From Patescibacteria group bacterium (GTDB lineage: Bacteria > Patescibacteriota > Patescibacteriia > Patescibacteriales > VMTK01), in the NCBI GenBank assembly GCA_018896595.1, contig JAHIME010000023.1, forward strand, positions 1-46,210: 46,210 nucleotides of DNA, written 5' to 3'. Both the position numbers and the translations under genes were made by a program. How positions within the stretch are numbered: the first letter of the stretch is position 1; each line of letters starts with the position of its first letter. Shown piece after piece: positions 1 to 46,210 of this stretch. The notes beneath the pieces were generated by a model, which was not told where the DNA came from, ran no database searches, and was given only the letters and a program-made list of their open reading frames with translations.

Positions 1-2
1 AA

Positions 3-500
3 GCGATTATGACAACCGTCCATTCCTATACCGCGGATCAGAACATTGTTGACGGTCCGCATAAGGATTTGCGCCGGGCGCGGGCCGCGGCCGTAAATAT
101 CGTGCCGACAACGACAGGAGCCGCAATTGCCGCCACCAAAACAATACCTCAGTTAAAAGACAGATTTGACGGCATGGCAATCCGCGTTCCCACTCCGGTC
201 GGCTCTTTATGCGATATAGTTTTTATTTCCGGCAAGAAAACGGATGAAAAAGCGGTGAACAAAGCTTTCAAGCAGGCGGCCAAAAGCGCGCGCTTCAAAG
301 GAATACTGGAAGCGACCGAAGAGCTGATTGTTTCCACCGATATTATCGGCAATCCGGCCAGCGCCATTGTGGATTTGTCCTTGACGAAAGTAATTGACGG
401 GGATTTGGTGAAAGTTATCGCGTGGTATGATAATGAGTGGGGGTATTCTAATAGATTGATGGATTTGTGCGAATATATTGAGAAAAAGAAATTGATATAA
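3..500 (+). CDS. gap: glyceraldehyde-3-phosphate dehydrogenase, C-terminal part (5-prime end lies outside the window)
   Basis: ORF open to the window edge. The C-terminal signature WYDNEWGYSNRLMDL is typical of GAPDH. Confidence 0.9.
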   Translation, partial: AIMTTVHSYTADQNIVDGPHKDLRRARAAAVNIVPTTTGAAIAATKTIPQLKDRFDGMAIRVPTPVGSLCDIVFISGKKTDEKAVNKAFKQAAKSARFKGILEATEELIVSTDIIGNPASAIVDLSLTKVIDGDLVKVIAWYDNEWGYSNRLMDLCEYIEKKKLI

Positions 501-503
501 TGT

Positions 504-1637
504 ATGGATATTTTTCAAAAAATCAAAGCAGCCAATCTTGTCGGCCGGGGCGGGGCCTGTTTTCCGACTGCGACAAAGTGGGAGATGGTTAAAAACGCGG
601 CCGGGGAGAAAAAATATATAGTGTGCAACGCGTCTGAAGGCGAGCCCGGAGTTAAAAAGGACGGCTATATTTTAGAGCATTTTCCGGAAAAAGTGATTGA
701 CGGCATGAAAATCGCCGTTGATTTTTTGTCTTTAGGCAATAAAGGCAAAAAAACAGTTGATGTTAAAGGTTATGTTTATATAAATCCCGAGTATTATAAA
801 AAATATGGAAAGAAGCTGGAAGATATAATAAGGAAGATCCCCCCATCCCCCCTTGCGAAGGGGGGCAATCCCCCCATCCCCCCTTGCGAAGGGGGGCAAA
901 TCATTGAAGTTTTCAAGAAGCCGGAAAGCGCCGGCTATATCGGCGGCGAGGAAACATCGGCGCTTAACGCGATAGAAGGCAAGCGGATTGAGCCGCGCTT
1001 AAGGCCGCCTTTTCCAACCACCAACGGCTTATGGAATTGCCCCACAATTATTAATAATGTGGAAACATTATATAATGTAAGCTTGGTTGCGAGCGGCGAA
1101 TATAAAAAGAACAGGTTTTATACCATTAACGGCGATTGTTTGTGGACTGGCGTTTACGAGTTTTCGGAAGATTGGACCATTGAAAAAATATTAAAAGAAA
1201 CCAACAATTATCCGAACTTTGATTTTTTCACGCAGATCGGCGGCGACGGCTCGGGAGAAATTTTAAACAGCAAACAGCTGAATATTCAGGCAACAGGCGC
1301 CGGCTCAATCACGGTATTCAGCGTTTTAAAGCACAAGCCCTTGGATTTAATCAAAAAGTGGCTTGATTTTTTTATCAGCGAGTCCTGCGGCCAGTGCACT
1401 CCTTGCCGCGAAGGAATTTACCGCCTGCTGGAAATTATAAAATCGCCAAAACCGGATTGGCAGCTGTTCGGAGAGCTATTAAACAATTTAAGCGAAACCG
1501 CTTTTTGCGGCCTTGGCTGCGTCGTGCCAGTGCCGATAAAATCGTATTTTGAAAATGTTTTGGCAAATATGCCAGAGAATGAGATAAATTTGCCGAAAGG
1601 GAATAAGAAAATAATTTGCGAGTGTTTTAAACAATAG
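504..1637 (+). CDS. NuoF/HydB-like NADH-binding flavoprotein subunit (hydrogenase-associated diaphorase)
   Basis: FMN/NADH motif GYIGGEETSALNAIEG and 4Fe-4S motif ESCGQCTPCREG. Sits directly upstream of hydA with a 3-nt gap. Confidence 0.8.
   Translation: MDIFQKIKAANLVGRGGACFPTATKWEMVKNAAGEKKYIVCNASEGEPGVKKDGYILEHFPEKVIDGMKIAVDFLSLGNKGKKTVDVKGYVYINPEYYKKYGKKLEDIIRKIPPSPLAKGGNPPIPPCEGGQIIEVFKKPESAGYIGGEETSALNAIEGKRIEPRLRPPFPTTNGLWNCPTIINNVETLYNVSLVASGEYKKNRFYTINGDCLWTGVYEFSEDWTIEKILKETNNYPNFDFFTQIGGDGSGEILNSKQLNIQATGAGSITVFSVLKHKPLDLIKKWLDFFISESCGQCTPCREGIYRLLEIIKSPKPDWQLFGELLNNLSETAFCGLGCVVPVPIKSYFENVLANMPENEINLPKGNKKIICECFKQ
838..902. repeat. tandem pair of C-run/TTGCGAA/G-run hairpin elements inserted in frame (ATC-flanked)
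   Basis: The 31-nt unit tccccccatccccccttgcgaaggggggcaa occurs twice (838-868, 869-899). ATC is found at 837-839, 868-870 and 900-902. The two units are read in two different frames, giving PPSPLAKGGN and PPIPPCEGGQ. Confidence 0.8.
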
Positions 1638-1640
1638 CAT

Positions 1641-3548
1641 ATGAAAAGAAATATGTCCGCCCAAGGCGGATCCGCCTTGGGCGGAAAAAATATCAAAATA
1701 AAAATAAACGGACAAGAAATAATTTGTTCGCCTGATAAGAATATTTACAAGGCTGCCAAAGAAAACGGGATTTTCATTCCCGGGCTTTGCGGCCACCCCG
1801 ATTTTCCGGCAAAGGGCAATTGCCGCGTTTGCGTCGTGGAAATAAAAGGAAGAAAAAATTTGGCTACATCATGCTCCACGAAAGTTGAAGCCGGCATGGA
1901 GATTGTTACGGACAGCGAGCGGGTGAAAAAAGCGCGCAATTTGAATATTGAATTGATTTTTGCCGAACATATTGAAAAATGCCCGACTTGCATTTGGAGG
2001 TTTAATTGTCCTTTATTGAATTTTGCCGACAGATACAAGATTGAAATTACCCGTTTTCCGGACAGAAAAGGCAAAAGGGATATTTATAAATTCGCCAACG
2101 CGGTGGAAATTGACGGCACCCAGTGCATTGACTGCCGCAACTGCCTTGATTCCTGCTCAATGCTGCAAAAAATTAATTATCTTGAATTAAAAGGGAAGGG
2201 GCATAACCAGGAAATCGTCCCCGTAAGCGATAAAAAGGTTGATTGCATTTATTGCGGCCAGTGCGCCGTCCATTGTCCGGTCGGCGCGGCGCAGGAGCAG
2301 ACGCATTGGGATATGGCGGAGAAAGCGATAGAGGACGCGAAAGAGAAACCCGGAATTTTTTCAAAAATATTATCCGCCGCTCCATCGCACAACCAAGGCA
2401 AATCAGCGCCGGCGGATAGGGCCGGCCATAAAAGTAAAATTATTATCGCCCAATTTGCTCCTTCAATCCGCGTAAGCATCGGGGAAGAGTTCGGCCTGCC
2501 TCACGGCAAGATTGTTACAGGGCAAGTCATCGCCGCTTTGAAAAAATTAGGCTTTGATTATGTTTTTGACGTTAATTTCGGCGCTGACACGACTACTATG
2601 GTGGAAGCGGAGGAACTGTTAGACAGATTAAAGAAAGTGGGAAGCGGAAATAATGGTTTAAGTAAATTTAAATCTCTAAACCCTAATCCCCAAGCCCTAA
2701 TCCCTAATTTGCCGATGATGACATCTTGCTGCCCGGCGTGGGTTAAATACGTTGAATTTTATCATCCGGAATTGATTCCCAATTTGACAACTTCCAGGTC
2801 CCCCCAGATCCATAGCGGGGCAATATTTAAAACGTATTGGGCGCAAAAAATGAACATAAACCCCAAAAATATCATTGTGGTTTCAGTAATGCCCTGCACG
2901 GCTAAAAAGTTTGAGGCGTCAAGAAAAGAACTGAAAGTTGACGGGCAATGGCCGGTTGATTACGTTATTACCACGAGGGAGTTCGCATGGATGATAAAGA
3001 AAAATAATATTGATTTCGCCAAATTAAAGTCCGCGCCTGCCGACGATTTATTGGGCGAGTATAGCGGCGCGGCCGCGATTTACGGAGCGAGCGGGGGAGT
3101 TATGGAATCCGCTTTGCGCACAGTCCAGTTTATGGCCTGCAAAGGCAAGCGCCAAGGAAGCTTGTGCGATGCGAGAATTGATTACAAAGATGTTCGCGGG
3201 ATTGCCGGCATTAAAGAAGCGGCCGTGGATGTGGCAGGCAAAAAATTAAGAGTGGCAGTGGTTAACGGCATCGGCAACATTGAGCCGGTTTTAAAAAAAT
3301 TAAACGATTATGATTACATTGAAGTTATGGCTTGTCCGGGCGGCTGTATCGGCGGCGGCGGCCAGCCGATTCCGACCACGCCGGAGATTAGGCAAAAGAG
3401 AATGGATGCTTTGTATAAATTGGATAAAAGCATGAAAATAAGAAAAGCGCATGAGAATAAGGGGGTGTTGGAAGCGTTAAAATGGCTGAAAGGCCAAGGC
3501 AAGCTGGAGCATCAGGTTTTGCATACGGGGTATAAAAAGAGAAATTGA
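1641..3548 (+). CDS. hydA: [FeFe]-hydrogenase catalytic subunit with N-terminal 2Fe-2S and ferredoxin-like 4Fe-4S domains
   Basis: H-cluster motifs TSCCPAW, MPCTAKKFE and ACPGGCIGGGGQP. N-terminal cysteine motifs CGHP..CRVC, CIDCRNCLDSC and CIYCGQCAVHCP. Confidence 0.9.
   Translation: MKRNMSAQGGSALGGKNIKIKINGQEIICSPDKNIYKAAKENGIFIPGLCGHPDFPAKGNCRVCVVEIKGRKNLATSCSTKVEAGMEIVTDSERVKKARNLNIELIFAEHIEKCPTCIWRFNCPLLNFADRYKIEITRFPDRKGKRDIYKFANAVEIDGTQCIDCRNCLDSCSMLQKINYLELKGKGHNQEIVPVSDKKVDCIYCGQCAVHCPVGAAQEQTHWDMAEKAIEDAKEKPGIFSKILSAAPSHNQGKSAPADRAGHKSKIIIAQFAPSIRVSIGEEFGLPHGKIVTGQVIAALKKLGFDYVFDVNFGADTTTMVEAEELLDRLKKVGSGNNGLSKFKSLNPNPQALIPNLPMMTSCCPAWVKYVEFYHPELIPNLTTSRSPQIHSGAIFKTYWAQKMNINPKNIIVVSVMPCTAKKFEASRKELKVDGQWPVDYVITTREFAWMIKKNNIDFAKLKSAPADDLLGEYSGAAAIYGASGGVMESALRTVQFMACKGKRQGSLCDARIDYKDVRGIAGIKEAAVDVAGKKLRVAVVNGIGNIEPVLKKLNDYDYIEVMACPGGCIGGGGQPIPTTPEIRQKRMDALYKLDKSMKIRKAHENKGVLEALKWLKGQGKLEHQVLHTGYKKRN
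1655..1693. repeat. miniature double-hairpin element plus 6-nt duplication, inserted in frame at the hydA start
   Basis: Perfect 30-nt palindrome tccgcccaaggcgga/tccgccttgggcgga at 1656-1685, flanked by AAATAT at 1649-1654 and 1688-1693. Deleting 1655-1693 (39 nt) restores MKRNIKIKINGQ. Confidence 0.75.
2664..2711. repeat. heptanucleotide tandem repeats (TAATCCC-type) inside hydA
   Basis: The units taaaccc, taatccc, caagccc, taatccc and taatttg are read through as SLNPNPQALIPNL, just upstream of the conserved TSCCPAW motif. Confidence 0.6.
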
Positions 3549-3577
3549 TATAACAAAATAAAAATTTATAACTCAAG

Positions 3578-4945
3578 ATGTCAATTATTAATGAAGGCAA
3601 AATTCAAGAGTTGATGATATTGCAAACCAGCCGTTCGGAAGTCAGGGAAATTTTGCAAAAAGGCGAGGAAATGAGAGGATTGGATTTAGATGATTGCGCT
3701 AAACTGCTTTCCATTCAGGATTCCGAATTATTGGAAATGCTTTTTGCAAGCGCAAAAAAAGTAAAAATAGCTATTTATGGCCCGCGCATAGTTTTATTCG
3801 CTCCTTTGTATTGCAGTAATTTTTGCGTTAATAATTGCGAATACTGCGCTTTTCATGTTCGCAATCAAGCGCCCCGTAAAAAATTAACATTAGATGAAGT
3901 AAAAGAACAAGCGGAAATATTAGAAGCAATGGGGCATAAACGTTTGCTTTTAGAATTTGGCGAACACCCGATTGAGAACCCTATTGATTATGTGGTGGAT
4001 GTGATTAAAACAATCTATGCTACCAAAAAAGGACAAGGCGAAATCAGGCGCGTAAATGTTAATATTGCCGCTACTACGGTGGAAAATTACAGGCGATTAA
4101 AAGAAGCTGGCATCGGTACATATCAGCTTTTTCAGGAGACCTATCATAAGCCAACTTATAAAAAGATGCATCATGGACCAAAAGCTGATTATGAGAGGCA
4201 AATTACAGCATTACTTAAAGCTTTTGAAGCAGGAATTGATGATTTAGGCATTGGGGTTTTGTTTGGTTTATATGATTTTCGCTTTGAAGTTTTATCCTTG
4301 GTTCAATACGCTCAATTTATGGATAAAATTTTGGGCGTCGGGCCTCATACTATTTCTGTTCCGCGTTTTCAGTCAGCTCATACGGTTAACATTGATTTAA
4401 AATATCAAGTTAGCGATCAAGACTTTTTAAAACTCATTGCTATTTTACGTTTAGCCGTTCCTTACACCGGTATGATTATTTCCACGCGCGAAAAACCGGA
4501 AATTCGGCGCCAAGCCTTTGCCGTTGGCATCTCTCAAGCCAGTGCGGCTTCTAAAACCCAGCCGGGTGGCTACTCGCAAAATGGAAAGCAAACGGCGGAA
4601 GGGCAGTTTAACCTTAATGATCACCGCAGTTTAGATGAAGTGGTAGAGGATATTTGTTCACTTGGCTATCTGCCGAGTTTTTGCACCAGTTGTTATCGCA
4701 CCGGCCGCACCGGCGATTATTTTATGAAATTAGCCAAATCAGGCAAGATTCATAAATTATGCCAACCCAATGCTTTACTTACTTTTAAAGAGTATTTATT
4801 GGATTACGCATCAGCGAAAACAAAAAAAATCGGCGAACAAACGATTATGAATCAGCTTAACTTAATTAAAGTTGAGCCAGCCAAGAAAAGATTGGCGGAA
4901 TATTTAAAAAGAATCGAGCAAGGAGAAAGAGATTTATATTTTTAG
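3578..4945 (+). CDS. hydG: [FeFe]-hydrogenase maturase HydG (radical SAM)
   Basis: Radical SAM motif CVNNCEYC, plus the C-terminal CX2CX22C motif (CTSCYRTGRTGDYFMKLAKSGKIHKLC). Confidence 0.9.
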   Translation: MSIINEGKIQELMILQTSRSEVREILQKGEEMRGLDLDDCAKLLSIQDSELLEMLFASAKKVKIAIYGPRIVLFAPLYCSNFCVNNCEYCAFHVRNQAPRKKLTLDEVKEQAEILEAMGHKRLLLEFGEHPIENPIDYVVDVIKTIYATKKGQGEIRRVNVNIAATTVENYRRLKEAGIGTYQLFQETYHKPTYKKMHHGPKADYERQITALLKAFEAGIDDLGIGVLFGLYDFRFEVLSLVQYAQFMDKILGVGPHTISVPRFQSAHTVNIDLKYQVSDQDFLKLIAILRLAVPYTGMIISTREKPEIRRQAFAVGISQASAASKTQPGGYSQNGKQTAEGQFNLNDHRSLDEVVEDICSLGYLPSFCTSCYRTGRTGDYFMKLAKSGKIHKLCQPNALLTFKEYLLDYASAKTKKIGEQTIMNQLNLIKVEPAKKRLAEYLKRIEQGERDLYF

Positions 4946-4946
4946 T

Positions 4947-6020
4947 ATGCTTAAAAAAATACGAAAATTTGACCGTAAAACTTTACTTAAATATTTACGC
5001 GCAACGGGCAAGCGGCAAGCGGAATTATTTGAGCTGGCGCGCCAAATAAAAGAAGAAGTTTTCGGCCAGCGAATTTGGTTTCGCGGCATTATTGAATTTT
5101 CCAATATCTGCCGCAATGATTGTTATTACTGCGGCATCAGGAGAAGCAATGCAAAGCAAATGCGCTTTCAAATGAGTTTAAAAGAAATTGATGATTGCTT
5201 AAAATTTATTAAGAGCGCGGATTACGGCTCGGTAGTTTTCCAGAGCGGCGAATTAACTACTAGAACATTTAAAAATCAGCTTTTAGAGATAGTTAAGCTG
5301 ACGCATAAAAAATATCCGAACTTAGGCATTACTGTTTCCTGCGGCGAGCAGGATTTCGCTTATTTAAAAAAGCTTAAAGCTGCCGGCGCTAGCCGTTATT
5401 TGCTAAGAATAGAAACATCTAGCCGGAAGTTATATAAAAAATTGCATCCGCGGGAAATGTCCTGGCGGAAAAGATTTGAGTGCTTAAAAAATTTGCAAAA
5501 ATTAAGTTATCAAGTTGGCACAGGTGTGATGGTTGGGCTGCCAGGACAAACAATAGAAGATTTAATAAGTGATTTAAAATTTTTTGTTGATAATAAATTT
5601 GACATGTTTGGCATAGGGCCTTATGTTATTCACAAAGATACTCCCTTGGGACGCGATCCAAAAATTCAAAAATGGTGGCAAAAAAATAAAGAGAAAAATT
5701 TTAGTATTTTTTTAAATTTTTTAGCGATTTTGCGTGTTTTACTGCCAAATGTAAACATTGCGGCTGCTACGGCCTGCGATGTCTTTGATCCGCTTGGACG
5801 GATAAAAGTTTTGCGGATTGCCGGCAATGTAATAATGCCGTCAGTTACGCCAAAAGATTATCGCGATAAATATTTGCTTTATGAGAATAAGCCCAATATT
5901 GATGAAGGCGCTGATAAAAGCTTTGAGCATATTTCAAATAAAATTATTCAAGCCGGGCTAAAGCCGATTTTTGGCGAGCAGGGGAATTCCCCATTTTATT
6001 ATCAAAGAATTTATGGCTAA
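4947..6020 (+). CDS. hydE: [FeFe]-hydrogenase maturase HydE (radical SAM)
   Basis: Radical SAM motif CRNDCYYC, about 357 aa, located between hydG and hydF. Confidence 0.85.
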   Translation: MLKKIRKFDRKTLLKYLRATGKRQAELFELARQIKEEVFGQRIWFRGIIEFSNICRNDCYYCGIRRSNAKQMRFQMSLKEIDDCLKFIKSADYGSVVFQSGELTTRTFKNQLLEIVKLTHKKYPNLGITVSCGEQDFAYLKKLKAAGASRYLLRIETSSRKLYKKLHPREMSWRKRFECLKNLQKLSYQVGTGVMVGLPGQTIEDLISDLKFFVDNKFDMFGIGPYVIHKDTPLGRDPKIQKWWQKNKEKNFSIFLNFLAILRVLLPNVNIAAATACDVFDPLGRIKVLRIAGNVIMPSVTPKDYRDKYLLYENKPNIDEGADKSFEHISNKIIQAGLKPIFGEQGNSPFYYQRIYG

Positions 6021-7296
6021 ACAAAAAGAATATTCTATTATCTCTTTTGTCGGTCGAGTAAATGTTGGCAAGTCTTCTCTTTTAAATCTATTAAGCGGGC
6101 AAAAGGATTTTGCCATTGTGGATGACCAGCCAGGCACAACAGCCGATACGGTGGCAGCGCTAATGGAAATTCATGGCTTGGGGCCAGTAAAAATTTTAGA
6201 TACGGCTGGCATAGATGAATATTCTAAACTGGGAGAGAAAAAAAGAAAAAAGACTTATGAAGCAATAGAAGAGGCCGACTTAACTTTAATAGTTATTGAT
6301 TTATTAAGAAATGTAAATAATAGAGATTTTGCTATTGAAAAAGAAATTGCTAAAAGAGCTTTTAGGTACAATAAGCAAGTATTAGTTATTTACAATATTT
6401 TTTCAGCCACGGAGTCTTTAAAAAAAATCAAAGAGCTTGAGCATTTAACAAATCAAGAATTAGGCTTAAAATTGCCAAGCTTATGTCTTAATGCTTCAAA
6501 TAAAAAAGAACAGAAAAAAATCGTTGAATTTATTAGCGTCTGCTTGAAAAAAGAAAGTCGGGACATTGATTTAATTCCTTTGTCTGAAGGAAAAGGGTAT
6601 GTACTTTTAAATATTCCCATGGATGAAGAAACTCCGACCTTAAGGCTTTTGCGTCCGCAGGACATGGCCGTAGAAAGGCTTTTGCGTAAATATCTAATCC
6701 CCGTGCTTTTCAGGATGAATTTAAAAAAAGCGCGGGCTAATGATAAAACTGAAAAGAAGCGGTTTTTAGCCCTGCTTAAACATTTGTATAATTCTCCGGA
6801 AGAGTTAAAATTGATTATTACTGACAGCCAAGCAATGGATATTTTGGATCAATGGACGCCTGAAAATATTTCTTTAACTACTTTTTCTGTGATGATGACG
6901 AATTATATGAGTTGCGGCAACTTAGATTTATTTGTTAAAGGGTTAGAGGCATTTTCGGTTTTGCGAAACGGTGATAAAATTTTAATTATGGAAAGCTGCA
7001 ACCATAATCGCAAATGCGATGATATTGGAACTCGGCAAATCCCCAACTTGATTAAAGAAAAACTGGGGTTAGAGTTGAAAATATCTTTTTCCTTTGGACG
7101 AGTTATGCCTGAAGATTTAAGCCAATACAAATTGGCTATTCACTGCGGAGGATGTATGATTGACCGTCAAAAATATAGCCGGCGGATTTTTAAATTTAAA
7201 GAAGCTAAAGTACCAATAACTAATTATGGACTCTTTTTATCTTGGATACATAATCCCAAAGCAGTAGAGAGGGTTTGTAAAGTTTTTAAAATTTAA
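6013..7296 (+). CDS. hydF: [FeFe]-hydrogenase maturation GTPase HydF
   Basis: P-loop GRVNVGKSSLLN and C-terminal cluster motifs CNH and HCGGC. The ATG at 6013 overlaps the hydE stop (ATGGCTAA). The track start at 5971 lies inside hydE. Confidence 0.85.
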   Translation: MAKQKEYSIISFVGRVNVGKSSLLNLLSGQKDFAIVDDQPGTTADTVAALMEIHGLGPVKILDTAGIDEYSKLGEKKRKKTYEAIEEADLTLIVIDLLRNVNNRDFAIEKEIAKRAFRYNKQVLVIYNIFSATESLKKIKELEHLTNQELGLKLPSLCLNASNKKEQKKIVEFISVCLKKESRDIDLIPLSEGKGYVLLNIPMDEETPTLRLLRPQDMAVERLLRKYLIPVLFRMNLKKARANDKTEKKRFLALLKHLYNSPEELKLIITDSQAMDILDQWTPENISLTTFSVMMTNYMSCGNLDLFVKGLEAFSVLRNGDKILIMESCNHNRKCDDIGTRQIPNLIKEKLGLELKISFSFGRVMPEDLSQYKLAIHCGGCMIDRQKYSRRIFKFKEAKVPITNYGLFLSWIHNPKAVERVCKVFKI

Positions 7297-7308
7297 AAAA
7301 GAATATTT

Positions 7309-7575
7309 ATGTTAAACAAAAAACAACTCGCGGCAATTACGATTTTAGTTAAAGACAGGCAGAAGCATTCCAACGAAGTTCAGCGGATTTTGACCGATAG
7401 CGGCCATTTGATTATGGCGCGCCTGGGAGTGAATCTGCAAAGAGCGTGCGTGGAAAACTGCGCCGGCTTGATTGTTATCGCGGTTGAAGGAACGAAAAAA
7501 GAAATAAACGATTTAACGAAAAAGCTTAATAAGCTTTACGGCATTGTCGCGAAAGCCAATATAATGACTGATTAA
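7309..7575 (+). CDS. small ACT/NikR-C-like protein of the TM1266 type (putative iron-only hydrogenase system regulator)
   Basis: 88 aa, located directly after hydF. The sequence style (ITILVKDR...GLIVIAVEG) recalls the TM1266 family. Recognised from memory only. Confidence 0.55.
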   Translation: MLNKKQLAAITILVKDRQKHSNEVQRILTDSGHLIMARLGVNLQRACVENCAGLIVIAVEGTKKEINDLTKKLNKLYGIVAKANIMTD

Positions 7576-7584
7576 TTTTTTTTT

Positions 7585-7661
7585 ACCGACTTTTAAGTCG
7601 GGTTTTGGATGCTTTAGCATCCCATGAGGCTAAAGCCTCGCGAACCCGAGCTAAAGCTCGG
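7585..7661. repeat. four tandem short hairpins spaced about 20 nt apart
   Basis: CCGACTT-tt-AAGTCGG (7586-7601), GGATGC-ttta-GCATCC (7607-7622), GAGGC-taaa-GCCTC (7627-7640), CCGAGC-taaa-GCTCGG (7646-7661). Confidence 0.75.
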
Positions 7662-7674
7662 TAGAATAATAAAT

Positions 7675-8211
7675 ATGCTTTTAAAAGAAAAAATCATTGA
7701 GCAAGTCAATGTTCGCGCTTTAATTCAATTTTTGGGATTGGCCGGCATCGCGACATTTTTGCCTTTTGTCGTCCATGTCCAATGGCTCACAGGCCCGATT
7801 GTCAACGCCATTTTAATTTTGGCGTTATTTTTGGCCGGCATCAGAAGCGCGTTGACGGTTTGCCTTGTTCCCAGCTTAATGGCTTTGTCCGGCGGACTCT
7901 TGCCGGCGGTTTTGGCTCCGGTCGTGCCGTTTATTATGATTGGCAACGTGATTTTGGTATTGTCCATAGACTATGCTACTCAACGCCAAACAACGCCAAT
8001 TTACGCCAAACAGTATTGGGTTGGCTTGGTAATCGGGGCCGGATTGAAGTTTTTGTTTTTGTTTTTGAGCGCCAATGTAATCGCCAAATTGCTGATTAAG
8101 CAGGAGCTGGCAATGAAAGTGGCGCAAATGATGAGCTGGCCGCAGTTCGCGACGGCTGTTATCGGAGGAATGATTGCCTGGGTAATATTGAAGCGGTTGG
8201 GGCGTGTTTAA
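7675..8211 (+). CDS. integral membrane protein (about 5 TM helices), function unknown
   Basis: Hydrophobic ORF. The ATG at 7675 was chosen because the track start at 7624 lies inside the hairpin array. Confidence 0.6.
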   Translation: MLLKEKIIEQVNVRALIQFLGLAGIATFLPFVVHVQWLTGPIVNAILILALFLAGIRSALTVCLVPSLMALSGGLLPAVLAPVVPFIMIGNVILVLSIDYATQRQTTPIYAKQYWVGLVIGAGLKFLFLFLSANVIAKLLIKQELAMKVAQMMSWPQFATAVIGGMIAWVILKRLGRV

Positions 8212-8239
8212 CTAAATTAATCTATCGTTAAAATAAAGG

Positions 8240-8265
8240 CGGCATATTTTTTTATGCCGTTTTTT
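8240..8265 (+). terminator. rho-independent terminator
   Basis: CGGCAT-N8-ATGCCG followed by TTTTTT. Confidence 0.7.
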
Positions 8266-8298
8266 GACTTTAATTAGCAAGTATTGTATAGTTTTAAT

Positions 8299-9795
8299 AT
8301 GAAAATTCCGGAATATGTAAAAAATATAATAGAAAAGCTGGAACAAGCCGGTTTTGAGGCCTATATCGTGGGCGGATGCGTGCGCGATTTGCTGTCCGAA
8401 AGAGAGCCAAAGGATTGGGATGTTACCACCAATGCCAAGCCGGAGGAAATATTAGCGGTTTTCCCGGAAGGAAAATATGAAAATGCCTTTGGCACGGTGT
8501 TGGTTCCTGCGGAACAAAAAACAAAATTAGATAAAATAATGGTTGAAGTGACGACTTATCGCAGTGAACAGGATTATAGCGACAGGAGGCGGCCGGATCA
8601 AGTGATATTTGAAGACGAATTGGACAAAGATTTGGAAAGAAGGGACTTTACGGTTAATGCGATGGCTATTGAAATAAATTCTAAATCCGAAATCCTAAAT
8701 TCTAAACAAATTCAAAATTCAAAATTCAAAATTCAAAATTGGAGAATTATCGATCTATTCGGCGGGCAAAAGGATTTGAAGAAAAAAATAATCAGGGCGG
8801 TGGGTGAGCCGACAGACAGGTTTAAAGAAGACGCTTTGCGCATGATGCGGGCGATACGTTTGGCTTCTGAATTGAATTTTGAAATTGAGCCGAAAACTTC
8901 GCGCGCCGTAACTAAAATGGCGGGCGGCATAAAATTCATCGCCAATGAAAGGATTAAAGATGAGCTGATTAAAATATTGCAATCGGATAAGCCGTATGGC
9001 GGCATAATGCTTCTGCATGAAACAAAGCTTCTGCAATATATTTTGCCGGAATTGGAAAGGGGAGTGGGAGTTGAACAGAATCGCCATCATATTCATACCG
9101 TCTTTGTCCATTCCGTGCTGTCGTTAAAGAATTGTCCGAGTAAGGATTGGCGGGTGCGATTTGCCGCCTTGCTCCATGATATTGCCAAACCGCAGACCAA
9201 GAAGTTTATCGGCGAAGACGCGACTTTTTATAATCACGACATAGTGGGCGCTAAGGTCGCGGGGAAAATTATGCGGCGGCTTAAGTTTTCCAACGAAGAT
9301 GTTGAAAAAACAACGACTTTAATCCGCAACCATATGTTTTATTACAATGTCGGCGAGGTAACGGAATCATCGGTGCGCCGCTTAGTCCGCAAGGTGGGCG
9401 AGGAGAATTTAAAGGATTTGATTGATTTGCGCATAGCCGACCGCTTAGGTTCGGGCGTGCCCAAAGCCAAGCCCTATAAATTAAGGCATTTGGAATATAT
9501 GATGGAAAAAACGCGCCATGACGCGGTTTCGGTTAAAATGCTGAAAATCAACGGCGACGATTTAATAAAAAATTTAAAGATTGAGCCCGGCCCCAAAATC
9601 GGCGCGATATTGGACGTATTGCTTTCCGAGGCGATTGAAGATTCAGGTTTAAATAATAAAAAATATTTGGAAAAGCGAAGCGAGGAATTGAATAAAATGG
9701 ATTTAGCCGAGTTGCGCGAAAAAGCGAAGGGAAAAATTGAGGAAAAGAAAATGGAAGATGATATGGAGCTGAAGAAAGAGTTTTGGGTAAAATAA
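8299..9795 (+). CDS. cca: CCA-adding enzyme / tRNA nucleotidyltransferase with HD domain
   Basis: GGCVRDLL and RDFTVNAM motifs, HD region (LLHDIAKP). The ATG at 8299 is preferred over the TTG at 8284. Confidence 0.85.
   Translation: MKIPEYVKNIIEKLEQAGFEAYIVGGCVRDLLSEREPKDWDVTTNAKPEEILAVFPEGKYENAFGTVLVPAEQKTKLDKIMVEVTTYRSEQDYSDRRRPDQVIFEDELDKDLERRDFTVNAMAIEINSKSEILNSKQIQNSKFKIQNWRIIDLFGGQKDLKKKIIRAVGEPTDRFKEDALRMMRAIRLASELNFEIEPKTSRAVTKMAGGIKFIANERIKDELIKILQSDKPYGGIMLLHETKLLQYILPELERGVGVEQNRHHIHTVFVHSVLSLKNCPSKDWRVRFAALLHDIAKPQTKKFIGEDATFYNHDIVGAKVAGKIMRRLKFSNEDVEKTTTLIRNHMFYYNVGEVTESSVRRLVRKVGEENLKDLIDLRIADRLGSGVPKAKPYKLRHLEYMMEKTRHDAVSVKMLKINGDDLIKNLKIEPGPKIGAILDVLLSEAIEDSGLNNKKYLEKRSEELNKMDLAELREKAKGKIEEKKMEDDMELKKEFWVK
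8676..8738. repeat. nine tandem heptamers inserted in frame in cca
   Basis: The units are aaattct, aaatccg, aaatcct, aaattct, aaacaaa and ttcaaaa x4. That is 63 nt, or 21 aa (NSKSEILNSKQIQNSKFKIQN). Confidence 0.75.
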
Positions 9796-9798
9796 TAC

Positions 9799-9869
9799 GG
9801 GGATATAGTAAAATGGTATTACGTGGCATTCGCATTGCCAAGGTCCGGGTTCGACTCCCGGTATCTCCA
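9799..9869 (+). tRNA. tRNA-Ala (anticodon CGC)
   Basis: Hand-folded cloverleaf. Acceptor stem GGGGATA/TATCTCC with a G3:U70 pair, anticodon loop TTCGCAT, T arm CCGGG-TTCGACT-CCCGG. Confidence 0.85.
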
Positions 9870-9892
9870 CCGGATAATTTAATTTAAATTTT

Positions 9893-9966
9893 CGGGGTGT
9901 GGCCTAGTGGCTTAGGGCGCAGTGTTCGGGACGCTGAGGTCGGAGGTTCAAATCCTCTCACCCCGA
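9893..9966 (+). tRNA. tRNA-Pro (anticodon CGG)
   Basis: Acceptor stem CGGGGTG/CACCCCG, anticodon stem CAGTG/CGCTG with loop TTCGGGA, T loop TTCAAAT. Confidence 0.85.
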
Positions 9967-9989
9967 CTATTATTAAAATTTAAATTTTT

Positions 9990-11309
9990 ATGGAAAAAAT
10001 TATGACAAACATAAAATCAGATTCATTCAACTTTAATAACCTGGGGATTGCGCCAAAGATTCTTGATATTCTGCAAGAATGGGGCTTTAATCAGCCGACG
10101 CCAATCCAGTCCAAATCAATTCCCAGCGCCATTAAGGGCAATGACCTTGTCGGCATCGCCCAAACCGGAACCGGCAAGACCTTGGCTTACGGCATTCCGA
10201 TGATTCAGCGCTTGGGCCAAATCGGCGGCCGCGGCTTGGTGCTTTTGCCGACGCGCGAACTTGCCAGCCAGATTAACATGAGCTTGAAAAATATCAGCGC
10301 CAGGCTTGGTTTGCGGACCGCGGTATTGATCGGCGGCGAACCGAAAAATATCCAGTTAAGGATTCTCCGGCAAAAACCGCATATTATCATCGCCACCCCC
10401 GGACGGTTGATTGACCACATTAAGAGCCGTTCAATCAACCTTAGCGATATCAAAATCTTGGTTTTAGACGAAGCCGATATGATGTTTGACATCGGCTTCG
10501 CGCCGCAGATTGATGAAATTTTAAAATCGGTTCCGGCCCAAAGGCAGACGATGCTGTTTTCGGCGACGATGCCGCCGGCCATCATGGCGTTAGTGGCGAA
10601 GCATATGAGGTTTCCGGTCAATATTGAAGTGGCGCCATCAGGCACTCCGGCGGAAAATGTAAATCATGAGATGATTGTTATAAAGAAGGAAGATCGTCTT
10701 GCCCAATTGGGAAAAATATTGGCGTCATACCACGGCTCCATTTTAGTTTTTTGTCGCACCAAGCATGCCGTAAAAAAAATAACGGTAAGCGTCAGGCAGA
10801 TGGGCCATACCGCCGCCGAGATTCACTCCAACCGCTCGCTTAGCCAGCGCAGCAGCGCCTTGAAAGCTTTTAAAAACGGCCAAGTAAGGATATTGGTCGC
10901 CACCGACATTGCCGCCCGCGGCCTTGATGTCAAGGGCATTGAGCTGGTTTTAAACTTTGATTTGCCGGAAAACGCCGAGGATTACGTCCATCGGATCGGC
11001 CGAACCGGACGCGCCGGCAGCGCGGGCCAAGCCGTAAGCTTCGTGTCTCCGACCGAGATGCGCGCGGTGGAAAAAATTGAGCATATTATCAAGAAAACAA
11101 TTCCATTAACCAAACTGGCGGAACCCGAATACGGCTTTCGCGGCCCAACGCGGCGCGGCCGAAATAAAAGTTCTTTCGGCCGTTATGCCGGAAGAAGCCG
11201 TGGTTTAGCGCGCGGCTCCGGCCGCGGCAGTTGGGATAAAAAAGGACAAAGCCGAAAGTTCGCGGGAGACAGGAAATTCAGCGCGAAGAGCAGCCAAAAA
11301 AGCCATTAA
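9990..11309 (+). CDS. DEAD-box ATP-dependent RNA helicase with an RG-rich tail
   Basis: Motifs AQTGTGKT, DEAD, SAT and HRIGRTGRAG. Confidence 0.9.
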   Translation: MEKIMTNIKSDSFNFNNLGIAPKILDILQEWGFNQPTPIQSKSIPSAIKGNDLVGIAQTGTGKTLAYGIPMIQRLGQIGGRGLVLLPTRELASQINMSLKNISARLGLRTAVLIGGEPKNIQLRILRQKPHIIIATPGRLIDHIKSRSINLSDIKILVLDEADMMFDIGFAPQIDEILKSVPAQRQTMLFSATMPPAIMALVAKHMRFPVNIEVAPSGTPAENVNHEMIVIKKEDRLAQLGKILASYHGSILVFCRTKHAVKKITVSVRQMGHTAAEIHSNRSLSQRSSALKAFKNGQVRILVATDIAARGLDVKGIELVLNFDLPENAEDYVHRIGRTGRAGSAGQAVSFVSPTEMRAVEKIEHIIKKTIPLTKLAEPEYGFRGPTRRGRNKSSFGRYAGRSRGLARGSGRGSWDKKGQSRKFAGDRKFSAKSSQKSH

Positions 11310-11316
11310 AAACAAA

Positions 11317-11496
11317 GCCGCGTCGGTTATATTCGTACACAACCACCCTTCCGGCGATCCCGAACCGTCAGAAGACGATCTGGCAATTACAAAAAGATTG
11401 GTAGAGACCGGCAAGATTTTGGGGATTGAAATTATTGACCACATTATTGTCGTTAAAAATGGATTTTTAAGTTTCAAAGAGAGGGGATTGGTGTAG
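11317..11496 (+). pseudogene. radC: radC (JAB/MPN domain) C-terminal remnant with no start codon
   Basis: Translates to AASVILVHNHPSGDPEPSEDDLAITKRLVETGKILGIEIIDHIIVVKNGFLSFKERGLV*, which carries the JAMM motif HNHPSG. It is absent from the ORF track because no start codon gives an ORF of 60 aa or more. Confidence 0.7.
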
Positions 11497-11553
11497 TTTG
11501 ACTTTGATTGCTGTGTACGCTATAATGTACATATAATAACATAATCAAAAACT

Positions 11554-11913
11554 ATGAATATTAAAACAACAATTTCAATAACAGAAGCCCGCAAACGTAT
11601 TTTTGATATCGCCGAGGAAGTGCAGATACCGAACAGAGTTTATACTTTAACTTCCGGCGGCAAGCCAAAAGCGGTGATTATGTCCGCCGAAGAATATGAG
11701 TCAATGGTTGAAACCATAGAGGTGGAGAAAATTTTTCCCGATTTGGACAAAGATATTAAAGAAACGAAAAGAGCCTTTAAGACCGGCGAATACAAAAAAT
11801 GGCCGACACTCGGCGATCTTAAAAAAGATTGGGGATTTGCCGCGGCTGAAAAACCAAAGAAAAAATATGGCATTCGTTCTGGAAATAAAACCAAAGGCAA
11901 GAAAAGATCTTGA
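11554..11913 (+). CDS. Phd/YefM-family antitoxin
   Basis: N-terminal pattern ISITEARKRIFDIAEEV...PKAVIMSAEEYESMVETIEV. Overlaps the downstream RelE-like ORF. Confidence 0.75.
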   Translation: MNIKTTISITEARKRIFDIAEEVQIPNRVYTLTSGGKPKAVIMSAEEYESMVETIEVEKIFPDLDKDIKETKRAFKTGEYKKWPTLGDLKKDWGFAAAEKPKKKYGIRSGNKTKGKKRS

Positions 11914-12118
11914 TAAAATTCCGGAAAATTATCGCGCGCGGATAATAGCGGCGCTGGACGAGATTGTTCGGGATCCTTTTTCCGGCAAGAAATTATCCGG
12001 AAAGAAAAAGGGATTATTTTCTTTCCGAGTCTGGCCATACCGGATTATTTACGCGATTCTTGGGAAAGAATTGGTTGTTTTAGTCATCAGCATCGGCCAT
12101 CGGCAAGGGGTTTATTAA
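11867..12118 (+). CDS. RelE/ParE-family toxin
   Basis: Pattern KARKDLDKIP...GKKLSG...FRVWPYRIIYAI...VLVISIGHRQGVY. The ATG at 11867 is preferred over the TTG at 11837. Confidence 0.8.
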   Translation: MAFVLEIKPKARKDLDKIPENYRARIIAALDEIVRDPFSGKKLSGKKKGLFSFRVWPYRIIYAILGKELVVLVISIGHRQGVY

Positions 12119-12181
12119 TAAAGATTAAGGAAAGGTGATTTGATAAAATAAAAATCAGTATTTAAATCAGTATATTAAAAT

Positions 12182-13291
12182 ATGGAAAAAAATAAATATA
12201 AAATTGTTTTTAACGCAAACAATTTATTTTGCAAAGAAGAAAACAATCTAAAAAAAGTTTTTAACTCTAATATTAAAGAGATTTTCAATTTTTTAAAGTT
12301 AAATAAAGTTATTAGTGTTTCTCTTTGTGTCCCACAACTGGTTTTTGACGAGAGAATATCTCAAAGACTAAAACAAATCAGAACGCAACATGAAAATTTT
12401 AACAAAGCTTTAGTAAATTTAAAAGTATTTGAAAGTGTTAAGACAAAGGAAAAAAAATTTAAAAAAGAAAAATACCAAAAGATATTAAATGAAGATGCCT
12501 TAGGGGTTATAAAAAAATATAAAGTTAAAATAATTTCAACGGCCAAAATTGAGCAAGAAGTAGTTACGGAGAGAGCTTTAAAAAAAGTAGCTCCGTTTTA
12601 CGGGGGTGAAGGAGATAATGGCTTTAAAGATACATTAATGTGGCTATCCTTACTTAAGGACGCGAAGAAAAACAAAAAACATAATTATATATTACTTACC
12701 GATGACAGGACTGGATTCAAACAAAAGATTTGCGAGGAAGAATTTAAAGAATATTCATCTGCCGACTTTTTAATTATAAGAAATTTAGCTGATTTAAAAA
12801 AGTTTTTAGATGAAAAATTAAATTTAGATCTTGAGTTAAAAAAACTTTATCAGGGCGTTGAGCAAAATGTACTTGCTATGGGAGGCACTATAACAGTTAA
12901 AGTTGGTAATTATTTGAATACAAAAACAGATAGTTTGACTTGGCCGCTTCAAAGTTCATTATCAGTTTATGGAGATGTTGAAAGTAAAAAGGAAAACGGC
13001 AATTTTGATTTTCATTCCTTGGAAATTGAAAATATTTCTCAGATAAACGAAAACGAATTTGATATTAGCGCAAATCTTAAAGTTATAACAAAAGAACTTA
13101 ATAATGAATCTTGTCCTTGGCACCGTGATTATGTGGTAATGTCTTTTAATTATAGAGATGATAGAAAAATAGTTAAATATAATATAAATTTTAAATATAA
13201 CAAAAATTTTAATATAATAGAATTGTTATCTGCTACAAAGAATATGCACTATACGCCATATCAATATTATGAGGATATTATAAAAGATTAA
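12182..13291 (+). CDS. hypothetical protein, possibly with an N-terminal PIN-like (DUF4935-type) domain
   Basis: Long, very AT-rich ORF. The segment PFYGGEGDNGFKDTLMWLSLL...ILLTDD resembles PIN-like abortive-infection-type proteins. The domain call is from memory only. Confidence 0.5.
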   Translation: MEKNKYKIVFNANNLFCKEENNLKKVFNSNIKEIFNFLKLNKVISVSLCVPQLVFDERISQRLKQIRTQHENFNKALVNLKVFESVKTKEKKFKKEKYQKILNEDALGVIKKYKVKIISTAKIEQEVVTERALKKVAPFYGGEGDNGFKDTLMWLSLLKDAKKNKKHNYILLTDDRTGFKQKICEEEFKEYSSADFLIIRNLADLKKFLDEKLNLDLELKKLYQGVEQNVLAMGGTITVKVGNYLNTKTDSLTWPLQSSLSVYGDVESKKENGNFDFHSLEIENISQINENEFDISANLKVITKELNNESCPWHRDYVVMSFNYRDDRKIVKYNINFKYNKNFNIIELLSATKNMHYTPYQYYEDIIKD

Positions 13292-13315
13292 AACGATTAT
13301 GCTAAAATTATAAGT

Positions 13316-15439
13316 ATGCAGCTATCTGATAATGAAAAACGGGATATTATAAAATATTTGAAAGCAAATAAGCCATTGCCGGAGAAATACCGGTTTTTGC
13401 TGTTTGACGGCAGTCGCGAGGTTGAGCTTTTATGGAATGGGAAAACCTACGAGGTGGAAACTGTGGTTTTGCCATTTCAGACGATTGAGCATATTGACGA
13501 ACCGCGGAGCGAGGAGAAAATAAATTTGCAGGGCTCGCTTTTTGATACAGGCGGCCGGCAGGTTAAGGGCTGGACCAACAAGCTTATCTGGGGCGACAAT
13601 AAACTGATTTTGTCGTCTCTTAAAAACGGTCCGCTCCGAAAACAGATTGAAGCCGAAGGCGGACTAAAACTCATTTATATTGATCCGCCTTTTGATGTTG
13701 GCGCGGATTTTTCAATGAATATTGAAATAGGCGAGGAGAGTTTTACAAAAAAGCCGTCGGTGATTGAAGAAATCGCTTACCGCGACACTTGGGGTAAAGG
13801 CGCGGATAGTTTTATTGCGATGATTTATGAAAGATTAAAACTCATGCACGGACTTTTGGCGGACGATGGCAGTATTTATGTGCATTGCGATTGGAGAGTC
13901 AATAGCCACATAAGGTTTATATTGGATGAAATTTTTGGAAGTGATAATTTTGTTTCTGAAATAATTTGGTATTACCAAAATGGTGGGGGGCGGTCGAAAT
14001 CGTCACTGAGCAGACAACACCAAACTATTCTTTGTTATAAAAAGGGTGAAAACTATTTATACAAAGAAAATGATATGAAAGTTTCCTATAAGGAGACTTC
14101 TATGTACTCAAAATATGGGATAACGAGTGAATCAGACAAAAAATATTATGCCTCAAGCGAAGGAAAAAACATGGATGATGTTTGGATTATTGATTTAATT
14201 AATCCATCAGCAAAAGAAAGAACTGGATATCCAACTCAAAAACCGTATCAACTAATTGAAAATATTATCAAGGCTTCGTCAAATGAGAATGATCTTGTTG
14301 CTGACTTTTTTTGCGGTTCCGGAACGACCTTGGCGGTGGCGGAAAAACTTGGTAGAAAATGGATTGGTTCTGATTTGGGCAGGTTTTCAATTCATACTAC
14401 GCGCAAAAGAATGATCGGCGTACAGAGAGAACTTAAAAAAGCCGGCAAGGATTTTCGGGCGTTTGAAATTTTGAACATCGGCAAATACGAACGGGAAAAA
14501 TTTTTGAATGTGAATGAAGATTTGCGGGAAGAAGAAAAAAGATTGCAAAGGGAAAATAAAGAAAAAGAATTTATTAAACTGATTCTCGCGGCTTACAAAG
14601 CCGAGCCGGTGGATTCGTTTAATTCGTTTGTAGGAAAAAAACGAGATAGATTGGTAGCAGTAGGCCAAATTGACACGCCGGTTACCAATGATTTTTTAGA
14701 AAAAATAATCAGCGAGTGCAAAGAAAAGAAAATCACCAAAGCCGATGTTTTGGGATTTGATTATGAAATGGGTATTAATTTCGAGCAGGCGAAAAAATTA
14801 GGCATTGATGCGCAGTTTAAAGTTATCCCGCGCGAGGTGTTTGACAAAAAAGCCGTGGAAAAAGGACAGGTGAAATTTTATGATGTCGCTTATATTGAAG
14901 TGAAGCCGATTATTCGCGGACGAGGAAATGTCAAAGAAGTGGCAATTGAATTGACTGATTTTTCTGTTTTTTATAATCAAGATAACACCGGTGAAGTGGA
15001 AGAAAAATTGCAATCCGGTGGAAATAAAATTATCATTGAAAATGGACAGGTGATCAAGATCAGTAAAGATAAAAATACTGATATTATTGAGCGAGAAGTT
15101 TTAACAAAAAAATGGACGGACTGGATTGATTATTGGTCGGTTGATTTTGATTTTGAAAGCAAAAAAGAAATTGTGAGAATCCCAAAAGAGCCATTGCGCC
15201 AGTCAAAAATAGACGGCTCGCAAGATCCAAAACAGTTAGAATTTGATAATTTTAAAGAAGTTTGGACCGGCAATTATATTTTTGAAAACGAATGGCAATC
15301 GTTCAGAACAAAAAAAGACCGGACGTTAGAGTTAACTTCGGCTTTTAAAGAAGTCCCCAAAGGCAAAATGAAAATTGCGGTCAAGGTGATTGATATTTTT
15401 GGAAACGACACGACGAAGGTGGTGGAGGTGAATATTTAG
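13316..15439 (+). CDS. mod: Type III-like (beta-class) DNA methyltransferase Mod
   Basis: Motif IV (LIYIDPPFDVG) comes before motif I (DFFCGSGTTLAVAEKLGRKWIGSD). The N-terminal LPEKYRFLLF is typical of Mod proteins. Confidence 0.85.
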   Translation: MQLSDNEKRDIIKYLKANKPLPEKYRFLLFDGSREVELLWNGKTYEVETVVLPFQTIEHIDEPRSEEKINLQGSLFDTGGRQVKGWTNKLIWGDNKLILSSLKNGPLRKQIEAEGGLKLIYIDPPFDVGADFSMNIEIGEESFTKKPSVIEEIAYRDTWGKGADSFIAMIYERLKLMHGLLADDGSIYVHCDWRVNSHIRFILDEIFGSDNFVSEIIWYYQNGGGRSKSSLSRQHQTILCYKKGENYLYKENDMKVSYKETSMYSKYGITSESDKKYYASSEGKNMDDVWIIDLINPSAKERTGYPTQKPYQLIENIIKASSNENDLVADFFCGSGTTLAVAEKLGRKWIGSDLGRFSIHTTRKRMIGVQRELKKAGKDFRAFEILNIGKYEREKFLNVNEDLREEEKRLQRENKEKEFIKLILAAYKAEPVDSFNSFVGKKRDRLVAVGQIDTPVTNDFLEKIISECKEKKITKADVLGFDYEMGINFEQAKKLGIDAQFKVIPREVFDKKAVEKGQVKFYDVAYIEVKPIIRGRGNVKEVAIELTDFSVFYNQDNTGEVEEKLQSGGNKIIIENGQVIKISKDKNTDIIEREVLTKKWTDWIDYWSVDFDFESKKEIVRIPKEPLRQSKIDGSQDPKQLEFDNFKEVWTGNYIFENEWQSFRTKKDRTLELTSAFKEVPKGKMKIAVKVIDIFGNDTTKVVEVNI

Positions 15440-15454
15440 CCTCAAATTTATATA

Positions 15455-16061
15455 TGAAAAATTTTGCAACTTTTTTAAATCATTGGCAAACATTGGCTGG
15501 GTCTATTACGGGACCTTTTTTGGCAGTGATTATAACAGTTTGGATTGCAGATTAGAAAGAGAGAAAAGAATTTTTAAGAAAAATAGAAATTACAATTACA
15601 AGGAGTTTGATAGATATACCGCGATAAAAGATATTAATAGTGTTGTTTCGCATTTTAAAAATGATTTTGAAGAACTTATTAGGCAAAATGAACAGCTAGT
15701 AATACTCCTTAGGATGAATCCTTCGCCGGATCCAGTAATACAAAAAAATGTATACGTAAAAAACTTGATAAATTTTCAGGAAGAAATGCTTAAAAAATAT
15801 GCTGATAAATCAATTTCGCAATGTGTTCAATTTATGACACAAATTAAGGTGTATAATAATCATTTGCGTGGCAAGGCGGGCATTTGGTTCCATTGGAAGC
15901 ATGAAGGAGTAAATTTTAGATTCTTCCATAGCAAAGATAAGCACAAGGCGTTTGCAAATAATTTAAAATCGTTAGATCGCATTGATAAGGAAATAGAACT
16001 TGAAGTTGAAAAATCAATCGCAGAGACCGGAAAAAGATCTAATGAGTTAGCGCAAGGATAA
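15455..16061 (+). pseudogene. disrupted ORF between mod and res (N-terminal TM segment, in-frame TAG, then a frame change)
   Basis: The ATG at 15455 gives MKNFATFLNHWQTLAGSITGPFLAVIITVWIAD then TAG. Protein-like sequence continues as KERKEFLRKIEITITRSLIDIP in the same frame, then as AIKDINSVVSHFKNDFEELIRQ... in the frame of track ORF 15483-16061. That ORF has only a TTG start. Confidence 0.4.
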
Positions 16062-16087
16062 TAATGATTTAAAAATTTTAAAATATT

Positions 16088-16300
16088 ATGCATAGAACAC
16101 AAGTCGCATCATCAAATATCCGCTCAATTGGCTACGATCCCGCATCGTCTATTTTAGAGGTGGAGTTTACTTCCGGCGACGTATATCAGTATTTCAATGT
16201 GCCGAAGCATTTGTATCAGCAATTTTTACACGCGTCATCGTACGGGCAGTTTTTAAACGATTATGTTAAATATAATTATCGTTATCAGAAAGTAAGTTGA
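16088..16300 (+). CDS. KTSC-domain protein
   Basis: 70 aa. The pattern SSNIRSIGYDPASSILEVEFTSGDVYQYFNVPKHLYQQFLHASSYGQF matches the KTSC domain. Confidence 0.75.
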   Translation: MHRTQVASSNIRSIGYDPASSILEVEFTSGDVYQYFNVPKHLYQQFLHASSYGQFLNDYVKYNYRYQKVS

Positions 16301-16305
16301 TTTTT

Positions 16306-17088
16306 ATGTTTACACCAAAGACAGAAAAAATTAAGCAGATCGCGGAGAATAAAAAAATGGTTGTAGAACAACTGGAAAGTGTCTTTAATGCTTCAACGCG
16401 GATTTATATTGATTATGCGAATGTTCGTCCGTGGAGTGAAAAGCTTGGATGGCACATTGACCTAAAACGTCTCAAGCAGTTTTTGGATTCTTTTGACACA
16501 ATTGAAGATAAAGCTATCAATTTCTATAATGGTTATTTGGCTGGCAATGCGCGATCCGAGAAAGAAAAAACGGAAGCAGAAAATCAAAAATATGTTGTTC
16601 GCAGTAAGCCGGTAAAGATACTTAGGTTTTCTATTAATGCTTCAAGTGTGCCGGAAGATTCGACGGCTCTCGTGAAGCAGTTTATTCGACGAGCATTACT
16701 TCGGAAATACGAGGTGGGCACGATTGAATATTTGAACCAGCGTTTTGTTGATATGAATAAAAAGGGAGAATATTTTATCGAAGATAGAAAATGTAATTTT
16801 GATGTAGAGATTGGCGTTGATATGCTTCTTGATTGCGAGCGAAACAGCGCAGAAACTTTTATATTATGGAGCGGAGATAGTGATTTTGCCGATCCGGTTG
16901 AAAAATTAATGAGCGCAGGCAAAAAAGTGGTTTTATTTGCAACTGCTGGACGAATCGCCAGAGAATTAAACGAACTCAAGACAAGCGGTCTAAAAATTTT
17001 CGACATTTCCGACATTAGAGATTTTATTTGTTGGTCAAGAGAATATAATAATGAGCGCACAAAGGACCCCATTGCTGGGGCCCCTTAG
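16306..17088 (+). CDS. NYN-domain (LabA/DUF88-like) predicted RNase
   Basis: Segments RIYIDYANV, DVEIGVDMLL and FILWSGDSDFADPVEKLMSAGKKVVLF. The ATG lies 6 nt after the KTSC stop. Confidence 0.8.
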   Translation: MFTPKTEKIKQIAENKKMVVEQLESVFNASTRIYIDYANVRPWSEKLGWHIDLKRLKQFLDSFDTIEDKAINFYNGYLAGNARSEKEKTEAENQKYVVRSKPVKILRFSINASSVPEDSTALVKQFIRRALLRKYEVGTIEYLNQRFVDMNKKGEYFIEDRKCNFDVEIGVDMLLDCERNSAETFILWSGDSDFADPVEKLMSAGKKVVLFATAGRIARELNELKTSGLKIFDISDIRDFICWSREYNNERTKDPIAGAP

Positions 17089-17289
17089 CTCTAAAATCAG
17101 TGATCTTACGATCAATTACATTATATACACAAAATTTAAAAAAAGCAAGAAAGAATAGGTTCTGGCAGGAGGGATGTTGGGAACTAATAGATAAATTAAA
17201 TTAGTAGAAAAAATCATTTTCTATTAGAAAATTGTTAGAAATTTGGCTAAAAATAGAGATGCGAATAATTAGTAAAATCTAATAGTTTT

Positions 17290-19971
17290 ATGGCTTTACA
17301 TAAAGATTTTCCAAGAGACAAATTTCAAATACTTGATCCGGCGATCAGGTGGTTTCCGGCTGATGAAGATTTGCGAAAAGAGGGCTATGAAAAACTTTTG
17401 CCTCCATTCGTGCCGGAATTGCGGGAAAAAGTCGCTGAGTGGCGCAAAAATAATTACGAAGGCGCGAGCGAAACCTCGAAAGCCCTGCTTAATTGGTGGT
17501 TTAAAGAGCCGCATACTATTTACGCCAAAGACGGCACCAGCATTGCTTTTCAATATTATTACGCGCAAAGAGAAGCGGTGGAAACGATTATCTGGCTTTA
17601 CGATGTTGAAAAAGTTGCTAACAAATATGATTTAATTAAGTTTGATAAATTAGGCAGGGTAAGCCCGAATATGTTTATTGAAGACTGGCTCCGTTTTGTG
17701 ATAAAAATGGCGACCGGAAGCGGAAAAACAAAAGTGATGAGCTTGCTTTTGGCTTGGTCATACTTTCACAAACTATATGAGGAAAATTCAGAACTCTCCA
17801 AAAACTTTTTACTGATTACGCCAAACATAATTGTTTTGGATAGGATCAAAGCAGACTTTGAGGGATTAAAAATATTTTACGAAGATCCAATTTTGCCTGA
17901 TAACGGATACTGCGGACAAAATTGGCAGGATGATTTTCAGATTAAACTACATCTGCAGGACGAGGTGGGCACAATTTCAAAATCAGGAAATATTTTTCTT
18001 ACCAACATTCATAGAGTTTATGAAGGAAGCATAAATGAAGCCAGTTTTGAAGATGAAGACACCTCGGATTATTTTTTGGGGAGTAGGGTTGTTGGTAAAA
18101 CCAATGATTCAAAAGTTGATCTGGGCGAGATAGTGCGCGATGTTGACGAGCTAATGGTAATCAACGACGAAGCGCACCACATCCATGATCCCAAAATGGC
18201 GTGGTTTAAATCTATTGAAGACATACATAATAAATTATTGCAAAAAGGCAAAAAAATAGCTCTGCAAATTGACATGACGGCCACGCCAAAAAATAATCGC
18301 GGTGAAATTTTTGTGCAAACCGTTTCCGATTATCCTTTGGTTGAAGCTATACGGCAAGGCGTGGTAAAAAATCCGGTTTTGCCGGACCAAGCTAGTCGAG
18401 CCAAATTACAAGAAAAACAAAGCTCAATATTTTCTGAAAAATATGAGGATTTTATTAGATTGGGCGTTGAAGAGTGGGAAAAAACATATAAAGAGCTTGA
18501 GCCGACCGGCAAAAAATCAATTCTTTTCATAATGACCGATGACACGAAAAATTGCGACGATGTGGCGGAATTTTTAGAGAAAAACTATCCGCAGTTGAAA
18601 GGCGCAGTTTTAACTATTCATACCAATAGAAGCGGTGAGATATCAGAAACAGTTATAGGCAAAAAAGAAAAGGAATTGCAGGAATTAAGAAAAAAAGCTA
18701 ATGAAATAGACAGTGCGGAAAGTCCATACAAGGTGATTGTATCAGTAATGATGCTAAAAGAAGGTTGGGATGTAAAAAACGTAACGACAATCGTTGGTTT
18801 GCGTCCTTACGGCTCAGATTCAAAGATATTGCCCGAACAAACACTTGGCCGCGGTTTGCGCCGGATGTTTTTTGGCCAAGATGTTGAGGAATATGTAAGC
18901 GTAATCGGTACGCCGGCGTTTATGGAATTTGTGGAATCAATCAAAGCGGAAGGCGTTGAACTGGAAAAACGAAAAATGGATCGCTCCGGCTCGCCAATTA
19001 CCCCGACTGTTATTGAGGTTGATAATCAGAATGTAAAGAAAGATATTGAAAATTTAGACATTGAGCTGCCGATTTTAACTCCAAGAATACAAAGAGAATA
19101 TAAAAATCTTAACCTGTTGAATGTTGCTGGTTTTAAGCACGATAAAATTTCTGTAAAACAATTTTCCGAGGAAGAAAAGAAAGAGATTATTTTTAAAGAG
19201 GTTATTGACGACAAAATTCATCATACAACGATTTTAAATAGCTCCATAGAGCCGAATTACCAAAGCGTTGTTGGTTTTTTCGCGCAGAGAATAATGAAAG
19301 AACTACGCCTTTTTGGTTGTTACGATATACTTTTTGGCAAAGTAAAAGAATTCATCGCCGATGATTTATTTAACAAGAGCGTTGTTCTTAACGACGCGAA
19401 TATTTTAAGGAATTTGTCCGAATTGGAAGCGGTAAAAACAATCATAGAAACATTTAAAAGAGAAATAAATAATCTGACTGTGCAAGATGTTGGCGATACG
19501 GAAATAAAAAATTATATAAAAGTAAGTAGCGCCCGGCCTTTCGTCGTAACTGATAAAAAATATTTATTGCCGAAAAAGAGTGTATTTAATAAAATCGTTG
19601 GCGATAGCGATTTTGAACTTGAATTTGCTGATTTTTTGGAGGGCGCCGATGATGTGCTTTCTTTCGCAAAAAATTATTATGAAATTCACTTTAAAATTGA
19701 TTACAAAAACGCAAGCGGGGCAATTTCCAGCTATTATCCCGACTTTTTCGTAAAGATAGACAATAAAACGATTTATATCGTAGAAACAAAAGGACGAGAA
19801 GATTTGGATGATATTGAAAAAATTAAAAGACTTGAGCAATGGTGCGAGGATGCGAGCGAAAGACAAAAAAAGATAGAATACAAAATGCTTTATGTAAAGC
19901 AAGAGGAATTTGAAAAGTATAAACCGAAAAATTTTAAAGAGTTAAAGGAAAGTTTTAAAAAAATAATGTAA
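17290..19971 (+). CDS. res: Type III restriction enzyme Res subunit (SF2 helicase plus C-terminal PD-(D/E)xK nuclease)
   Basis: Motif I MATGSGKTKVM, motif II NDEAHH, motif VI QTLGRGLRR. C-terminal YYPDFFV...IVETKGRE. Confidence 0.85.
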   Translation: MALHKDFPRDKFQILDPAIRWFPADEDLRKEGYEKLLPPFVPELREKVAEWRKNNYEGASETSKALLNWWFKEPHTIYAKDGTSIAFQYYYAQREAVETIIWLYDVEKVANKYDLIKFDKLGRVSPNMFIEDWLRFVIKMATGSGKTKVMSLLLAWSYFHKLYEENSELSKNFLLITPNIIVLDRIKADFEGLKIFYEDPILPDNGYCGQNWQDDFQIKLHLQDEVGTISKSGNIFLTNIHRVYEGSINEASFEDEDTSDYFLGSRVVGKTNDSKVDLGEIVRDVDELMVINDEAHHIHDPKMAWFKSIEDIHNKLLQKGKKIALQIDMTATPKNNRGEIFVQTVSDYPLVEAIRQGVVKNPVLPDQASRAKLQEKQSSIFSEKYEDFIRLGVEEWEKTYKELEPTGKKSILFIMTDDTKNCDDVAEFLEKNYPQLKGAVLTIHTNRSGEISETVIGKKEKELQELRKKANEIDSAESPYKVIVSVMMLKEGWDVKNVTTIVGLRPYGSDSKILPEQTLGRGLRRMFFGQDVEEYVSVIGTPAFMEFVESIKAEGVELEKRKMDRSGSPITPTVIEVDNQNVKKDIENLDIELPILTPRIQREYKNLNLLNVAGFKHDKISVKQFSEEEKKEIIFKEVIDDKIHHTTILNSSIEPNYQSVVGFFAQRIMKELRLFGCYDILFGKVKEFIADDLFNKSVVLNDANILRNLSELEAVKTIIETFKREINNLTVQDVGDTEIKNYIKVSSARPFVVTDKKYLLPKKSVFNKIVGDSDFELEFADFLEGADDVLSFAKNYYEIHFKIDYKNASGAISSYYPDFFVKIDNKTIYIVETKGREDLDDIEKIKRLEQWCEDASERQKKIEYKMLYVKQEEFEKYKPKNFKELKESFKKIM

Positions 19972-20174
19972 TTTTTAAATAAATATTTAAATAATGATTT
20001 AAACCAGTATTTACAAAAATATGGCAAGGAGAAAATTAGAAGACCCCGCACGAGTCGCTCTCTGCGGGGCAGGTAAAAATTTAAACTGCATCGTGATTCA
20101 TGGGTGCCCGTCAGATATGGGGACAGAAGAATTTCCGGAATTGCTTCAAGCCGTTTTAAAATAATCGTTGAAAA

Positions 20175-21026
20175 ATGATTAAAAAGGCAAAGATAATTTT
20201 GTTGATTTTAGGAATAGCGGCCGCGATAGCCGTTATTCCTGTTTTCTGGCTTTTTTATAATCCGAGCGGCGATTTGGAAGTTGATTTTTTAAATGTCGGC
20301 CAGGGGGACGCGATTTTAATTAAAACTCCTTTTGGCCAAAATATTTTAATTGACGGCGGCCCGGACAACGCCGTACTTAGCGAATTGGCAAAAAATCTGC
20401 CCTGGTGGGACAGGCGGATTGATTTAATGATTTTAACGCATCCGCATGATGACCATGTTGCCGGCTTGATAGATGTAATGAAAAGATATAATGTCAAAAA
20501 AATCTTATACACCGGGGTAGTCCATAGCGCGCCGAATTATTTAGCTTGGCTTGAATTGATAAAAGAAAATAAAGTCCCCTTGGTTATTATTGACAGGCCG
20601 CAGACGGTAAAATTGGGTGAGGATTGCGAACTGCGGATTATTTATCCCCGATTAAGCTTGCTGGGCAAAGCGGTGGATAATTTAAACAACAGTTCGCTTG
20701 TGATAAAATTAATATACGGCCGGACCGGATTTTTATTAACAGGGGATATAGAAACCGAGGTTGAGCGGGAATTGGTAAAAAGCGGCGCTGATTTGAGCGC
20801 CGATGTTCTAAAAGTAAGCCATCACGGCTCTGACGCTTCAAACAGCCAAGAGTTTTTGGAAAAAGTTAAAGCGAAAATCGCCGTTATACAGGTCGGCAAA
20901 GACAATGATTTCGGGCATCCCAGCCTTAGGGTAATAAAAAGACTGGAAAAAACAGGAGCGCGGGTATTTCGCACGGATTTGGACGGGACGGTTAAGATAA
21001 TCAGCGACGGAGAAAATATTAAATAA
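20175..21026 (+). CDS. ComEC/Rec2-related metallo-beta-lactamase-fold protein with an N-terminal membrane anchor
   Basis: FLNVGQGDAILIK, HPHDDHVAG and VSHHGS motifs. Confidence 0.75.
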   Translation: MIKKAKIILLILGIAAAIAVIPVFWLFYNPSGDLEVDFLNVGQGDAILIKTPFGQNILIDGGPDNAVLSELAKNLPWWDRRIDLMILTHPHDDHVAGLIDVMKRYNVKKILYTGVVHSAPNYLAWLELIKENKVPLVIIDRPQTVKLGEDCELRIIYPRLSLLGKAVDNLNNSSLVIKLIYGRTGFLLTGDIETEVERELVKSGADLSADVLKVSHHGSDASNSQEFLEKVKAKIAVIQVGKDNDFGHPSLRVIKRLEKTGARVFRTDLDGTVKIISDGENIK

Positions 21027-21087
21027 TTACTTGCTAATTTTTGTTGAAATGGTATAATAAATAGTGATAAAATAAATTAAAAATATT

Positions 21088-21465
21088 ATGCCGAAAGACA
21101 AGGTGAAAATTTTGTTGGTTGAAGACGACGAGATGCTTATTTCAATGTACAAAATAAAGCTTGAAAGCGTCGGTTATGAGATGGTAATCGCTAAAAACGG
21201 CGTTGACGGCGTTAAATTGGCCAAAGAAGAAAAGCCGGATTTGGTTATGCTTGACGTAATCCTGCCCCAATTAGACGGCTTTTCCGTCCTTGAGGCGCTA
21301 AAAAAGGATAAAGCGACCAAAAGCATTCCGATAGTCATGCTTACGAATTTAGGCACCGAAGAAGACAAGCAAAAGGGCAAAGCATTGGGCGCGAAAGATT
21401 ATTTGGTCAAAGCGAATTTAACTCCGACGCAATTCAGCGACAAGGTTAAAGAGTATTTGAAATAA
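21088..21465 (+). CDS. stand-alone response-regulator receiver domain (CheY-like)
   Basis: KILLVEDDE, DLVMLDVILPQLDG, PIVMLTN and GAKDYLVK. No partner kinase in the window. Confidence 0.85.
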   Translation: MPKDKVKILLVEDDEMLISMYKIKLESVGYEMVIAKNGVDGVKLAKEEKPDLVMLDVILPQLDGFSVLEALKKDKATKSIPIVMLTNLGTEEDKQKGKALGAKDYLVKANLTPTQFSDKVKEYLK

Positions 21466-21491
21466 GCGTTTTAATAATTTTAATAATTATG

Positions 21492-21515
21492 AATTCCGAA
21501 TATTCGGAATTTTTG
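21492..21515 (+). terminator. perfect 20-nt palindrome plus T-run downstream of the response-regulator gene
   Basis: aattccgaatattcggaatt followed by tttg. It lies between the two candidate ndk ATGs. Confidence 0.55.
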
Positions 21516-21530
21516 TTAAGTTTAAATTAT

Positions 21531-22124
21531 ATGGCGCATCCAAGAGAAGAAAAAACATTTTTAATGCTTAAGCCCGATGGCGTAAGAAGAGGGTTAATCG
21601 GAGAAATTTTAAAGAGAATAGAAAGAGCGGATTTAAAAATAATCGCCTTATCAATGTTCCAGCCGACACGCGAGCAAATTGATAATCATTATCCAAAAGA
21701 TGAGAAATGGATCAATAGGCTGGGAGAAAAAACCAAGGCAACTTATGAAAAATACGGTTATGATTTAATTAAAGAAATGGGTACGGATGATACATTAAAA
21801 ATCGGCAAAGAGGTGCGCAAATGGCTGATTAATTATATGACTTCCGCGCCATTGGTCAAGGCGGTGATTCAAGGAAATCACGCGGTGGATTTGGTGAGAA
21901 AAATGGCGGGCAATACAATGCCGGCTTTGGCTGAAATGGGCACTATCAGAGGCGATTTTAGCGCCGATAGCGCGGCAGCGGCTAACCGCGACAAGCGGGC
22001 TGTCCAAAATATTTTACATGCTTCAGAAACTCCGGAGGAAGCCGAGCATGAGATCAATCATTGGTTCGGCATTGATGATATTTGCGTTTATAAAAGAGTT
22101 GAAGAAAGTTTAATGGAATATTAA
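21531..22124 (+). CDS. ndk: nucleoside diphosphate kinase with an internal insertion
   Basis: TFLMLKPDGVRRGLIGEILKRIE and NILHASE (catalytic His). The ATG at 21531 was chosen because 21489 precedes the palindrome. Confidence 0.85.
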   Translation: MAHPREEKTFLMLKPDGVRRGLIGEILKRIERADLKIIALSMFQPTREQIDNHYPKDEKWINRLGEKTKATYEKYGYDLIKEMGTDDTLKIGKEVRKWLINYMTSAPLVKAVIQGNHAVDLVRKMAGNTMPALAEMGTIRGDFSADSAAAANRDKRAVQNILHASETPEEAEHEINHWFGIDDICVYKRVEESLMEY

Positions 22125-22200
22125 GGGTTGTTGTGGAAAAATTGTAAGAGAAGTTGTTATTGAAATATTTTTATTGTAATATTAGCTAAAATTATAAATC

Positions 22201-22229
22201 TTGACATAAATAGATATTGCTTTATAATA
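22201..22229 (+). promoter_or_regulatory. consensus sigma70-type promoter
   Basis: TTGACA (22201-22206), 17-nt spacer, TATAAT (22224-22229). The next ATG is at 22238. Confidence 0.6.
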
Positions 22230-22237
22230 TAAGAAGT

Positions 22238-22342
22238 ATGCAGAAAGCCATTCAAGCAATTCAACCAATTATGTTAACTGCCGTTTTTGTCTTGCCGGGC
22301 ATTATTTTGATTTTGGTTGAACTTTGGGCGGCTAAATTATAG
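22238..22342 (+). CDS. 34-aa hydrophobic peptide, probably leaderless
   Basis: MQKAIQAIQPIMLTAVFVLPGIILILVELWAAKL. Sits between a consensus promoter and a terminator. Too short for the ORF track. Confidence 0.4.
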   Translation: MQKAIQAIQPIMLTAVFVLPGIILILVELWAAKL

Positions 22343-22371
22343 ATTATCGCGAAATCAGATAAAATACAAAA

Positions 22372-22400
22372 GCCGCCCAAGAAAAACCAAGGGCGGTTTT
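22372..22400 (+). terminator. rho-independent terminator
   Basis: CCGCCC-N12-GGGCGG followed by TTTT. Confidence 0.75.
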
Positions 22401-22499
22401 AAAATGTTCTTTAAATAAAATAAAGAAAGGGGGCGAAAATTATAAAAAGGTTTGTAATTTATTTTTATTAAATTGATTTTAAATCAACAGGAGGTTGTT

Positions 22500-22727
22500 A
22501 TGGATGTTGGCGGAATAGATGGCGTAGAAATTTATGAAAAGTATTACAAACTACAAAGCAAGATGGATAGTCATTTAACAGAACTTAAGCGGATTCAACA
22601 GAAATTAGGAAATCCGCGCGTACCTGTGGTTAAAAAAGAAAAACTGCGGTATAGAATGCGGGTTATCACCAATCAAGTAATCCCTCGGACAAGAGATACG
22701 ATAGATAATATTCTTGCTTTTTTATAA
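22500..22727 (+). CDS. hypothetical protein (75 aa)
   Basis: The ATG at 22500 is preceded by AACAGGAGGTTGTT. The TTG start at 22473 was rejected. Confidence 0.6.
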   Translation: MDVGGIDGVEIYEKYYKLQSKMDSHLTELKRIQQKLGNPRVPVVKKEKLRYRMRVITNQVIPRTRDTIDNILAFL

Positions 22728-22822
22728 GGCGATTGCAAAAAATGCAAGCCGCGGTAAACCCGTATGGAGTAATTTCTCCCTTGCAAAAACATTGCAAGGT
22801 TTCCGGCTTGCATTCTTTCGAA

Positions 22823-22860
22823 GGGGAAAGAAAGACATCTTTCCCCTTCCCTTTTTTATT
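22823..22860 (+). terminator. rho-independent terminator
   Basis: GGGGAAAG-N8-CTTTCCCC followed by a T-rich run. Confidence 0.7.
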
Positions 22861-22873
22861 TTATTATTTTGTT

Positions 22874-22922
22874 GTGGATAAAAAATTTGACTTTCTCGGT
22901 AGGTTTGCTATAATTATCCACA
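22874..22922 (+). promoter_or_regulatory. promoter bracketed by two perfect inverted DnaA boxes
   Basis: TGTGGATAA (22874-22882) and TTATCCACA (22914-22922) flank TTGACT (22887-22892), a 16-nt spacer and TATAAT (22909-22914). Confidence 0.55.
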
Positions 22923-22944
22923 GGTAGCATTATTAATATTTTTT

Positions 22945-23040
22945 ATGATCAAAACACTGCAAAAAATCGGTTTTTTCTTTTTTAGCTTCTTCTTTGGCTC
23001 CCAAAGGAGACTGATTTTTTGTGGTGTTTTAACATTCTAA
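22945..23040 (+). CDS. 31-aa Phe-rich hydrophobic peptide (speculative)
   Basis: MIKTLQKIGFFFFSFFFGSQRRLIFCGVLTF. Lies between the DnaA-box promoter and the terminator at 23066. Confidence 0.3.
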   Translation: MIKTLQKIGFFFFSFFFGSQRRLIFCGVLTF

Positions 23041-23065
23041 GTTAAAATTCACTAGGGAAAACAAA

Positions 23066-23100
23066 AATCGGCCTCCTTGCTCGGGGGCCGATTTTATTTT
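23066..23100 (+). terminator. rho-independent terminator
   Basis: AATCGGCC-N12-GGCCGATT followed by TTATTTT. Confidence 0.75.
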
Positions 23101-23145
23101 GTTCTATTTTGTTCTTTAAAATAATTTAAGGGAGGAGGGAAGAGA

Positions 23146-23403
23146 ATGAAAAAAGGTACTTTTGTAAGAAAAGGGAATGTTAGTTTTACCGGCTTGACTA
23201 AAACAAAGAAAAAGCTGGAAATGGGAAGGACTTTAATTGTTTGCCAGCATTGTGGAGGCGATGTCGCGCAAGATAAAGATGAGAAATTTGTTTGTAAGAA
23301 ATGCGGCAAAGAAAGCAAGCCGCATTATAAGGCTGACAGAGATAAAGCAAAAGCGGCATCGGAGGAAAGTTTGTTCAATCAGGGTTCAATTGGGCTTGCA
23401 TAA
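23146..23403 (+). CDS. small zinc-ribbon protein
   Basis: CQHCGG...CKKCGK (CxxC x2). Strong RBS GGAGGAGGGAAGAGA upstream of the ATG. Confidence 0.65.
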   Translation: MKKGTFVRKGNVSFTGLTKTKKKLEMGRTLIVCQHCGGDVAQDKDEKFVCKKCGKESKPHYKADRDKAKAASEESLFNQGSIGLA

Positions 23404-23468
23404 GTCCAAAAAAAAACAAAAAAAGAGCGGCAAAAGCGGCTTAAAAATTAAAAATAGACTAAATATCA

Positions 23469-23502
23469 GGGCAGACGCAAAAAACGCGTTTGCCCTTTTT
23501 TA
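23469..23502 (+). terminator. rho-independent terminator
   Basis: GGGCAGACGC-aaaaaa-CGCGTTTGCCC followed by TTTTTT. Confidence 0.7.
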
Positions 23503-23509
23503 TTTTGAT

Positions 23510-23584
23510 TGGTCGGAGCGCCGGGAATTGAACCCGGTTCACAGGACCCCCAGCCCTGCGTAATAACCGTTATACCACGCTCCG
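23510..23584 (-). tRNA. tRNA-Pro (anticodon GGG), CCA encoded
   Basis: The reverse complement reads CGGAGCG...CGCTCCG-A-CCA. Anticodon stem CAGGG/TCCTG with loop CTGGGGG, T arm CCGGG-TTCAATT-CCCGG. Confidence 0.85.
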
Positions 23585-23661
23585 TTTATGTTATTATATA
23601 AATAATAAAATTATTTAGCAAATAATATTTTTTTTGTTCAAATTAAAAGGCAAAATTTATC

Positions 23662-23690
23662 TTGACTTTTATCCGCTTTAATGATATTAT
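23662..23690 (+). promoter_or_regulatory. candidate rnpB promoter
   Basis: TTGACT, 17-nt spacer, TATTAT, about 30 nt upstream of the RNase P RNA P1 stem. Confidence 0.5.
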
Positions 23691-23721
23691 AATATTCGTT
23701 AGCACATTATAAATTTTACTA

Positions 23722-24154
23722 ATATCAGGGCAAGCGGATAGCCGCTCCGGTTATACCGGAGAGGAAAGTCCGGACTCCTCCTGTCCCTTATTAGGGGCAG
23801 GGTCGCGGCAGTGGGTAATACCCACCGGTTTGGATTTCAAATATCGTTTTTGATATTTGATTTTAGGATTAGGGAAAGTGCCACAGAGACAATACTACTC
23901 CGGTTTTACCGGAGCAAAGGTGAAAAGTGTTAAGGTGTATAAATTACTAAGGATATCCTTAATTTATGCTGCTTAACTCGCCCTCTGGCGACAGAGCGCG
24001 CGCGGCAAACCCTGCCTGGAGCAAGAGCAAACCTTTCGGCGATGCCGGAAGATGAAAAGTGGCTCGCATGAGCCTAAAAGCAATTTTAGGCCCAGATAAA
24101 TGGCTATCGTCCCATTGCGGGATACAGAATCCGGCTTATAGCTTGCCTTGATAT
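23722..24154 (+). ncRNA. rnpB: RNase P RNA (bacterial type A)
   Basis: P4 halves GAGGAAAGTCCGGAC and ACAGAATCCGGCTTA. P1 pairing ATATCAGGGCAAGC / GCTTGCCTTGATAT. Confidence 0.9.
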
Positions 24155-24182
24155 TAGTGGAATTTAATTTTGTAGATTTTTT

Positions 24183-25619
24183 ATGAAGCGATCAGAATTA
24201 TTTTTTTCTTTTCTTCTCGTCCCTCTGGATTTTTTAATGATAGTGTTGGCCGGCGTTTCAGCTTATTATATCCGTTACGCCGAGTTTTTCCAACAGTTAA
24301 GGCCGGTAATTTTTAACCTGCAATTTTCAGGGTATTTAAAAATTGTTTTTATTATCGCTTTTCTCTGGCTTATTATTTTCGCTTTGGCCGGACTTTACGC
24401 CGTAAAAGGCGCGCGCAGGTTAATTAATGAAATATATAAAGTCATATTGGCCTGTTCCACCGGCCTAATGTTGATTGTCATTTTAATTTTTGTCAGGCGG
24501 GAATTGTTTGATTCCCGTTTTATTGTTTTGGCCGGCTGGCTGCTCGCCATAATCTATATCAGCGCCGCGCGCGGCTTAGTCCGGTTAATCCAGCGGGCTT
24601 TGTTCAAATACGGCATAGGCGCGCATAAAGTGGTTTTGGTGGGCAACAGCAAGACGACTGATAATTTAATCCGCGAGTTTTCCAGCAAAAAGAATTCCGG
24701 CTATGAAGTCGTTAAGCGCTTGCGCGATTTTAGCATTGAAACAGCCCAGGAATTGGCGGAATTTTTAAAAACCAAAGAAGTTGATGAAATTATGCAAAGC
24801 GATCCCAGCTTAAGCAAGGCGGAAGTTTTGCGCCTGTATGATTTTGCCGATGACCATCATTTAACTTTCAAGTACGCCGCTGATTTGCTTGGCGCGAAAG
24901 TTTTAAAAACAGAGGTCGCGGAAATCGCCGGCATTCCCATTGTTGAAGTTAAAAAAACGCCGTTGGACGGCTGGGGAAGGATTATTAAGAGAATTTTTGA
25001 TATAGCGGCCTCAATAATATTAATAATTATTTTATTCCCGGTTTTAATCATAACAGCGCTTTGCATAAAATTGGATTCGCAAGGATCTGTTTTTTATTTG
25101 GATTATCGATCCGGGCAGTATAATAAAAGATTTTTATTTTATAAATTTCGTTCCATGGTTGCTCATTTATGCGACGGTGAAGGGCCGAACGCGACAAAAG
25201 AAGGGAATGAAGTGCTTAATAAATTAATCGTTGATGAAAAAATAAATACAAGATCGGCCGATCCTCTGCATAAAATAAAAAACGATCCGCGCATTACAAG
25301 AGTGGGAAAATTTATCAGAAGATGGAGTATTGACGAATTGCCGCAATTATTTAATGTTTTAAAAGGCGATATAAGTTTAGTCGGTCCGCGGCCGCATATG
25401 ACATTAGAGACGGCAAGATACGAGCATCATCATAAAAAAGCTTTAACGATAAAACCCGGAATAACAGGGCTGGCCCAGATTTCCGGCCGCAGCGATTTGA
25501 CTTTTGAAGACGAGGTGAAATTAGATGTTTATTATATTGAAAACTGGTCTCTTCTGCTGGATTTGTCAATACTCTTCAGGACGCCGCTGGCGGTGTTAAG
25601 GGAGAGGAAGGCAGAGTAA
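24183..25619 (+). CDS. polyprenyl-phosphate sugar phosphotransferase (WbaP/bacterial sugar transferase family)
   Basis: N-terminal TM helices. C-terminal SLVGPRP, KPGITGLAQISGRSDL and DVYYIENWSLLLDL. Confidence 0.85.
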   Translation: MKRSELFFSFLLVPLDFLMIVLAGVSAYYIRYAEFFQQLRPVIFNLQFSGYLKIVFIIAFLWLIIFALAGLYAVKGARRLINEIYKVILACSTGLMLIVILIFVRRELFDSRFIVLAGWLLAIIYISAARGLVRLIQRALFKYGIGAHKVVLVGNSKTTDNLIREFSSKKNSGYEVVKRLRDFSIETAQELAEFLKTKEVDEIMQSDPSLSKAEVLRLYDFADDHHLTFKYAADLLGAKVLKTEVAEIAGIPIVEVKKTPLDGWGRIIKRIFDIAASIILIIILFPVLIITALCIKLDSQGSVFYLDYRSGQYNKRFLFYKFRSMVAHLCDGEGPNATKEGNEVLNKLIVDEKINTRSADPLHKIKNDPRITRVGKFIRRWSIDELPQLFNVLKGDISLVGPRPHMTLETARYEHHHKKALTIKPGITGLAQISGRSDLTFEDEVKLDVYYIENWSLLLDLSILFRTPLAVLRERKAE

Positions 25620-25625
25620 ATTTCT

Positions 25626-25669
25626 AATTTCTCAGCCCAAGGCTGATCCGCCTCGGGCGGATAATTTCT
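25626..25669. repeat. 30-nt double-hairpin element flanked by the 7-nt direct repeat AATTTCT
   Basis: CAGCC-caa-GGCTG (25633-25645) and ATCCGCC-tcg-GGCGGAT (25646-25662), between AATTTCT copies at 25626-25632 and 25663-25669. Related to the element at 1656-1685. Confidence 0.7.
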
Positions 25670-25674
25670 AATAA

Positions 25675-26781
25675 ATGAAAGTAGCGTTAATACATGACCA
25701 CCTTGCCCAAGACGGGGGGGCGGAAAAAGTTTTAAAAGCGCTCGCGGATTTATTTCCCGAAGCGCCTATTTATACTTTGCTTTATGAAAAGAAAAATGCC
25801 GATAAGTATTTTAAAAATAAGCATATTGAAACTTCGGTAATACAAAAATTGCCCGGCGGGATTAAGCATTACCAGTGGTATATGCCGTTTATGCCCATGG
25901 CGGTTGAATTTTTTGATTTAAGCGGCTATGACTTGGTTATTTCCGACGCCAGCGCCTTTGCCAAAGGAGTGATTACCCCAACCGACGCCTTGCATATCTG
26001 CTATTGCCATACGCCTACAAGATATTTATGGAGCGATACCCACCAATATATCAATGAATTAAAATATAATAAATATTTCAAGAAAGTCATTTCTTTTGTT
26101 TTGAATTATATACGGATGTGGGATAAATTGGCGGCGGATCGGGTGGATAAATATATCGCCAATTCGCGTGCGGTGGAGCGCAGGATAAAAAAGTATTACA
26201 GGCGCGGCTCAACGGTGATTTATCCTCCCGTGGAAATTGGCAAGTTTTACATTTCCCCGGAGCCGGAAGATTATTTTTTAACAGGCAGCCGGCTGGTGCC
26301 TTACAAAAGAGTTGACTTGGTGATAGAAGCGTTTAAAAAACTTGACAAGAAGCTGAAAATTTTCGGCGACGGCGTTGATTTGCCGAGATTGAAAGAAATC
26401 GCGGCCGGCTGCGGCAATATTGAATTTTTAGGCAGAGTTGACGATAATATCAGGGCGGAATTATACAGCAAGTGCCAGGCCTTTATTCATCCTCAGGAGG
26501 AAGATTTCGGCATCACGGCTGTTGAAGCCATGGCCTCGGGCCGGCCGGTTATCGCTTACGGAAAAGGAGGCGCCTTGGAAACAGTGGTTGAGAATTTTAC
26601 CGGAGAATTTTTTAACGGCCAGACAGCGGATAGTTTGCGCGAAGCGGTTGAAAATTTTGACAACAAAAAATATAATCCGGAAGCGATTCGCCGGCATGCC
26701 GAAAAGTTTTCAGCGGAAAGATTTAAAAGCGAGATTAAAAATTATATTGAAGAGGAATATAGGAAATTCAAAGCCTGTTAG
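25675..26781 (+). CDS. glycosyltransferase, GT4 (GT-B) family
   Basis: EDFGITAVEAMASGRPVIA (EX7E motif). Confidence 0.85.
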   Translation: MKVALIHDHLAQDGGAEKVLKALADLFPEAPIYTLLYEKKNADKYFKNKHIETSVIQKLPGGIKHYQWYMPFMPMAVEFFDLSGYDLVISDASAFAKGVITPTDALHICYCHTPTRYLWSDTHQYINELKYNKYFKKVISFVLNYIRMWDKLAADRVDKYIANSRAVERRIKKYYRRGSTVIYPPVEIGKFYISPEPEDYFLTGSRLVPYKRVDLVIEAFKKLDKKLKIFGDGVDLPRLKEIAAGCGNIEFLGRVDDNIRAELYSKCQAFIHPQEEDFGITAVEAMASGRPVIAYGKGGALETVVENFTGEFFNGQTADSLREAVENFDNKKYNPEAIRRHAEKFSAERFKSEIKNYIEEEYRKFKAC

Positions 26782-26785
26782 AGCA

Positions 26786-28243
26786 ATGAAAAATTTTACT
26801 GTTAAAATCAGGATATTTTTGTGGCTGATTTTAGCCGGCGTTACCGGCTGGCTTTTATATATGGCCGCGGCGCCAAGCGGAAAAATCAGCTATGTTGCCG
26901 ATTTTACGAAGAGCAGTTATTTTATCGGGAAATTAACGCCGGAAGAGAGGTTAATGCCTATTGAAGGCGAGATGCCGCTATCCCGCGTTATTATCGGCGA
27001 TCCGGTTTATTTTTCCTTAAGAACGGCGAGGCGGTTTGACAAAGCGAAATTGACATTGAAATACAGGCAGTCGGAAGACGCGCCGCCGATTATTGAAGCG
27101 GGTGTTCTGGCCGATAAAATAATTTGGCGCTATGACTTGCAGCCGATTGAAAATAAAATCATTGGCCGGCTGGCTTATGTATGGGATGTTAAAAATGAAA
27201 ACGGCTTGATATTATTGCAGAGAAACGATTCAGCCAGTACGACACTGTACGGCAGTATTGAAGATTTTTTAAACAAACCGCCGCAAAACAGCGAAATAGC
27301 TTTGTATAATCGCGATTTAAACATGGAATATTTATTGCGGGATTATAAAAAGTCCGCGGAAAATCAGCCGACCGTTCCGGCTGTGCGCGGCGCTTACCAA
27401 TTTTACACTTATATCAAGGACGAGGATTTGGATTTCACTTTTGATTTTATTGATATTAATAAAAACAAAGACAGCGATCCGATTGATTTAAACCTGTATT
27501 ACGGCAATCAAATAATTGACACAAGGCATTTGGACGATGACGGCATTGCCAACGACAGCGGCAAAGAAAGCGCAACAAGGCGGCTGAGTTTAAAAGCCGC
27601 GAATTTGCCCGAAGGAGTTTATAAAGTGGAATTGCGGGCGAATGATGATGTAATTACCGAGGAAATAACAACAAAACAAAGCAAGCTGTCTTTTGCCGCA
27701 AAAATTCGGCTTGCCGGCGCGGGCGCCAAAAACATTGGTTTATTTACCGACAGCAATGAAATAAGCGCGCAGACCGTTAATCCCGGGAGTTTGCAGAAAA
27801 TTAAAATCGGCGATAATGAATTGGATATTAATCAAACCTACAAGCAGTTTAATATTGAAACCGGGCAGGGTGTTAAAGAAATCAAGCTGGAAAAGGACGA
27901 TGTGATATTGGCCGGCGACGGCGTGTTCGGTTTTAGCGAAGAAGCTCTTATCAATCCCGCCTTTAAAAAAGTTGACGGCAAATTGGATATAAATAGCGTA
28001 AATTACATATTGGCAAAATACGAAATGCCGGCGGAGGAAAATGGCTGGAAAATCGCTCAAGCGGAATTTGATTTAAGCGGAGCGTATCGCGAGCAAGGCC
28101 GATATAATTTTTTAATTTCCATTCCCGGACTTAGAGCGGATGATGAGATTAAAGATTGGGTTGAAGTTAGAGAGATAAAGATAGAGCTGGAGGGAACAAC
28201 ATTATTAAAGAGAATAAAAAATACTTTTACTAATCAAAATTAA
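26786..28243 (+). CDS. membrane-anchored hypothetical protein (485 aa)
   Basis: The ATG at 26786 lies just after the GT4 stop. N-terminal TM segment IFLWLILAGVTGWLLYMAAA. The track start at 26438 overlaps the GT4 gene. Confidence 0.65.
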   Translation: MKNFTVKIRIFLWLILAGVTGWLLYMAAAPSGKISYVADFTKSSYFIGKLTPEERLMPIEGEMPLSRVIIGDPVYFSLRTARRFDKAKLTLKYRQSEDAPPIIEAGVLADKIIWRYDLQPIENKIIGRLAYVWDVKNENGLILLQRNDSASTTLYGSIEDFLNKPPQNSEIALYNRDLNMEYLLRDYKKSAENQPTVPAVRGAYQFYTYIKDEDLDFTFDFIDINKNKDSDPIDLNLYYGNQIIDTRHLDDDGIANDSGKESATRRLSLKAANLPEGVYKVELRANDDVITEEITTKQSKLSFAAKIRLAGAGAKNIGLFTDSNEISAQTVNPGSLQKIKIGDNELDINQTYKQFNIETGQGVKEIKLEKDDVILAGDGVFGFSEEALINPAFKKVDGKLDINSVNYILAKYEMPAEENGWKIAQAEFDLSGAYREQGRYNFLISIPGLRADDEIKDWVEVREIKIELEGTTLLKRIKNTFTNQN

Positions 28244-28342
28244 ACTTAAAAAGAAACAAATTTTAATATTCAATATACAACATACAACATTCAATCAACA
28301 TCCAATATATTAATAATCAATAAAGTTGAATATTTAATAAAT

Positions 28343-28531
28343 ATGTTTTATTTAATTTCCAAAGAACTATTCTACACTCTCACAGCCGCTTTAATTATTT
28401 TTTGCGCGCTTGAATTAGCTTGGCCCGGTGTTGTTTTGGCTTATATCAATATTAATTGGGTGTTGATATTTTGGCTGATAGTTAGTATAATAGTATTAGC
28501 GGCCGATAGAGTAAATAATAACTATGATTAA
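28343..28531 (+). CDS. small two-TM membrane protein
   Basis: 62-aa hydrophobic ORF whose end overlaps the next gene start. Confidence 0.45.
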   Translation: MFYLISKELFYTLTAALIIFCALELAWPGVVLAYININWVLIFWLIVSIIVLAADRVNNNYD

Positions 28532-28976
28532 GGGCGTTACAATAAAGAAGCTTAATAAATACGATGACGAGCGCGGCTGGCTGGCGGAAATTTACCGCCG
28601 CGACGAAGACAAATACCAGCCGGCAATGAGCTATATAAGCGTGACAAAGCCGGGCGTTGTCCGCGGGCCGCATGAGCATGTTTATCAGAGCGACTGTTTT
28701 GTGTTTGCCGGTCCGGGAAATTTTGAACTGCATCTTTGGGATCGCAGAGAAAATAGCGAAACAAAAGACGAACATACTAAAATAGAAGCTGGAGAAGATA
28801 ATCCGACAATGGTTATCGTTCCGCCGGGCGTGGTACACGGCTACAAATGCGTCGGCGATAAAGACGGTTGGTGCGTTAATCTGCCGGATAAATTATATAA
28901 AGGCGAAAATAAACAGGAAGAAGTTGACGAAATCAGATGGGAGAAGGTGGATAATTCCAAATATAATATAAAATAA
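28524..28976 (+). CDS. RmlC-like cupin (dTDP-4-dehydrorhamnose 3,5-epimerase-related)
   Basis: DERGWLAEIYR, RGPHEH and PPGVVHGY. Lies in a cluster with rfbB, rfbD and rfbA. Confidence 0.65.
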   Translation: MIKGVTIKKLNKYDDERGWLAEIYRRDEDKYQPAMSYISVTKPGVVRGPHEHVYQSDCFVFAGPGNFELHLWDRRENSETKDEHTKIEAGEDNPTMVIVPPGVVHGYKCVGDKDGWCVNLPDKLYKGENKQEEVDEIRWEKVDNSKYNIK

Positions 28977-28980
28977 TTTA

Positions 28981-29059
28981 TTAGTTAATTAGGCAATTAG
29001 TTAATTAGGCAATTAGGTTGCAAAAACCTAATTCCTAATCCCTAATTCCTAATCCCTAA
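28981..29059. repeat. long imperfect hairpin built from tandem repeats
   Basis: ttagttaattaggcaa x2, then ttaggtt-gcaaaa-acctaa, then ttcctaatccctaa x2. The right half contains CCTAATY heptamers. Confidence 0.7.
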
Positions 29060-29062
29060 ACT

Positions 29063-29467
29063 ATGGACTGTATTTTTTGTAAAATTATAGCGGGCGATTT
29101 GCCAAGCTATAAAGTCTATGAAGACGATAAGGTTTGCGCCTTTTTGGACGTCTTGCCAATCCATCCCGGCCACACCATAATCGTGCCAAAGATCCATGTT
29201 TCCGATGTTGAAAGCTTAGATGACGGCGAACTTTGCGCCATGGTAACAGTAATGAAAAAAATCGGCAAAGCCGTAATGGAAGGTTTGGGCGTAAAAGGCT
29301 ACAGCATTCTTTTGGACAATAAAGACGCCGCCAACCAGCATGTGCCCCATGTCCATTTCCATTTAGTGCCGAGAAAAGAAGGCGACGGCTTGGGCAGATG
29401 GCCGCAGAGCGGCTATTCCGAGGGCGAAGCGGAAGAGTGTTTGAAGCAGATACAGGAAAAACTGTAA
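29063..29467 (+). CDS. HIT-family (histidine triad) protein
   Basis: CIFCKI start and HVPHVHFHLVPR. Confidence 0.85.
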   Translation: MDCIFCKIIAGDLPSYKVYEDDKVCAFLDVLPIHPGHTIIVPKIHVSDVESLDDGELCAMVTVMKKIGKAVMEGLGVKGYSILLDNKDAANQHVPHVHFHLVPRKEGDGLGRWPQSGYSEGEAEECLKQIQEKL

Positions 29468-29472
29468 AATAT

Positions 29473-29877
29473 ATGTGTGTTTTTTGCAAAATAGTTGCCG
29501 GGGAAATTCCCAGCCACAAGGTTTATGAGGACGAGGATACTTTGGCATTTTTGGATATCGCGCCTGTCAGTTGCGGCCACATTTTAGTGATTCCCAAAAA
29601 ACATTTTGTTAATATGGAAGATATTCCGGAAGACGAGCTGAGCAAACTGATTAAAACCGTAAAAAAGGCCGGCAAGGCCATAAAAGACGGTTTAGCCGTT
29701 GCCGGTTATAACGCCAATGTGAATAATGATCCGGCGGCGGGGCAGATTATACCGCATATTCATTTTCATATAATTCCCAGAACTGAAGGCGATGGTTTGC
29801 GACTATGGCCTCAAAGCAAATACAAAGAAGGGGAAGCGGAAGAGGCGTTGAGGAAAATTAAGAGTTGTATAAGATAA
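29473..29877 (+). CDS. HIT-family protein, tandem paralogue
   Basis: CVFCKI start and HIPHIHFHIIPR. The ATG at 29473 is preferred over the upstream extension. Confidence 0.85.
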   Translation: MCVFCKIVAGEIPSHKVYEDEDTLAFLDIAPVSCGHILVIPKKHFVNMEDIPEDELSKLIKTVKKAGKAIKDGLAVAGYNANVNNDPAAGQIIPHIHFHIIPRTEGDGLRLWPQSKYKEGEAEEALRKIKSCIR

Positions 29878-29880
29878 TTT

Positions 29881-30855
29881 ATGAAAATATTGGTAACCGG
29901 AGGAGCCGGTTTTATAGGGAGCAACTTTATACATTATTGGCTTAAAAAATATCCAGATGATAAAATTATCAATCTGGATGTTTTAACTTACGCGGGAAAT
30001 TTGGAAAATTTGAAAGATATTGAAGATAATAAAAATTATCAATTTATAAGAGGGGATATCTGCGATGCCACGCTGGTGAATGAATTAGTCAAAGCCGTTG
30101 ATTTAATCGTCCATTTCGCCGCCGAATCCCATGTTGACCGCTCTATTTTAAATAGCAGTGATTTTATCAGGACAAATGTTGAGGGTACGCGAGTCTTGCT
30201 TGACGCGGCGAAAAACGCCGGCGGTATCAGATTTCATCATATTTCCACCGATGAGGTTTTTGGCTCGCTGAAACCGGATGATGCTAAATTCAATGAAAAT
30301 ACTCCCTATGACCCGCGCAGTCCTTACAGCGCTTCCAAGGCATCGTCCGATCATCTTGTCCGCGCTTATTATCACACCCATAAACTGCCGATTACCATAT
30401 CTAATTGCACCAATAATTACGGACCATACCAATTTCCGGAAAAAATAATTCCCTTATTCATAACAAATTTGTTAGACGAGAAAAAAGTTCCGGTTTACGG
30501 GGAAGGCCGAAATATCCGCGATTGGATTTATGTTGACGACCATAACGCCGGCGTGGATGCCGTAATCCATAAGGGCAAAATAGGGGAGACTTATTGCCTG
30601 GGCGGCGGCAATGAATTAACTAATTTGGAAATAACCAAAAAGATTTTAAAATTAATGAATAAGGGGGAAGAGATGATTGAATATGTGGTTGACAGGCCGG
30701 GCCATGATTTCCGCTATGCCATGGATATCAGTAAAGCGAAAGATGAGCTGGGCTGGCGGCCGGAAATGGATTTTAACCGTGGCTTGACTAAAACCGTGGA
30801 ATGGTATAAAAATAATCAAGAATGGTGGAGGAGGTTAAAATCGCATAATTCATAA
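29881..30855 (+). CDS. rfbB: dTDP-glucose 4,6-dehydratase
   Basis: GGAGFIGSNF and YSASKASSDHLVRAY. Confidence 0.9.
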   Translation: MKILVTGGAGFIGSNFIHYWLKKYPDDKIINLDVLTYAGNLENLKDIEDNKNYQFIRGDICDATLVNELVKAVDLIVHFAAESHVDRSILNSSDFIRTNVEGTRVLLDAAKNAGGIRFHHISTDEVFGSLKPDDAKFNENTPYDPRSPYSASKASSDHLVRAYYHTHKLPITISNCTNNYGPYQFPEKIIPLFITNLLDEKKVPVYGEGRNIRDWIYVDDHNAGVDAVIHKGKIGETYCLGGGNELTNLEITKKILKLMNKGEEMIEYVVDRPGHDFRYAMDISKAKDELGWRPEMDFNRGLTKTVEWYKNNQEWWRRLKSHNS

Positions 30856-30861
30856 CATTTT

Positions 30862-31770
30862 ATGAAAAAAATTTTAATTTTAGGAGCAAAAGGCAATTTA
30901 GGAGGACAATTAATCAAGGTTTTTAGCAAAAAAAATGAGGTTATCGCCTGGGACAGAGAAGAGATAGATATTACGGACAAAGAATTGATTTATAAAAAAG
31001 TAAGCGACATAAAGCCGGATATTATTATCAACGCCGCCGCCTACAACGCTGTTGATAAATGCGAGGAAGACGAAAATGAATTTGAATTGGCGAAAAAATT
31101 AAATTGCCAGGCGGTGGGATATCTGGCCGAGGCCGCAATCAGCGTAAATTCAATTTTAGTCCATTATTCAAGCGATTATGTTTTTGGCGGACACGCGAAT
31201 AAAACAAATAGCGAACAAATAAAACGAATTAAGAAACAGGGCGGTTTTAAAGAAGATGACAATCCTGATCCGGTAAATAAATACGGCGAATCAAAATTTA
31301 TGGGCGAACGGGAATTAATCAGCCGGAGCGGCAAAGGGCTGAAATGGTATTTAATCAGAACTTCAAAACTATTCGGGCCAAAAGGCGAAAGCGAGGTTGC
31401 CAAGCCGAGTTTTTTTGATATAATGCTTAAGCTGGCCAAAGAAAAAGAAGTATTGGATGTCGTTGACGAGGAGATGAGCTGCTTTACCTATACGCCGGAT
31501 TTAGCGAAAGCGACCAGAAAATTGATTGAAAGCGATATGGGTTACGGTATTTATCATATAGTAAACGAAGGGCCTTGCGCCTGGTATCAAGCGGCCAAAG
31601 AGCTGTTTGGAATTGCCGGCATAAATATCACGGTTAATCCGGTGAGCGGAGACAAATTTCCCCGTCCTGCCAAGCGGCCGAGCTATTCGGTATTGCTGAA
31701 CACAAAATTTGAACAGCTTAGGAGTTGGCAAGAAGCGTTGAGGGAGTATTTAAAAATTAAAAATTTGTAA
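30862..31770 (+). CDS. rfbD: dTDP-4-dehydrorhamnose reductase (with an internal insertion)
   Basis: ILGAKGNLGG, SSDYVFGG, YGESK and RPSYSVL. Confidence 0.8.
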   Translation: MKKILILGAKGNLGGQLIKVFSKKNEVIAWDREEIDITDKELIYKKVSDIKPDIIINAAAYNAVDKCEEDENEFELAKKLNCQAVGYLAEAAISVNSILVHYSSDYVFGGHANKTNSEQIKRIKKQGGFKEDDNPDPVNKYGESKFMGERELISRSGKGLKWYLIRTSKLFGPKGESEVAKPSFFDIMLKLAKEKEVLDVVDEEMSCFTYTPDLAKATRKLIESDMGYGIYHIVNEGPCAWYQAAKELFGIAGINITVNPVSGDKFPRPAKRPSYSVLLNTKFEQLRSWQEALREYLKIKNL

Positions 31771-31774
31771 ATAT

Positions 31775-32500
31775 ATGCGTGGAATAATATTATCAGGAGG
31801 ATCTGCGACAAGGCTGCGGCCTTGCACCAAAGTAACAAGCAAACAGCTTATGCCGGTCTATAACAGGCCGATGATTTATTATCCCTTGAATACCTTGATT
31901 AAAGCCGGTATTAAGGAAATATTAATTATTGTCGCGCCGGAGCGGGCCGGGGATTATTTAAATTTGCTCGGCTCGGGCAGGGAATTCGGCGTAAAATTCA
32001 CTTATGAAATTCAGGACAAGCCGCGCGGCCTGGCCGAGGCCTTTATTATCGGCGAAAATTTTATTGATGATGACAATGTCGCGATGATTTTAGGCGATAA
32101 TATTTTTGAAGATGATTTCAGCGAAGATATAAAAAATTTCAAATCGGGAGGAAAAGTATTCGCCAAGAAAGTTCCGGATCCGGAAAGATTCGGCGTGGTG
32201 CGGTTTGACTGCAATATGAAAGCCGTGAAAATTGAAGAAAAGCCGAAAGAGTGGATTAGCGATTACGCCATCACCGGCTTGTATATTTACGACAGCAGGG
32301 TCGTTGAAGCGGCCAAACAAGTTCAACCGAGCGAACGGGGCGAGCTGGAAATTACGGAGCTGCATAATTGGTATTTAAAAAAAGGCGAGCTGGAAGTGGC
32401 GATGGTGAACGGCGAATGGATTGACGCCGGAACTTTTGACAGCTTATTGCGCGCGCAGAATTTTGCGAAGGAGAAAATGCAGGAAAAATTAGTTATTTAA
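31775..32500 (+). CDS. rfbA: glucose-1-phosphate thymidylyltransferase-like nucleotidyltransferase (short form)
   Basis: GIILSGGSATRLRP and GLAEAF. Cluster context supports the call. Confidence 0.75.
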   Translation: MRGIILSGGSATRLRPCTKVTSKQLMPVYNRPMIYYPLNTLIKAGIKEILIIVAPERAGDYLNLLGSGREFGVKFTYEIQDKPRGLAEAFIIGENFIDDDNVAMILGDNIFEDDFSEDIKNFKSGGKVFAKKVPDPERFGVVRFDCNMKAVKIEEKPKEWISDYAITGLYIYDSRVVEAAKQVQPSERGELEITELHNWYLKKGELEVAMVNGEWIDAGTFDSLLRAQNFAKEKMQEKLVI

Positions 32501-32539
32501 TATTCTACCGCCCTTTAGGGCAGGGTGTAGAATAAAATT

Positions 32540-33526
32540 ATGAGTTACGCGCTAACAATCGGCTTTATCACATACGGCAAATCTACGGCAAAGTATTTGC
32601 CTTATTTTTTATCCAGTTTAAAGGGGCAGACTTTTAAAGATTTTAATATTTTGGTTTTTGACAATACGGAAGAGGCGGAAAACGAAAATGCGCTATATAT
32701 CAGGAATAATTATCCTGAAATTGAGATTGCGCGCGGAAACGGCAATTTGGGCTTCGCGGCGGCCTTTAATAGATTGATAAATAAGGCAAAAGGCGGCGGC
32801 GCGGAATATTTTTTGGCGTTGAATCCGGACATGGTTTTGGAACCGGACGCGGTTGAAAAAATGGTAAAAGTATTGGAAGGAGATAGCGGTTTGGGGTCGG
32901 TTTGCCCGAAAATATTAAAATGGAACTTTGAAAACAACAAAAAAACAAGCATAATTGACAGTTGCGGAATTAAAGTGAAATCCGGTTTGAGATTTTTTGA
33001 TTTGGGCCAGAACAAGTTTGACAAAGGGCAGTTTAACAATGCGGAAATTTTAGGCCCGTCAGGCGCGGCGGCGATGTATCGCATAAGCGTGTTGGAAAAA
33101 GTAATGATTAATCCCCCCCACCTCCCCCTTGCGAAGGGGGGCGATCAATATTTTGACGAGCTGATGTTTATGTATAAAGAAGACTGCGATTTGGCTTACA
33201 GATTATTTTTAGCCGGATATAGATCAAAATGCGTCGCGGACGCGGTAATTTATCACGATCGAACAACATACGGCAAAGGCGAAGGCGATTTGCAAGTTGC
33301 GTTTAACCGCAAAGGCAAAAGCAGGCAAGTGAAAAAATGGGCGTTCCTGCATCAACAGATAATTTTCATCAAGTATTGGAAATTGCAGAGTTTTTGGAAT
33401 AAACTGGCAATAATTTGGTATGAGATAAAAATGATTATTTTTATTTTATTATTTGAACAGTATTTGTTAGGGGAATTATTAAATTTATGGAAAATAAAAA
33501 AAGAAATAATAATAAGACAAAAATAA
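32540..33526 (+). CDS. glycosyltransferase family 2
   Basis: FDN/NxGFA-type N-terminal region (VFDNT...GNLGFAAAFN) and a C-terminal TM segment. Confidence 0.8.
   Translation: MSYALTIGFITYGKSTAKYLPYFLSSLKGQTFKDFNILVFDNTEEAENENALYIRNNYPEIEIARGNGNLGFAAAFNRLINKAKGGGAEYFLALNPDMVLEPDAVEKMVKVLEGDSGLGSVCPKILKWNFENNKKTSIIDSCGIKVKSGLRFFDLGQNKFDKGQFNNAEILGPSGAAAMYRISVLEKVMINPPHLPLAKGGDQYFDELMFMYKEDCDLAYRLFLAGYRSKCVADAVIYHDRTTYGKGEGDLQVAFNRKGKSRQVKKWAFLHQQIIFIKYWKLQSFWNKLAIIWYEIKMIIFILLFEQYLLGELLNLWKIKKEIIIRQK
33111..33146. repeat. C-run/TTGCGAA/G-run hairpin element inserted in frame (ATC-flanked)
   Basis: ATC (33111-33113), then 30 nt ccccccacctcccccttgcgaaggggggcg, then ATC (33144-33146). Read as NPPHLPLAKGGD. 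Same family as 838-902. Confidence 0.75.
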
Positions 33527-33552
33527 ATTAAAAATTAAAAATTAAAAATTTT
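33525..33552. repeat. intergenic heptamer repeats (AAATTAA x3 plus AAATTTT)
   Basis: Read directly from the sequence between the two GT2 genes. Confidence 0.6.
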
Positions 33553-33559
33553 TGGCTGT

Positions 33560-34447
33560 ATGGATTTAAGCATAATCATCGTTTCTTGGAACGTAAAAGA
33601 AAAATTAAGAGAAAATTTATTGGCTTTGTTTAAGAGCGAAGGAGATGTAAGCTTTGAGATGTTTGTCGCGGATAATAATTCCCAAGACGGAACCGCGGAA
33701 ATGGTAAAAAATGAATTTTCATTTAACGGGGTGAAGTTAATCGCTAACGCGGAAAACTTGGGATTTGCCAAAGCGAACAATCAGGCGATAAAACAGGCGC
33801 GAGGAGAGTTTATTTTACTGCTTAATCCGGATATGCGCGTTGTTCTGCCGGACACTTTAAGCAATATGGTAAAATGGATGCGGGAGAACAAACAGGCATC
33901 GGTTGCCGGCTGCCGTCTTATAGACGAACAGGGCAATACAATAAAACATGTAAGAAAATTTCCAACAGTTTGGGATCAGTTGGCGATTGTTTTAAAACTG
34001 CCGCATATTTTCCCAAATGTATTGGATAAATATTTGCGAGTTGATTTTGATTACAGCAAAGATGCGAAAGTTGACTCGGTGCGCGGAGGGTTTTTTATGT
34101 TGCGAAGGACCTCACCCCGACCCTCTCCTCGTGAAGGAGAAGGGGAGTTATTAGATGAGCGGTATTTTCTTTGGTTTGAAGAAGTTGATTTTTGCCGGCA
34201 GGTTTATGAAAAAAAAGGAGAAGTTTGGCATACGCCCGCGGCCGAGTGCGTTGATTATGTGGGCCAAAGCTTTAAACAATTGCCCCGCGGCAAAACGCAG
34301 AAATATTTCCGCGATTCAATGTTGAAATACTTTAAAAAATGGCATCCGGCATGGCAGTATCGGCTGTTAAAGCTTGTCTGGCCGATCGGCATGCTTATAA
34401 CGCGGTTGGGCGAAAAAACACATTTAAAAAGCAAGGCGAATACATAA
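33560..34447 (+). CDS. glycosyltransferase family 2
   Basis: LSIIIVSWN, DNNSQDGT, NLGFAKANN and LLLNPD. Confidence 0.8.
   Translation: MDLSIIIVSWNVKEKLRENLLALFKSEGDVSFEMFVADNNSQDGTAEMVKNEFSFNGVKLIANAENLGFAKANNQAIKQARGEFILLLNPDMRVVLPDTLSNMVKWMRENKQASVAGCRLIDEQGNTIKHVRKFPTVWDQLAIVLKLPHIFPNVLDKYLRVDFDYSKDAKVDSVRGGFFMLRRTSPRPSPREGEGELLDERYFLWFEEVDFCRQVYEKKGEVWHTPAAECVDYVGQSFKQLPRGKTQKYFRDSMLKYFKKWHPAWQYRLLKLVWPIGMLITRLGEKTHLKSKANT
34111..34147. repeat. palindromic element read through in frame (SPRPSPREGEGEL)
   Basis: CCCTCTCCT-cgtga-AGGAGAAGGG with the outer pair CTCACCCC / GGGGAG. Confidence 0.65.
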
Positions 34448-34568
34448 TAAAAGAAATTAAAAGACGCTTATGCATTATAATCCGTTTGCTTAAAAGAGTG
34501 ATGAAGATAAAATAATTTTAAACTCCTTATTAAGCATTATGATTCTTAGTTAGTTTACATTTTTATAT

Positions 34569-35297
34569 TTATCGCTCGCAAACGGTTTTGCATTTATTAT
34601 TCTCGCACTTGATATTCAAATTTGCACAAAGTAGGCAACCATAAGTACAATTCGAATGAAATGAATTAAACAGACGATTAATTCGTGCTGCTTCGTTTTT
34701 ATTTACATAAGCAGAACAACCAAAAGGACATTTATTCCCAGCATCTTTACAGTCCAAATCAACATGGCAATAATTCGCCTCTTTAATTTCATGTTTGATA
34801 TATAACTCTTTTATTTTTTGAGATGCAATTAGCAAAGTTGATAACACTATAATAATTGCCAGCAAAACAAAAGTTATTTTTTTTTCTGATTGCGTGAATA
34901 AGCGAACAATTAAATAAAAAAACAAAATAATAGACAAATAAAAAATAAAATTTACAAGCGGATACATGAATAAACCGCCTGAAATAAAATTCCATTTCCC
35001 GATTAAGATTCCGTCAACTACATCCTGGATATAATGTATTAAATAAAAATGCGGCCAGCCATGGACGGTCTGCATAATCGTACCGCCGATTTTCTTAACT
35101 ATAACTAACAAGGATAACGAAGTTAAAACTAAAGCTCCCAAAACCATAATCAGCTTGTCCGCTTTTCTGATCATAAACTTCTTTTTTTTATACAAAAACA
35201 GCGATATAAATAATAAAACAATTGAAATATAAAATATTTGTTGTACTGTCATAATTTTATTAATTATTTTAATCAAAAGCAAGGAGCAACATTCCAA
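34569..35297 (-). CDS. multi-TM membrane protein with a Cys-rich C-terminal domain
   Basis: Hydrophobic ORF with 13 Cys in the last ~70 aa. The real start may be the Met at 35252. Confidence 0.6.
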   Translation of the reverse strand: MECCSLLLIKIINKIMTVQQIFYISIVLLFISLFLYKKKKFMIRKADKLIMVLGALVLTSLSLLVIVKKIGGTIMQTVHGWPHFYLIHYIQDVVDGILIGKWNFISGGLFMYPLVNFIFYLSIILFFYLIVRLFTQSEKKITFVLLAIIIVLSTLLIASQKIKELYIKHEIKEANYCHVDLDCKDAGNKCPFGCSAYVNKNEAARINRLFNSFHSNCTYGCLLCANLNIKCENNKCKTVCER

Positions 35298-35355
35298 GCC
35301 CGTAAAAATTTACCGCAATATAAACCGCCAATAAAATTTTCATGGCTTTTATTTT

Positions 35356-36096
35356 TTAGTCAATAAAATGAAAAGAGTCGGAAATTTTTTGATCATAACA
35401 ATCATCAAAGCTTAAGCCCAAAATGCATTCCTGGCCAGCGTGCCAAAAGGCGGCTTTTTTGTATACAGAGCTATATTTCAGGTGGTATTTATAATTTATC
35501 GGACATTTTGTTGAACTCATATCTTTTCCATCACCCTTTATTTTTACATCATATGTGCCGGAAAAATTTGTTTCATATTTTTCTTGGTAATTGCAGCCCT
35601 CCCCGTATTTTTGTTTTATTAATTTATCCAGTTCATTTTCATTATCAATATCCAAGACAATAATATGCCAAGGAAATCCATAATTAACTTCACCTTTATA
35701 TTCCGGTATGAAAGTATTTTGCGTTTTAATAAACTGGCCGCTTTGCCAATCAAATCTCTGTTCATATTCCTGATTAAGGTAAAAATTATTGTCTTTGACA
35801 AAAATTTTATTGGCTATTAGCGCGTCAGAATCAGTCATGCCTTCCGGCAAGCCGGTCCAATATTTGCCGTGAATTGATTTTTCCGGGTACTTTATTTCAA
35901 AACCGTATTCTTCATTTTGATAAGTTATCCATTTAATATCAATATCATCAAATTTATTCTCTACATGGCAATTATAAAACGGCGGCCGGGTAAAACAGCC
36001 GTCGCCTCTTTTGAGCCAATAAATGCCAACTGATATTATCAGTAAAAACAATACTGCCGATATGATTAAAATTTTATTCTTCATTTGGCTATCCAA
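35356..36096 (-). CDS. membrane-anchored/secreted hypothetical protein
   Basis: N-terminal hydrophobic segment ILIISAVLFLLIISVGIYW. No recognisable domain. Confidence 0.6.
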   Translation of the reverse strand: MDSQMKNKILIISAVLFLLIISVGIYWLKRGDGCFTRPPFYNCHVENKFDDIDIKWITYQNEEYGFEIKYPEKSIHGKYWTGLPEGMTDSDALIANKIFVKDNNFYLNQEYEQRFDWQSGQFIKTQNTFIPEYKGEVNYGFPWHIIVLDIDNENELDKLIKQKYGEGCNYQEKYETNFSGTYDVKIKGDGKDMSSTKCPINYKYHLKYSSVYKKAAFWHAGQECILGLSFDDCYDQKISDSFHFID

Positions 36097-36159
36097 CCGT
36101 TAGATTTTAGAGTTAAGCGGTTTTAAGATTAATAAAATCGTTATTCCTTTTCATTCATG

Positions 36160-37044
36160 CTATTTTTTTTGCGCGACGCCTATCTTCCACACACCTTTTT
36201 CAAGGAAGGCCTCTATTGTTTGGCGGCTTGCCTTATTAATCAAATTAGAGTGTGATATTTTATTTATTTTCGCGTATTCCGCGAGCGTCATAATATGCGC
36301 GCCCTCCAGATACGCGAGCCTCTTGTGGTAACTGTTGGTAAGCGCTTTTCCTACTATTTCTTCCATAATAGTAGTCGCGCCTTTTTCATCAAATTCTTTA
36401 AACGCTTCGTAATATTTCTTTCTGTCAATAAATTTTATGTTTATTGGAACAAACCCTTCTCGTATTAACAAATAGTTGTTTATAACACGCCCAATGCGAC
36501 CATTGCCATCGCAAAATGGATGAGTGTATTCAAAAGCAAGATGCAATCCCGCTATCCTTTTAATTATATTTTCATGACTCGCAGCATTATACTCGGACAA
36601 CATTTTTTTCAGACGACCCGCCACTTCTTTGGGGTTAGGAGCAATATGACTGCCGACACGCACAAATTCATTGTCTTTTCTAAACCTCCCGGCAATATCG
36701 TCACGAATATTTGAAATCAACATTTTATGAAGTGATAAAATTACCTCAAGAGTAAGCTCTTGCTCCTTAGCTCCTTTGTCAATATATGATACAACTTGCG
36801 CGAGATTTTTTGCCTCAAAAATTTCTCGTTCAGTGATATATCTGTCCAAATCTATTTGCAAAAGTATTTTCTCTGTTTCCTCAAGAGTAAGAGTGCTGTT
36901 TTCAATGGCGTTAGAGTTATATACCTGTTCGGCCACCTCCGCCTCGTTCAATAATTTTAACAGCGCCTGTTTGCCAACAGACGCAGTATAATAGCGTTCT
37001 CTTAAACGAGAGATTGTGTTAAAAATATGTAATACTTTTGCCAT
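36160..37044 (-). CDS. Fic/DOC-family protein
   Basis: Fic motif HPFCDGNGRIGR. Confidence 0.85.
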   Translation of the reverse strand: MAKVLHIFNTISRLRERYYTASVGKQALLKLLNEAEVAEQVYNSNAIENSTLTLEETEKILLQIDLDRYITEREIFEAKNLAQVVSYIDKGAKEQELTLEVILSLHKMLISNIRDDIAGRFRKDNEFVRVGSHIAPNPKEVAGRLKKMLSEYNAASHENIIKRIAGLHLAFEYTHPFCDGNGRIGRVINNYLLIREGFVPINIKFIDRKKYYEAFKEFDEKGATTIMEEIVGKALTNSYHKRLAYLEGAHIMTLAEYAKINKISHSNLINKASRQTIEAFLEKGVWKIGVAQKK

Positions 37045-37080
37045 AATTAAAAGTATAAGAAAATTGAATAATCTAAGTTT

Positions 37081-37108
37081 ATTTTATACCCTTTTCACTC
37101 TTTTGTCA
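37081..37108 (-). promoter_or_regulatory. candidate promoter of the Fic gene
   Basis: On the minus strand: TTGACA (37108-37103), 16-nt spacer, TAAAAT (37086-37081). Confidence 0.45.
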
Positions 37109-37110
37109 AG

Positions 37111-37154
37111 ATAACCGTGAAAAACTGTAAAAAAAGAGCGAATTTCACGGTTAT
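37111..37154. repeat. perfect 12-bp inverted repeat abutting the -35 box
   Basis: ATAACCGTGAAA (37111-37122), 20-nt spacer, TTTCACGGTTAT (37143-37154). Confidence 0.7.
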
Positions 37155-37363
37155 GCTTTAATTTTATTTTCCAAGAAATAATTTAATATCATTGTAGGAA
37201 CGCGGACAAATTTCGTATTTTTTAAGTTTGTGGATTGGTATAAAAGCGTAACCGCTTTAGTATTGCCGCCACGAAATAAAAGTAAGAATGTTTTATCCTT
37301 CGGATTAAATATTATTCCTCCCGCGTAAAATATATCCGGTATTTCTTTTTGATATTTAAACAT
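37151..37363 (-). CDS. doubtful 70-aa ORF, possibly a Nudix N-terminal fragment
   Basis: YAGGIIFNPKDKTFLLLFRGGN resembles a Nudix N-terminus, but no Nudix box follows. The ORF overlaps the degenerate attC-like element A0. Confidence 0.3.
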   Translation of the reverse strand: MFKYQKEIPDIFYAGGIIFNPKDKTFLLLFRGGNTKAVTLLYQSTNLKNTKFVRVPTMILNYFLENKIKA

Positions 37364-37420
37364 AAAATTAGAGAGTTACTATTGATAGGTGGAACCGGAT
37401 ATTCCGTGTTATCGGATGTA
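37312..37420. repeat. attC-like element A0 (degenerate left arm)
   Basis: The right arm CCGGATATTCCG-T-GTT-ATCG-GATGTA (37395-37420) is intact. The left arm keeps ATATCCGG, but AAC is replaced by CGC. Confidence 0.45.
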
Positions 37421-37526
37421 TTGCTTTTTTGGGCGTTATCCTTTGGCGATTAGCCAAAATAAAACAAATACTTTTAGGAAGCGGGAAGGCGGAATGACCA
37501 CCTTCCCTAATAAAGAAAGACTACTT

Positions 37527-37718
37527 TCAGAAAGCACCTTGCCAAAAACTGAGCGGTGTCCAGCCCTCCCTTGTGTCAACTGCGCGACGCCTAATCTCTT
37601 CGAAAAATTCAGGTCGCTCTTTCCTCATTACATCAAGTCGTTGCTCAATATCTGGCACGAGCGCCACCAGCAACTGGAAATTGGTGTTTTCTGCGGGTAC
37701 TGCGTTTACATTTGTCAT
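37527..37718 (-). CDS. cassette ORF, 63-aa hypothetical protein
   Basis: Strong RBS on the minus strand (AAAGGAGGAAGGT then ATG). Located between A0 and A1. Confidence 0.6.
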   Translation of the reverse strand: MTNVNAVPAENTNFQLLVALVPDIEQRLDVMRKERPEFFEEIRRRAVDTREGWTPLSFWQGAF

Positions 37719-37798
37719 ACCTTCCTCCTTTGGTTGTTTTTTAACAAACGCCTTTCCGATTTAGCAGCTTCCTAAAAATATTTGTTTTAAAAGAACAA

Positions 37799-37912
37799 TA
37801 TTTCGGCATAACGTATCGGCATATCTGATGTTTTACGAAGCGTAGCGGAGTAAAATATGGGTGGAGGCTTTTGTAAAAAGCCGTAACCAGATATGCCGTG
37901 TTAGCTGATGTA
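37799..37912. repeat. attC-like element A1
   Basis: Left arm TATTTC-GGCAT-AAC-GTAT-CGGCATATCTG. Right arm CAGATATGCCG-T-GTT-AGCT-GATGTA. Inner stem TTTTAC/GTAAAA. Confidence 0.7.
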
Positions 37913-38032
37913 TTCCTTTTCTTTTTTCCGACAGCAGTCGGAATTGTTTTAAAAAATTTTCAAATTTCTTTTTCCGTTTTGGATTTTGGGCAGAGGGGCT
38001 GGGGGTGAATGCCCCGAAGCCAAGACTCCTTA

Positions 38033-38281
38033 TTAATTCATTGTAATTTTAAACTTATTTTCTACCACATTTATTTTAAAGCCATGTGGGTCAGTCCATT
38101 CGCTTCCGTTATTGGCTCTGGTTAAAAATTGATTTAGCGTTGATTGCTCGTCACCAACCGGTTTATCTATTTCCGATTCCGTATATCCGGGGATTTTTTC
38201 TAAAATATATCGAGTGGTTTCTTCCCTTGAACCAAATGAATTGAGATTTGTTTCCAAATTACGTGGTGTTTCGCTAAACAT
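38033..38281 (-). CDS. hypothetical protein (82 aa)
   Basis: ORF 10 nt downstream of the 473-aa ORF in the same cassette. Confidence 0.5.
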   Translation of the reverse strand: MFSETPRNLETNLNSFGSREETTRYILEKIPGYTESEIDKPVGDEQSTLNQFLTRANNGSEWTDPHGFKINVVENKFKITMN

Positions 38282-38291
38282 AAAATTTGAT

Positions 38292-39713
38292 TTAGGTTTT
38301 TAGATTTAACTTAGTTTTTAAATAATTTAATGCTTCAAGCGCTGTTTGGTCTTTTGTCGGATCAAATAATTTGTCACTCACGGTCGGATCCACCAATAAA
38401 GTGCTTCCCAATTCGGCGATAAATTCACGTTCTCCATCCCACGGATGTCCTGCGTTCGTTTCATCTTTCATACGATGCTTTAGCCGGAACTTATCTAATT
38501 GCGAACCCTGATATTTTTGTCCCATGAGTTGCAAATAGTATTTAGAAAGCTGAACATCAATAAAGCCTTTTGACTGCCACCTTTCGCACGCCTCATGTCC
38601 AGTAGACTGTAATAGATCACCAATTTCGTGACTATGTTCGATATAGTCGCTGGAAAAATAAATCGAATTTTGCGTCCACCCTGCCTCGTTCGCGTCGCCG
38701 GAGCTAATATCAACGTACATAATTGGTTCAGCGCTAAAAGCTTGGTTTAAATGTTCTAAAACTCCAGCCATTTTATCAAATTTATCTCGGTGGCGATCAA
38801 GAAATTCCGCAAAATTGAAATCGGGCTTGATCGAGCCAAAAACTATTCCGTTTTTTGCGGTATAGTGTCGAGCAGAGAGTGTTTTTTCTAGATATCGTTC
38901 TTTATCTCCAGTTTGTACTGCCAATCTGGTGGAAACAATATCTCGTTCAAACCATTGAGTTTTTTCTGGAGGGAAATTTTGTATTCTGTTTTGTAAGTTG
39001 TCCAAAATTTCAGCGGATAGATGATGGTCAGCAAGCAAACCTGCTATTTCTATAATATTGTAGGTACCCATTGTTTGGCAGATTTTATCCCCCGAATCGG
39101 TCATGTATTGTTTTAGCAAAGTAGAAATTTTTTCGCCCTCAAATGGAATGCCCGCTCTTAAACCAGTCAAAACGGCTCTTGTTCTTAATTCATAGCCATA
39201 CTTTTGTTCGTCGGCTATTTTTAGCATTTTGTTTCTTGCTTCAGGAGATTTATTTTTTCCTAAAGAATCAATTGCCGTATTGCACAAATAAACATTTTCG
39301 TGATTTATATCTATAAAATCAGCTATCAATTGAACGCTATTGGGTTGTGAAATTTCGCCTGCGACTGAAAGAGCGGCTTGAATTTTTTGATAAGCAAAGA
39401 GTTGTTTGGCTTTTGCCTCGCCCATTTCTTCGTCGGCTCTATTATAATTTTCGCCATTCAGAACCGCGGTAATTTGGTATAGATCAATGCGGTTGTTATT
39501 ATTCAAAAGCCAATCAAGATTTTCTTGGAGTTTTTGTTTCCCATTTGAGCTTGCCAGATGATTCAATTCTTCTAAAGCCGTTGATAGAGTGCCTTGAATT
39601 TTAGATATTTCACCTCGTTCTTTTGTTTCATAAATATCAAGAAGGATAGCGGTAGGACGCTCTTTTTTTGTTTCCGTTTCAATTGCGGTTAAAATATTTT
39701 TTTCTGGATTCAT
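38292..39713 (-). CDS. hypothetical protein (473 aa)
   Basis: Long uninterrupted ORF with no domain recognised by eye. Confidence 0.7.
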   Translation of the reverse strand: MNPEKNILTAIETETKKERPTAILLDIYETKERGEISKIQGTLSTALEELNHLASSNGKQKLQENLDWLLNNNNRIDLYQITAVLNGENYNRADEEMGEAKAKQLFAYQKIQAALSVAGEISQPNSVQLIADFIDINHENVYLCNTAIDSLGKNKSPEARNKMLKIADEQKYGYELRTRAVLTGLRAGIPFEGEKISTLLKQYMTDSGDKICQTMGTYNIIEIAGLLADHHLSAEILDNLQNRIQNFPPEKTQWFERDIVSTRLAVQTGDKERYLEKTLSARHYTAKNGIVFGSIKPDFNFAEFLDRHRDKFDKMAGVLEHLNQAFSAEPIMYVDISSGDANEAGWTQNSIYFSSDYIEHSHEIGDLLQSTGHEACERWQSKGFIDVQLSKYYLQLMGQKYQGSQLDKFRLKHRMKDETNAGHPWDGEREFIAELGSTLLVDPTVSDKLFDPTKDQTALEALNYLKTKLNLKT

Positions 39714-39723
39714 AATATTTGAT

Positions 39724-39757
39724 TAAATCGTTTTCGTAGCGGAGCGGAGAAAACACC
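39724..39757. repeat. 34-nt block identical to 43891-43924
   Basis: taaatcgttttcgtagcggagcggagaaaacacc contains the hairpin GTTTTC-N13-GAAAAC. On the minus strand it lies 10 nt upstream of the start codon at 39713. Confidence 0.8.
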
Positions 39758-39842
39758 ATATACCCCCCCCTAAATAATTAAAAATAAAATTTGTTCATTA
39801 CAGAAAAGTGTCGCCCGCCACAGCGGGCGAAAAAGAAAAGCA

Positions 39843-40051
39843 TATTTCATATAACGTATCCGAGTATGCGAAGTTCGCTTTTCGGATTTAATGAATTAAT
39901 TATGTTAATTGGCTTAATCCTATTTTATCGCACTATTCCTGAAATTACCACCTATCGGAGAAAAGCGAATTTGGGTCGAGAAAATTTTTCACTCCTTGAA
40001 ATATAACTGATGAAAAATTTTTGAGCCGCATGTGCCGTGTTGTCTGATGTA
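39843..40051. repeat. attC-like element A2 (long, 209 nt)
   Basis: Left arm TATTTC-ATAT-AAC-GTAT-CCGAGTATGCG. Right arm CGCATGTGCCG-T-GTT-GTCT-GATGTA. Inner stem TTCGCTTTTC/GAAAAGCGAA. A 29-nt block (39969-39997) is identical to 46179-46207. Confidence 0.65.
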
Positions 40052-40095
40052 TTTTTTCATCTTCTATTTTATTGGCACAAACTTTGCTTGTTCTA

Positions 40096-40176
40096 AAAGA
40101 AAATTCGATTTTTAAATTTAAAGTTTTTGTTTTGCCGAATGGCAAAACGATTATTTGGGGGCAATTTAATTTTTTA
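40096..40176. repeat. left copy of the ~80-bp inverted repeat bracketing the AlaX-like gene
   Basis: A 33-nt block (40096-40128) and a 19-nt block (40149-40167) are exact reverse complements of 40901-40933 and 40872-40890. A private hairpin GTTTTGCC-gaat-GGCAAAAC lies between the two blocks. Confidence 0.85.
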
Positions 40177-40180
40177 TTTT

Positions 40181-40849
40181 TTATTTGAGTTTGATGTTTA
40201 TGGTTGGCATGCCTTTCTTCTTATTATATTCAATCTCAACTATGCCTATCTCAGAAATGTTTTTAACATGCGTTCCGCCACAAGGAATTTTGTAACCAAG
40301 ACATTCCCACCAACGAAATCCTTTCTTTTCAGTATCAGGATAAGTTTTAACATCCGCCCCTGATGAAATAGCCTCACGAAAAACCTCATTCGTTTTTTCA
40401 ACTAGCTCGAGCGTTATTTCATCGCTTTCATATCTATTAAAAACAAAGCCGTCTTGAATATCTGAGACTTTCGGAAACGGCAAAGACTTGCCAGCAGTTT
40501 TTTCAAGTAAGCAATGATGCAAATGAGCAGCAGTGTGTAGTTTCATCTGTCTGTTGCGAAATTCCCAGTTAAGTTTGCATAACACCTTTTGACCTTTAAC
40601 ATCTTCCGGAATCTTTTCGGTCGTTATTATGATAATGCCATCTTCGTTGTAGGGGTCTTTTAAAGTATCAGTAACATTATAATTTGAGCCATTGATGACA
40701 AATGTACCCTTATCACCTTTCTGTCCTCCCCCACGAGGGTAGAAAATATTATCAGCGACCTGAACACAGTTCTGGTCATTTTCGGTAAATGCCCCCGTGA
40801 TAGTTGTGTTGATTTCTGTTAAATACTGATCTTCGTAAAATTTGTGCAT
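40181..40849 (-). CDS. AlaX-like protein (alanyl-tRNA synthetase editing-domain / metal-dependent hydrolase family)
   Basis: HTAAHLHH (HxxxH) and CGGTHV motifs. Confidence 0.8.
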   Translation of the reverse strand: MHKFYEDQYLTEINTTITGAFTENDQNCVQVADNIFYPRGGGQKGDKGTFVINGSNYNVTDTLKDPYNEDGIIIITTEKIPEDVKGQKVLCKLNWEFRNRQMKLHTAAHLHHCLLEKTAGKSLPFPKVSDIQDGFVFNRYESDEITLELVEKTNEVFREAISSGADVKTYPDTEKKGFRWWECLGYKIPCGGTHVKNISEIGIVEIEYNKKKGMPTINIKLK

Positions 40850-40862
40850 AGTTTTTGTGAAT

Positions 40863-40933
40863 TAAAAAATAAAATTGCCCCCAAATAATCCGCGAAGCGG
40901 AAAAACTTTAAATTTAAAAATCGAATTTTCTTT
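40863..40933. repeat. right copy of the inverted repeat bracketing the AlaX-like gene
   Basis: See 40096-40176. The private central hairpin here is CCGC-gaa-GCGG. Confidence 0.85.
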
Positions 40934-40982
40934 CTTTGTTTATATCACCAAACTCCTAAAATTACCACCAAAGATGAAAAAA

Positions 40983-41094
40983 TATTTCAGACAACGTATC
41001 GCTATATCCGAAGTTTTTTAGAGCGAAGCGAAAAAGAATTTGCGCGTAGGCTTTCGAAAAAGCCGCAACCGGATATAGCGTGTTATATGATGTA
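40983..41094. repeat. attC-like element A3
   Basis: Left arm TATTTC-AGAC-AAC-GTAT-CGCTATATCCG. Right arm CGGATATAGCG-T-GTT-ATAT-GATGTA, with perfect 11-bp stem pairing. Confidence 0.7.
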
Positions 41095-41222
41095 CATGTT
41101 TTCCTTTAATCCGCCTTAGGCGGATTGCTCTAAAAAAGAATTCAATTTTTTTTCGTTTTGGGCTTCGGGAAGAGGGGTTAGGGGTGAATTCCCGAAGCCC
41201 AAAACTCCTTAGCGTATTTGTT

Positions 41223-42317
41223 TTAAATTTTTCTGTATCTAGAGCTTCTGCCAAGTCCGATTCTTTCTATCTTTTTAAGTTTAAGCAAAACATCCAAAGC
41301 CTGTTTGACGGTCGGCCTGGCTATGCGAGTATTTTTAATAATATCGCCCGTACTGGTTTCTTTGATCTTTTCAATATATTGCCAGATAATAAGCTGTTTT
41401 TCTGACAAGATTTTTTCTATATTTTCTTTGGATAAAAGTTCAACTGCCATTTGCGATTGCTTTAAAACAATATCCAAGAAAAAATCAAGCCAGGCGGTGA
41501 TGCTTTCTTCTTTCGAGCCGATAGTTTTTTGGCTTCTTCTAAGTGAAACATAGTAGTCTGGTTTATTGTCTTCTACTAATTTTTCATGAGAAACATACGG
41601 CATATATTGATAGCCCGCATGCAATAAGAGTAAATTTGTAAGTACGCGAGACAGTCTTCCGTTGCCATCAGAAAAAGGATGAATCTTTAAAAACTCAACT
41701 AAAAAATTGCCTATTACCAATAGCGGATGATATTTGTTTTCTTTTAGCGCTTTTTGCGTCCAGTCGGTCAGGTCGCACATTTGGCCCGGAGTAAGATAGG
41801 CCGGCGAGGTATCAAAAAGAATGCCGATTGACTGTCCGGCTTCATCTATCATATGAACCTTATTTTCTCCTTTTTTATATTCACCACGATGCCCTTGATC
41901 CTTTTCCGCGTATTTCAGAAGTTCTTTGTGAAAATGCTTAACTAGGCTTTCGTTAAACTTTAAGCCTTTCCATGAATTAAAAACATTTTCCAGCAGTTCA
42001 TAATAACCTTTAACTTCTTGCTTGTCGCGATTGGTAAATTTTTGTACATTAATGCCTCGCATTAATTTTTCAATATCTGCGTCGGATAGGCGAGAGCCTT
42101 CAATACGAGTAGATGCGCCGGTTGAAGTAATCAAAACCGACCGCTTCAATCTTCCTAGAACTTGCGGGCTAAGGCGAGCGCCTGATATCCATCGTCCCTT
42201 TAGCTCATCAATTTTAGCTATTTTAGAAACGATGCTGGCTGGAATATTCTCAATCCGTTTTGAAAAATTGTCTGAAGTTATATGTTTTTCTGTTGTTTTA
42301 TTAGTGTTTTTTGACAT
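41223..42317 (-). CDS. Fic-family protein with a C-terminal wHTH-like tail
   Basis: Fic motif HPFSDGNGRLSR. Confidence 0.85.
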   Translation of the reverse strand: MSKNTNKTTEKHITSDNFSKRIENIPASIVSKIAKIDELKGRWISGARLSPQVLGRLKRSVLITSTGASTRIEGSRLSDADIEKLMRGINVQKFTNRDKQEVKGYYELLENVFNSWKGLKFNESLVKHFHKELLKYAEKDQGHRGEYKKGENKVHMIDEAGQSIGILFDTSPAYLTPGQMCDLTDWTQKALKENKYHPLLVIGNFLVEFLKIHPFSDGNGRLSRVLTNLLLLHAGYQYMPYVSHEKLVEDNKPDYYVSLRRSQKTIGSKEESITAWLDFFLDIVLKQSQMAVELLSKENIEKILSEKQLIIWQYIEKIKETSTGDIIKNTRIARPTVKQALDVLLKLKKIERIGLGRSSRYRKI

Positions 42318-42396
42318 AAATTTAATTGGATATATTAACTATATCCAATTATAGCCAATTATTGAGGATTGGTCAATTTTTGAAAGTGAGAAAAAA

Positions 42397-43023
42397 TTAA
42401 TTTATTTTTTCTATTTTAGTTGCAATTATTGTCGGTATTGGTCTATTGAGGCCGTCCACACCTAAATCAATATCCTCAATTTCCCCATAAATAAGAAAAG
42501 TATCTTTATCCCAATCAATTTTTTCAGGATTAAGACCAGAATATGTTTTAAACATGTAACTTGGCCAAAAACCATCCCAGTTAGTCTGTCTTTCGGGACT
42601 ATTTTCGGTAGCTAAGTTTACTGGAAATAGCCAAAACCAATCACAATCTGCACGTGAATCTGCATTTTTGTGCTTATCGTCAATAATGCAAAATTTAATT
42701 CCATCAATTTGACTATATCTATTAGCGACCCTTCCCATCCATTGTACATTTTTTCCTCTATAAATACTGTGCTTTTCCATTTCACCATCAGAATTTTTTT
42801 CTTGAATAAAAGAATTTTCATTAATAACGTCTGCATAACTTAAAACAGTGGTAGAAGCTAACATTTTGTTCGCGTTTATATTATTAACCAGAGTTGACTG
42901 CTCATTTTTTTCATTATCTAAAGTAAAATTTAAATTTTTAGAAATAGAACAGCCAGCGGATAATAAGGGTAAAATCAATAAAATAAGAAATCTTATCATA
43001 ATTGCATAGTAATTTATTGCCAT
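42397..43023 (-). CDS. secreted protein or lipoprotein, function unknown
   Basis: N-terminal signal-like segment ending LLSAGCS (lipobox-like). Confidence 0.6.
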   Translation of the reverse strand: MAINYYAIMIRFLILLILPLLSAGCSISKNLNFTLDNEKNEQSTLVNNINANKMLASTTVLSYADVINENSFIQEKNSDGEMEKHSIYRGKNVQWMGRVANRYSQIDGIKFCIIDDKHKNADSRADCDWFWLFPVNLATENSPERQTNWDGFWPSYMFKTYSGLNPEKIDWDKDTFLIYGEIEDIDLGVDGLNRPIPTIIATKIEKIN

Positions 43024-43026
43024 ATA

Positions 43027-43884
43027 TTAAAAGTTAACGAGTATGTTTTTATAATAAAAAATCATATTTTTTAACCATCTTTGAATATAGTTTGAACTTG
43101 CGACTCTTTCTCTAATCCAATCTATGCCTATAATTTTTTCAGACAGGCTTGATCTTTCTTGAGTAGATATTAAATATCCATCTATGTTTAATTTTTCATT
43201 ACTTTTTAATTTTACTTGCGCCCAAAATGTTTTTTTAGGTAAGCCAAAATAATTATCAGCTAATCTTACTCTTAAATCATAGTCCTTAAGAGTCCCTCCC
43301 CGGAACGACGAGCAAAGGCAATTATTCTCGGAAAATATTAAAAAAATCAAAGTTTCAAATTCAGTTGGCGATAAATATTTATAAAAATTATTTAAATCTA
43401 TACTAATTTTTTCGTTATTTATTAAAGCAACGGCAAATTCATTTTCAGAATTGTTTAATTTTTTTATTGTTCCTCTGTTATATTTTTGATTAGCATTTAT
43501 ATTAGAAAAAAATTCCGGTAAATCAATTTTTCTATAATGAGCTATTAGCTTTGAATTAATTGATTTGGGTAGGTCGCCATCGCCAGGATAAATATATTCA
43601 TTAGGGCCATCTTCAATCTTTCGGCCAACCTTTTTTAAACAATAAATTTTTTCTTCACAAAAAATCCAAAAATTTACATCGTTCTCCTTTTCTAAATTAT
43701 AGAATGTTTTTATTTGTTCTTTTGCTTGGTTAGATTTTTGTTGGTTTATTCCAATACTAACTTCATCCGCTCTCCATTTTCCAAAATATATAGATAATGG
43801 GCAAACTTCACCGCATCCAGTGTCGAGCCATGTTTTAAAGCCTTCATTTCCAATTTGAAATTTAAAATAGTAATTATTCATCAT
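43027..43884 (-). CDS. hypothetical protein with a C-terminal Mrr-like PD-(D/E)xK nuclease-type motif
   Basis: PTEFETLIFLIF...GGTLKDYDLRV...WAQVKLK resembles the Mrr catalytic domain pattern (FE..l, D.GiDl, QvK). The start was set at the MM at 43884, because the upstream extension runs into the conserved 34-nt block. Confidence 0.55.
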   Translation of the reverse strand: MMNNYYFKFQIGNEGFKTWLDTGCGEVCPLSIYFGKWRADEVSIGINQQKSNQAKEQIKTFYNLEKENDVNFWIFCEEKIYCLKKVGRKIEDGPNEYIYPGDGDLPKSINSKLIAHYRKIDLPEFFSNINANQKYNRGTIKKLNNSENEFAVALINNEKISIDLNNFYKYLSPTEFETLIFLIFSENNCLCSSFRGGTLKDYDLRVRLADNYFGLPKKTFWAQVKLKSNEKLNIDGYLISTQERSSLSEKIIGIDWIRERVASSNYIQRWLKNMIFYYKNILVNF

Positions 43885-43890
43885 AATTAA

Positions 43891-43924
43891 TAAATCGTTT
43901 TCGTAGCGGAGCGGAGAAAACACC
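43891..43924. repeat. 34-nt block identical to 39724-39757
   Basis: Same sequence. On the minus strand it lies 6 nt upstream of the start codon at 43884. Confidence 0.8.
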
Positions 43925-44005
43925 CTATTTCCCCTCATTAAATTAATTAAAAAACAAAATTGAATTCTTTTTTAAGAGCTGGGCGAAGCCCAAAAGGAAA
44001 ACATG

Positions 44006-44144
44006 TATTTCATATAACGTTTCGGCATCATCCGAAGTTTTTGTGCAGTGAAACGGAACAAAAATTTGGGAGAAGGAATTTTTCTTACCTTGAATTATAA
44101 ATGTGCAAAATTTCCGAACCGGATATGCCGTGTTCTGCGATGTA
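44006..44144. repeat. attC-like element A4
   Basis: Left arm TATTTC-ATAT-AAC-GTTT-CGGCAT-C-ATCCG (one extra C). Right arm CGGATATGCCG-T-GTT-CTGC-GATGTA. Confidence 0.7.
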
Positions 44145-44149
44145 AAAAT

Positions 44150-44575
44150 TTAACTTCGTCCCAATATAAACAACCCGACTAGCACCACAACTATACCAGC
44201 AATTTTAGCTGCGCTAATAGGCTCCCTGAGTATAATTATGCCAAGAATTACTGCAATTACTATTGTGCCTCCTACCACCAATGGATTGCCTATTGAGATT
44301 GGCGCGTTCTTTGAATACATCGACAGGTAGAAAATTTCTGCGGCGCCCGCAAACAACCCAGCCACAATTGGCAACAACAAACTGCTCTTAGTGAAAACCA
44401 AGCTTTGGCCAGACATTTTCAAGTATATCGTTGAAATTATTGCGACCAACAAAGAAGCTCCAGCTATAAACATATTAGCCAAAGCGGGGCTGAATTTATC
44501 CGCAGAAATTTTCGTGAAGAAGTTGTAGAAGCCGAAAGTTGAAGCAGCTAAAATTGCGTAGGTTAACCAATTCAT
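44150..44575 (-). CDS. small EamA/DMT-like membrane protein
   Basis: 141 aa with 4-5 TM helices and a single EamA-like repeat. The stop codon lies 5 nt from A4. Confidence 0.65.
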   Translation of the reverse strand: MNWLTYAILAASTFGFYNFFTKISADKFSPALANMFIAGASLLVAIISTIYLKMSGQSLVFTKSSLLLPIVAGLFAGAAEIFYLSMYSKNAPISIGNPLVVGGTIVIAVILGIIILREPISAAKIAGIVVVLVGLFILGRS

Positions 44576-44603
44576 AATATTTTTAAGTGAGAAGTTAAAT
44601 TTT

Positions 44604-44757
44604 TATTTCGCAGAACGTTTAAGTATATGAGAAGTTTCGCCGACTTCCTTATTATTCTATCATAAAGGAGGCGAAATTTGGGTGAAAGAAAAGTGCAACC
44701 TTTGAAAATTTATAACGCACTTTTTCTTGAACCTCATATACTTTGTTAGGCGATGTA
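44604..44757. repeat. attC-like element A5
   Basis: Left arm TATTTC-GCAG-AAC-GTTT-AAGTATATGAG. Right arm CTCATATACTT-T-GTT-AGGC-GATGTA. Inner stem TTTCGCC/GGCGAAA. Confidence 0.7.
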
Positions 44758-44775
44758 TTTTTGAAAAATTATTTC

Positions 44776-45474
44776 TTATAAAACTTTTATTTCTTTTTTG
44801 TATTCTTCAATTTCTTTCGGTAAGTTTTTTAAACTATTTTCGGAGATAATATTAAAAATATTTTTATCACCACGATCTTGTATCGTATAATTAACCAAAA
44901 TATCTTTAAAATAGTTCGTGCATATTGCGTCTACAAGTCCTTCTTTTTCGATGTGTGTTAATTCAAACTTTTTTATAATACATTCTTCGATTCCTATGTG
45001 GATGATTTCATGTACTATTGTATGCAGAGGATTGCGTTTAAAAATGCCGCCCTCATTTGTTTTTATAATAATATTACCTTCTCTACAATTATATGACCCG
45101 CCTGGGCCATAAGCCGTCAGTCTAACTTCATATTTTGGAAAAAGTTTGAATCCCCAATTTCTCCACTCTCCCATTTTTTTTATTGCTTTTTCGATTATAT
45201 CAACTTCTTGGATTACGGTTTTTAATCCATTTTTGAAATATTCTAAAGAATATACTTCCTTTCTAAATATATCTTTCGCTTCCTTCGCGTCCAATGTATT
45301 AAGCAAATCTAAATCATTTGAAATCTTTAAAAAAAATGGATGATCGGGGATTGGTATTTTATAGCCATGCTCATTATAGAATGACATTTTTCCAAAGACT
45401 TTAAAAAGATAATCAAATTCTTCATCGATAGTTTGTGCGCGAATAATTATTTTATAGTCCGTTCTGATACTCAT
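44776..45474 (-). CDS. putative zinc metallopeptidase (HExxH)
   Basis: HTIVHEIIHIGIEE contains HEIIH. No other domain recognised. Confidence 0.55.
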   Translation of the reverse strand: MSIRTDYKIIIRAQTIDEEFDYLFKVFGKMSFYNEHGYKIPIPDHPFFLKISNDLDLLNTLDAKEAKDIFRKEVYSLEYFKNGLKTVIQEVDIIEKAIKKMGEWRNWGFKLFPKYEVRLTAYGPGGSYNCREGNIIIKTNEGGIFKRNPLHTIVHEIIHIGIEECIIKKFELTHIEKEGLVDAICTNYFKDILVNYTIQDRGDKNIFNIISENSLKNLPKEIEEYKKEIKVL

Positions 45475-45519
45475 ATTAAAAAAAGAAATAAAAGTTATTG
45501 AATTTGTAATTTTTCAAAA

Positions 45520-46035
45520 ATATTTTGCCTAACGTATCTCGATATCTGAAGTTTTTATTTTTCTCCTATGTTTTATTAGTAAAGAAAAAAATAAAAATTT
45601 GGGTGTAGCTAAAAAATAATTTATTTTCTCGTTCCAACCAAATCAAAGCCTTCAAAATGCACAGCGTCATCCATGAAAACCTCGATGACCTTATAGACAC
45701 CCTTGGTATACATAATGTTGTTATCTACAAAATGGGTGGCTTCTAAAATGACGATGCTCGCTTTGGGACGTGATAAAACCTCATTACCCTGAGTTTCAAT
45801 TAACGGAATAGATCCGTACAGCCAATAATTACGCTGGTCGCGTTTTAGAAAATCATAAGTTTGTCCTGCACGAAGGTCTTCAGGAATACATTCTTCGATT
45901 TTTCGACGGCCTTGTTTATGCTCCGAAATATTTCGTAAGGCCAGGTCGGGATTGAACTCAACTTTGATACCCATAAGCGTAAGAGAAAATAAATTATTTT
46001 TTAGCGTAACCAGATATCGCGTGTTAGATGATGTG
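45520..46035. repeat. attC-like element A6, with arms about 460 nt apart and an ORF in the loop
   Basis: Left arm TATTTT-GCCT-AAC-GTAT-CTCGATATCTG (45520-45547). Right arm CAGATATCGCG-T-GTT-AGAT-GATGTG (46011-46035). 10 of 11 stem positions pair. Confidence 0.55.
45621..45974 (-). CDS. hypothetical protein (117 aa) located inside element A6
   Basis: The start was set at the Met at 45974. The track start at 46061 would read across the arms of A6 and A7. Confidence 0.5.
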   Translation of the reverse strand: MGIKVEFNPDLALRNISEHKQGRRKIEECIPEDLRAGQTYDFLKRDQRNYWLYGSIPLIETQGNEVLSRPKASIVILEATHFVDNNIMYTKGVYKVIEVFMDDAVHFEGFDLVGTRK

Positions 46036-46058
46036 CCGAACTCCTTATTTCTTTTCGG

Positions 46059-46210
46059 CATTTCATCTAACGTCTACGCATCATCTGAAGTCCCGCACCT
46101 TTAATGGCAGAAAACTTTGATTAGCGTATTATTTTGATTAACGAGTTATATTTGGATTATACCACAGGCTGGTGCGGGATTTGGGTCGAGAAAATTTTTC
46201 ACTCCTTATT
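46059..46210. repeat. attC-like element A7 (left half only, truncated by the window end)
   Basis: Left arm CATTTC-ATCT-AAC-GTCT-ACGCATCATCTG-AAG. Inner stem TCCCGCACC/GGTGCGGGA. Followed by the ATTTGGGTCGAG... block shared with A2. Confidence 0.6.

Follow-up and report, generated by a model that had tools for sequence, protein, structure and literature searches.

A chromosomal cassette array of integron-like organisation in a Patescibacteria genome and its probable link to a XerA-like recombinase

An integron (for example, the Vibrio cholerae chromosomal integron; VchIntIA-VCR, PDB 2A3V) comprises a tyrosine recombinase gene transcribed away from co-oriented, mostly single-gene cassettes. The primary site lies beside this gene and shares its terminal triplet with the cassette sites. 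Each cassette is closed by an imperfect palindrome delimited by ...AAC and GTT.... The box behind GTT is complementary to the one ahead of AAC in the following site, which is what circles closed at G|TT would give. The palindrome folds better on the non-coding (bottom) strand and the cargo is of accessory type. The IntI-specific domain of the recombinase contacts extrahelical bases (2A3V structure).

Archaeal XerA resolves chromosome dimers through a single 28-bp duplex dif site. Xer-exploiting elements (CTX phage and other IMEX) use a Xer-family enzyme without the IntI domain, which integrates foreign DNA beside a chromosomal site. They are phages, islands, or modules with 28-bp duplex XerC/XerD sites at their ends, and are not known to form polar single-gene arrays in which each gene has its own 110-210-nt covarying hairpin. 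The CTX phage substrate is a single-stranded DNA hairpin with exchange of one strand, and the pdif modules of Acinetobacter plasmids are small gene modules between recombinase sites. Multicopy intergenic imperfect palindromes also occur as REP/BIME and MITE, but these are dispersed genome-wide in both orientations, without neighbour-complementary boxes.

The window (the whole stretch analysed, 46,210 nucleotides of a Patescibacteria contig) includes eight co-oriented hairpin elements on the + strand, between minus-strand genes at 37312-46210 (Table 1). All lie where an earlier note on this DNA had placed them. We consider it likely that the region from 37.3 to 46.2 kb is the recombinase-distal part of an integron-like chromosomal cassette array, with a XerA-like recombinase exchanging strands at AAC/GTT.

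Table 1. Array elements, cassette genes and repeats in the window
Feature	Position	Strand	Remarks
A0	37312..37420	+	Degenerate, distal-most attC-like element; left R box lost
A0 right arm	37393-37420	+	CCGGATATTCCG-T-GTT-ATCG-GATGTA; intact
Cassette ORF	37527..37718	-	63 aa; no family match
A1	37799..37912	+	Short class, 114 nt; profile E=4e-29; left variable box 5 nt (GGCAT); right GTT-AGCT-GATGTA
Conserved module	37913..38032	+	From A1 to stop codon of next cassette gene
Two-gene cassette	38033..39713	-	82 aa + 473 aa
A2	39843..40051	+	209 nt; left TATTTC-ATAT-AAC; right GTT-GTCT-GATGTA
A2 right-hand flank	40039..40179	+	Inverted repeat of 40860-40995
AlaX-like cassette gene	40181..40849	-	222 aa; tRNA_SAD domain
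A3	40983..41094	+	112 nt; left TATTTC-AGAC-AAC; right GTT-ATAT-GATGTA
Three-gene unit	41223..43938	-	
Fic/DOC protein	41223-42317	-	In three-gene unit
208-aa protein	42397-43023	-	In three-gene unit; apparent hydrophobic N-terminus (by eye)
Unknown, 285-303 aa	43027-43884/43938	-	In three-gene unit
A4	44006..44144	+	139 nt; left TATTTC-ATAT-AAC; right GTT-CTGC-GATGTA
EamA-type small transporter	44150..44575	-	141 aa; cassette gene
A5	44604..44757	+	154 nt; left TATTTC-GCAG-AAC; right GTT-AGGC-GATGTA
232-aa cassette protein	44776..45474	-	HEIIH motif; no family match
A6	45520..46035	+	515 nt; left TATTTT-GCCT-AAC; right GTT-AGAT-GATGTG
117-aa ORF	45621-45974	-	In loop of A6 second hairpin
A7	46059..46210	+	Left CATTTC-ATCT-AAC; cut by window end

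On the + strand the left half of the palindrome is TATTTC-NNNN-AAC, followed by a 3-4-nt bulge (GTWT) and an 11-bp covarying stem. The interior is formed by two internal hairpins with conserved junction bases between them, and the right half by the returning stem and T-GTT-NNNN-GATGTA. This agrees with the arms originally described, except that the left box of A1 has a fifth nucleotide and only the right half survives in A0. A6 is an element as proposed, now seen to enclose an ORF within its second hairpin, which is closed by a perfect 23-bp stem (45608-45630 with 45983-46005). Read on the coding (minus) strand, a cassette opens with TT-NNNN-GAAATA; one to three genes follow, and the palindrome of 110-210 nt closes it. 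The gap between A6 and A7 is 23 nt only (an 'empty' cassette), and the cassette of the HEIIH protein has 55-nt inverted repeats at its ends (82% complementary). Counterparts of the module beside A1, 72-92% identical, occur in more than 30 other genomes, and a second copy is present at 41095-41222.

With one mismatch tolerated, the right-arm pattern GTGTTNNNNGATGTA has seven matches in the window (0.38 expected), a number reached in none of 100 shuffles. The left-arm pattern TATTTCNNNNAACGT has six (1.76 expected). Matches to a profile derived from 59 homologous elements of other genomes are confined to 37383-46126, all on the + strand, with none in the first 37 kb. No Rfam family matches the elements. 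The cargo includes the Fic, AlaX-like and HExxH proteins first suggested and the small transporter, which is of EamA type, but no Pfam match (E<=0.01) supports an Mrr-like nuclease for any cassette ORF. Two Fic genes had been noted; one is in the array and the other (36160-37044) is beyond its recognisable part.

The variable NNNN boxes link neighbouring elements. Read directly, the right-arm box never complements the left arm of its own element (0/6), and at five of the seven junctions in the window it is complementary to the left arm that follows (gtct/agac, atat/atat, ctgc/gcag, aggc/gcct, agat/atct), exactly as first counted. The locus is also present in another assembly (L001, GCA_018895445.1), which reaches 779 nt past the window. 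There A7 ends at window-equivalent 46257 with the right arm GTT-ATCG-GATGTA and is followed by a NUDIX gene and the left arm TATTTC-CGAT-AAC, a sixth correct junction. True failures concern two of the eight junctions in and beyond the window. The complementarity, at first described for NNNN, continues for about 20 nt past it, and the two junctions that break the 4-nt rule retain this extended pairing. Complementarity between the ends of the AlaX-like cassette extends to about 140 nt, with one perfect pair of 33 nt, because the right-hand flank of A2 recurs inverted on the other side of the gene. Further copies also follow the rule: full complementarity is seen at 56 of 105 junctions from other genomes, compared with 7.8 expected (maximum of 18 in 2000 shuffles), while complementarity within an element is found in 7 of 150 cases. 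The remaining 49 junctions, which are not fully matched, include some false arm calls.

Genome comparison provides the breakpoints. Loci L084 and L106 are similar up to TATTTC-CGA(T/C)-AAC and diverge beyond, whereas L106 and A6 differ before AAC and are similar from it onwards (89.5% identity rightward from 45531). In this three-genome comparison the cassette breakpoint falls exactly at the AAC triplet. In addition, A1 and its two-gene cassette match L111 (82% identity over 2066 nt) and the match stops at the AAC of A2. Together, the neighbour rule and this breakpoint require strand exchange at the triplet. In keeping with the earlier proposal, they support attC-type behaviour of the elements, with each gene-plus-element unit acting as a cassette and the conserved AAC/GTT triplet as the point of joining.

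A pattern scan of one genome per species identified at least 119 stretches with the element. Among the matches listed, it is present in more than 95 other genomes, nearly all of them CPR/Patescibacteria MAGs, and at least 102 unique elements passed a stem check. The invariance of the arms in this set is partly by construction since the scan pattern demanded them, but retrieval through the recombinase, which did not, recovers the same arms. Paired cells amount to 95.2% compared with 82.1% in shuffles (none of 500 as high) and at most 53.6% with partners slid. Compensatory changes occur in 20 of 30 pairs, including 10 of the 11 main-stem pairs, and two invariant G.T wobbles exist on the + strand only. 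When both strands are folded with DNA parameters, the + (non-coding) strand gives the more stable structure in 99 of 102 elements (mean -23.8 versus -20.5 kcal/mol), and the AAC/GTT box is paired in 80 elements on this strand versus 21 on the other. No locus in other genomes has elements on both strands. In 51 of 53 cases the longest inter-element ORF is encoded opposite to the elements, and the median element spacing is 1122 nt.

Among the matches listed, the ORF family that recurs most often in the element loci is a tyrosine recombinase of about 270 aa (19 of 119 listed loci). One member of this cluster (L016) is a different integrase, 30% identical, which adjoins a tRNA gene. In related CPR genomes the recombinase is located at one end of the array, corresponding to the end right of 46210 where it had been suspected, and is transcribed away from the cassettes. 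About 100-150 nt before its gene lies a lone half-site, TATTTC-NNNN-AAC-T, and after this come two copies of the TATTATRCGAAGT motif. Recognisable half-sites are mostly about 90-150 nt 5' of the start codon (farther in L011 and L023) and are missing from some of the other 18 loci of the cluster. Their NNNN complements the last right arm in eight loci and misses by one base in four. The association is also found in the opposite direction of search: among metagenome homologues at least 52% identical, six of seven have the half-site at -89 to -146, and no half-site adjoins homologues of 40% identity or less. In recombinase-centred loci, element matches are always upstream of the gene and on its strand, with none downstream. 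The half-site region is the equivalent of attI, and the order of recombinase, half-site and array is the intI/attI/cassette layout.

An IntI-type integrase with its extra domain had been anticipated. The associated recombinase is not of this type. It carries PF13495 and PF00589, scores 212-250 bits with NF040815 (near the cut-off of this model), and its best solved relatives are XerA (5hxy and 4a8e). With the NCBIfam integron-integrase model TIGR02249 it reaches 203-215 bits in two stretches, below the cut-off of 265, which true IntIs from the same search clear easily. The IntI-specific domain is absent, since there are 15 residues where VchIntIA has 58.

A protein so close to archaeal XerA in sequence, length and domain make-up could be the housekeeping chromosome-dimer resolvase, with the adjacent half-site as its dif and the cassettes as small Xer-exploiting elements (like IMEX elements or pdif modules) heaped there. 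The family is very large, well conserved and annotated 'XerD' in its sources. GC skew and gene strand flip in the window at about 34.5 kb, only 3 kb away from the array's distal end, which could be a terminus. CTX phage inserts its folded single-stranded genome at dif by means of XerCD, and both xerS and xerH adjoin their dif sites. However, GC skew keeps its sign at the recombinase and half-site in the two 20-kb recombinase-centred loci tested (L121 and L201), and the genes of L201 run in the same direction on either side. The half-site region, judged by eye, is no palindrome of two like arms but an R box with NNNN set by the adjacent cassette, together with two direct repeats, and resembles attI. 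Unlike that of XerA, the gene adjoins an array of structured sites. Each mobile unit is one gene with a structured site of 110-210 nt that folds in a strand-specific way, rather than a phage or island with 28-bp duplex sites. We judge this explanation unlikely. It overlaps with the cassette reading, of which it could be the evolutionary origin, and is a rival only in taking the site for an ordinary duplex dif at the terminus.

Alternatively, the elements could be plain attC sites in a CALIN that is served by a true IntI encoded elsewhere, with the XerA-like gene a coincidental neighbour. This would account for the triplets that end the palindrome and for a complementarity that obeys the integron rule. 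Integrase-free CALINs are common in MAGs (PMC9668308). This is very unlikely, given that the XerA-like gene and a matching half-site recur at the same array end in independent genomes and in both search directions. No IntI-length homologue is present in the recurrent families of the 119 listed element loci, the arm motifs are absent from the two true IntI loci scanned (L155 and L160, from the metagenome search), and true IntIs are only 31-35% identical to the recombinase. We give still less credence to the elements being passive repeats between genes (REP/BIME, MITE, terminator hairpin) or structured parts of the mRNAs, with no role in recombination. The elements are indeed intergenic hairpins with conserved internal motifs, and an RNA-level function is conceivable for the conserved 5' and 3' modules of the cassettes. 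Nevertheless, the copies are clustered, polar and recombinase-linked instead of scattered like REP. The strand exchange required at AAC and the lack of an Rfam match also stand against this, and the G.T wobbles and the better fold of the non-transcribed strand argue against an mRNA structure.

In the reading that we favour, an integron-like array used by a XerA-like recombinase, the enzyme would cut out and insert cassettes with strands exchanged at the AAC/GTT triplet. This would leave complementary NNNN and some 20 further bases at both cassette ends, and the palindrome stem would remain with the gene upstream of it. The XerA-like recombinase at the array end in related CPR genomes probably catalyses this reaction. 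If integrons are a guide, recombination probably takes place on a folded single strand of the site, namely the non-coding ('bottom') one, with cleavage 5'-...AA|C. Without the IntI-specific domain, such a mechanism is not guaranteed: in integrons, this domain is credited with enabling recombination of folded single-stranded attC sites (PMC4792948, PMC7790495). The window itself, searched in its larger ORFs and in all six frames, contains no tyrosine recombinase, as already noted, and nor does the 779-nt extension. Both assemblies break inside repeats, which is why the recombinase of this array was not found. Its gene would be expected to the right of 46210.

The array shares with integrons the features outlined at the outset, including accessory-type cargo (here Fic, NUDIX, transporter and unknowns). 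It differs in several respects besides the recombinase. The 13-bp R box is conserved in its outer half (TATTTC/GATGTA), and the cassette-specific pairing extends about 20 bp further. The 4-nt box is just loosely RRRY. The stem has no extrahelical bases, only the asymmetric bulge on the cleaved arm, and the interior, instead of a free variable loop, forms a conserved three-way junction whose bases are nearly invariant. The sites measure 110-210 nt, some enclose an ORF, and the host range is CPR. Our literature search found no published description of such a system. The terms 'CALIN' and 'sedentary chromosomal integron', used in the earlier note, suit the appearance of the array and not its family, in view of the missing domain and the score of the associated recombinase. 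This recombinase belongs to a very large and conserved family and may therefore have a housekeeping role in addition to that in the array. The array functions like an integron, yet is outside the integron family as defined.

Reading 37000-46210 of the window confirms, all on the + strand, the eight copies of an imperfect palindrome (A0 to A7, numbered by coordinate) that the earlier note had placed there. The right arm, GTGTTNNNNGATGTA, has seven matches in the window with at most one mismatch (0.38 expected) and the left arm, TATTTCNNNNAACGT, has six (1.76 expected). With a profile of 59 homologous elements from other genomes, window matches are confined to 37383-46126, on the + strand only, and the first 37 kb give none. 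The AAC and GTT triplets are present in every copy that retains the arm concerned. The inter-element ORFs of substantial size all run on the minus strand. The cargo proposed for them is recovered in part: Fic, an AlaX-like protein (tRNA_SAD), an EamA transporter and an HEIIH protein are recognised, and the other inter-element ORFs have no Pfam match. Elsewhere in the window, the larger ORFs make up a restriction/defence block and a set of core genes (GAPDH, [FeFe] hydrogenase with its maturases, the CCA-adding enzyme, and genes for rhamnose and for glycosyltransferases).

The table collects the coordinates of individual features. The low-GC block is probably a defence island. The three extra genes past the last recognisable element may be old cassettes with decayed sites.

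Coordinates of features in the window and in related loci (L001, second assembly of the window locus; L006 and L067, loci from other assemblies; L201, a Wolfebacteria locus)
Feature	Sequence	Position	Strand	Content
Phd/YefM antitoxin	window	11554-11913		
Low-GC block (0.32-0.37)	window	12182-19971		PIN_12 protein, N6/N4 DNA methylase, NYN-domain protein, ResIII/type III restriction helicase
Flip of gene strand	window	33500-35500		+ strand genes to 34447, minus strand from 34569
Three extra genes past the last recognisable element	window	34569-37044	minus	unknowns of 242 and 246 aa, second Fic protein
3' module (~120 nt)	window	37913-38032; 41095-41222		between cassette stop codon and element
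Conserved leader	window	39724-39774; 43891-43941	+	directly upstream of cassette start codons
Exact 29-nt repeat	window	39969-39997; 46179-46207		in A2 and A7, respectively
Element A6	window	45520-46035	+	encloses an ORF
ORF-enclosing element	L006	2406-2878		
ORF-enclosing element	L067	3048-3530		
Loop ORF	L201	8148-8344	opposite	
Compound/nested element	L001	1-170		
Compound/nested element	L201	7718-9900		

The only other assembly of this locus (GCA_018895445.1) contains the window as the reverse strand of JAHIOJ010000001.1 and reaches 779 nt further. This extension completes the right arm of A7 (GTT-ATCG-GATGTA). A NUDIX gene follows, then another left arm, TATTTC-CGAT-AAC, before the contig terminates in a compound element, itself a repeat. 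The window stops 3 nt after the A7 copy of the exact 29-nt repeat that A7 has in common with A2, and its assembly probably broke at this repeat.

Related elements were sought by scanning one genome per species with the pattern TATTTC-N4-5-AACGT-N80-110-TGTT-NNNN-GATGTA, which gave at least 119 stretches. Among the matches listed, nearly all carriers are MAGs labelled Patescibacteria or CPR, from lineages including Uhr-, Moran-, Falkow-, Peregrini-, Peri-, Gracili-, Magasanik- and Kerfeldbacteria. About two dozen of the matches listed fail a stem check, and some are plainly due to chance. True elements also occur on contigs with non-CPR labels (L073, L056, L025, L039, L046 and others), namely Woesearchaeota, Methanoregula, Chlorobiaceae, Bacteroides and 'uncultured Gammaproteobacteria' (one an 886-kb 'chromosome'). 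We suspect that these are mis-binned or mislabelled CPR; if any such label is correct, the system extends past CPR. The same pattern gave four matches in 2.9 million viral contigs, all by chance, and these contigs contained no profile hit and no recombinase of the kind described below. The plasmids searched contained no element, and their best relative of this recombinase is 41% identical.

The variable 4-nt box (NNNN) of each arm behaves in the window as the earlier note had claimed. It never complements the other arm of its own element (0/6), and in five of seven junctions the right-arm box is the exact reverse complement of the next left-arm box. The 779-nt extension supplies a sixth correct junction (ATCG in the right arm of A7, CGAT in the new left arm). 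The rule also extends to other genomes: among the matches listed, 56 of 105 junctions are fully complementary (7.8 expected; at most 18 in 2000 shuffles of the partners), as against 7 of 150 comparisons within an element. In integrons the crossover falls at G|TT, so that an R' box pairs with the R'' box of the following site and not with that of its own; the same arrangement is found here. The RYYY/RRRY consensus is kept only in part, frequent boxes being AGCT, ATAT, ATGT, AGGC and ATCG.

Complementarity is not limited to this box. A repeat finder shows inverted repeats of 25-55 nt spanning each gene unit of the window, and the two flanks of the AlaX-like gene are complementary for ~140 nt apiece, with one perfect pair of 33 nt among them. 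In 102 cassette units among the matches listed, complementarity continues without a break for a median of 19 nt past the 13-bp box, and for at least 20 nt in 41 units (five in mismatched controls). The cassette-end palindromes reach far past the R box.

The genes between the elements also behave as cassettes. Among the matches listed, polarity is uniform: within a locus all elements are on one strand, neighbouring elements have a median spacing of 1122 nt, and in 51 of 53 intervals the longest ORF runs on the strand opposite to them. Entire cassettes recur in other genomes. A1 and its two genes are 82% identical to L111 over 2066 nt, and this match stops at the AAC of A2. The match of A6 to L106 (89.5% identity) begins at the AAC of A6. 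L084 and L106 are alike through TATTTC-CGA(T/C)-AAC and then unrelated, while L106 and the window are unrelated before AAC and alike from AAC on. This three-genome junction is the clearest case: it puts a breakpoint at AAC, and its simplest explanation is strand exchange at or within the triplet. An all-against-all BLAST of the loci for homology ends at AAC placed 10 of 106 ends within 25 nt among the matches listed. It was too noisy, because divergence of the non-coding flanks already cuts HSPs off at the ends of genes, and the explicit three-genome junction was therefore used instead. Four assemblies of one Wolfebacteria locus (L201-L204) were also compared for cassette polymorphism, and the differences were deletions within repeated modules in the oldest assembly only, most likely assembly artefacts.

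Two further sequences recur around the cassette genes in dozens of genomes. A conserved leader, TAAATCGTTTTCGTAGCGGAGCGGAGAAAACACC (+ strand), directly precedes several cassette start codons in the window as well as the first cassettes of L079, L089, L092 and L075. More than 30 genomes share the ~120-nt 3' module at 72-92% identity, and the genes beside it in these genomes are unrelated.

The 59 short elements align well even outside the scan pattern, with the junction bases GA(T/A)G, (A/T)TGGGTG and GTAACC among the matches listed. Their consensus fold has 30 pairs. Among the matches listed, 95.2% of its cells are paired (82.1% in shuffles, with 0 of 500 reaching the observed value; at most 53.6% when the partners are slid), and compensatory changes are found in 20 of the 30 pairs; in the main (inner) stem, 10 of 11 pairs have them. 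Invariance of the outer helices is in part imposed by the scan pattern; the same arms are found in loci retrieved through the recombinase, a retrieval that does not require them.

The two strands of the element are not equivalent. Two invariant G.T wobbles occur only on the + strand, the non-coding strand of the cassettes, among the matches listed. Folding with DNA parameters gives the + strand the lower energy in each of the four window elements tested and, among the matches listed, in 99 of 102 elements (computed means of -23.8 and -20.5 kcal/mol), and the AAC/GTT box is paired in 80 of its minimum-energy folds among the matches listed, compared with 21 for the other strand. This better predicted fold of the non-coding strand argues for a structure of single-stranded DNA rather than of mRNA. 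The elements have no extrahelical L-box bases, the feature that sets strand choice in integrons, and the inner stem is continuous. The sole asymmetry is a bulge of 3-4 nt (GTWT versus T) that separates the R and L boxes of the AAC arm. An Rfam scan of 34-46.2 kb (E<=1), a database from which the IntegronFinder attC model is absent, gave only a chance match to a miRNA hairpin, so the element matches no Rfam family.

Some elements are more elaborate. Nine of 148 among the matches listed (~6%) contain an ORF of 60-152 aa within the loop of the second hairpin, A6 being one; others are found in L006, L067, L106, L034 and L072, and their closing stem is long and often perfect. The loop ORF of L201 is on the opposite strand. 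In the compound or nested elements of L001 and L201, an R-arm-like motif, TGTT-NNNN-GA(T/A)GT, lies inside a larger hairpin. Both L201, near the recombinase, and L001, at its end, also contain 'empty' cassettes of 23-35 nt, and one 190-nt module is present three times in L201.

No tyrosine recombinase is encoded in the window, as had been noticed earlier (the larger ORFs were scanned and six-frame tblastn covers the remaining ones). ORFs of at least 120 aa from the 119 loci among the matches listed were clustered, and the most recurrent family (19 loci among the matches listed) is a tyrosine recombinase of ~270 aa. L016, which was at first in this cluster, was dropped: its integrase is a different one, 30% identical and located beside a tRNA gene. 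Read in the orientation of the elements, the array alternates elements with minus-strand gene(s) and closes with a lone half-site, TATTTC-NNNN-AAC-T, beyond which comes the + strand recombinase gene. This gene is mostly ~90-150 nt from the half-site and points away from the array. Among the matches listed, the half-site box complements the final right arm of the array in eight loci, and in four it is one base off. Downstream of its AAC-T is the motif TT(A/T)TTATRCGAAGT, which resembles the inner-stem sequence of the elements and has a second copy ~40 nt nearer the recombinase gene. Since the recombinase-proximal site is a bare half-site, the element body must accompany the gene that precedes it on the coding strand, an arrangement that gives the integron order of gene followed by attC. 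A crossover at G|TT on the coding strand would correspond to AA|C on the + strand.

The reverse search gave a similar picture. The half-site is found at -89 to -146 in six of seven metagenome homologues that are at least 52% identical, and in four of these the preceding right arm matches it; none is found beside metagenome homologues that are at most 40% identical. In loci centred on the recombinase, every element match is upstream of the gene and on the same strand, with no element in up to 10 kb downstream. Related loci have an attI-type site beside the recombinase gene, which is divergent from the cassettes. In these loci the recombinase is located where the earlier note had guessed, at the array end that corresponds to the right of 46210.

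In Pfam the protein matches Phage_integrase and an N-terminal SAM-like domain. The best NCBIfam model among the five proteins scanned is the archaeal XerA type, NF040815 (cut-off 220 bits). Four array-linked recombinases straddle this cut-off (212.5, 219, 225 and 251 bits); L016 scores 201, and more typical XerA-like homologues score 268-281. The closest solved structures are also XerA (5hxy, 4a8e). The family is very large (6340 matches at E<=1e-30), and where source annotations name it they use XerD, integrase or tyrosine-type recombinase. With the integron integrase model TIGR02249 (cut-off 265), the array-linked recombinases score 203-215 bits in two stretches, skipping model positions ~180-240, compared with 409-500 bits in one stretch for five true IntIs (311-313 aa) from the same metagenome search. 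Aligned with VchIntIA (2A3V), residues 5-178 correspond to 6-182 and residues 194-270 to 241-317. The gap between the two pieces, 15 query residues versus 58 in VchIntIA, is the position of the IntI-specific domain. The expectation of an IntI with its extra domain therefore fails: the array-linked enzymes lie below the TIGR02249 cut-off and are short at this position.

Repeats of the REP/BIME or MITE type are dispersed, in both orientations, beside unrelated core genes. Here, in contrast, each locus keeps a single orientation (99 loci among the matches listed), and elements are absent from 1-37 kb of the window and from the 6-10-kb flanks downstream of the recombinase. A Xer/dif system of the XerA type has an enzyme of about 260-300 aa with no extra domains and one duplex dif site, palindromic with two like arms, at the replication terminus. 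The array-linked enzyme may also resolve dimers. A conserved XerA-like gene adjoining its site is like the lone Xer genes beside dif and the elements that integrate at dif, and both GC skew and gene strand flip in the window at ~34.5 kb, near the distal array end. However, two 20-kb recombinase-centred loci (L121 and L201) have no skew change at the recombinase, the genes on either side of it in L201 run the same way, and the half-site region consists of an R box and direct repeats without a palindrome of two like arms. The ~34.5-kb flip could be a replication terminus or just two convergent gene blocks. With the skew seen in the window, replication would use the folding (+) strand of the elements as leading-strand template, as has been reported for the Vibrio chromosomal integron.

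Integrons are the textbook gene-capture system. There as here, the cassette site is an imperfect palindrome with AAC (R'') at one end, GTT (R') at the other and paired inner L boxes, and the CPR system shares the integron layout and the inferred crossover point. It fails the defining test of the IntI domain. The archaeal-integron report (PMC9668308) defines IntI by this extra domain, located around patch III (Messier & Roy 2001, cited therein). The integron-type reading thus stands for the working of the array and the location of the recombinase, and falls for the enzyme. Among surveyed complete genomes, 93% of complete integrons are in Gammaproteobacteria and CPR are unmentioned (PMC9024848). 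In full-text searches, mainly of literature outside the subscription journals, we found no paper linking integrons or attC to CPR lineages and no description of such a CPR cassette system. In our judgement the chances are about even that this is a widespread, undescribed CPR/Patescibacteria analogue of the integron. Its recombinase, XerA-like and with no I2/extra domain, would take up single-gene cassettes at a conserved AA|C, using large sites folded into a three-way junction.

If so, it would represent either an ancestral Xer-like state that preceded integron integrases or an independent invention of the same solution, and the long cassette-end palindromes and loop ORFs may hint at how cassettes arise. 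Two reports regard the gain of the I2 helix/extra domain by IntI as the step through which a Xer-like enzyme became able to recombine sites in folded single-stranded DNA (PMC4792948, PMC7790495). A natural cassette platform run by an enzyme without it would be a direct test of this idea: either folded-site recombination needs no extra domain, or the CPR sites are used differently. The conserved arms, because of which CPR assemblies break at array loci, are also a simple probe. CPR bacteria make up a large share of bacterial diversity and have tiny genomes, and to our knowledge few routes of gene exchange have been described for them; the arms give access to the accessory gene pool of their uncultured members.

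Follow-up and report, generated by a model that had tools for sequence, protein, structure and literature searches.

Long inverted repeats around an AlaX-like gene are very probably the leader and trailer of a gene cassette in an integron-like array

In the 46,210-nt stretch of DNA that we analyzed (the window), the long inverted repeats enclosing an AlaX-like ORF are, with high confidence, the noncoding ends (5' leader and 3' trailer) of a single gene cassette, itself part of an integron-like array of a CPR bacterium. As for what the repeats do, we lean slightly toward the pairing of leader and trailer being a DNA-level structure that is used in recombination. Three inverted-repeat blocks, a, b, and c (25, 33, and 31 nt, respectively), enclose the ORF, with one arm-specific hairpin per side (H1 and H2), each placed between blocks b and c of its own arm (Table 1). 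A first-pass annotation of this DNA had reported an exact 33-nt inverted pair, which is block b (100% complementary), and an exact 19-nt pair, which is real but belongs to a pairing that extends to 31 nt at 94% complementarity (block c). The two small arm-specific hairpins it described are likewise present, while its spacings of 5 nt from the stop codon and 13 nt from the start codon are only approximate, the 31-nt arms sitting at 1 and 10 nt. It also regarded the repeats as nonrandom, rightly so. The block b 33-mer occurs at two places only in the window, even with up to three mismatches allowed, and 0.00 occurrences were expected (100 shuffles). The outer pair, block a, is 92% complementary, and its two mismatches are the +10/+11 mismatch that is kept in nearly all cassettes. 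Each arm of the AlaX cassette reads AAGT-TTTT-hairpin-ATTATTTGGGGG, a module resembling the AAGT-hairpin-ATTTGGG core of attC sites in the same cassette family. Block a, the continuation of the attC palindrome into the repeats, and the recurrence of this design in other cassettes had all escaped the first-pass annotation. An Rfam search of the repeats and attC-like sites returned no family, the sole match being a chance one to mir-31 (E = 0.11).

Table 1. Coordinates of the AlaX cassette and its parts in the window
Feature	Position	Strand	Description
Whole AlaX cassette, crossover to crossover	39855..40994	-	From between G and TT of the upstream site to between G and TT of its own attC, 1140 nt
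attC-like site of the AlaX cassette itself	39849..40045	-	197 nt; chimeric or decayed in the source genome
Trailer arm of block a	40039..40063	-	Ends in TACATC + inverse core AGACAAC (R'') of own attC
Trailer arm of block b	40096..40128	-	
Trailer hairpin H2	40129..40148	-	+ strand reads GTTTTGCC-GAAT-GGCAAAAC; resembles a terminator when read on the antisense strand
Trailer arm of block c	40149..40179	-	Begins 1 nt past the stop codon
AlaX-M-like ORF	40181..40849	-	222 aa
Leader arm of block c	40860..40890	-	31 nt, 94%; stops 10 nt before the ATG; contains ATTTGGGGGCAA
Leader hairpin H1	40890..40900	-	CCGC-TTC-GCGG on the sense strand (+ strand CCGC-GAA-GCGG); terminator-like, then TTATTTGGGG
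Leader arm of block b	40901..40933	-	33 nt, perfect
Leader-specific unpaired segment	40934..40970	-	Extended -10-like TGATATAAA at 40939-40947, read by eye
Leader arm of block a	40971..40995	-	5' core site GTTGTCT + conserved GAAATA + 12-nt cassette-specific extension
attC-like site of the upstream Fic cassette	40989..41088	-	L''/L' 11/11; R' supplies the left boundary of the AlaX cassette

The gene inside the repeats had been called AlaX-like from its translation, and profile and structure matches bear this out. Its product matches Pfam tRNA_SAD just above the cut-off, scores 96 bits (2e-27) with NCBIfam AlaXM, which is below the cut-off of 300, and shows full-length similarity to AlaX-M in the PDB (2e1b; E = 3e-19, residues 4-205). 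The zinc-site residues H105, H109, C190, and H194 (HxxxH + CxxxH) are invariant across 31 homologs. By sequence similarity, the cassette protein is a divergent relative of AlaX-M and a putative trans-editing factor. Its 222-aa family is centered on CPR bacteria, where it is a common chromosomal gene, so that the earlier description of it as an odd cargo for a cassette was overstated. No GGAGG-type SD precedes the ATG, as had been pointed out, and the chromosomal homologs have none either. These native homologs have only ~25 nt upstream of the ATG in common. The inverted repeats are found in all cassette copies of the gene and around none of the chromosomal (noncassette) homologs examined. Since noncassette homologs of 77-83% identity are without them, the repeats track cassette status, and the scenario raised in the first-pass annotation of the same repeats lying around alaX outside any cassette context was not seen.

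The array spans ~37.4 kb to beyond 46.2 kb, has every ORF on the minus strand, and is cut by the end of the contig. We mapped seven A and seven B half-sites in it, all on one strand, confirming the earlier view that the AlaX cassette lies between two attC-like sites. These sites have the layout RYYYAAC-A-L'' (11 nt), a branched loop with a conserved CCCAAAT, and L' (11 nt)-ATAC-GTTRRRY. L'' and L' pair at 11/11 positions in 10 of 12 sites, using 10 distinct sequences, as compared to 0 of 150 noncognate pairs. In five of the seven window cassettes, the TTRRRY of the cassette is complementary to its own inverse core (R''). The AlaX cassette's own attC departs from this regularity in the window, with L''/L' pairing at only 7/11 positions, and its 5' half is homologous to an intact 128-nt site in the related locus L027. 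The boundaries of the cassette are marked by the similarity between the window and L027 copies, which starts exactly at GTT. Two other delimitations, one joining the upstream attC to the ORF as the cassette and one setting the boundary at the conserved CCCAAAT, were rejected because the upstream attCs of these two copies are unrelated. The AlaX cassette occurs in three array contexts: after the Fic cassette in the window, after a 345-aa cassette in L027, L029, and L032, and first past an attI-like site in L031. This is indirect evidence that it has a defining property of integron cassettes, that of a mobile unit found in differing array contexts. Genes were also seen inside attC sites themselves: a 117-aa ORF sits in the P2 loop of an attC (window 45531-46027), between perfect 23-nt repeats, and likewise in L031, and the toxin–antitoxin pair HicAB is located within an attC in L095. 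Scans of viral collections yielded one phage-like contig bearing an attC and no copy of block c.

Complementarity between leader and trailer is a pattern of the cassette family. It begins at the crossover core sites (GTTGTCT/AGACAAC in the AlaX cassette) and runs inward to the ORF, so that the leader, from GTTRRRY onward, is complementary to the trailer that ends in the cassette's own RYYYAAC, and the AlaX cassette is the longest version. When leaders were compared with reverse-complemented trailers, cognate pairs scored far higher in six of the seven window cassettes (for AlaX, 95 versus at most 27 for noncognate pairs), also without the conserved 14 nt, and cassette K7 gave no cognate signal above noise. 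The same design is found in cassettes encoding LysE (L031), a 189-aa protein (L029), and a 148-aa protein, a metallophosphoesterase, and a 123-aa protein (L095). The leader arm stands 45-65 nt away from the ATG in the L029 189-aa and L095 148-aa cassettes, a gap that in the former contains TTTTCA-N17-TATAAT. The 189-aa cassette, which is unrelated to the AlaX cassette, has the inner motif GGGGCAAATTTATTTTT in common with the AlaX arms. The family also includes ORF-less mini-cassettes, which are bare 15-18-bp hairpins consisting of the R box and extension; because these carry it, the outer stem exists without any mRNA.

The flanks are unusually well conserved between cassette copies. Between the window and L027, which stem from different metagenomes, the leader is 90.5% and the trailer 91.5% identical, as compared to 56% at fourfold sites, and inner-arm windows reach 96-98%. 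The flanks are thus more conserved than synonymous sites, and the inner arms more than codon positions 1-2, which points to current constraint. Divergence of the AlaX ORF is uneven along its length, and ORF exchange may have contributed to this contrast. At least seven positions have changed on both arms among the copies compared. Block c is perfect over 30 nt in L027 and 28 nt in L031, its sequence changes being mirrored on the two arms; the arms of block b mismatch at four positions in L027, and in the window copy both bear the same TCGA. The ~90% identity also covers unpaired segments, beyond what is conserved as pairing. One of these, the leader-specific segment, shows 84% conservation in L027, and a stretch within the cassette's own attC (39923-39952) resembles it at 77%. 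Such conservation of sequence, unpaired parts included, hints at sequence-specific readers, for example a promoter or a binding protein.

A profile search of the window, whose contig ends within the array, found no recombinase, and a 294-aa ORF beside the array, considered as a candidate integrase, was rejected since its profile match is Fic. Related arrays adjoin a 283-aa recombinase that is XerA-like: it passes the XerA model (240 bits versus a cut-off of 220) and fails TIGR02249 with a split match (216 versus 265). Where IntI4 has ~71 residues (176-246), this protein has ~29, and it aligns continuously to XerA (4a8e); by alignment, it is a recombinase without the IntI-specific insertion (I2 helix region). 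In L031, L091, L092, L094, L095, and L096, the recombinase start is preceded, at a distance of 60-110 nt, by a conserved attI-like junction, AAGTTCGCATATAASTA followed by GTTRRRY. An array head with an attI-like junction and a divergent recombinase gene was therefore found in relatives only, and an IntI with its additional domain next to the array in neither place, the window having no recombinase and the relatives a XerA-like one. We searched the literature for CPR integrons, Xer-type cassette arrays, and extended attC complementarity and found nothing relevant, and no description of such an integron-like platform with a XerA-like recombinase.

How might the pairing be used? Our proposal, which we hold tentatively and with a little less than even confidence, is that leader and trailer pair in single-stranded cassette DNA. 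In the excised circular cassette, whose junction would join ...ATAC-G of its own attC to TTGTCTGAAATA, the attC stem would continue beyond the R box as a long duplex reaching the ORF. With this outer duplex, the outer arm that the recombinase meets at the crossover site would be fully paired and the folded site would be more stable, and within the array leader–trailer pairing would draw the two boundary sites of the cassette together. When the cassette was folded as single-stranded DNA, the panhandle was the predicted minimum-energy structure (z = -7.7). Two observations weigh against this mechanism: the distance of blocks b and c from the crossover, 55-145 nt, exceeds any plausible recombinase footprint, and the RNA fold of the AlaX transcript, which yields the same panhandle (z = -7.6), is as good as the single-stranded DNA fold. 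In addition, block b is perfect though the cassette's own attC is decayed (L box 7/11), which fits a mobility-independent function or recent arm-to-arm conversion.

Strand polarity gives a mixed picture. The leader–trailer stems do not tell selection on the mRNA from selection on the bottom strand: in alignments that also crossed unpaired segments, their energies on the two strands agree within ±2.5 kcal/mol, and the sense strand has no G-U wobble bias outside the conserved mismatch, a single one that is A-A/A-C on that strand. In the canonical integron layout, the bottom strand, which is the recombinogenic one and runs antisense to the cassette genes, is marked by extrahelical bases (PMC5027507). 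Here, the gene-sense strand carries the extra bases (ATAC versus A, and an occasional extra G) on its 3' arm, in agreement with the canonical bottom-strand layout, yet 11 of 13 sites fold better as the antisense strand, so that the extrahelical-base and fold-stability criteria for attC polarity disagree. As for transcription signals, both H1 and H2 score as terminator-like, each followed by TTATTTGGGG pointing into the ORF. A consensus promoter scan of the sense strand of the leader gave no sigma-70 match, and the extended -10 TGATATAAA, noticed by eye only, is a putative promoter element.

In one version of a role at the RNA or transcription level, the AlaX 5' and 3' UTRs would pair into an mRNA panhandle, an RNA stem around the mRNA being among the options listed in the first-pass annotation; in another, the two inward-facing terminator-like hairpins would shield the ORF, on either strand, from transcription arriving from outside. 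The panhandle could protect mRNA ends, form an RNase III-type site at which a long array transcript is processed, or mask the SD-less start. The panhandle does appear in the transcript fold, the arms of block c hug the ORF (with 10 nt to the ATG and 1 nt to the stop codon), and the two terminator-like hairpins with their TTATTTGGGG fit insulation. A transcript starting from TGATATAAA, upstream of block b, could span both arms, and both the high conservation of unpaired parts and the perfection of block b next to a decayed attC are in keeping with this reading. Still, the pairing begins exactly at a DNA crossover site in every cassette, ORF-less mini-cassettes included. The leader arms of the 189-aa and 148-aa cassettes are far enough from the ATG that their mRNAs may omit them, the sense strand shows no wobble bias and has A-A/A-C at the one conserved mismatch, and chromosomal AlaX homologs do without the repeats. 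We consider an RNA-level role unlikely. Quite unlikely, in our view, is that the repeats are a footprint of cassette origin without present function, left when a gene was inserted in the loop of an ORF-less palindromic cassette or when attC-derived sequence was duplicated in inverted orientation, and kept alike by arm-to-arm gene conversion. ORFs do sit at hairpin tips elsewhere (the 117-aa ORF in the window and L031, and HicAB in L095), ORF-less hairpin cassettes exist, the AlaX arms resemble the attC core and share GGGGCAAATTTATTTTT with the unrelated 189-aa cassette, native homologs match only over the short stretch before the ATG, and block b, perfect in the window and mismatched in L027, looks conversion-like. 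Against this, flanks that are more conserved than synonymous sites, and inner arms more than codon positions 1-2, point to constraint at present; conversion equalizes arms but does not slow divergence between lineages, and we know of no mechanism for insertion at a hairpin tip.

The two other alternatives are less plausible. Were the array built of double-stranded Xer-type modules, as in pdif systems, the cassette ends would be two opposed duplex binding sites for a Xer-like recombinase, with no folding involved. A XerA-like recombinase without the IntI insertion, the alternating orientation of sites along the array, and the capacity of both ORF-side and loop-side intervals to hold genes, a toxin–antitoxin pair among them, all fit such modules. 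We regard them as improbable since the ends are cassette-specific and complementary rather than variants of one consensus, binding sites would be far shorter than blocks b and c, and no arm-spacer-arm palindrome was recognized within any single half-site when their sequences were read by eye; moreover, co-oriented ORFs and an array beginning at a conserved attI-like junction beside a divergent recombinase gene are integron-like. We give almost no credence to an invertible segment or a gene moved by a MITE pair or foldback transposon, both of which the first-pass annotation had offered and which long, partly perfect inverted repeats around a gene-sized segment would fit. The cassette has one orientation in five independent contigs from different samples (window, L027, L028, L032, and L031), the CCGCTTCGCGG hairpin lying on the ATG side in every one of them. 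Neither an invertase nor a transposase is encoded in or beside the cassette. The search for solo copies that the annotation had suggested found no solo or extra copy of block b or c in the window, 96 fetched loci, or IMG/VR. There is no target-site duplication at the repeat ends, which instead merge into the cassette's own core sites.

A broader reading, speculative and in our opinion not likely to be right, is that the array is a Xer-based "proto-integron" in which fully paired hairpins are the substrate of a recombinase that has no I2 insertion. Without that insertion, each cassette would have to supply a long duplex outward of the crossover, and a cassette would be born by insertion of a gene into the loop of a preexisting palindromic empty cassette. 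Genes at hairpin tips would then be AlaX, between leader and trailer, and the other ORFs in attC loops, and the palindromes, empty hairpin cassettes, and tip genes would together record cassette birth.

These findings touch on two open questions, how integron cassettes come by their recombination sites and by what path Xer-type enzymes gave rise to integron integrases. They describe a cassette family whose recombination palindrome extends across the whole noncoding part, and this noncoding part, which is conserved and whose arms change in concert, accompanies the gene only in its cassette form. Relatives have, along with the array, a Xer-like recombinase without the domain by which classical integrases read folded attC. 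This combination makes the role of outer-stem pairing directly testable by a simple recombination assay, and the two forms of the gene, ordinary chromosomal and cassette-borne, provide a clean natural comparison. For annotation, long inverted repeats around small CPR genes may flag cassette boundaries rather than switches or transposons.

Among known systems, integrons, both class 1 mobile and Vibrio sedentary chromosomal, offer the closest set of parallels: co-oriented single-gene cassettes, imperfect-palindrome sites with RYYYAAC...GTTRRRY cores and covarying L boxes, first cassette bases (TTRRRY) that match the cassette's own inverse core, the same cassette at different array positions, and an array head at an attI-like junction by a divergently transcribed tyrosine recombinase gene (here in relatives). 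There are also differences. The recombinase of the relatives is 283 aa, XerA-like, and without the IntI-specific insertion. The palindrome runs 20-140 nt outward of the R box into leader and trailer, whereas classical integron cassettes have, to our knowledge, little complementarity past the 7-bp cores. A 6-nt extension is conserved (GAAATA/TACATC), its 2-nt mismatch being fixed, the branched loop carries a conserved CCCAAAT, genes are able to sit within the attC loop, and the canonical extrahelical-base pattern could not be mapped onto these attC-like sites. The pdif modules of Acinetobacter are genes on plasmids bounded by inverted XerC/XerD sites, each a 28-bp duplex of two 11-bp arms and a 6-bp spacer. 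They resemble the present system in their Xer-family recombinase, discrete gene modules between inverted alternating sites, and toxin–antitoxin cargo, but the sites here are long hairpin-forming palindromes with site-specific covariation instead of 28-bp consensus duplexes, in a chromosomal array of co-oriented genes that is anchored beside a recombinase gene. RNA flanking-stem elements, such as rRNA operon processing stems and Correia-type stems cut by RNase III, likewise enclose a gene by long-distance pairing; in the present array, it is DNA recombination sites that anchor the pairing, and ORF-less cassettes have it as well. Finally, the cassette protein shares its length class, full-length similarity, and HxxxH and CxxxH zinc-site residues with Pyrococcus horikoshii AlaX-M (PDB 2e1b), and differs from AlaX-M trans-editing proteins as a divergent member of a CPR-centered 222-aa subfamily (96 versus 300 bits).

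The inverted repeats around the AlaX-M-like gene begin at both core sites of its cassette and extend inward as far as the ORF. A repeat finder returned the perfect 33-nt arms described in the first-pass annotation (block b, 100% complementarity), and the separate small hairpin that it had seen in each arm lies between blocks b and c. Its exact 19-nt pair is present but too short, the real extent (block c) being 31 nt at 94%, and an outer third pair that it had not listed (block a) spans 25 nt at 92%. With up to three mismatches allowed, the 33-mer matches just its two places in the 46 kb, and shuffles give 0. Each arm reads AAGT-TTTT-hairpin-ATTATTTGGGGG, resembling the AAGT-hairpin-ATTTGGG core that marks six of the seven attC sites of the array. 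The cassette strand is predicted to fold into a panhandle that includes a four-way junction (z = -7.7 as ssDNA and -7.6 as RNA), and in an excised circular cassette the repeats would prolong the attC stem past the R box. The AlaX identity, initially assigned without database searches, is borne out by a Pfam tRNA_SAD match; the ORF also matches NCBIfam AlaXM at 2e-27, far under the curated cut-off, and is similar over its full length to the solved Pyrococcus horikoshii AlaX-M 2e1b (E = 3e-19), with all four zinc-site residues invariant in 31 homologues.

Coordinates of features in the window and, where prefixed by L, in fetched comparison loci
Feature	Coordinates	Strand	Details
AlaX cassette	crossover G/TT 40995/40994 to G of own attC 39855	gene-sense strand	
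AlaX leader order			GTTGTCT-GAAATA, block a, 37-nt unpaired segment, block b, H1, block c, 10 nt, ATG
AlaX trailer order			after the ORF: block c', H2, block b', 32-nt unpaired segment, block a', TACATC-AGACAAC (R'' of own attC)
Block a arms	40039-40063 / 40971-40995		
Block b arms	40096-40128 / 40901-40933		
Block c arms	40149-40179 / 40860-40890		
Arm-specific hairpins H2 and H1	40129-40148 and 40890-40900		
AlaX-M-like ORF	40181-40849	-	
Fixed mismatch, AlaX cassette	40985-40986 and 40048-40049		
AlaX attC; NUDIX-cassette attC	39849-40045; 46069-46210		29 nt identical: 39969-39997 and 46179-46207
117-aa ORF in P2 loop	45621-45973	-	site 45531-46027
Perfect 23-nt inverted repeat around 117-aa ORF	45608-45630 / 45983-46005		
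117-aa-type arrangement	L031:2388-2767		
HicA/HicB-like pair	L095:5840-6400		
51-nt element	39724-39774 and 43891-43941		88% identical
GC-rich hairpins past last ORFs	37975-38030 and 41150-41205		GGGGTGAAT.CCCGAAGCC
B half-site of last array site	37395-37420		
Distal array end	37100-37420		
Fic gene adjoining last site	36160-37044		
GC-rich hairpin copies	817-901 and 33093-33146		CCCCCCTTGCGAAGGGGGG
Bacterial RNase P RNA class A and three tRNA genes	23726-24154, 9799-9966, 23513-23584		
GC-rich element before chromosomal AlaX	L002:2500-2650, L003:3850-3990, L007:3850-3990		
Recombinase genes	L031:1-543 (fragment); L091:83-934; L092:232-1086; L094:268-1119; L095:8001-8852; L096:2228-3079		
attC on phage-like contig	L090:10693-10796		

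Two kinds of half-site, seven of type A (RYYYAAC-GTAT-L-AAGT) and seven of type B (AAC-L-T-GTTRRRY-GATGTA), occupy the plus strand from ~37.4 kb up to the window's right edge. Every A pairs with the following B at a distance of 60-150 nt or more, and the cassette ORFs all run on the minus strand. In 10 of 12 sites, the 11-nt inner boxes show 11/11 complementarity, with 10 different sequences, as do none of 150 non-cognate combinations; the sites are therefore structure-defined hairpins of the attC type. In five of seven cassettes, the cassette's own TTRRRY matches its own inverse core, an integron-type signature. The AlaX cassette's own attC is chimeric or decayed, with an L box of 7/11 and a 3' half unrelated to that of L027, another locus with the cassette form. 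The contig stops within the array, ~780 bp past the window. Pfam revealed no recombinase gene in the window, and an ORF beside the array that was considered for this role was rejected as a Fic protein.

Several further features of the region were noted. The two criteria of polarity disagree for the attC-like sites (37.4-46.2 kb): the gene-sense strand has its extra bases on the 3' arm, as in the canonical bottom-strand layout, but the antisense strand has the more stable fold in 11 of 13 sites, by 5-14 kcal/mol. The P2 hairpin is nearly identical in the AlaX and NUDIX attC sites up to the conserved motif CCCAAAT, past which the sites diverge, and divergence between the AlaX attC sites of the window and L027 starts immediately past the same motif; attC sites are therefore mosaic, CCCAAAT being a recurrent breakpoint. 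By eye, the last site of the array seems to miss its proper partner and has GCG instead of GTT, so the distal array end looks decayed; the Fic gene and two ORFs without Pfam match adjoin it. Ordinary chromosomal sequence (plus strand) makes up the left 34 kb of the window, and copies of a GC-rich hairpin lie in AT-rich surroundings well away from the array.

We scored every leader of the contig against every reverse-complemented trailer. Cognate scores were 95 for AlaX, 63 for NUDIX, 63 for Fic, 41 for the 63-aa cassette, 39 for the 232-aa cassette, and 26 for EamA, with a background of at most 31. Cognate pairs were far above non-cognate ones in six of the seven cassettes, even without the 14 conserved nt beside the core; the exception was the 473-aa cassette, whose cognate signal was not raised. 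The same pairing occurs elsewhere, in the LysE cassette of L031, a 189-aa cassette of L029, and the 148-aa, metallophosphoesterase, and 123-aa cassettes of L095, and mini-cassettes without ORF are bare hairpins made up of the R box and 8-11 bp more. Moreover, 11 of 13 cassettes examined share a fixed 2-nt mismatch at +10/+11 from the G of GTTRRRY (leader AA vs trailer CA), set in an otherwise paired extension beside the R box (leader G-N-AA-T-N vs trailer N-A-CA-N-C) and yielding A-A/A-C in sense and T-T/G-T in antisense orientation. Leader-trailer pairing is a design shared across the cassette family.

Genes also occur within attC-like sites, between L'' and L', in two cases. One is a 117-aa ORF, enclosed by a perfect inverted repeat, with a 42-nt ORF-less hairpin "cassette" ahead of it, and L031 has the same arrangement; the other is a HicA/HicB-like pair inside the attC of the metallophosphoesterase cassette. 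Two unrelated multi-gene cassettes (473-aa and three-ORF Fic) have in common a 51-nt element with hairpin GTTTTC...GAAAAC, which overlaps the starts of their first ORFs, and related GC-rich hairpins past their last ORFs.

Between the window and L027, identity is 56% at fourfold-degenerate sites, 90.5% in the leader, and 91.5% in the trailer, each flank being more conserved than the neighbouring third positions, and the inner-arm 50-nt windows (96-98%) are the best-conserved part of the cassette. Third-position differences run unevenly along the ORF (39%, 24%, and 19% for its thirds), which makes some exchange of the ORF possible. Three positions of block a changed on both arms between the window and L027, as did at least four positions of block c between L027 and L031, each version being perfect over 28-30 nt. 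Block b has the same TCGA on both arms in the window; the two arms of L027 mismatch at four positions.

We inspected AlaX relatives at 25 genome loci and 58 metagenome loci. The nearest (85-95% identity) come from short contigs made up of cassette arrays; all copies of 83% identity or less have an ordinary chromosomal setting, with neither flanking repeats nor attC-like sites, and resemble cassette copies upstream of the ATG over just ~25 nt. Repeats around alaX without cassette context, previously put forward as a pointer to a regulatory role, were therefore not seen at these loci. Copies in cassette form make up a narrow clade (window; L027/L028/L032; L029; L031), which occurs at three different array positions. 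Thus, the repeats accompany cassette status. In Uhrbacteria-type MAGs, a GC-rich structured element (GGGGACACCA...GGCAGAGCTTCGGGTGGCA...) is conserved ahead of the chromosomal homologues.

The link to a recombinase comes from related contigs, not from the window's own. The first cassette of L031, next to a divergently transcribed tyrosine recombinase fragment, is that of the AlaX gene. This recombinase has more than 1,100 relatives, mostly in CPR MAGs. The full-length relatives (283 aa) pass a XerA-type model, whereas their match to the integron-integrase model is split and fails. They align continuously to archaeal XerA and lack the integron-specific insertion, ~29 residues opposing ~71 in that region of IntI4 (176-246). 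Synteny is conserved (recombinase, GT2, GT2, NTP-transferase, PfkB), and the divergent side carries a conserved attI-like junction, AAGTTCGCATATAASTA/GTTRRRY, past which L095, L096, and L031 have an array of the same sites, and the contigs of L091, L092, and L094 break off inside the first cassette. A phage-like contig (L090, IMGVR_UViG_3300001336_000172) ends in one intact attC of the same family, at which a 560-aa ORF, one of its large minus-strand ORFs, terminates; past this attC is a cassette end similar to the leader of the window's 473-aa cassette.

Because of the TTRRRY/own-inverse-core signature, the covariation of the hairpins, the anchoring at crossovers, and the presence of repeats in ORF-less cassettes, our findings point to a DNA-level role of the AlaX repeats in a folded single-stranded cassette. 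Outward of the cleavage site, the outer stem would present a fully paired arm to the recombinase, which would matter for a Xer-like enzyme without the domain by which classical integrases hold imperfect hairpins, and the longer AlaX stems would stabilise the fold or draw both boundary sites together. Against such a DNA-level role, 1) blocks b and c are distant from the crossover, 2) the sequence itself is conserved, beyond pairing, and 3) block b is perfect in the window, yet the state of the cassette's own attC is poor. A role in the mRNA or in transcription is possible, but fits less well with anchoring at recombination sites, with ORF-less hairpins, and with the long promoter-like spacer between leader arm and ATG in two other cassettes; a strand-asymmetry test on leader-trailer stems was uninformative.

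Alternatively, the repeats could be a purely historical footprint, left when a gene entered an empty palindromic cassette at its tip, a history that accounts for the anatomy and for genes in attC loops but leaves the conservation unexplained. Duplex Xer modules resembling pdif would suit the enzyme but are at odds with site-specific covariation. The invertible segment and MITE-mobilised gene proposed in the first-pass annotation are not supported: five contigs show a single orientation, and blocks b and c are found nowhere else in the window, in 96 fetched loci, or in IMG/VR, with the one exception of an unrelated L029 cassette that has the inner motif GGGGCAAATTTATTTTT in the same general layout.

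We found no description of such a platform in the searchable literature, and it looks like an undescribed Xer-based integron-like system. Classical cassettes are not known to have long leader-trailer complementarity. The platform is integron-like in layout and Xer-like in enzyme.

Follow-up and report, generated by a model that had tools for sequence, protein, structure and literature searches.

A whole gene inside an attC-like site of a cassette array in a Patescibacteria genome

The stretch of DNA analysed here, called the window throughout, is an entire contig (C100) of 46,210 bp from the very small genome of a Patescibacteria group bacterium from groundwater. The genome spans 970 kb in 105 contigs and is 91.7% complete; its nearest named relatives are Candidatus Falkowbacteria MAGs. 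From about position 37,395 to the contig end, the window holds an array of gene cassettes in which every cassette gene lies on the minus strand. Genes in the array or next to it (36160-37044, 41223-42317, 40181-40849 and 44150-44575) code for two Fic/DOC proteins, a protein with an AlaX-like tRNA-editing domain and a half-size EamA-type transporter.

Between the cassettes lie sites of a single family, which is also present on contigs C36, C101 and C19. Read on the plus strand, the left arm of a site has the form xxxxAAC-GT.T-stem(11-12)-.AGTT and the right arm the form stem(11)-T-GTT-xxxx-GATGT. The right-arm family TGTTNNNNGATGT is found at seven places in the array. Ordinary sites with these arms enclose 60-190 nt and no gene, and those of the array have a short variable terminal structure of 3 to about 100 nt. 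Cassette ends are complementary across 25-140 nt, and long complementary flanks surround every cassette gene here. The initial pattern search of the genome yielded sites with 12-nt stems only. A loose pattern for the arms gave 104 left-like and 342 right-like matches in the whole genome, largely noise, and was replaced by a scan for paired arms, which produced no false positives on the four array contigs.

In integron biology, a cassette is assumed to consist of a gene followed by a short folded site. Site A6 of the array has a different layout. Its features and those next to it are as follows.

37395..46210, plus strand: cassette array with sites A0-A7, including A6
45527..45533, plus strand: R''-type core GCCTAAC of A6, the AAC of which pairs with the GTT at 46023-46025 in folds
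45534..45537, plus strand: one-sided unpaired spacer GTAT, facing a single T at 46022
45538..45548, plus strand: left L-box stem CTCGATATCTG, complementary to 46011-46021 at 10/11 positions
45549..45600, plus strand: side hairpin 1 of the Y-shaped A6, found in folds and as helix 3 of the covariation analysis
45598-45609, plus strand: internal motif TTTGGGTGTAGC
45608..45630, plus strand: left half of side hairpin 2, whose 23-bp stem closes off the loop with the gene; perfect inverted repeat
45621..45974, minus strand: gene for a protein of 117 aa, of a conserved family
45983..46005, plus strand: right half of side hairpin 2 (23-bp stem), located 8 nt upstream of the start codon ATG and supported by the inverted repeat, folding and covariation
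46004-46011, plus strand: internal motif GCGTAACC
46011..46021, plus strand: right L-box stem CAGATATCGCG, supported by the partner matrix, folding and covariation
46023..46035, plus strand: R'-type core GTTAGAT (46023-46029), preceded by T, with the conserved extension GATGTG
46036..46058, plus strand: 23-nt hairpin CCGAA-N13-TTCGG, read as the empty cargo slot of A6's own unit
46059..46071, plus strand: CATTTC-ATCTAAC, the unit end (to A46070) and the R'' core of A7
46069..46210, plus strand: site A7, consisting of left arm ACGCATCATCTG and variable part, cut off by the contig end

All coordinates of the initial annotation, including those of the two internal motifs, proved correct when the sequence was read again. 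This also applies to the complementarity that it reported between ATCT of the A7 core and AGAT at 46026-46029.

The perfect 23-nt inverted repeat formed by 45608-45630 and 45983-46005 brackets the open reading frame, and its left half overlaps the final codons and the stop codon of the gene. It is a continuation of a short stem that stands at the same place in the ordinary sites A1 and A3. Between the L stems of A6 lie about 460 nt, including the 354-nt ORF, and about 485 nt in site C101a; both are outside the range of the ordinary terminal structures. G45534 can form a wobble pair with T46022, and this G.T pair is invariant in 6/6 aligned copies. The same layout is found in contigs from public sequencing runs: record 7 of X2 matches 45344-46097 with 0 differences, and record 24 of X4 matches 45662-46164 with 1 difference.

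Evidence that the two distant arms belong together can be obtained by comparing them with all other arms of the family in the window genome. In a matrix of 12 left and 12 right arms, the A6 left arm pairs at 10/11 positions with its own right arm, as the initial annotation had claimed, at 9 with one other arm and at 5-8 with the other ten; left and right arm are each other's best partners. They also carry a common signature that is absent from the other sites. Among the 11 sites with both arms known, own-partner stems are complementary at 10-11/11 positions in eight and at 11/11 in seven (A1, A3, A4, A5, C36a, C36b and C101a). Weaker stems are seen in C101b (8/11) and A2 (7/11 plus two G.T pairs), and A6 has one mismatch. 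According to the initial annotation, a left arm that paired equally well with many other right arms, together with remnants of a lost right arm, would speak against a single split site. No remnant of a lost left or right arm was found in 45554-46007, where the best stem complements reach 6-7/11 and fuzzy core matches are at chance level; so this objection falls.

The site family consists of imperfect palindromes of the attC type, with AAC/GTT cores and inner stems in which the structure is conserved and the sequence is not. Folding, which had been suggested as a check, agrees with this for A6. In the minimum-energy fold of the entire 520 nt as single-stranded DNA (DNA parameters), the AAC/GTT R box, the L box, the junction and the 23-bp stem are retained on both strands, with 48 long-range pairs on the plus strand and 51 on the minus strand. 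When the interior is deleted in silico, A6 gives the ordinary Y-shaped fold of the family. If the AAC of the next site is included in the fold, the R' box pairs preferentially with that AAC through the 23-nt hairpin. In a linear array, according to this prediction, such pairing may compete with formation of the A6 site.

Split sites can be found in other genomes as well. Comparison with other copies, also proposed at the outset, showed that five other MAGs (loci L024, L025, L030, L038 and L062) carry the same 117-aa gene in a split site of A6 geometry, with arms 91-104 nt and 54-66 nt off the gene ends. In a sample of 80 loci related to the locus of the 117-aa gene, split arms matching at 10/11 or better were present at 7/80 loci, compared with 8/395 controls with mismatched flanks. 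At 9/11 or better there was no enrichment (16/80 loci, 65/395 controls), and only matches of at least 10/11 with the family geometry were counted. Generic compact AAC..GTT sites within 450 nt of the gene were not enriched either, with 4/80 loci and 5/80 reversed sequences.

The same type of shell also surrounds other genes. For instance, C101a (11/11, with the fold retained) and C101b (8/11) enclose other genes, five of the seven sites at L030 are split, and L062 has a second split site. The split-site layout is thus recurrent in the family and not a one-off. One split site at L030 (reverse complement, 1163-2199) contains two genes (97 aa and 191 aa), and a separate AT-rich stem closes each of them, which means that one site can hold more than one stem-closed gene module. 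The closing-stem family of A6 is found in a cargo slot of the window (37457-37494 / 37764-37791) and inside an L030 site too, with 89% and 93% identity. No convincing split site was found in the array of G010, a genome of the same order and another family.

If the arms of a split site are kept as partners, they are expected to change together. The L stems of the copies differ yet remain complementary: CTCGATATCTG, GGTTGTATCTG, TGTTGTATCTG, CTGAATATGTG and AAGTATATGGG. Covariation was measured in an alignment of six sequences (the window, L024, L025, L030, L038 and L062), with pairs taken from the family model because the fold with the next core had diverted the R' box. Paired cells made up 95.1%, against 85.2+/-1.2 in shuffles, with none of 500 shuffles reaching this value, and both-sided pair changes numbered 19, against 7.8+/-2.0 (0/500); these shuffle statistics can be inflated, since the six sequences are related by descent. 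Slid controls, which are unaffected by relatedness, had 45-57% paired cells. Compensatory change is seen at 7/11 pairs of the split L stem (helix 2), which spans about 490 nt. Side hairpin 1 (helix 3) has both-sided change in 8/13 pairs and 97% of its cells paired. The closing stem (helix 6) has 15 pairs, 100% paired in the six genomes, two of them compensatory. The copies in which the arms show compensatory change are only 64-90% identical.

Partner specificity, folding and covariation in six genomes all place ORF 45621-45974 where the variable terminal structure of the site belongs, as had been proposed from the sequence. A6 is a single attC-like site, and its layout is neither an accident nor an assembly artefact.

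The extent of the piece that moves can be seen from the points at which homology between copies begins and ends. In the closest copy, L024 (89.5% identity over 562 nt), the left neighbour differs. Homology to the window begins exactly at A45531, the A of AAC, passes the right GTT, a 12-nt slot that is shorter than that of the window and the next AAC, and reaches +68 beyond the right GTT. Homology between L025 and L026 (91%) stops at +38, which is the AA of the next AAC, and that between L025 and L030 (85%) covers the site alone, from -8 to +13 around it. These boundaries indicate a mobile piece that runs from AA|C to AA|C and consists of the site with its gene and a nearly empty cargo slot. 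Because the unit has different neighbours in different genomes, it must have moved after the gene entered. In the contigs of four public runs, which cannot show rare forms, there was neither a joint skipping 45533-46070 nor a circle junction.

The 23-nt hairpin between A6 and A7 had been described as an empty cassette. Where the window has this hairpin, L024, L025, L026 and L062 have a slot of 12-14 nt. The slot is indeed empty, but the homology boundaries place it within the unit of A6, so that it is more likely the empty cargo slot of that unit than a separate cassette. The related proposal of a cassette consisting of attC alone holds in the same modified sense, as an empty slot within the A6 unit. 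A decayed unit was observed at L026 (reverse complement, about 2800-3440): the gene, the right arm and the empty slot are kept, but unrelated sequence stands in place of the left arm and side hairpin 1.

The window stops inside the array and contains no recombinase gene. On C36, which carries sites at 191-1292, the array ends in GGCATAAC|TCG... (junction at about 1665-1675). The gene for a tyrosine recombinase starts about 100 nt further on (1780-2600), on the strand opposite to the cassette genes. The C36 gene shifts frame about 20 codons in (C36:1780-1860, locus L003), reading MKLEELLEKIKNELRL... and then, in another frame, ...NFSPKTIKGY. The shift reflects either an error in the assembly or a pseudogene, which makes recombinase activity in the window genome uncertain. 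In G010, a long array of sites of the same family has the same ending and lies next to an intact orthologue of 272 aa. The C36 protein is 66.5% identical to it over 239 aa, and the two genes have the same array side and orientation. On C36 and G010 alike, the array lies beside the recombinase gene, and its cassette genes are oriented away from that gene.

The best matches of the recombinase are of the XerA type, and its best solved relative is an XerC-like/XerA protein. NCBIfam model NF040815 gives 210 bits for the N-terminally truncated C36 ORF, with a cut-off of 220. TIGR02249 matches at positions 5-181 and 237-313 only, and the ORF scores 185 bits, below the cut-off of 265. In an alignment to VchIntIA (2a3v), IntI residues 183-240 correspond to about 15 residues of the C36 recombinase, which is therefore not an IntI-type integrase with the IntI-specific additional domain. 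Contig C93 carries another tyrosine recombinase gene, of 327 aa, the product of which could be available to serve chromosome resolution.

In integron biology, the IntI-specific domain is assumed to be required for recombining folded sites. The system described here, with a XerA-like recombinase at the array end that does not have this domain, is integron-like and not a canonical integron. By the field's definition it is not an integron, though built like one, because Cury et al. 2016 (PMC4889954) exclude recombinases near attC sites without the IntI-specific domain, which 'are not IntI'.

As in the attC sites of class 1 integrons and the VCR of Vibrio cholerae, each site is an imperfect palindrome with an outer AAC/GTT box and an inner L stem, conserved in structure and variable in sequence, and the sites separate co-oriented cassettes beside a tyrosine recombinase gene (PMC2727003). 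The variable part differs in size. It measures 3-100 nt in natural class 1 sites (PMC7439510) and 65 bp in the VCR (PMC2727003), whereas that of A6 holds a whole gene in about 460 nt; removal of the VCR variable part is described as hardly mattering if the site arrives single-stranded (PMC2727003). A second, probable difference lies in the unpaired bases. In classical attC sites (PMC2727003), the R''-L'' arm carries the extrahelical bases, and recombination takes place in R'. Here the extra bases (GTAT facing T, and an extra C in A4, A7 and C36b) belong to the arm with the AAC at which the unit begins or ends and at which the crossover would take place, so the attC analogy is imperfect in mechanism. 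The complementarity of cassette ends over 25-140 nt also sets the family apart from attC systems.

Sedentary chromosomal integrons and the CALINs of IntegronFinder (PMC4889954) likewise comprise numerous cassettes in a chromosomal array, with homogeneous sites and genes of mostly unknown function; the recombinase without intI_Cterm or additional domain, and the host, a CPR bacterium of about 1 Mb, set the present system apart from them. Although the recombinase resembles archaeal XerA and XerC/D, it ends a cassette array in two genomes of different families, and the sites are folded palindromes of 90-500 nt, in contrast to the 28-bp dif. A whole gene inside the folded site is a layout not described for integrons: in openly available main texts, no description of such CPR arrays or of genes inside attC sites was found.

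Taken together, A6 is probably a working or recently working site for recombination of folded DNA in an integron-like cassette system, in which the closing stem would nucleate folding and the gene would travel in the loop. The plus strand, antisense to the cassette genes, would fold as single-stranded DNA into a Y-shaped hairpin. In order, the fold would consist of the outer AAC/GTT box, the one-sided unpaired GTAT, the 11-bp L stem and two side hairpins, the second of which, in A6, would be the 23-bp stem with the complete 117-aa gene as its loop. When this stem zips, the half-sites about 480 nt apart would be rejoined and the site would still be recognisable. Crossover would take place between A45532 and C45533. 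The resulting mobile unit, C45533-A46070, would contain the site with its gene, GTTAGAT-GATGTG, the 23-nt hairpin and CATTTC-ATCTAA. Such a cassette could be called inside-out: the usual gene slot is nearly empty, and the gene is in a loop closed by the L box. Recombination would be catalysed by the short, XerA-like tyrosine recombinase whose gene stands where the array ends.

The unit boundaries, the minus-strand genes and the position of the recombinase agree in suggesting the plus strand as the counterpart of the integron 'bottom' strand. Indirect hints of recombination through a folded strand are provided by the plus strand folding better than the minus strand in 5/5 ordinary sites, and by the invariant G.T pair.

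Alternatively, A6 may be a fossil: a fragment carrying a gene would have ended up by chance within the loop of an ordinary site and inactivated it, the arms being leftovers that have not yet decayed. Natural class 1 variable parts are just 3-100 nt long (PMC7439510), and the mismatch in the A6 stem, the L026 copy without a left arm and the frameshifted recombinase gene of the window genome would suit such a history. However, the arms have stayed paired through compensatory change at 7/11 positions in copies 64-90% identical, the unit lies between different neighbours in each genome and so moved once the gene was inside, and the layout recurs with unrelated genes, including at 5/7 L030 sites. 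A fossil is thus improbable, although it is the strongest of the competing explanations.

Large DNA inside an attC site is also seen with some mobile elements. Group IIC-attC introns and IS1111-attC elements reportedly insert into attC, interrupt the site and bring their own mobility genes. The perfect 23-nt inverted repeats around the gene might be the terminal repeats of a transposon or MITE-like element that targets hairpin tips. The inserts of A6-type sites differ from those elements in being small ordinary genes without a mobility gene, placed at a hairpin tip where a stem preserves the fold. Neither a transposase nor a reverse transcriptase is present, Pfam gives no match for the cargo genes, and no consistent target duplication is seen (the repeat has GTA beside it in the window, but not at L025 or L030). 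Nor does A6 have the identical scattered ends of such elements: the repeats covary like the two sides of a stem and, together with the shell, vary between sites, and the cargo is unrelated. Such an insertion is very unlikely.

Scarcely more plausible than that, and if anything a little less, is an invertible switch, in which the arms would be double-stranded inverted recombination sites and the recombinase would flip the gene between them. The arms are indeed mutually inverted repeats, and the array ends at a gene for a tyrosine recombinase. Yet the gene is opposite to the AAC-to-GTT strand in 12/12 split sites with a clear gene (A6, C101a, C101b, L024, L025, four in L030, L038 and two in L062), none of the copies had the gene in the flipped orientation, and ordinary sites with the same arms have no gene that could be flipped.

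Least probable of all is the fusion of two cassettes considered in the initial annotation, in which deletions took away the facing arms of two successive sites (right arm of the first, left arm of the second) and left a chimeric pair around the gene: a left arm abutting a foreign right arm in the G010 array (5072/5102 of the oriented region) means that such rearrangements happen in the family, but the A6 arms are specific partners with a signature unseen in other sites, co-vary as partners of one site and are kept matched in six genomes in a conserved unit, the interior has no arm remnants, and the gene is directly flanked by the halves of side hairpin 2 and not by cassette-end sequences. The insertion of a gene into an attC loop, also listed there, is correct as a description of the architecture.

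Under the preferred reading of A6 as a folded recombination site, compensatory evolution and the movement of units between arrays argue that the site family works, or did so very recently, with a whole gene in the folded part. If this is confirmed, the size of the variable part sets no limit as long as there is a closing stem, and standard attC search tools with a size limit would miss such cassettes. A gene at a hairpin tip would then also provide a concrete and testable model for the genesis of cassettes and for the way in which ultra-small bacteria and archaea exchange genes.

How the gene came into the hairpin is a matter for a more tentative proposal. Both loops of the folded site might be gene slots. 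Hairpins already in place, namely the side hairpins of sites and the small hairpins that stand in empty cargo slots (46036-46058 is one), would capture genes at their tips, and their stems would turn into the long inverted repeats that surround all cassette genes. A6-type units would then be snapshots of cassettes being born from ordinary chromosomal genes, for example the 117-aa gene. This scheme is doubtful at present, although not far-fetched; it agrees with the finding of the closing-stem family in a cargo slot as well as in the L030 site, and with the complementary flanks of every cassette gene.

The 117-aa ORF, judged from its homologues, is a real and widely conserved gene. Of 1304 candidates, 1302 belong to its family at E<=0.001, and the best 120 of the matches, which are those listed, are nearly all 117 aa long, with 69-95% identity and a spread over many CPR lineages; genome contigs extend the family to DPANN archaea. 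The longest open frame on the minus strand (45621-46061) would code for 146 aa, beginning in the empty slot and reading through the right arm, and one database protein of 149 aa does likewise. Since nearly all of the 120 best listed homologues have 117 aa, the 146-aa start is probably not the true one, and gene callers probably over-extend the gene.

Neither the 117-aa protein nor the other loop genes have a match in Pfam or NCBIfam. The AlphaFold model of the 117-aa protein has a pLDDT of 82.5, and four of the five AlphaFold models made have 58-65. Foldseek found no PDB match for the 117-aa model at E<=0.001. Its top matches are weak (TM 0.35-0.47) and comprise Lon N-terminal, cereblon Lon-like, ASCH and SRA-type beta-barrels, a hint only that the predicted structure may resemble PUA-like beta-barrels.

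The gene is inside a site in six genomes. At 29 of the first 37 loci of the gene, no flanking inverted repeat exceeded those of shuffles. At L056, the gene occupies an ordinary cargo slot by a compact 12/12 site.

Several further features of the array were observed. Positions 46179-46207 in A7 are identical to 39969-39997 inside site A2. Three public runs contain high-depth contigs with the arms of A4 (window 44038-44117) around another, shorter variable part of 37 nt; sites that share arms and differ in their variable part therefore coexist in the same communities.

The word CTCCTTA (TAAGGAG on the gene strand, Shine-Dalgarno-like) is found at 38026-38032, 41205-41211 and 46041-46047, and also at 39990-39996 inside A2. 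It stands 0-11 nt past the stop codons of two cassette genes and inside the 23-nt empty slot. CTCCTT is present in the variable part of several sites, and the cassette genes are mostly without such a word ahead of their ATG.

Mini-sites and mini-cassettes that carry no gene (GTTATGC ... GCATAAC) make up a GC-rich block of about 190 nt, which is found at C36:1-190, at C101:1-190 and at the end of C19 (reverse strand). The window genome has at least three copies of it, and contigs break at the block. In G010, the block directly adjoins the recombinase-proximal junction of the array.

Finally, words like GCGAAGC recur in the hairpin loops of sites and in cassette flanks (window 40893-40901, 41021-41035 and 37838-37852). 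The sequence d(GCGAAGC) forms an unusually stable DNA mini-hairpin, and the recurrence of such words would fit selection for single-strand folding.
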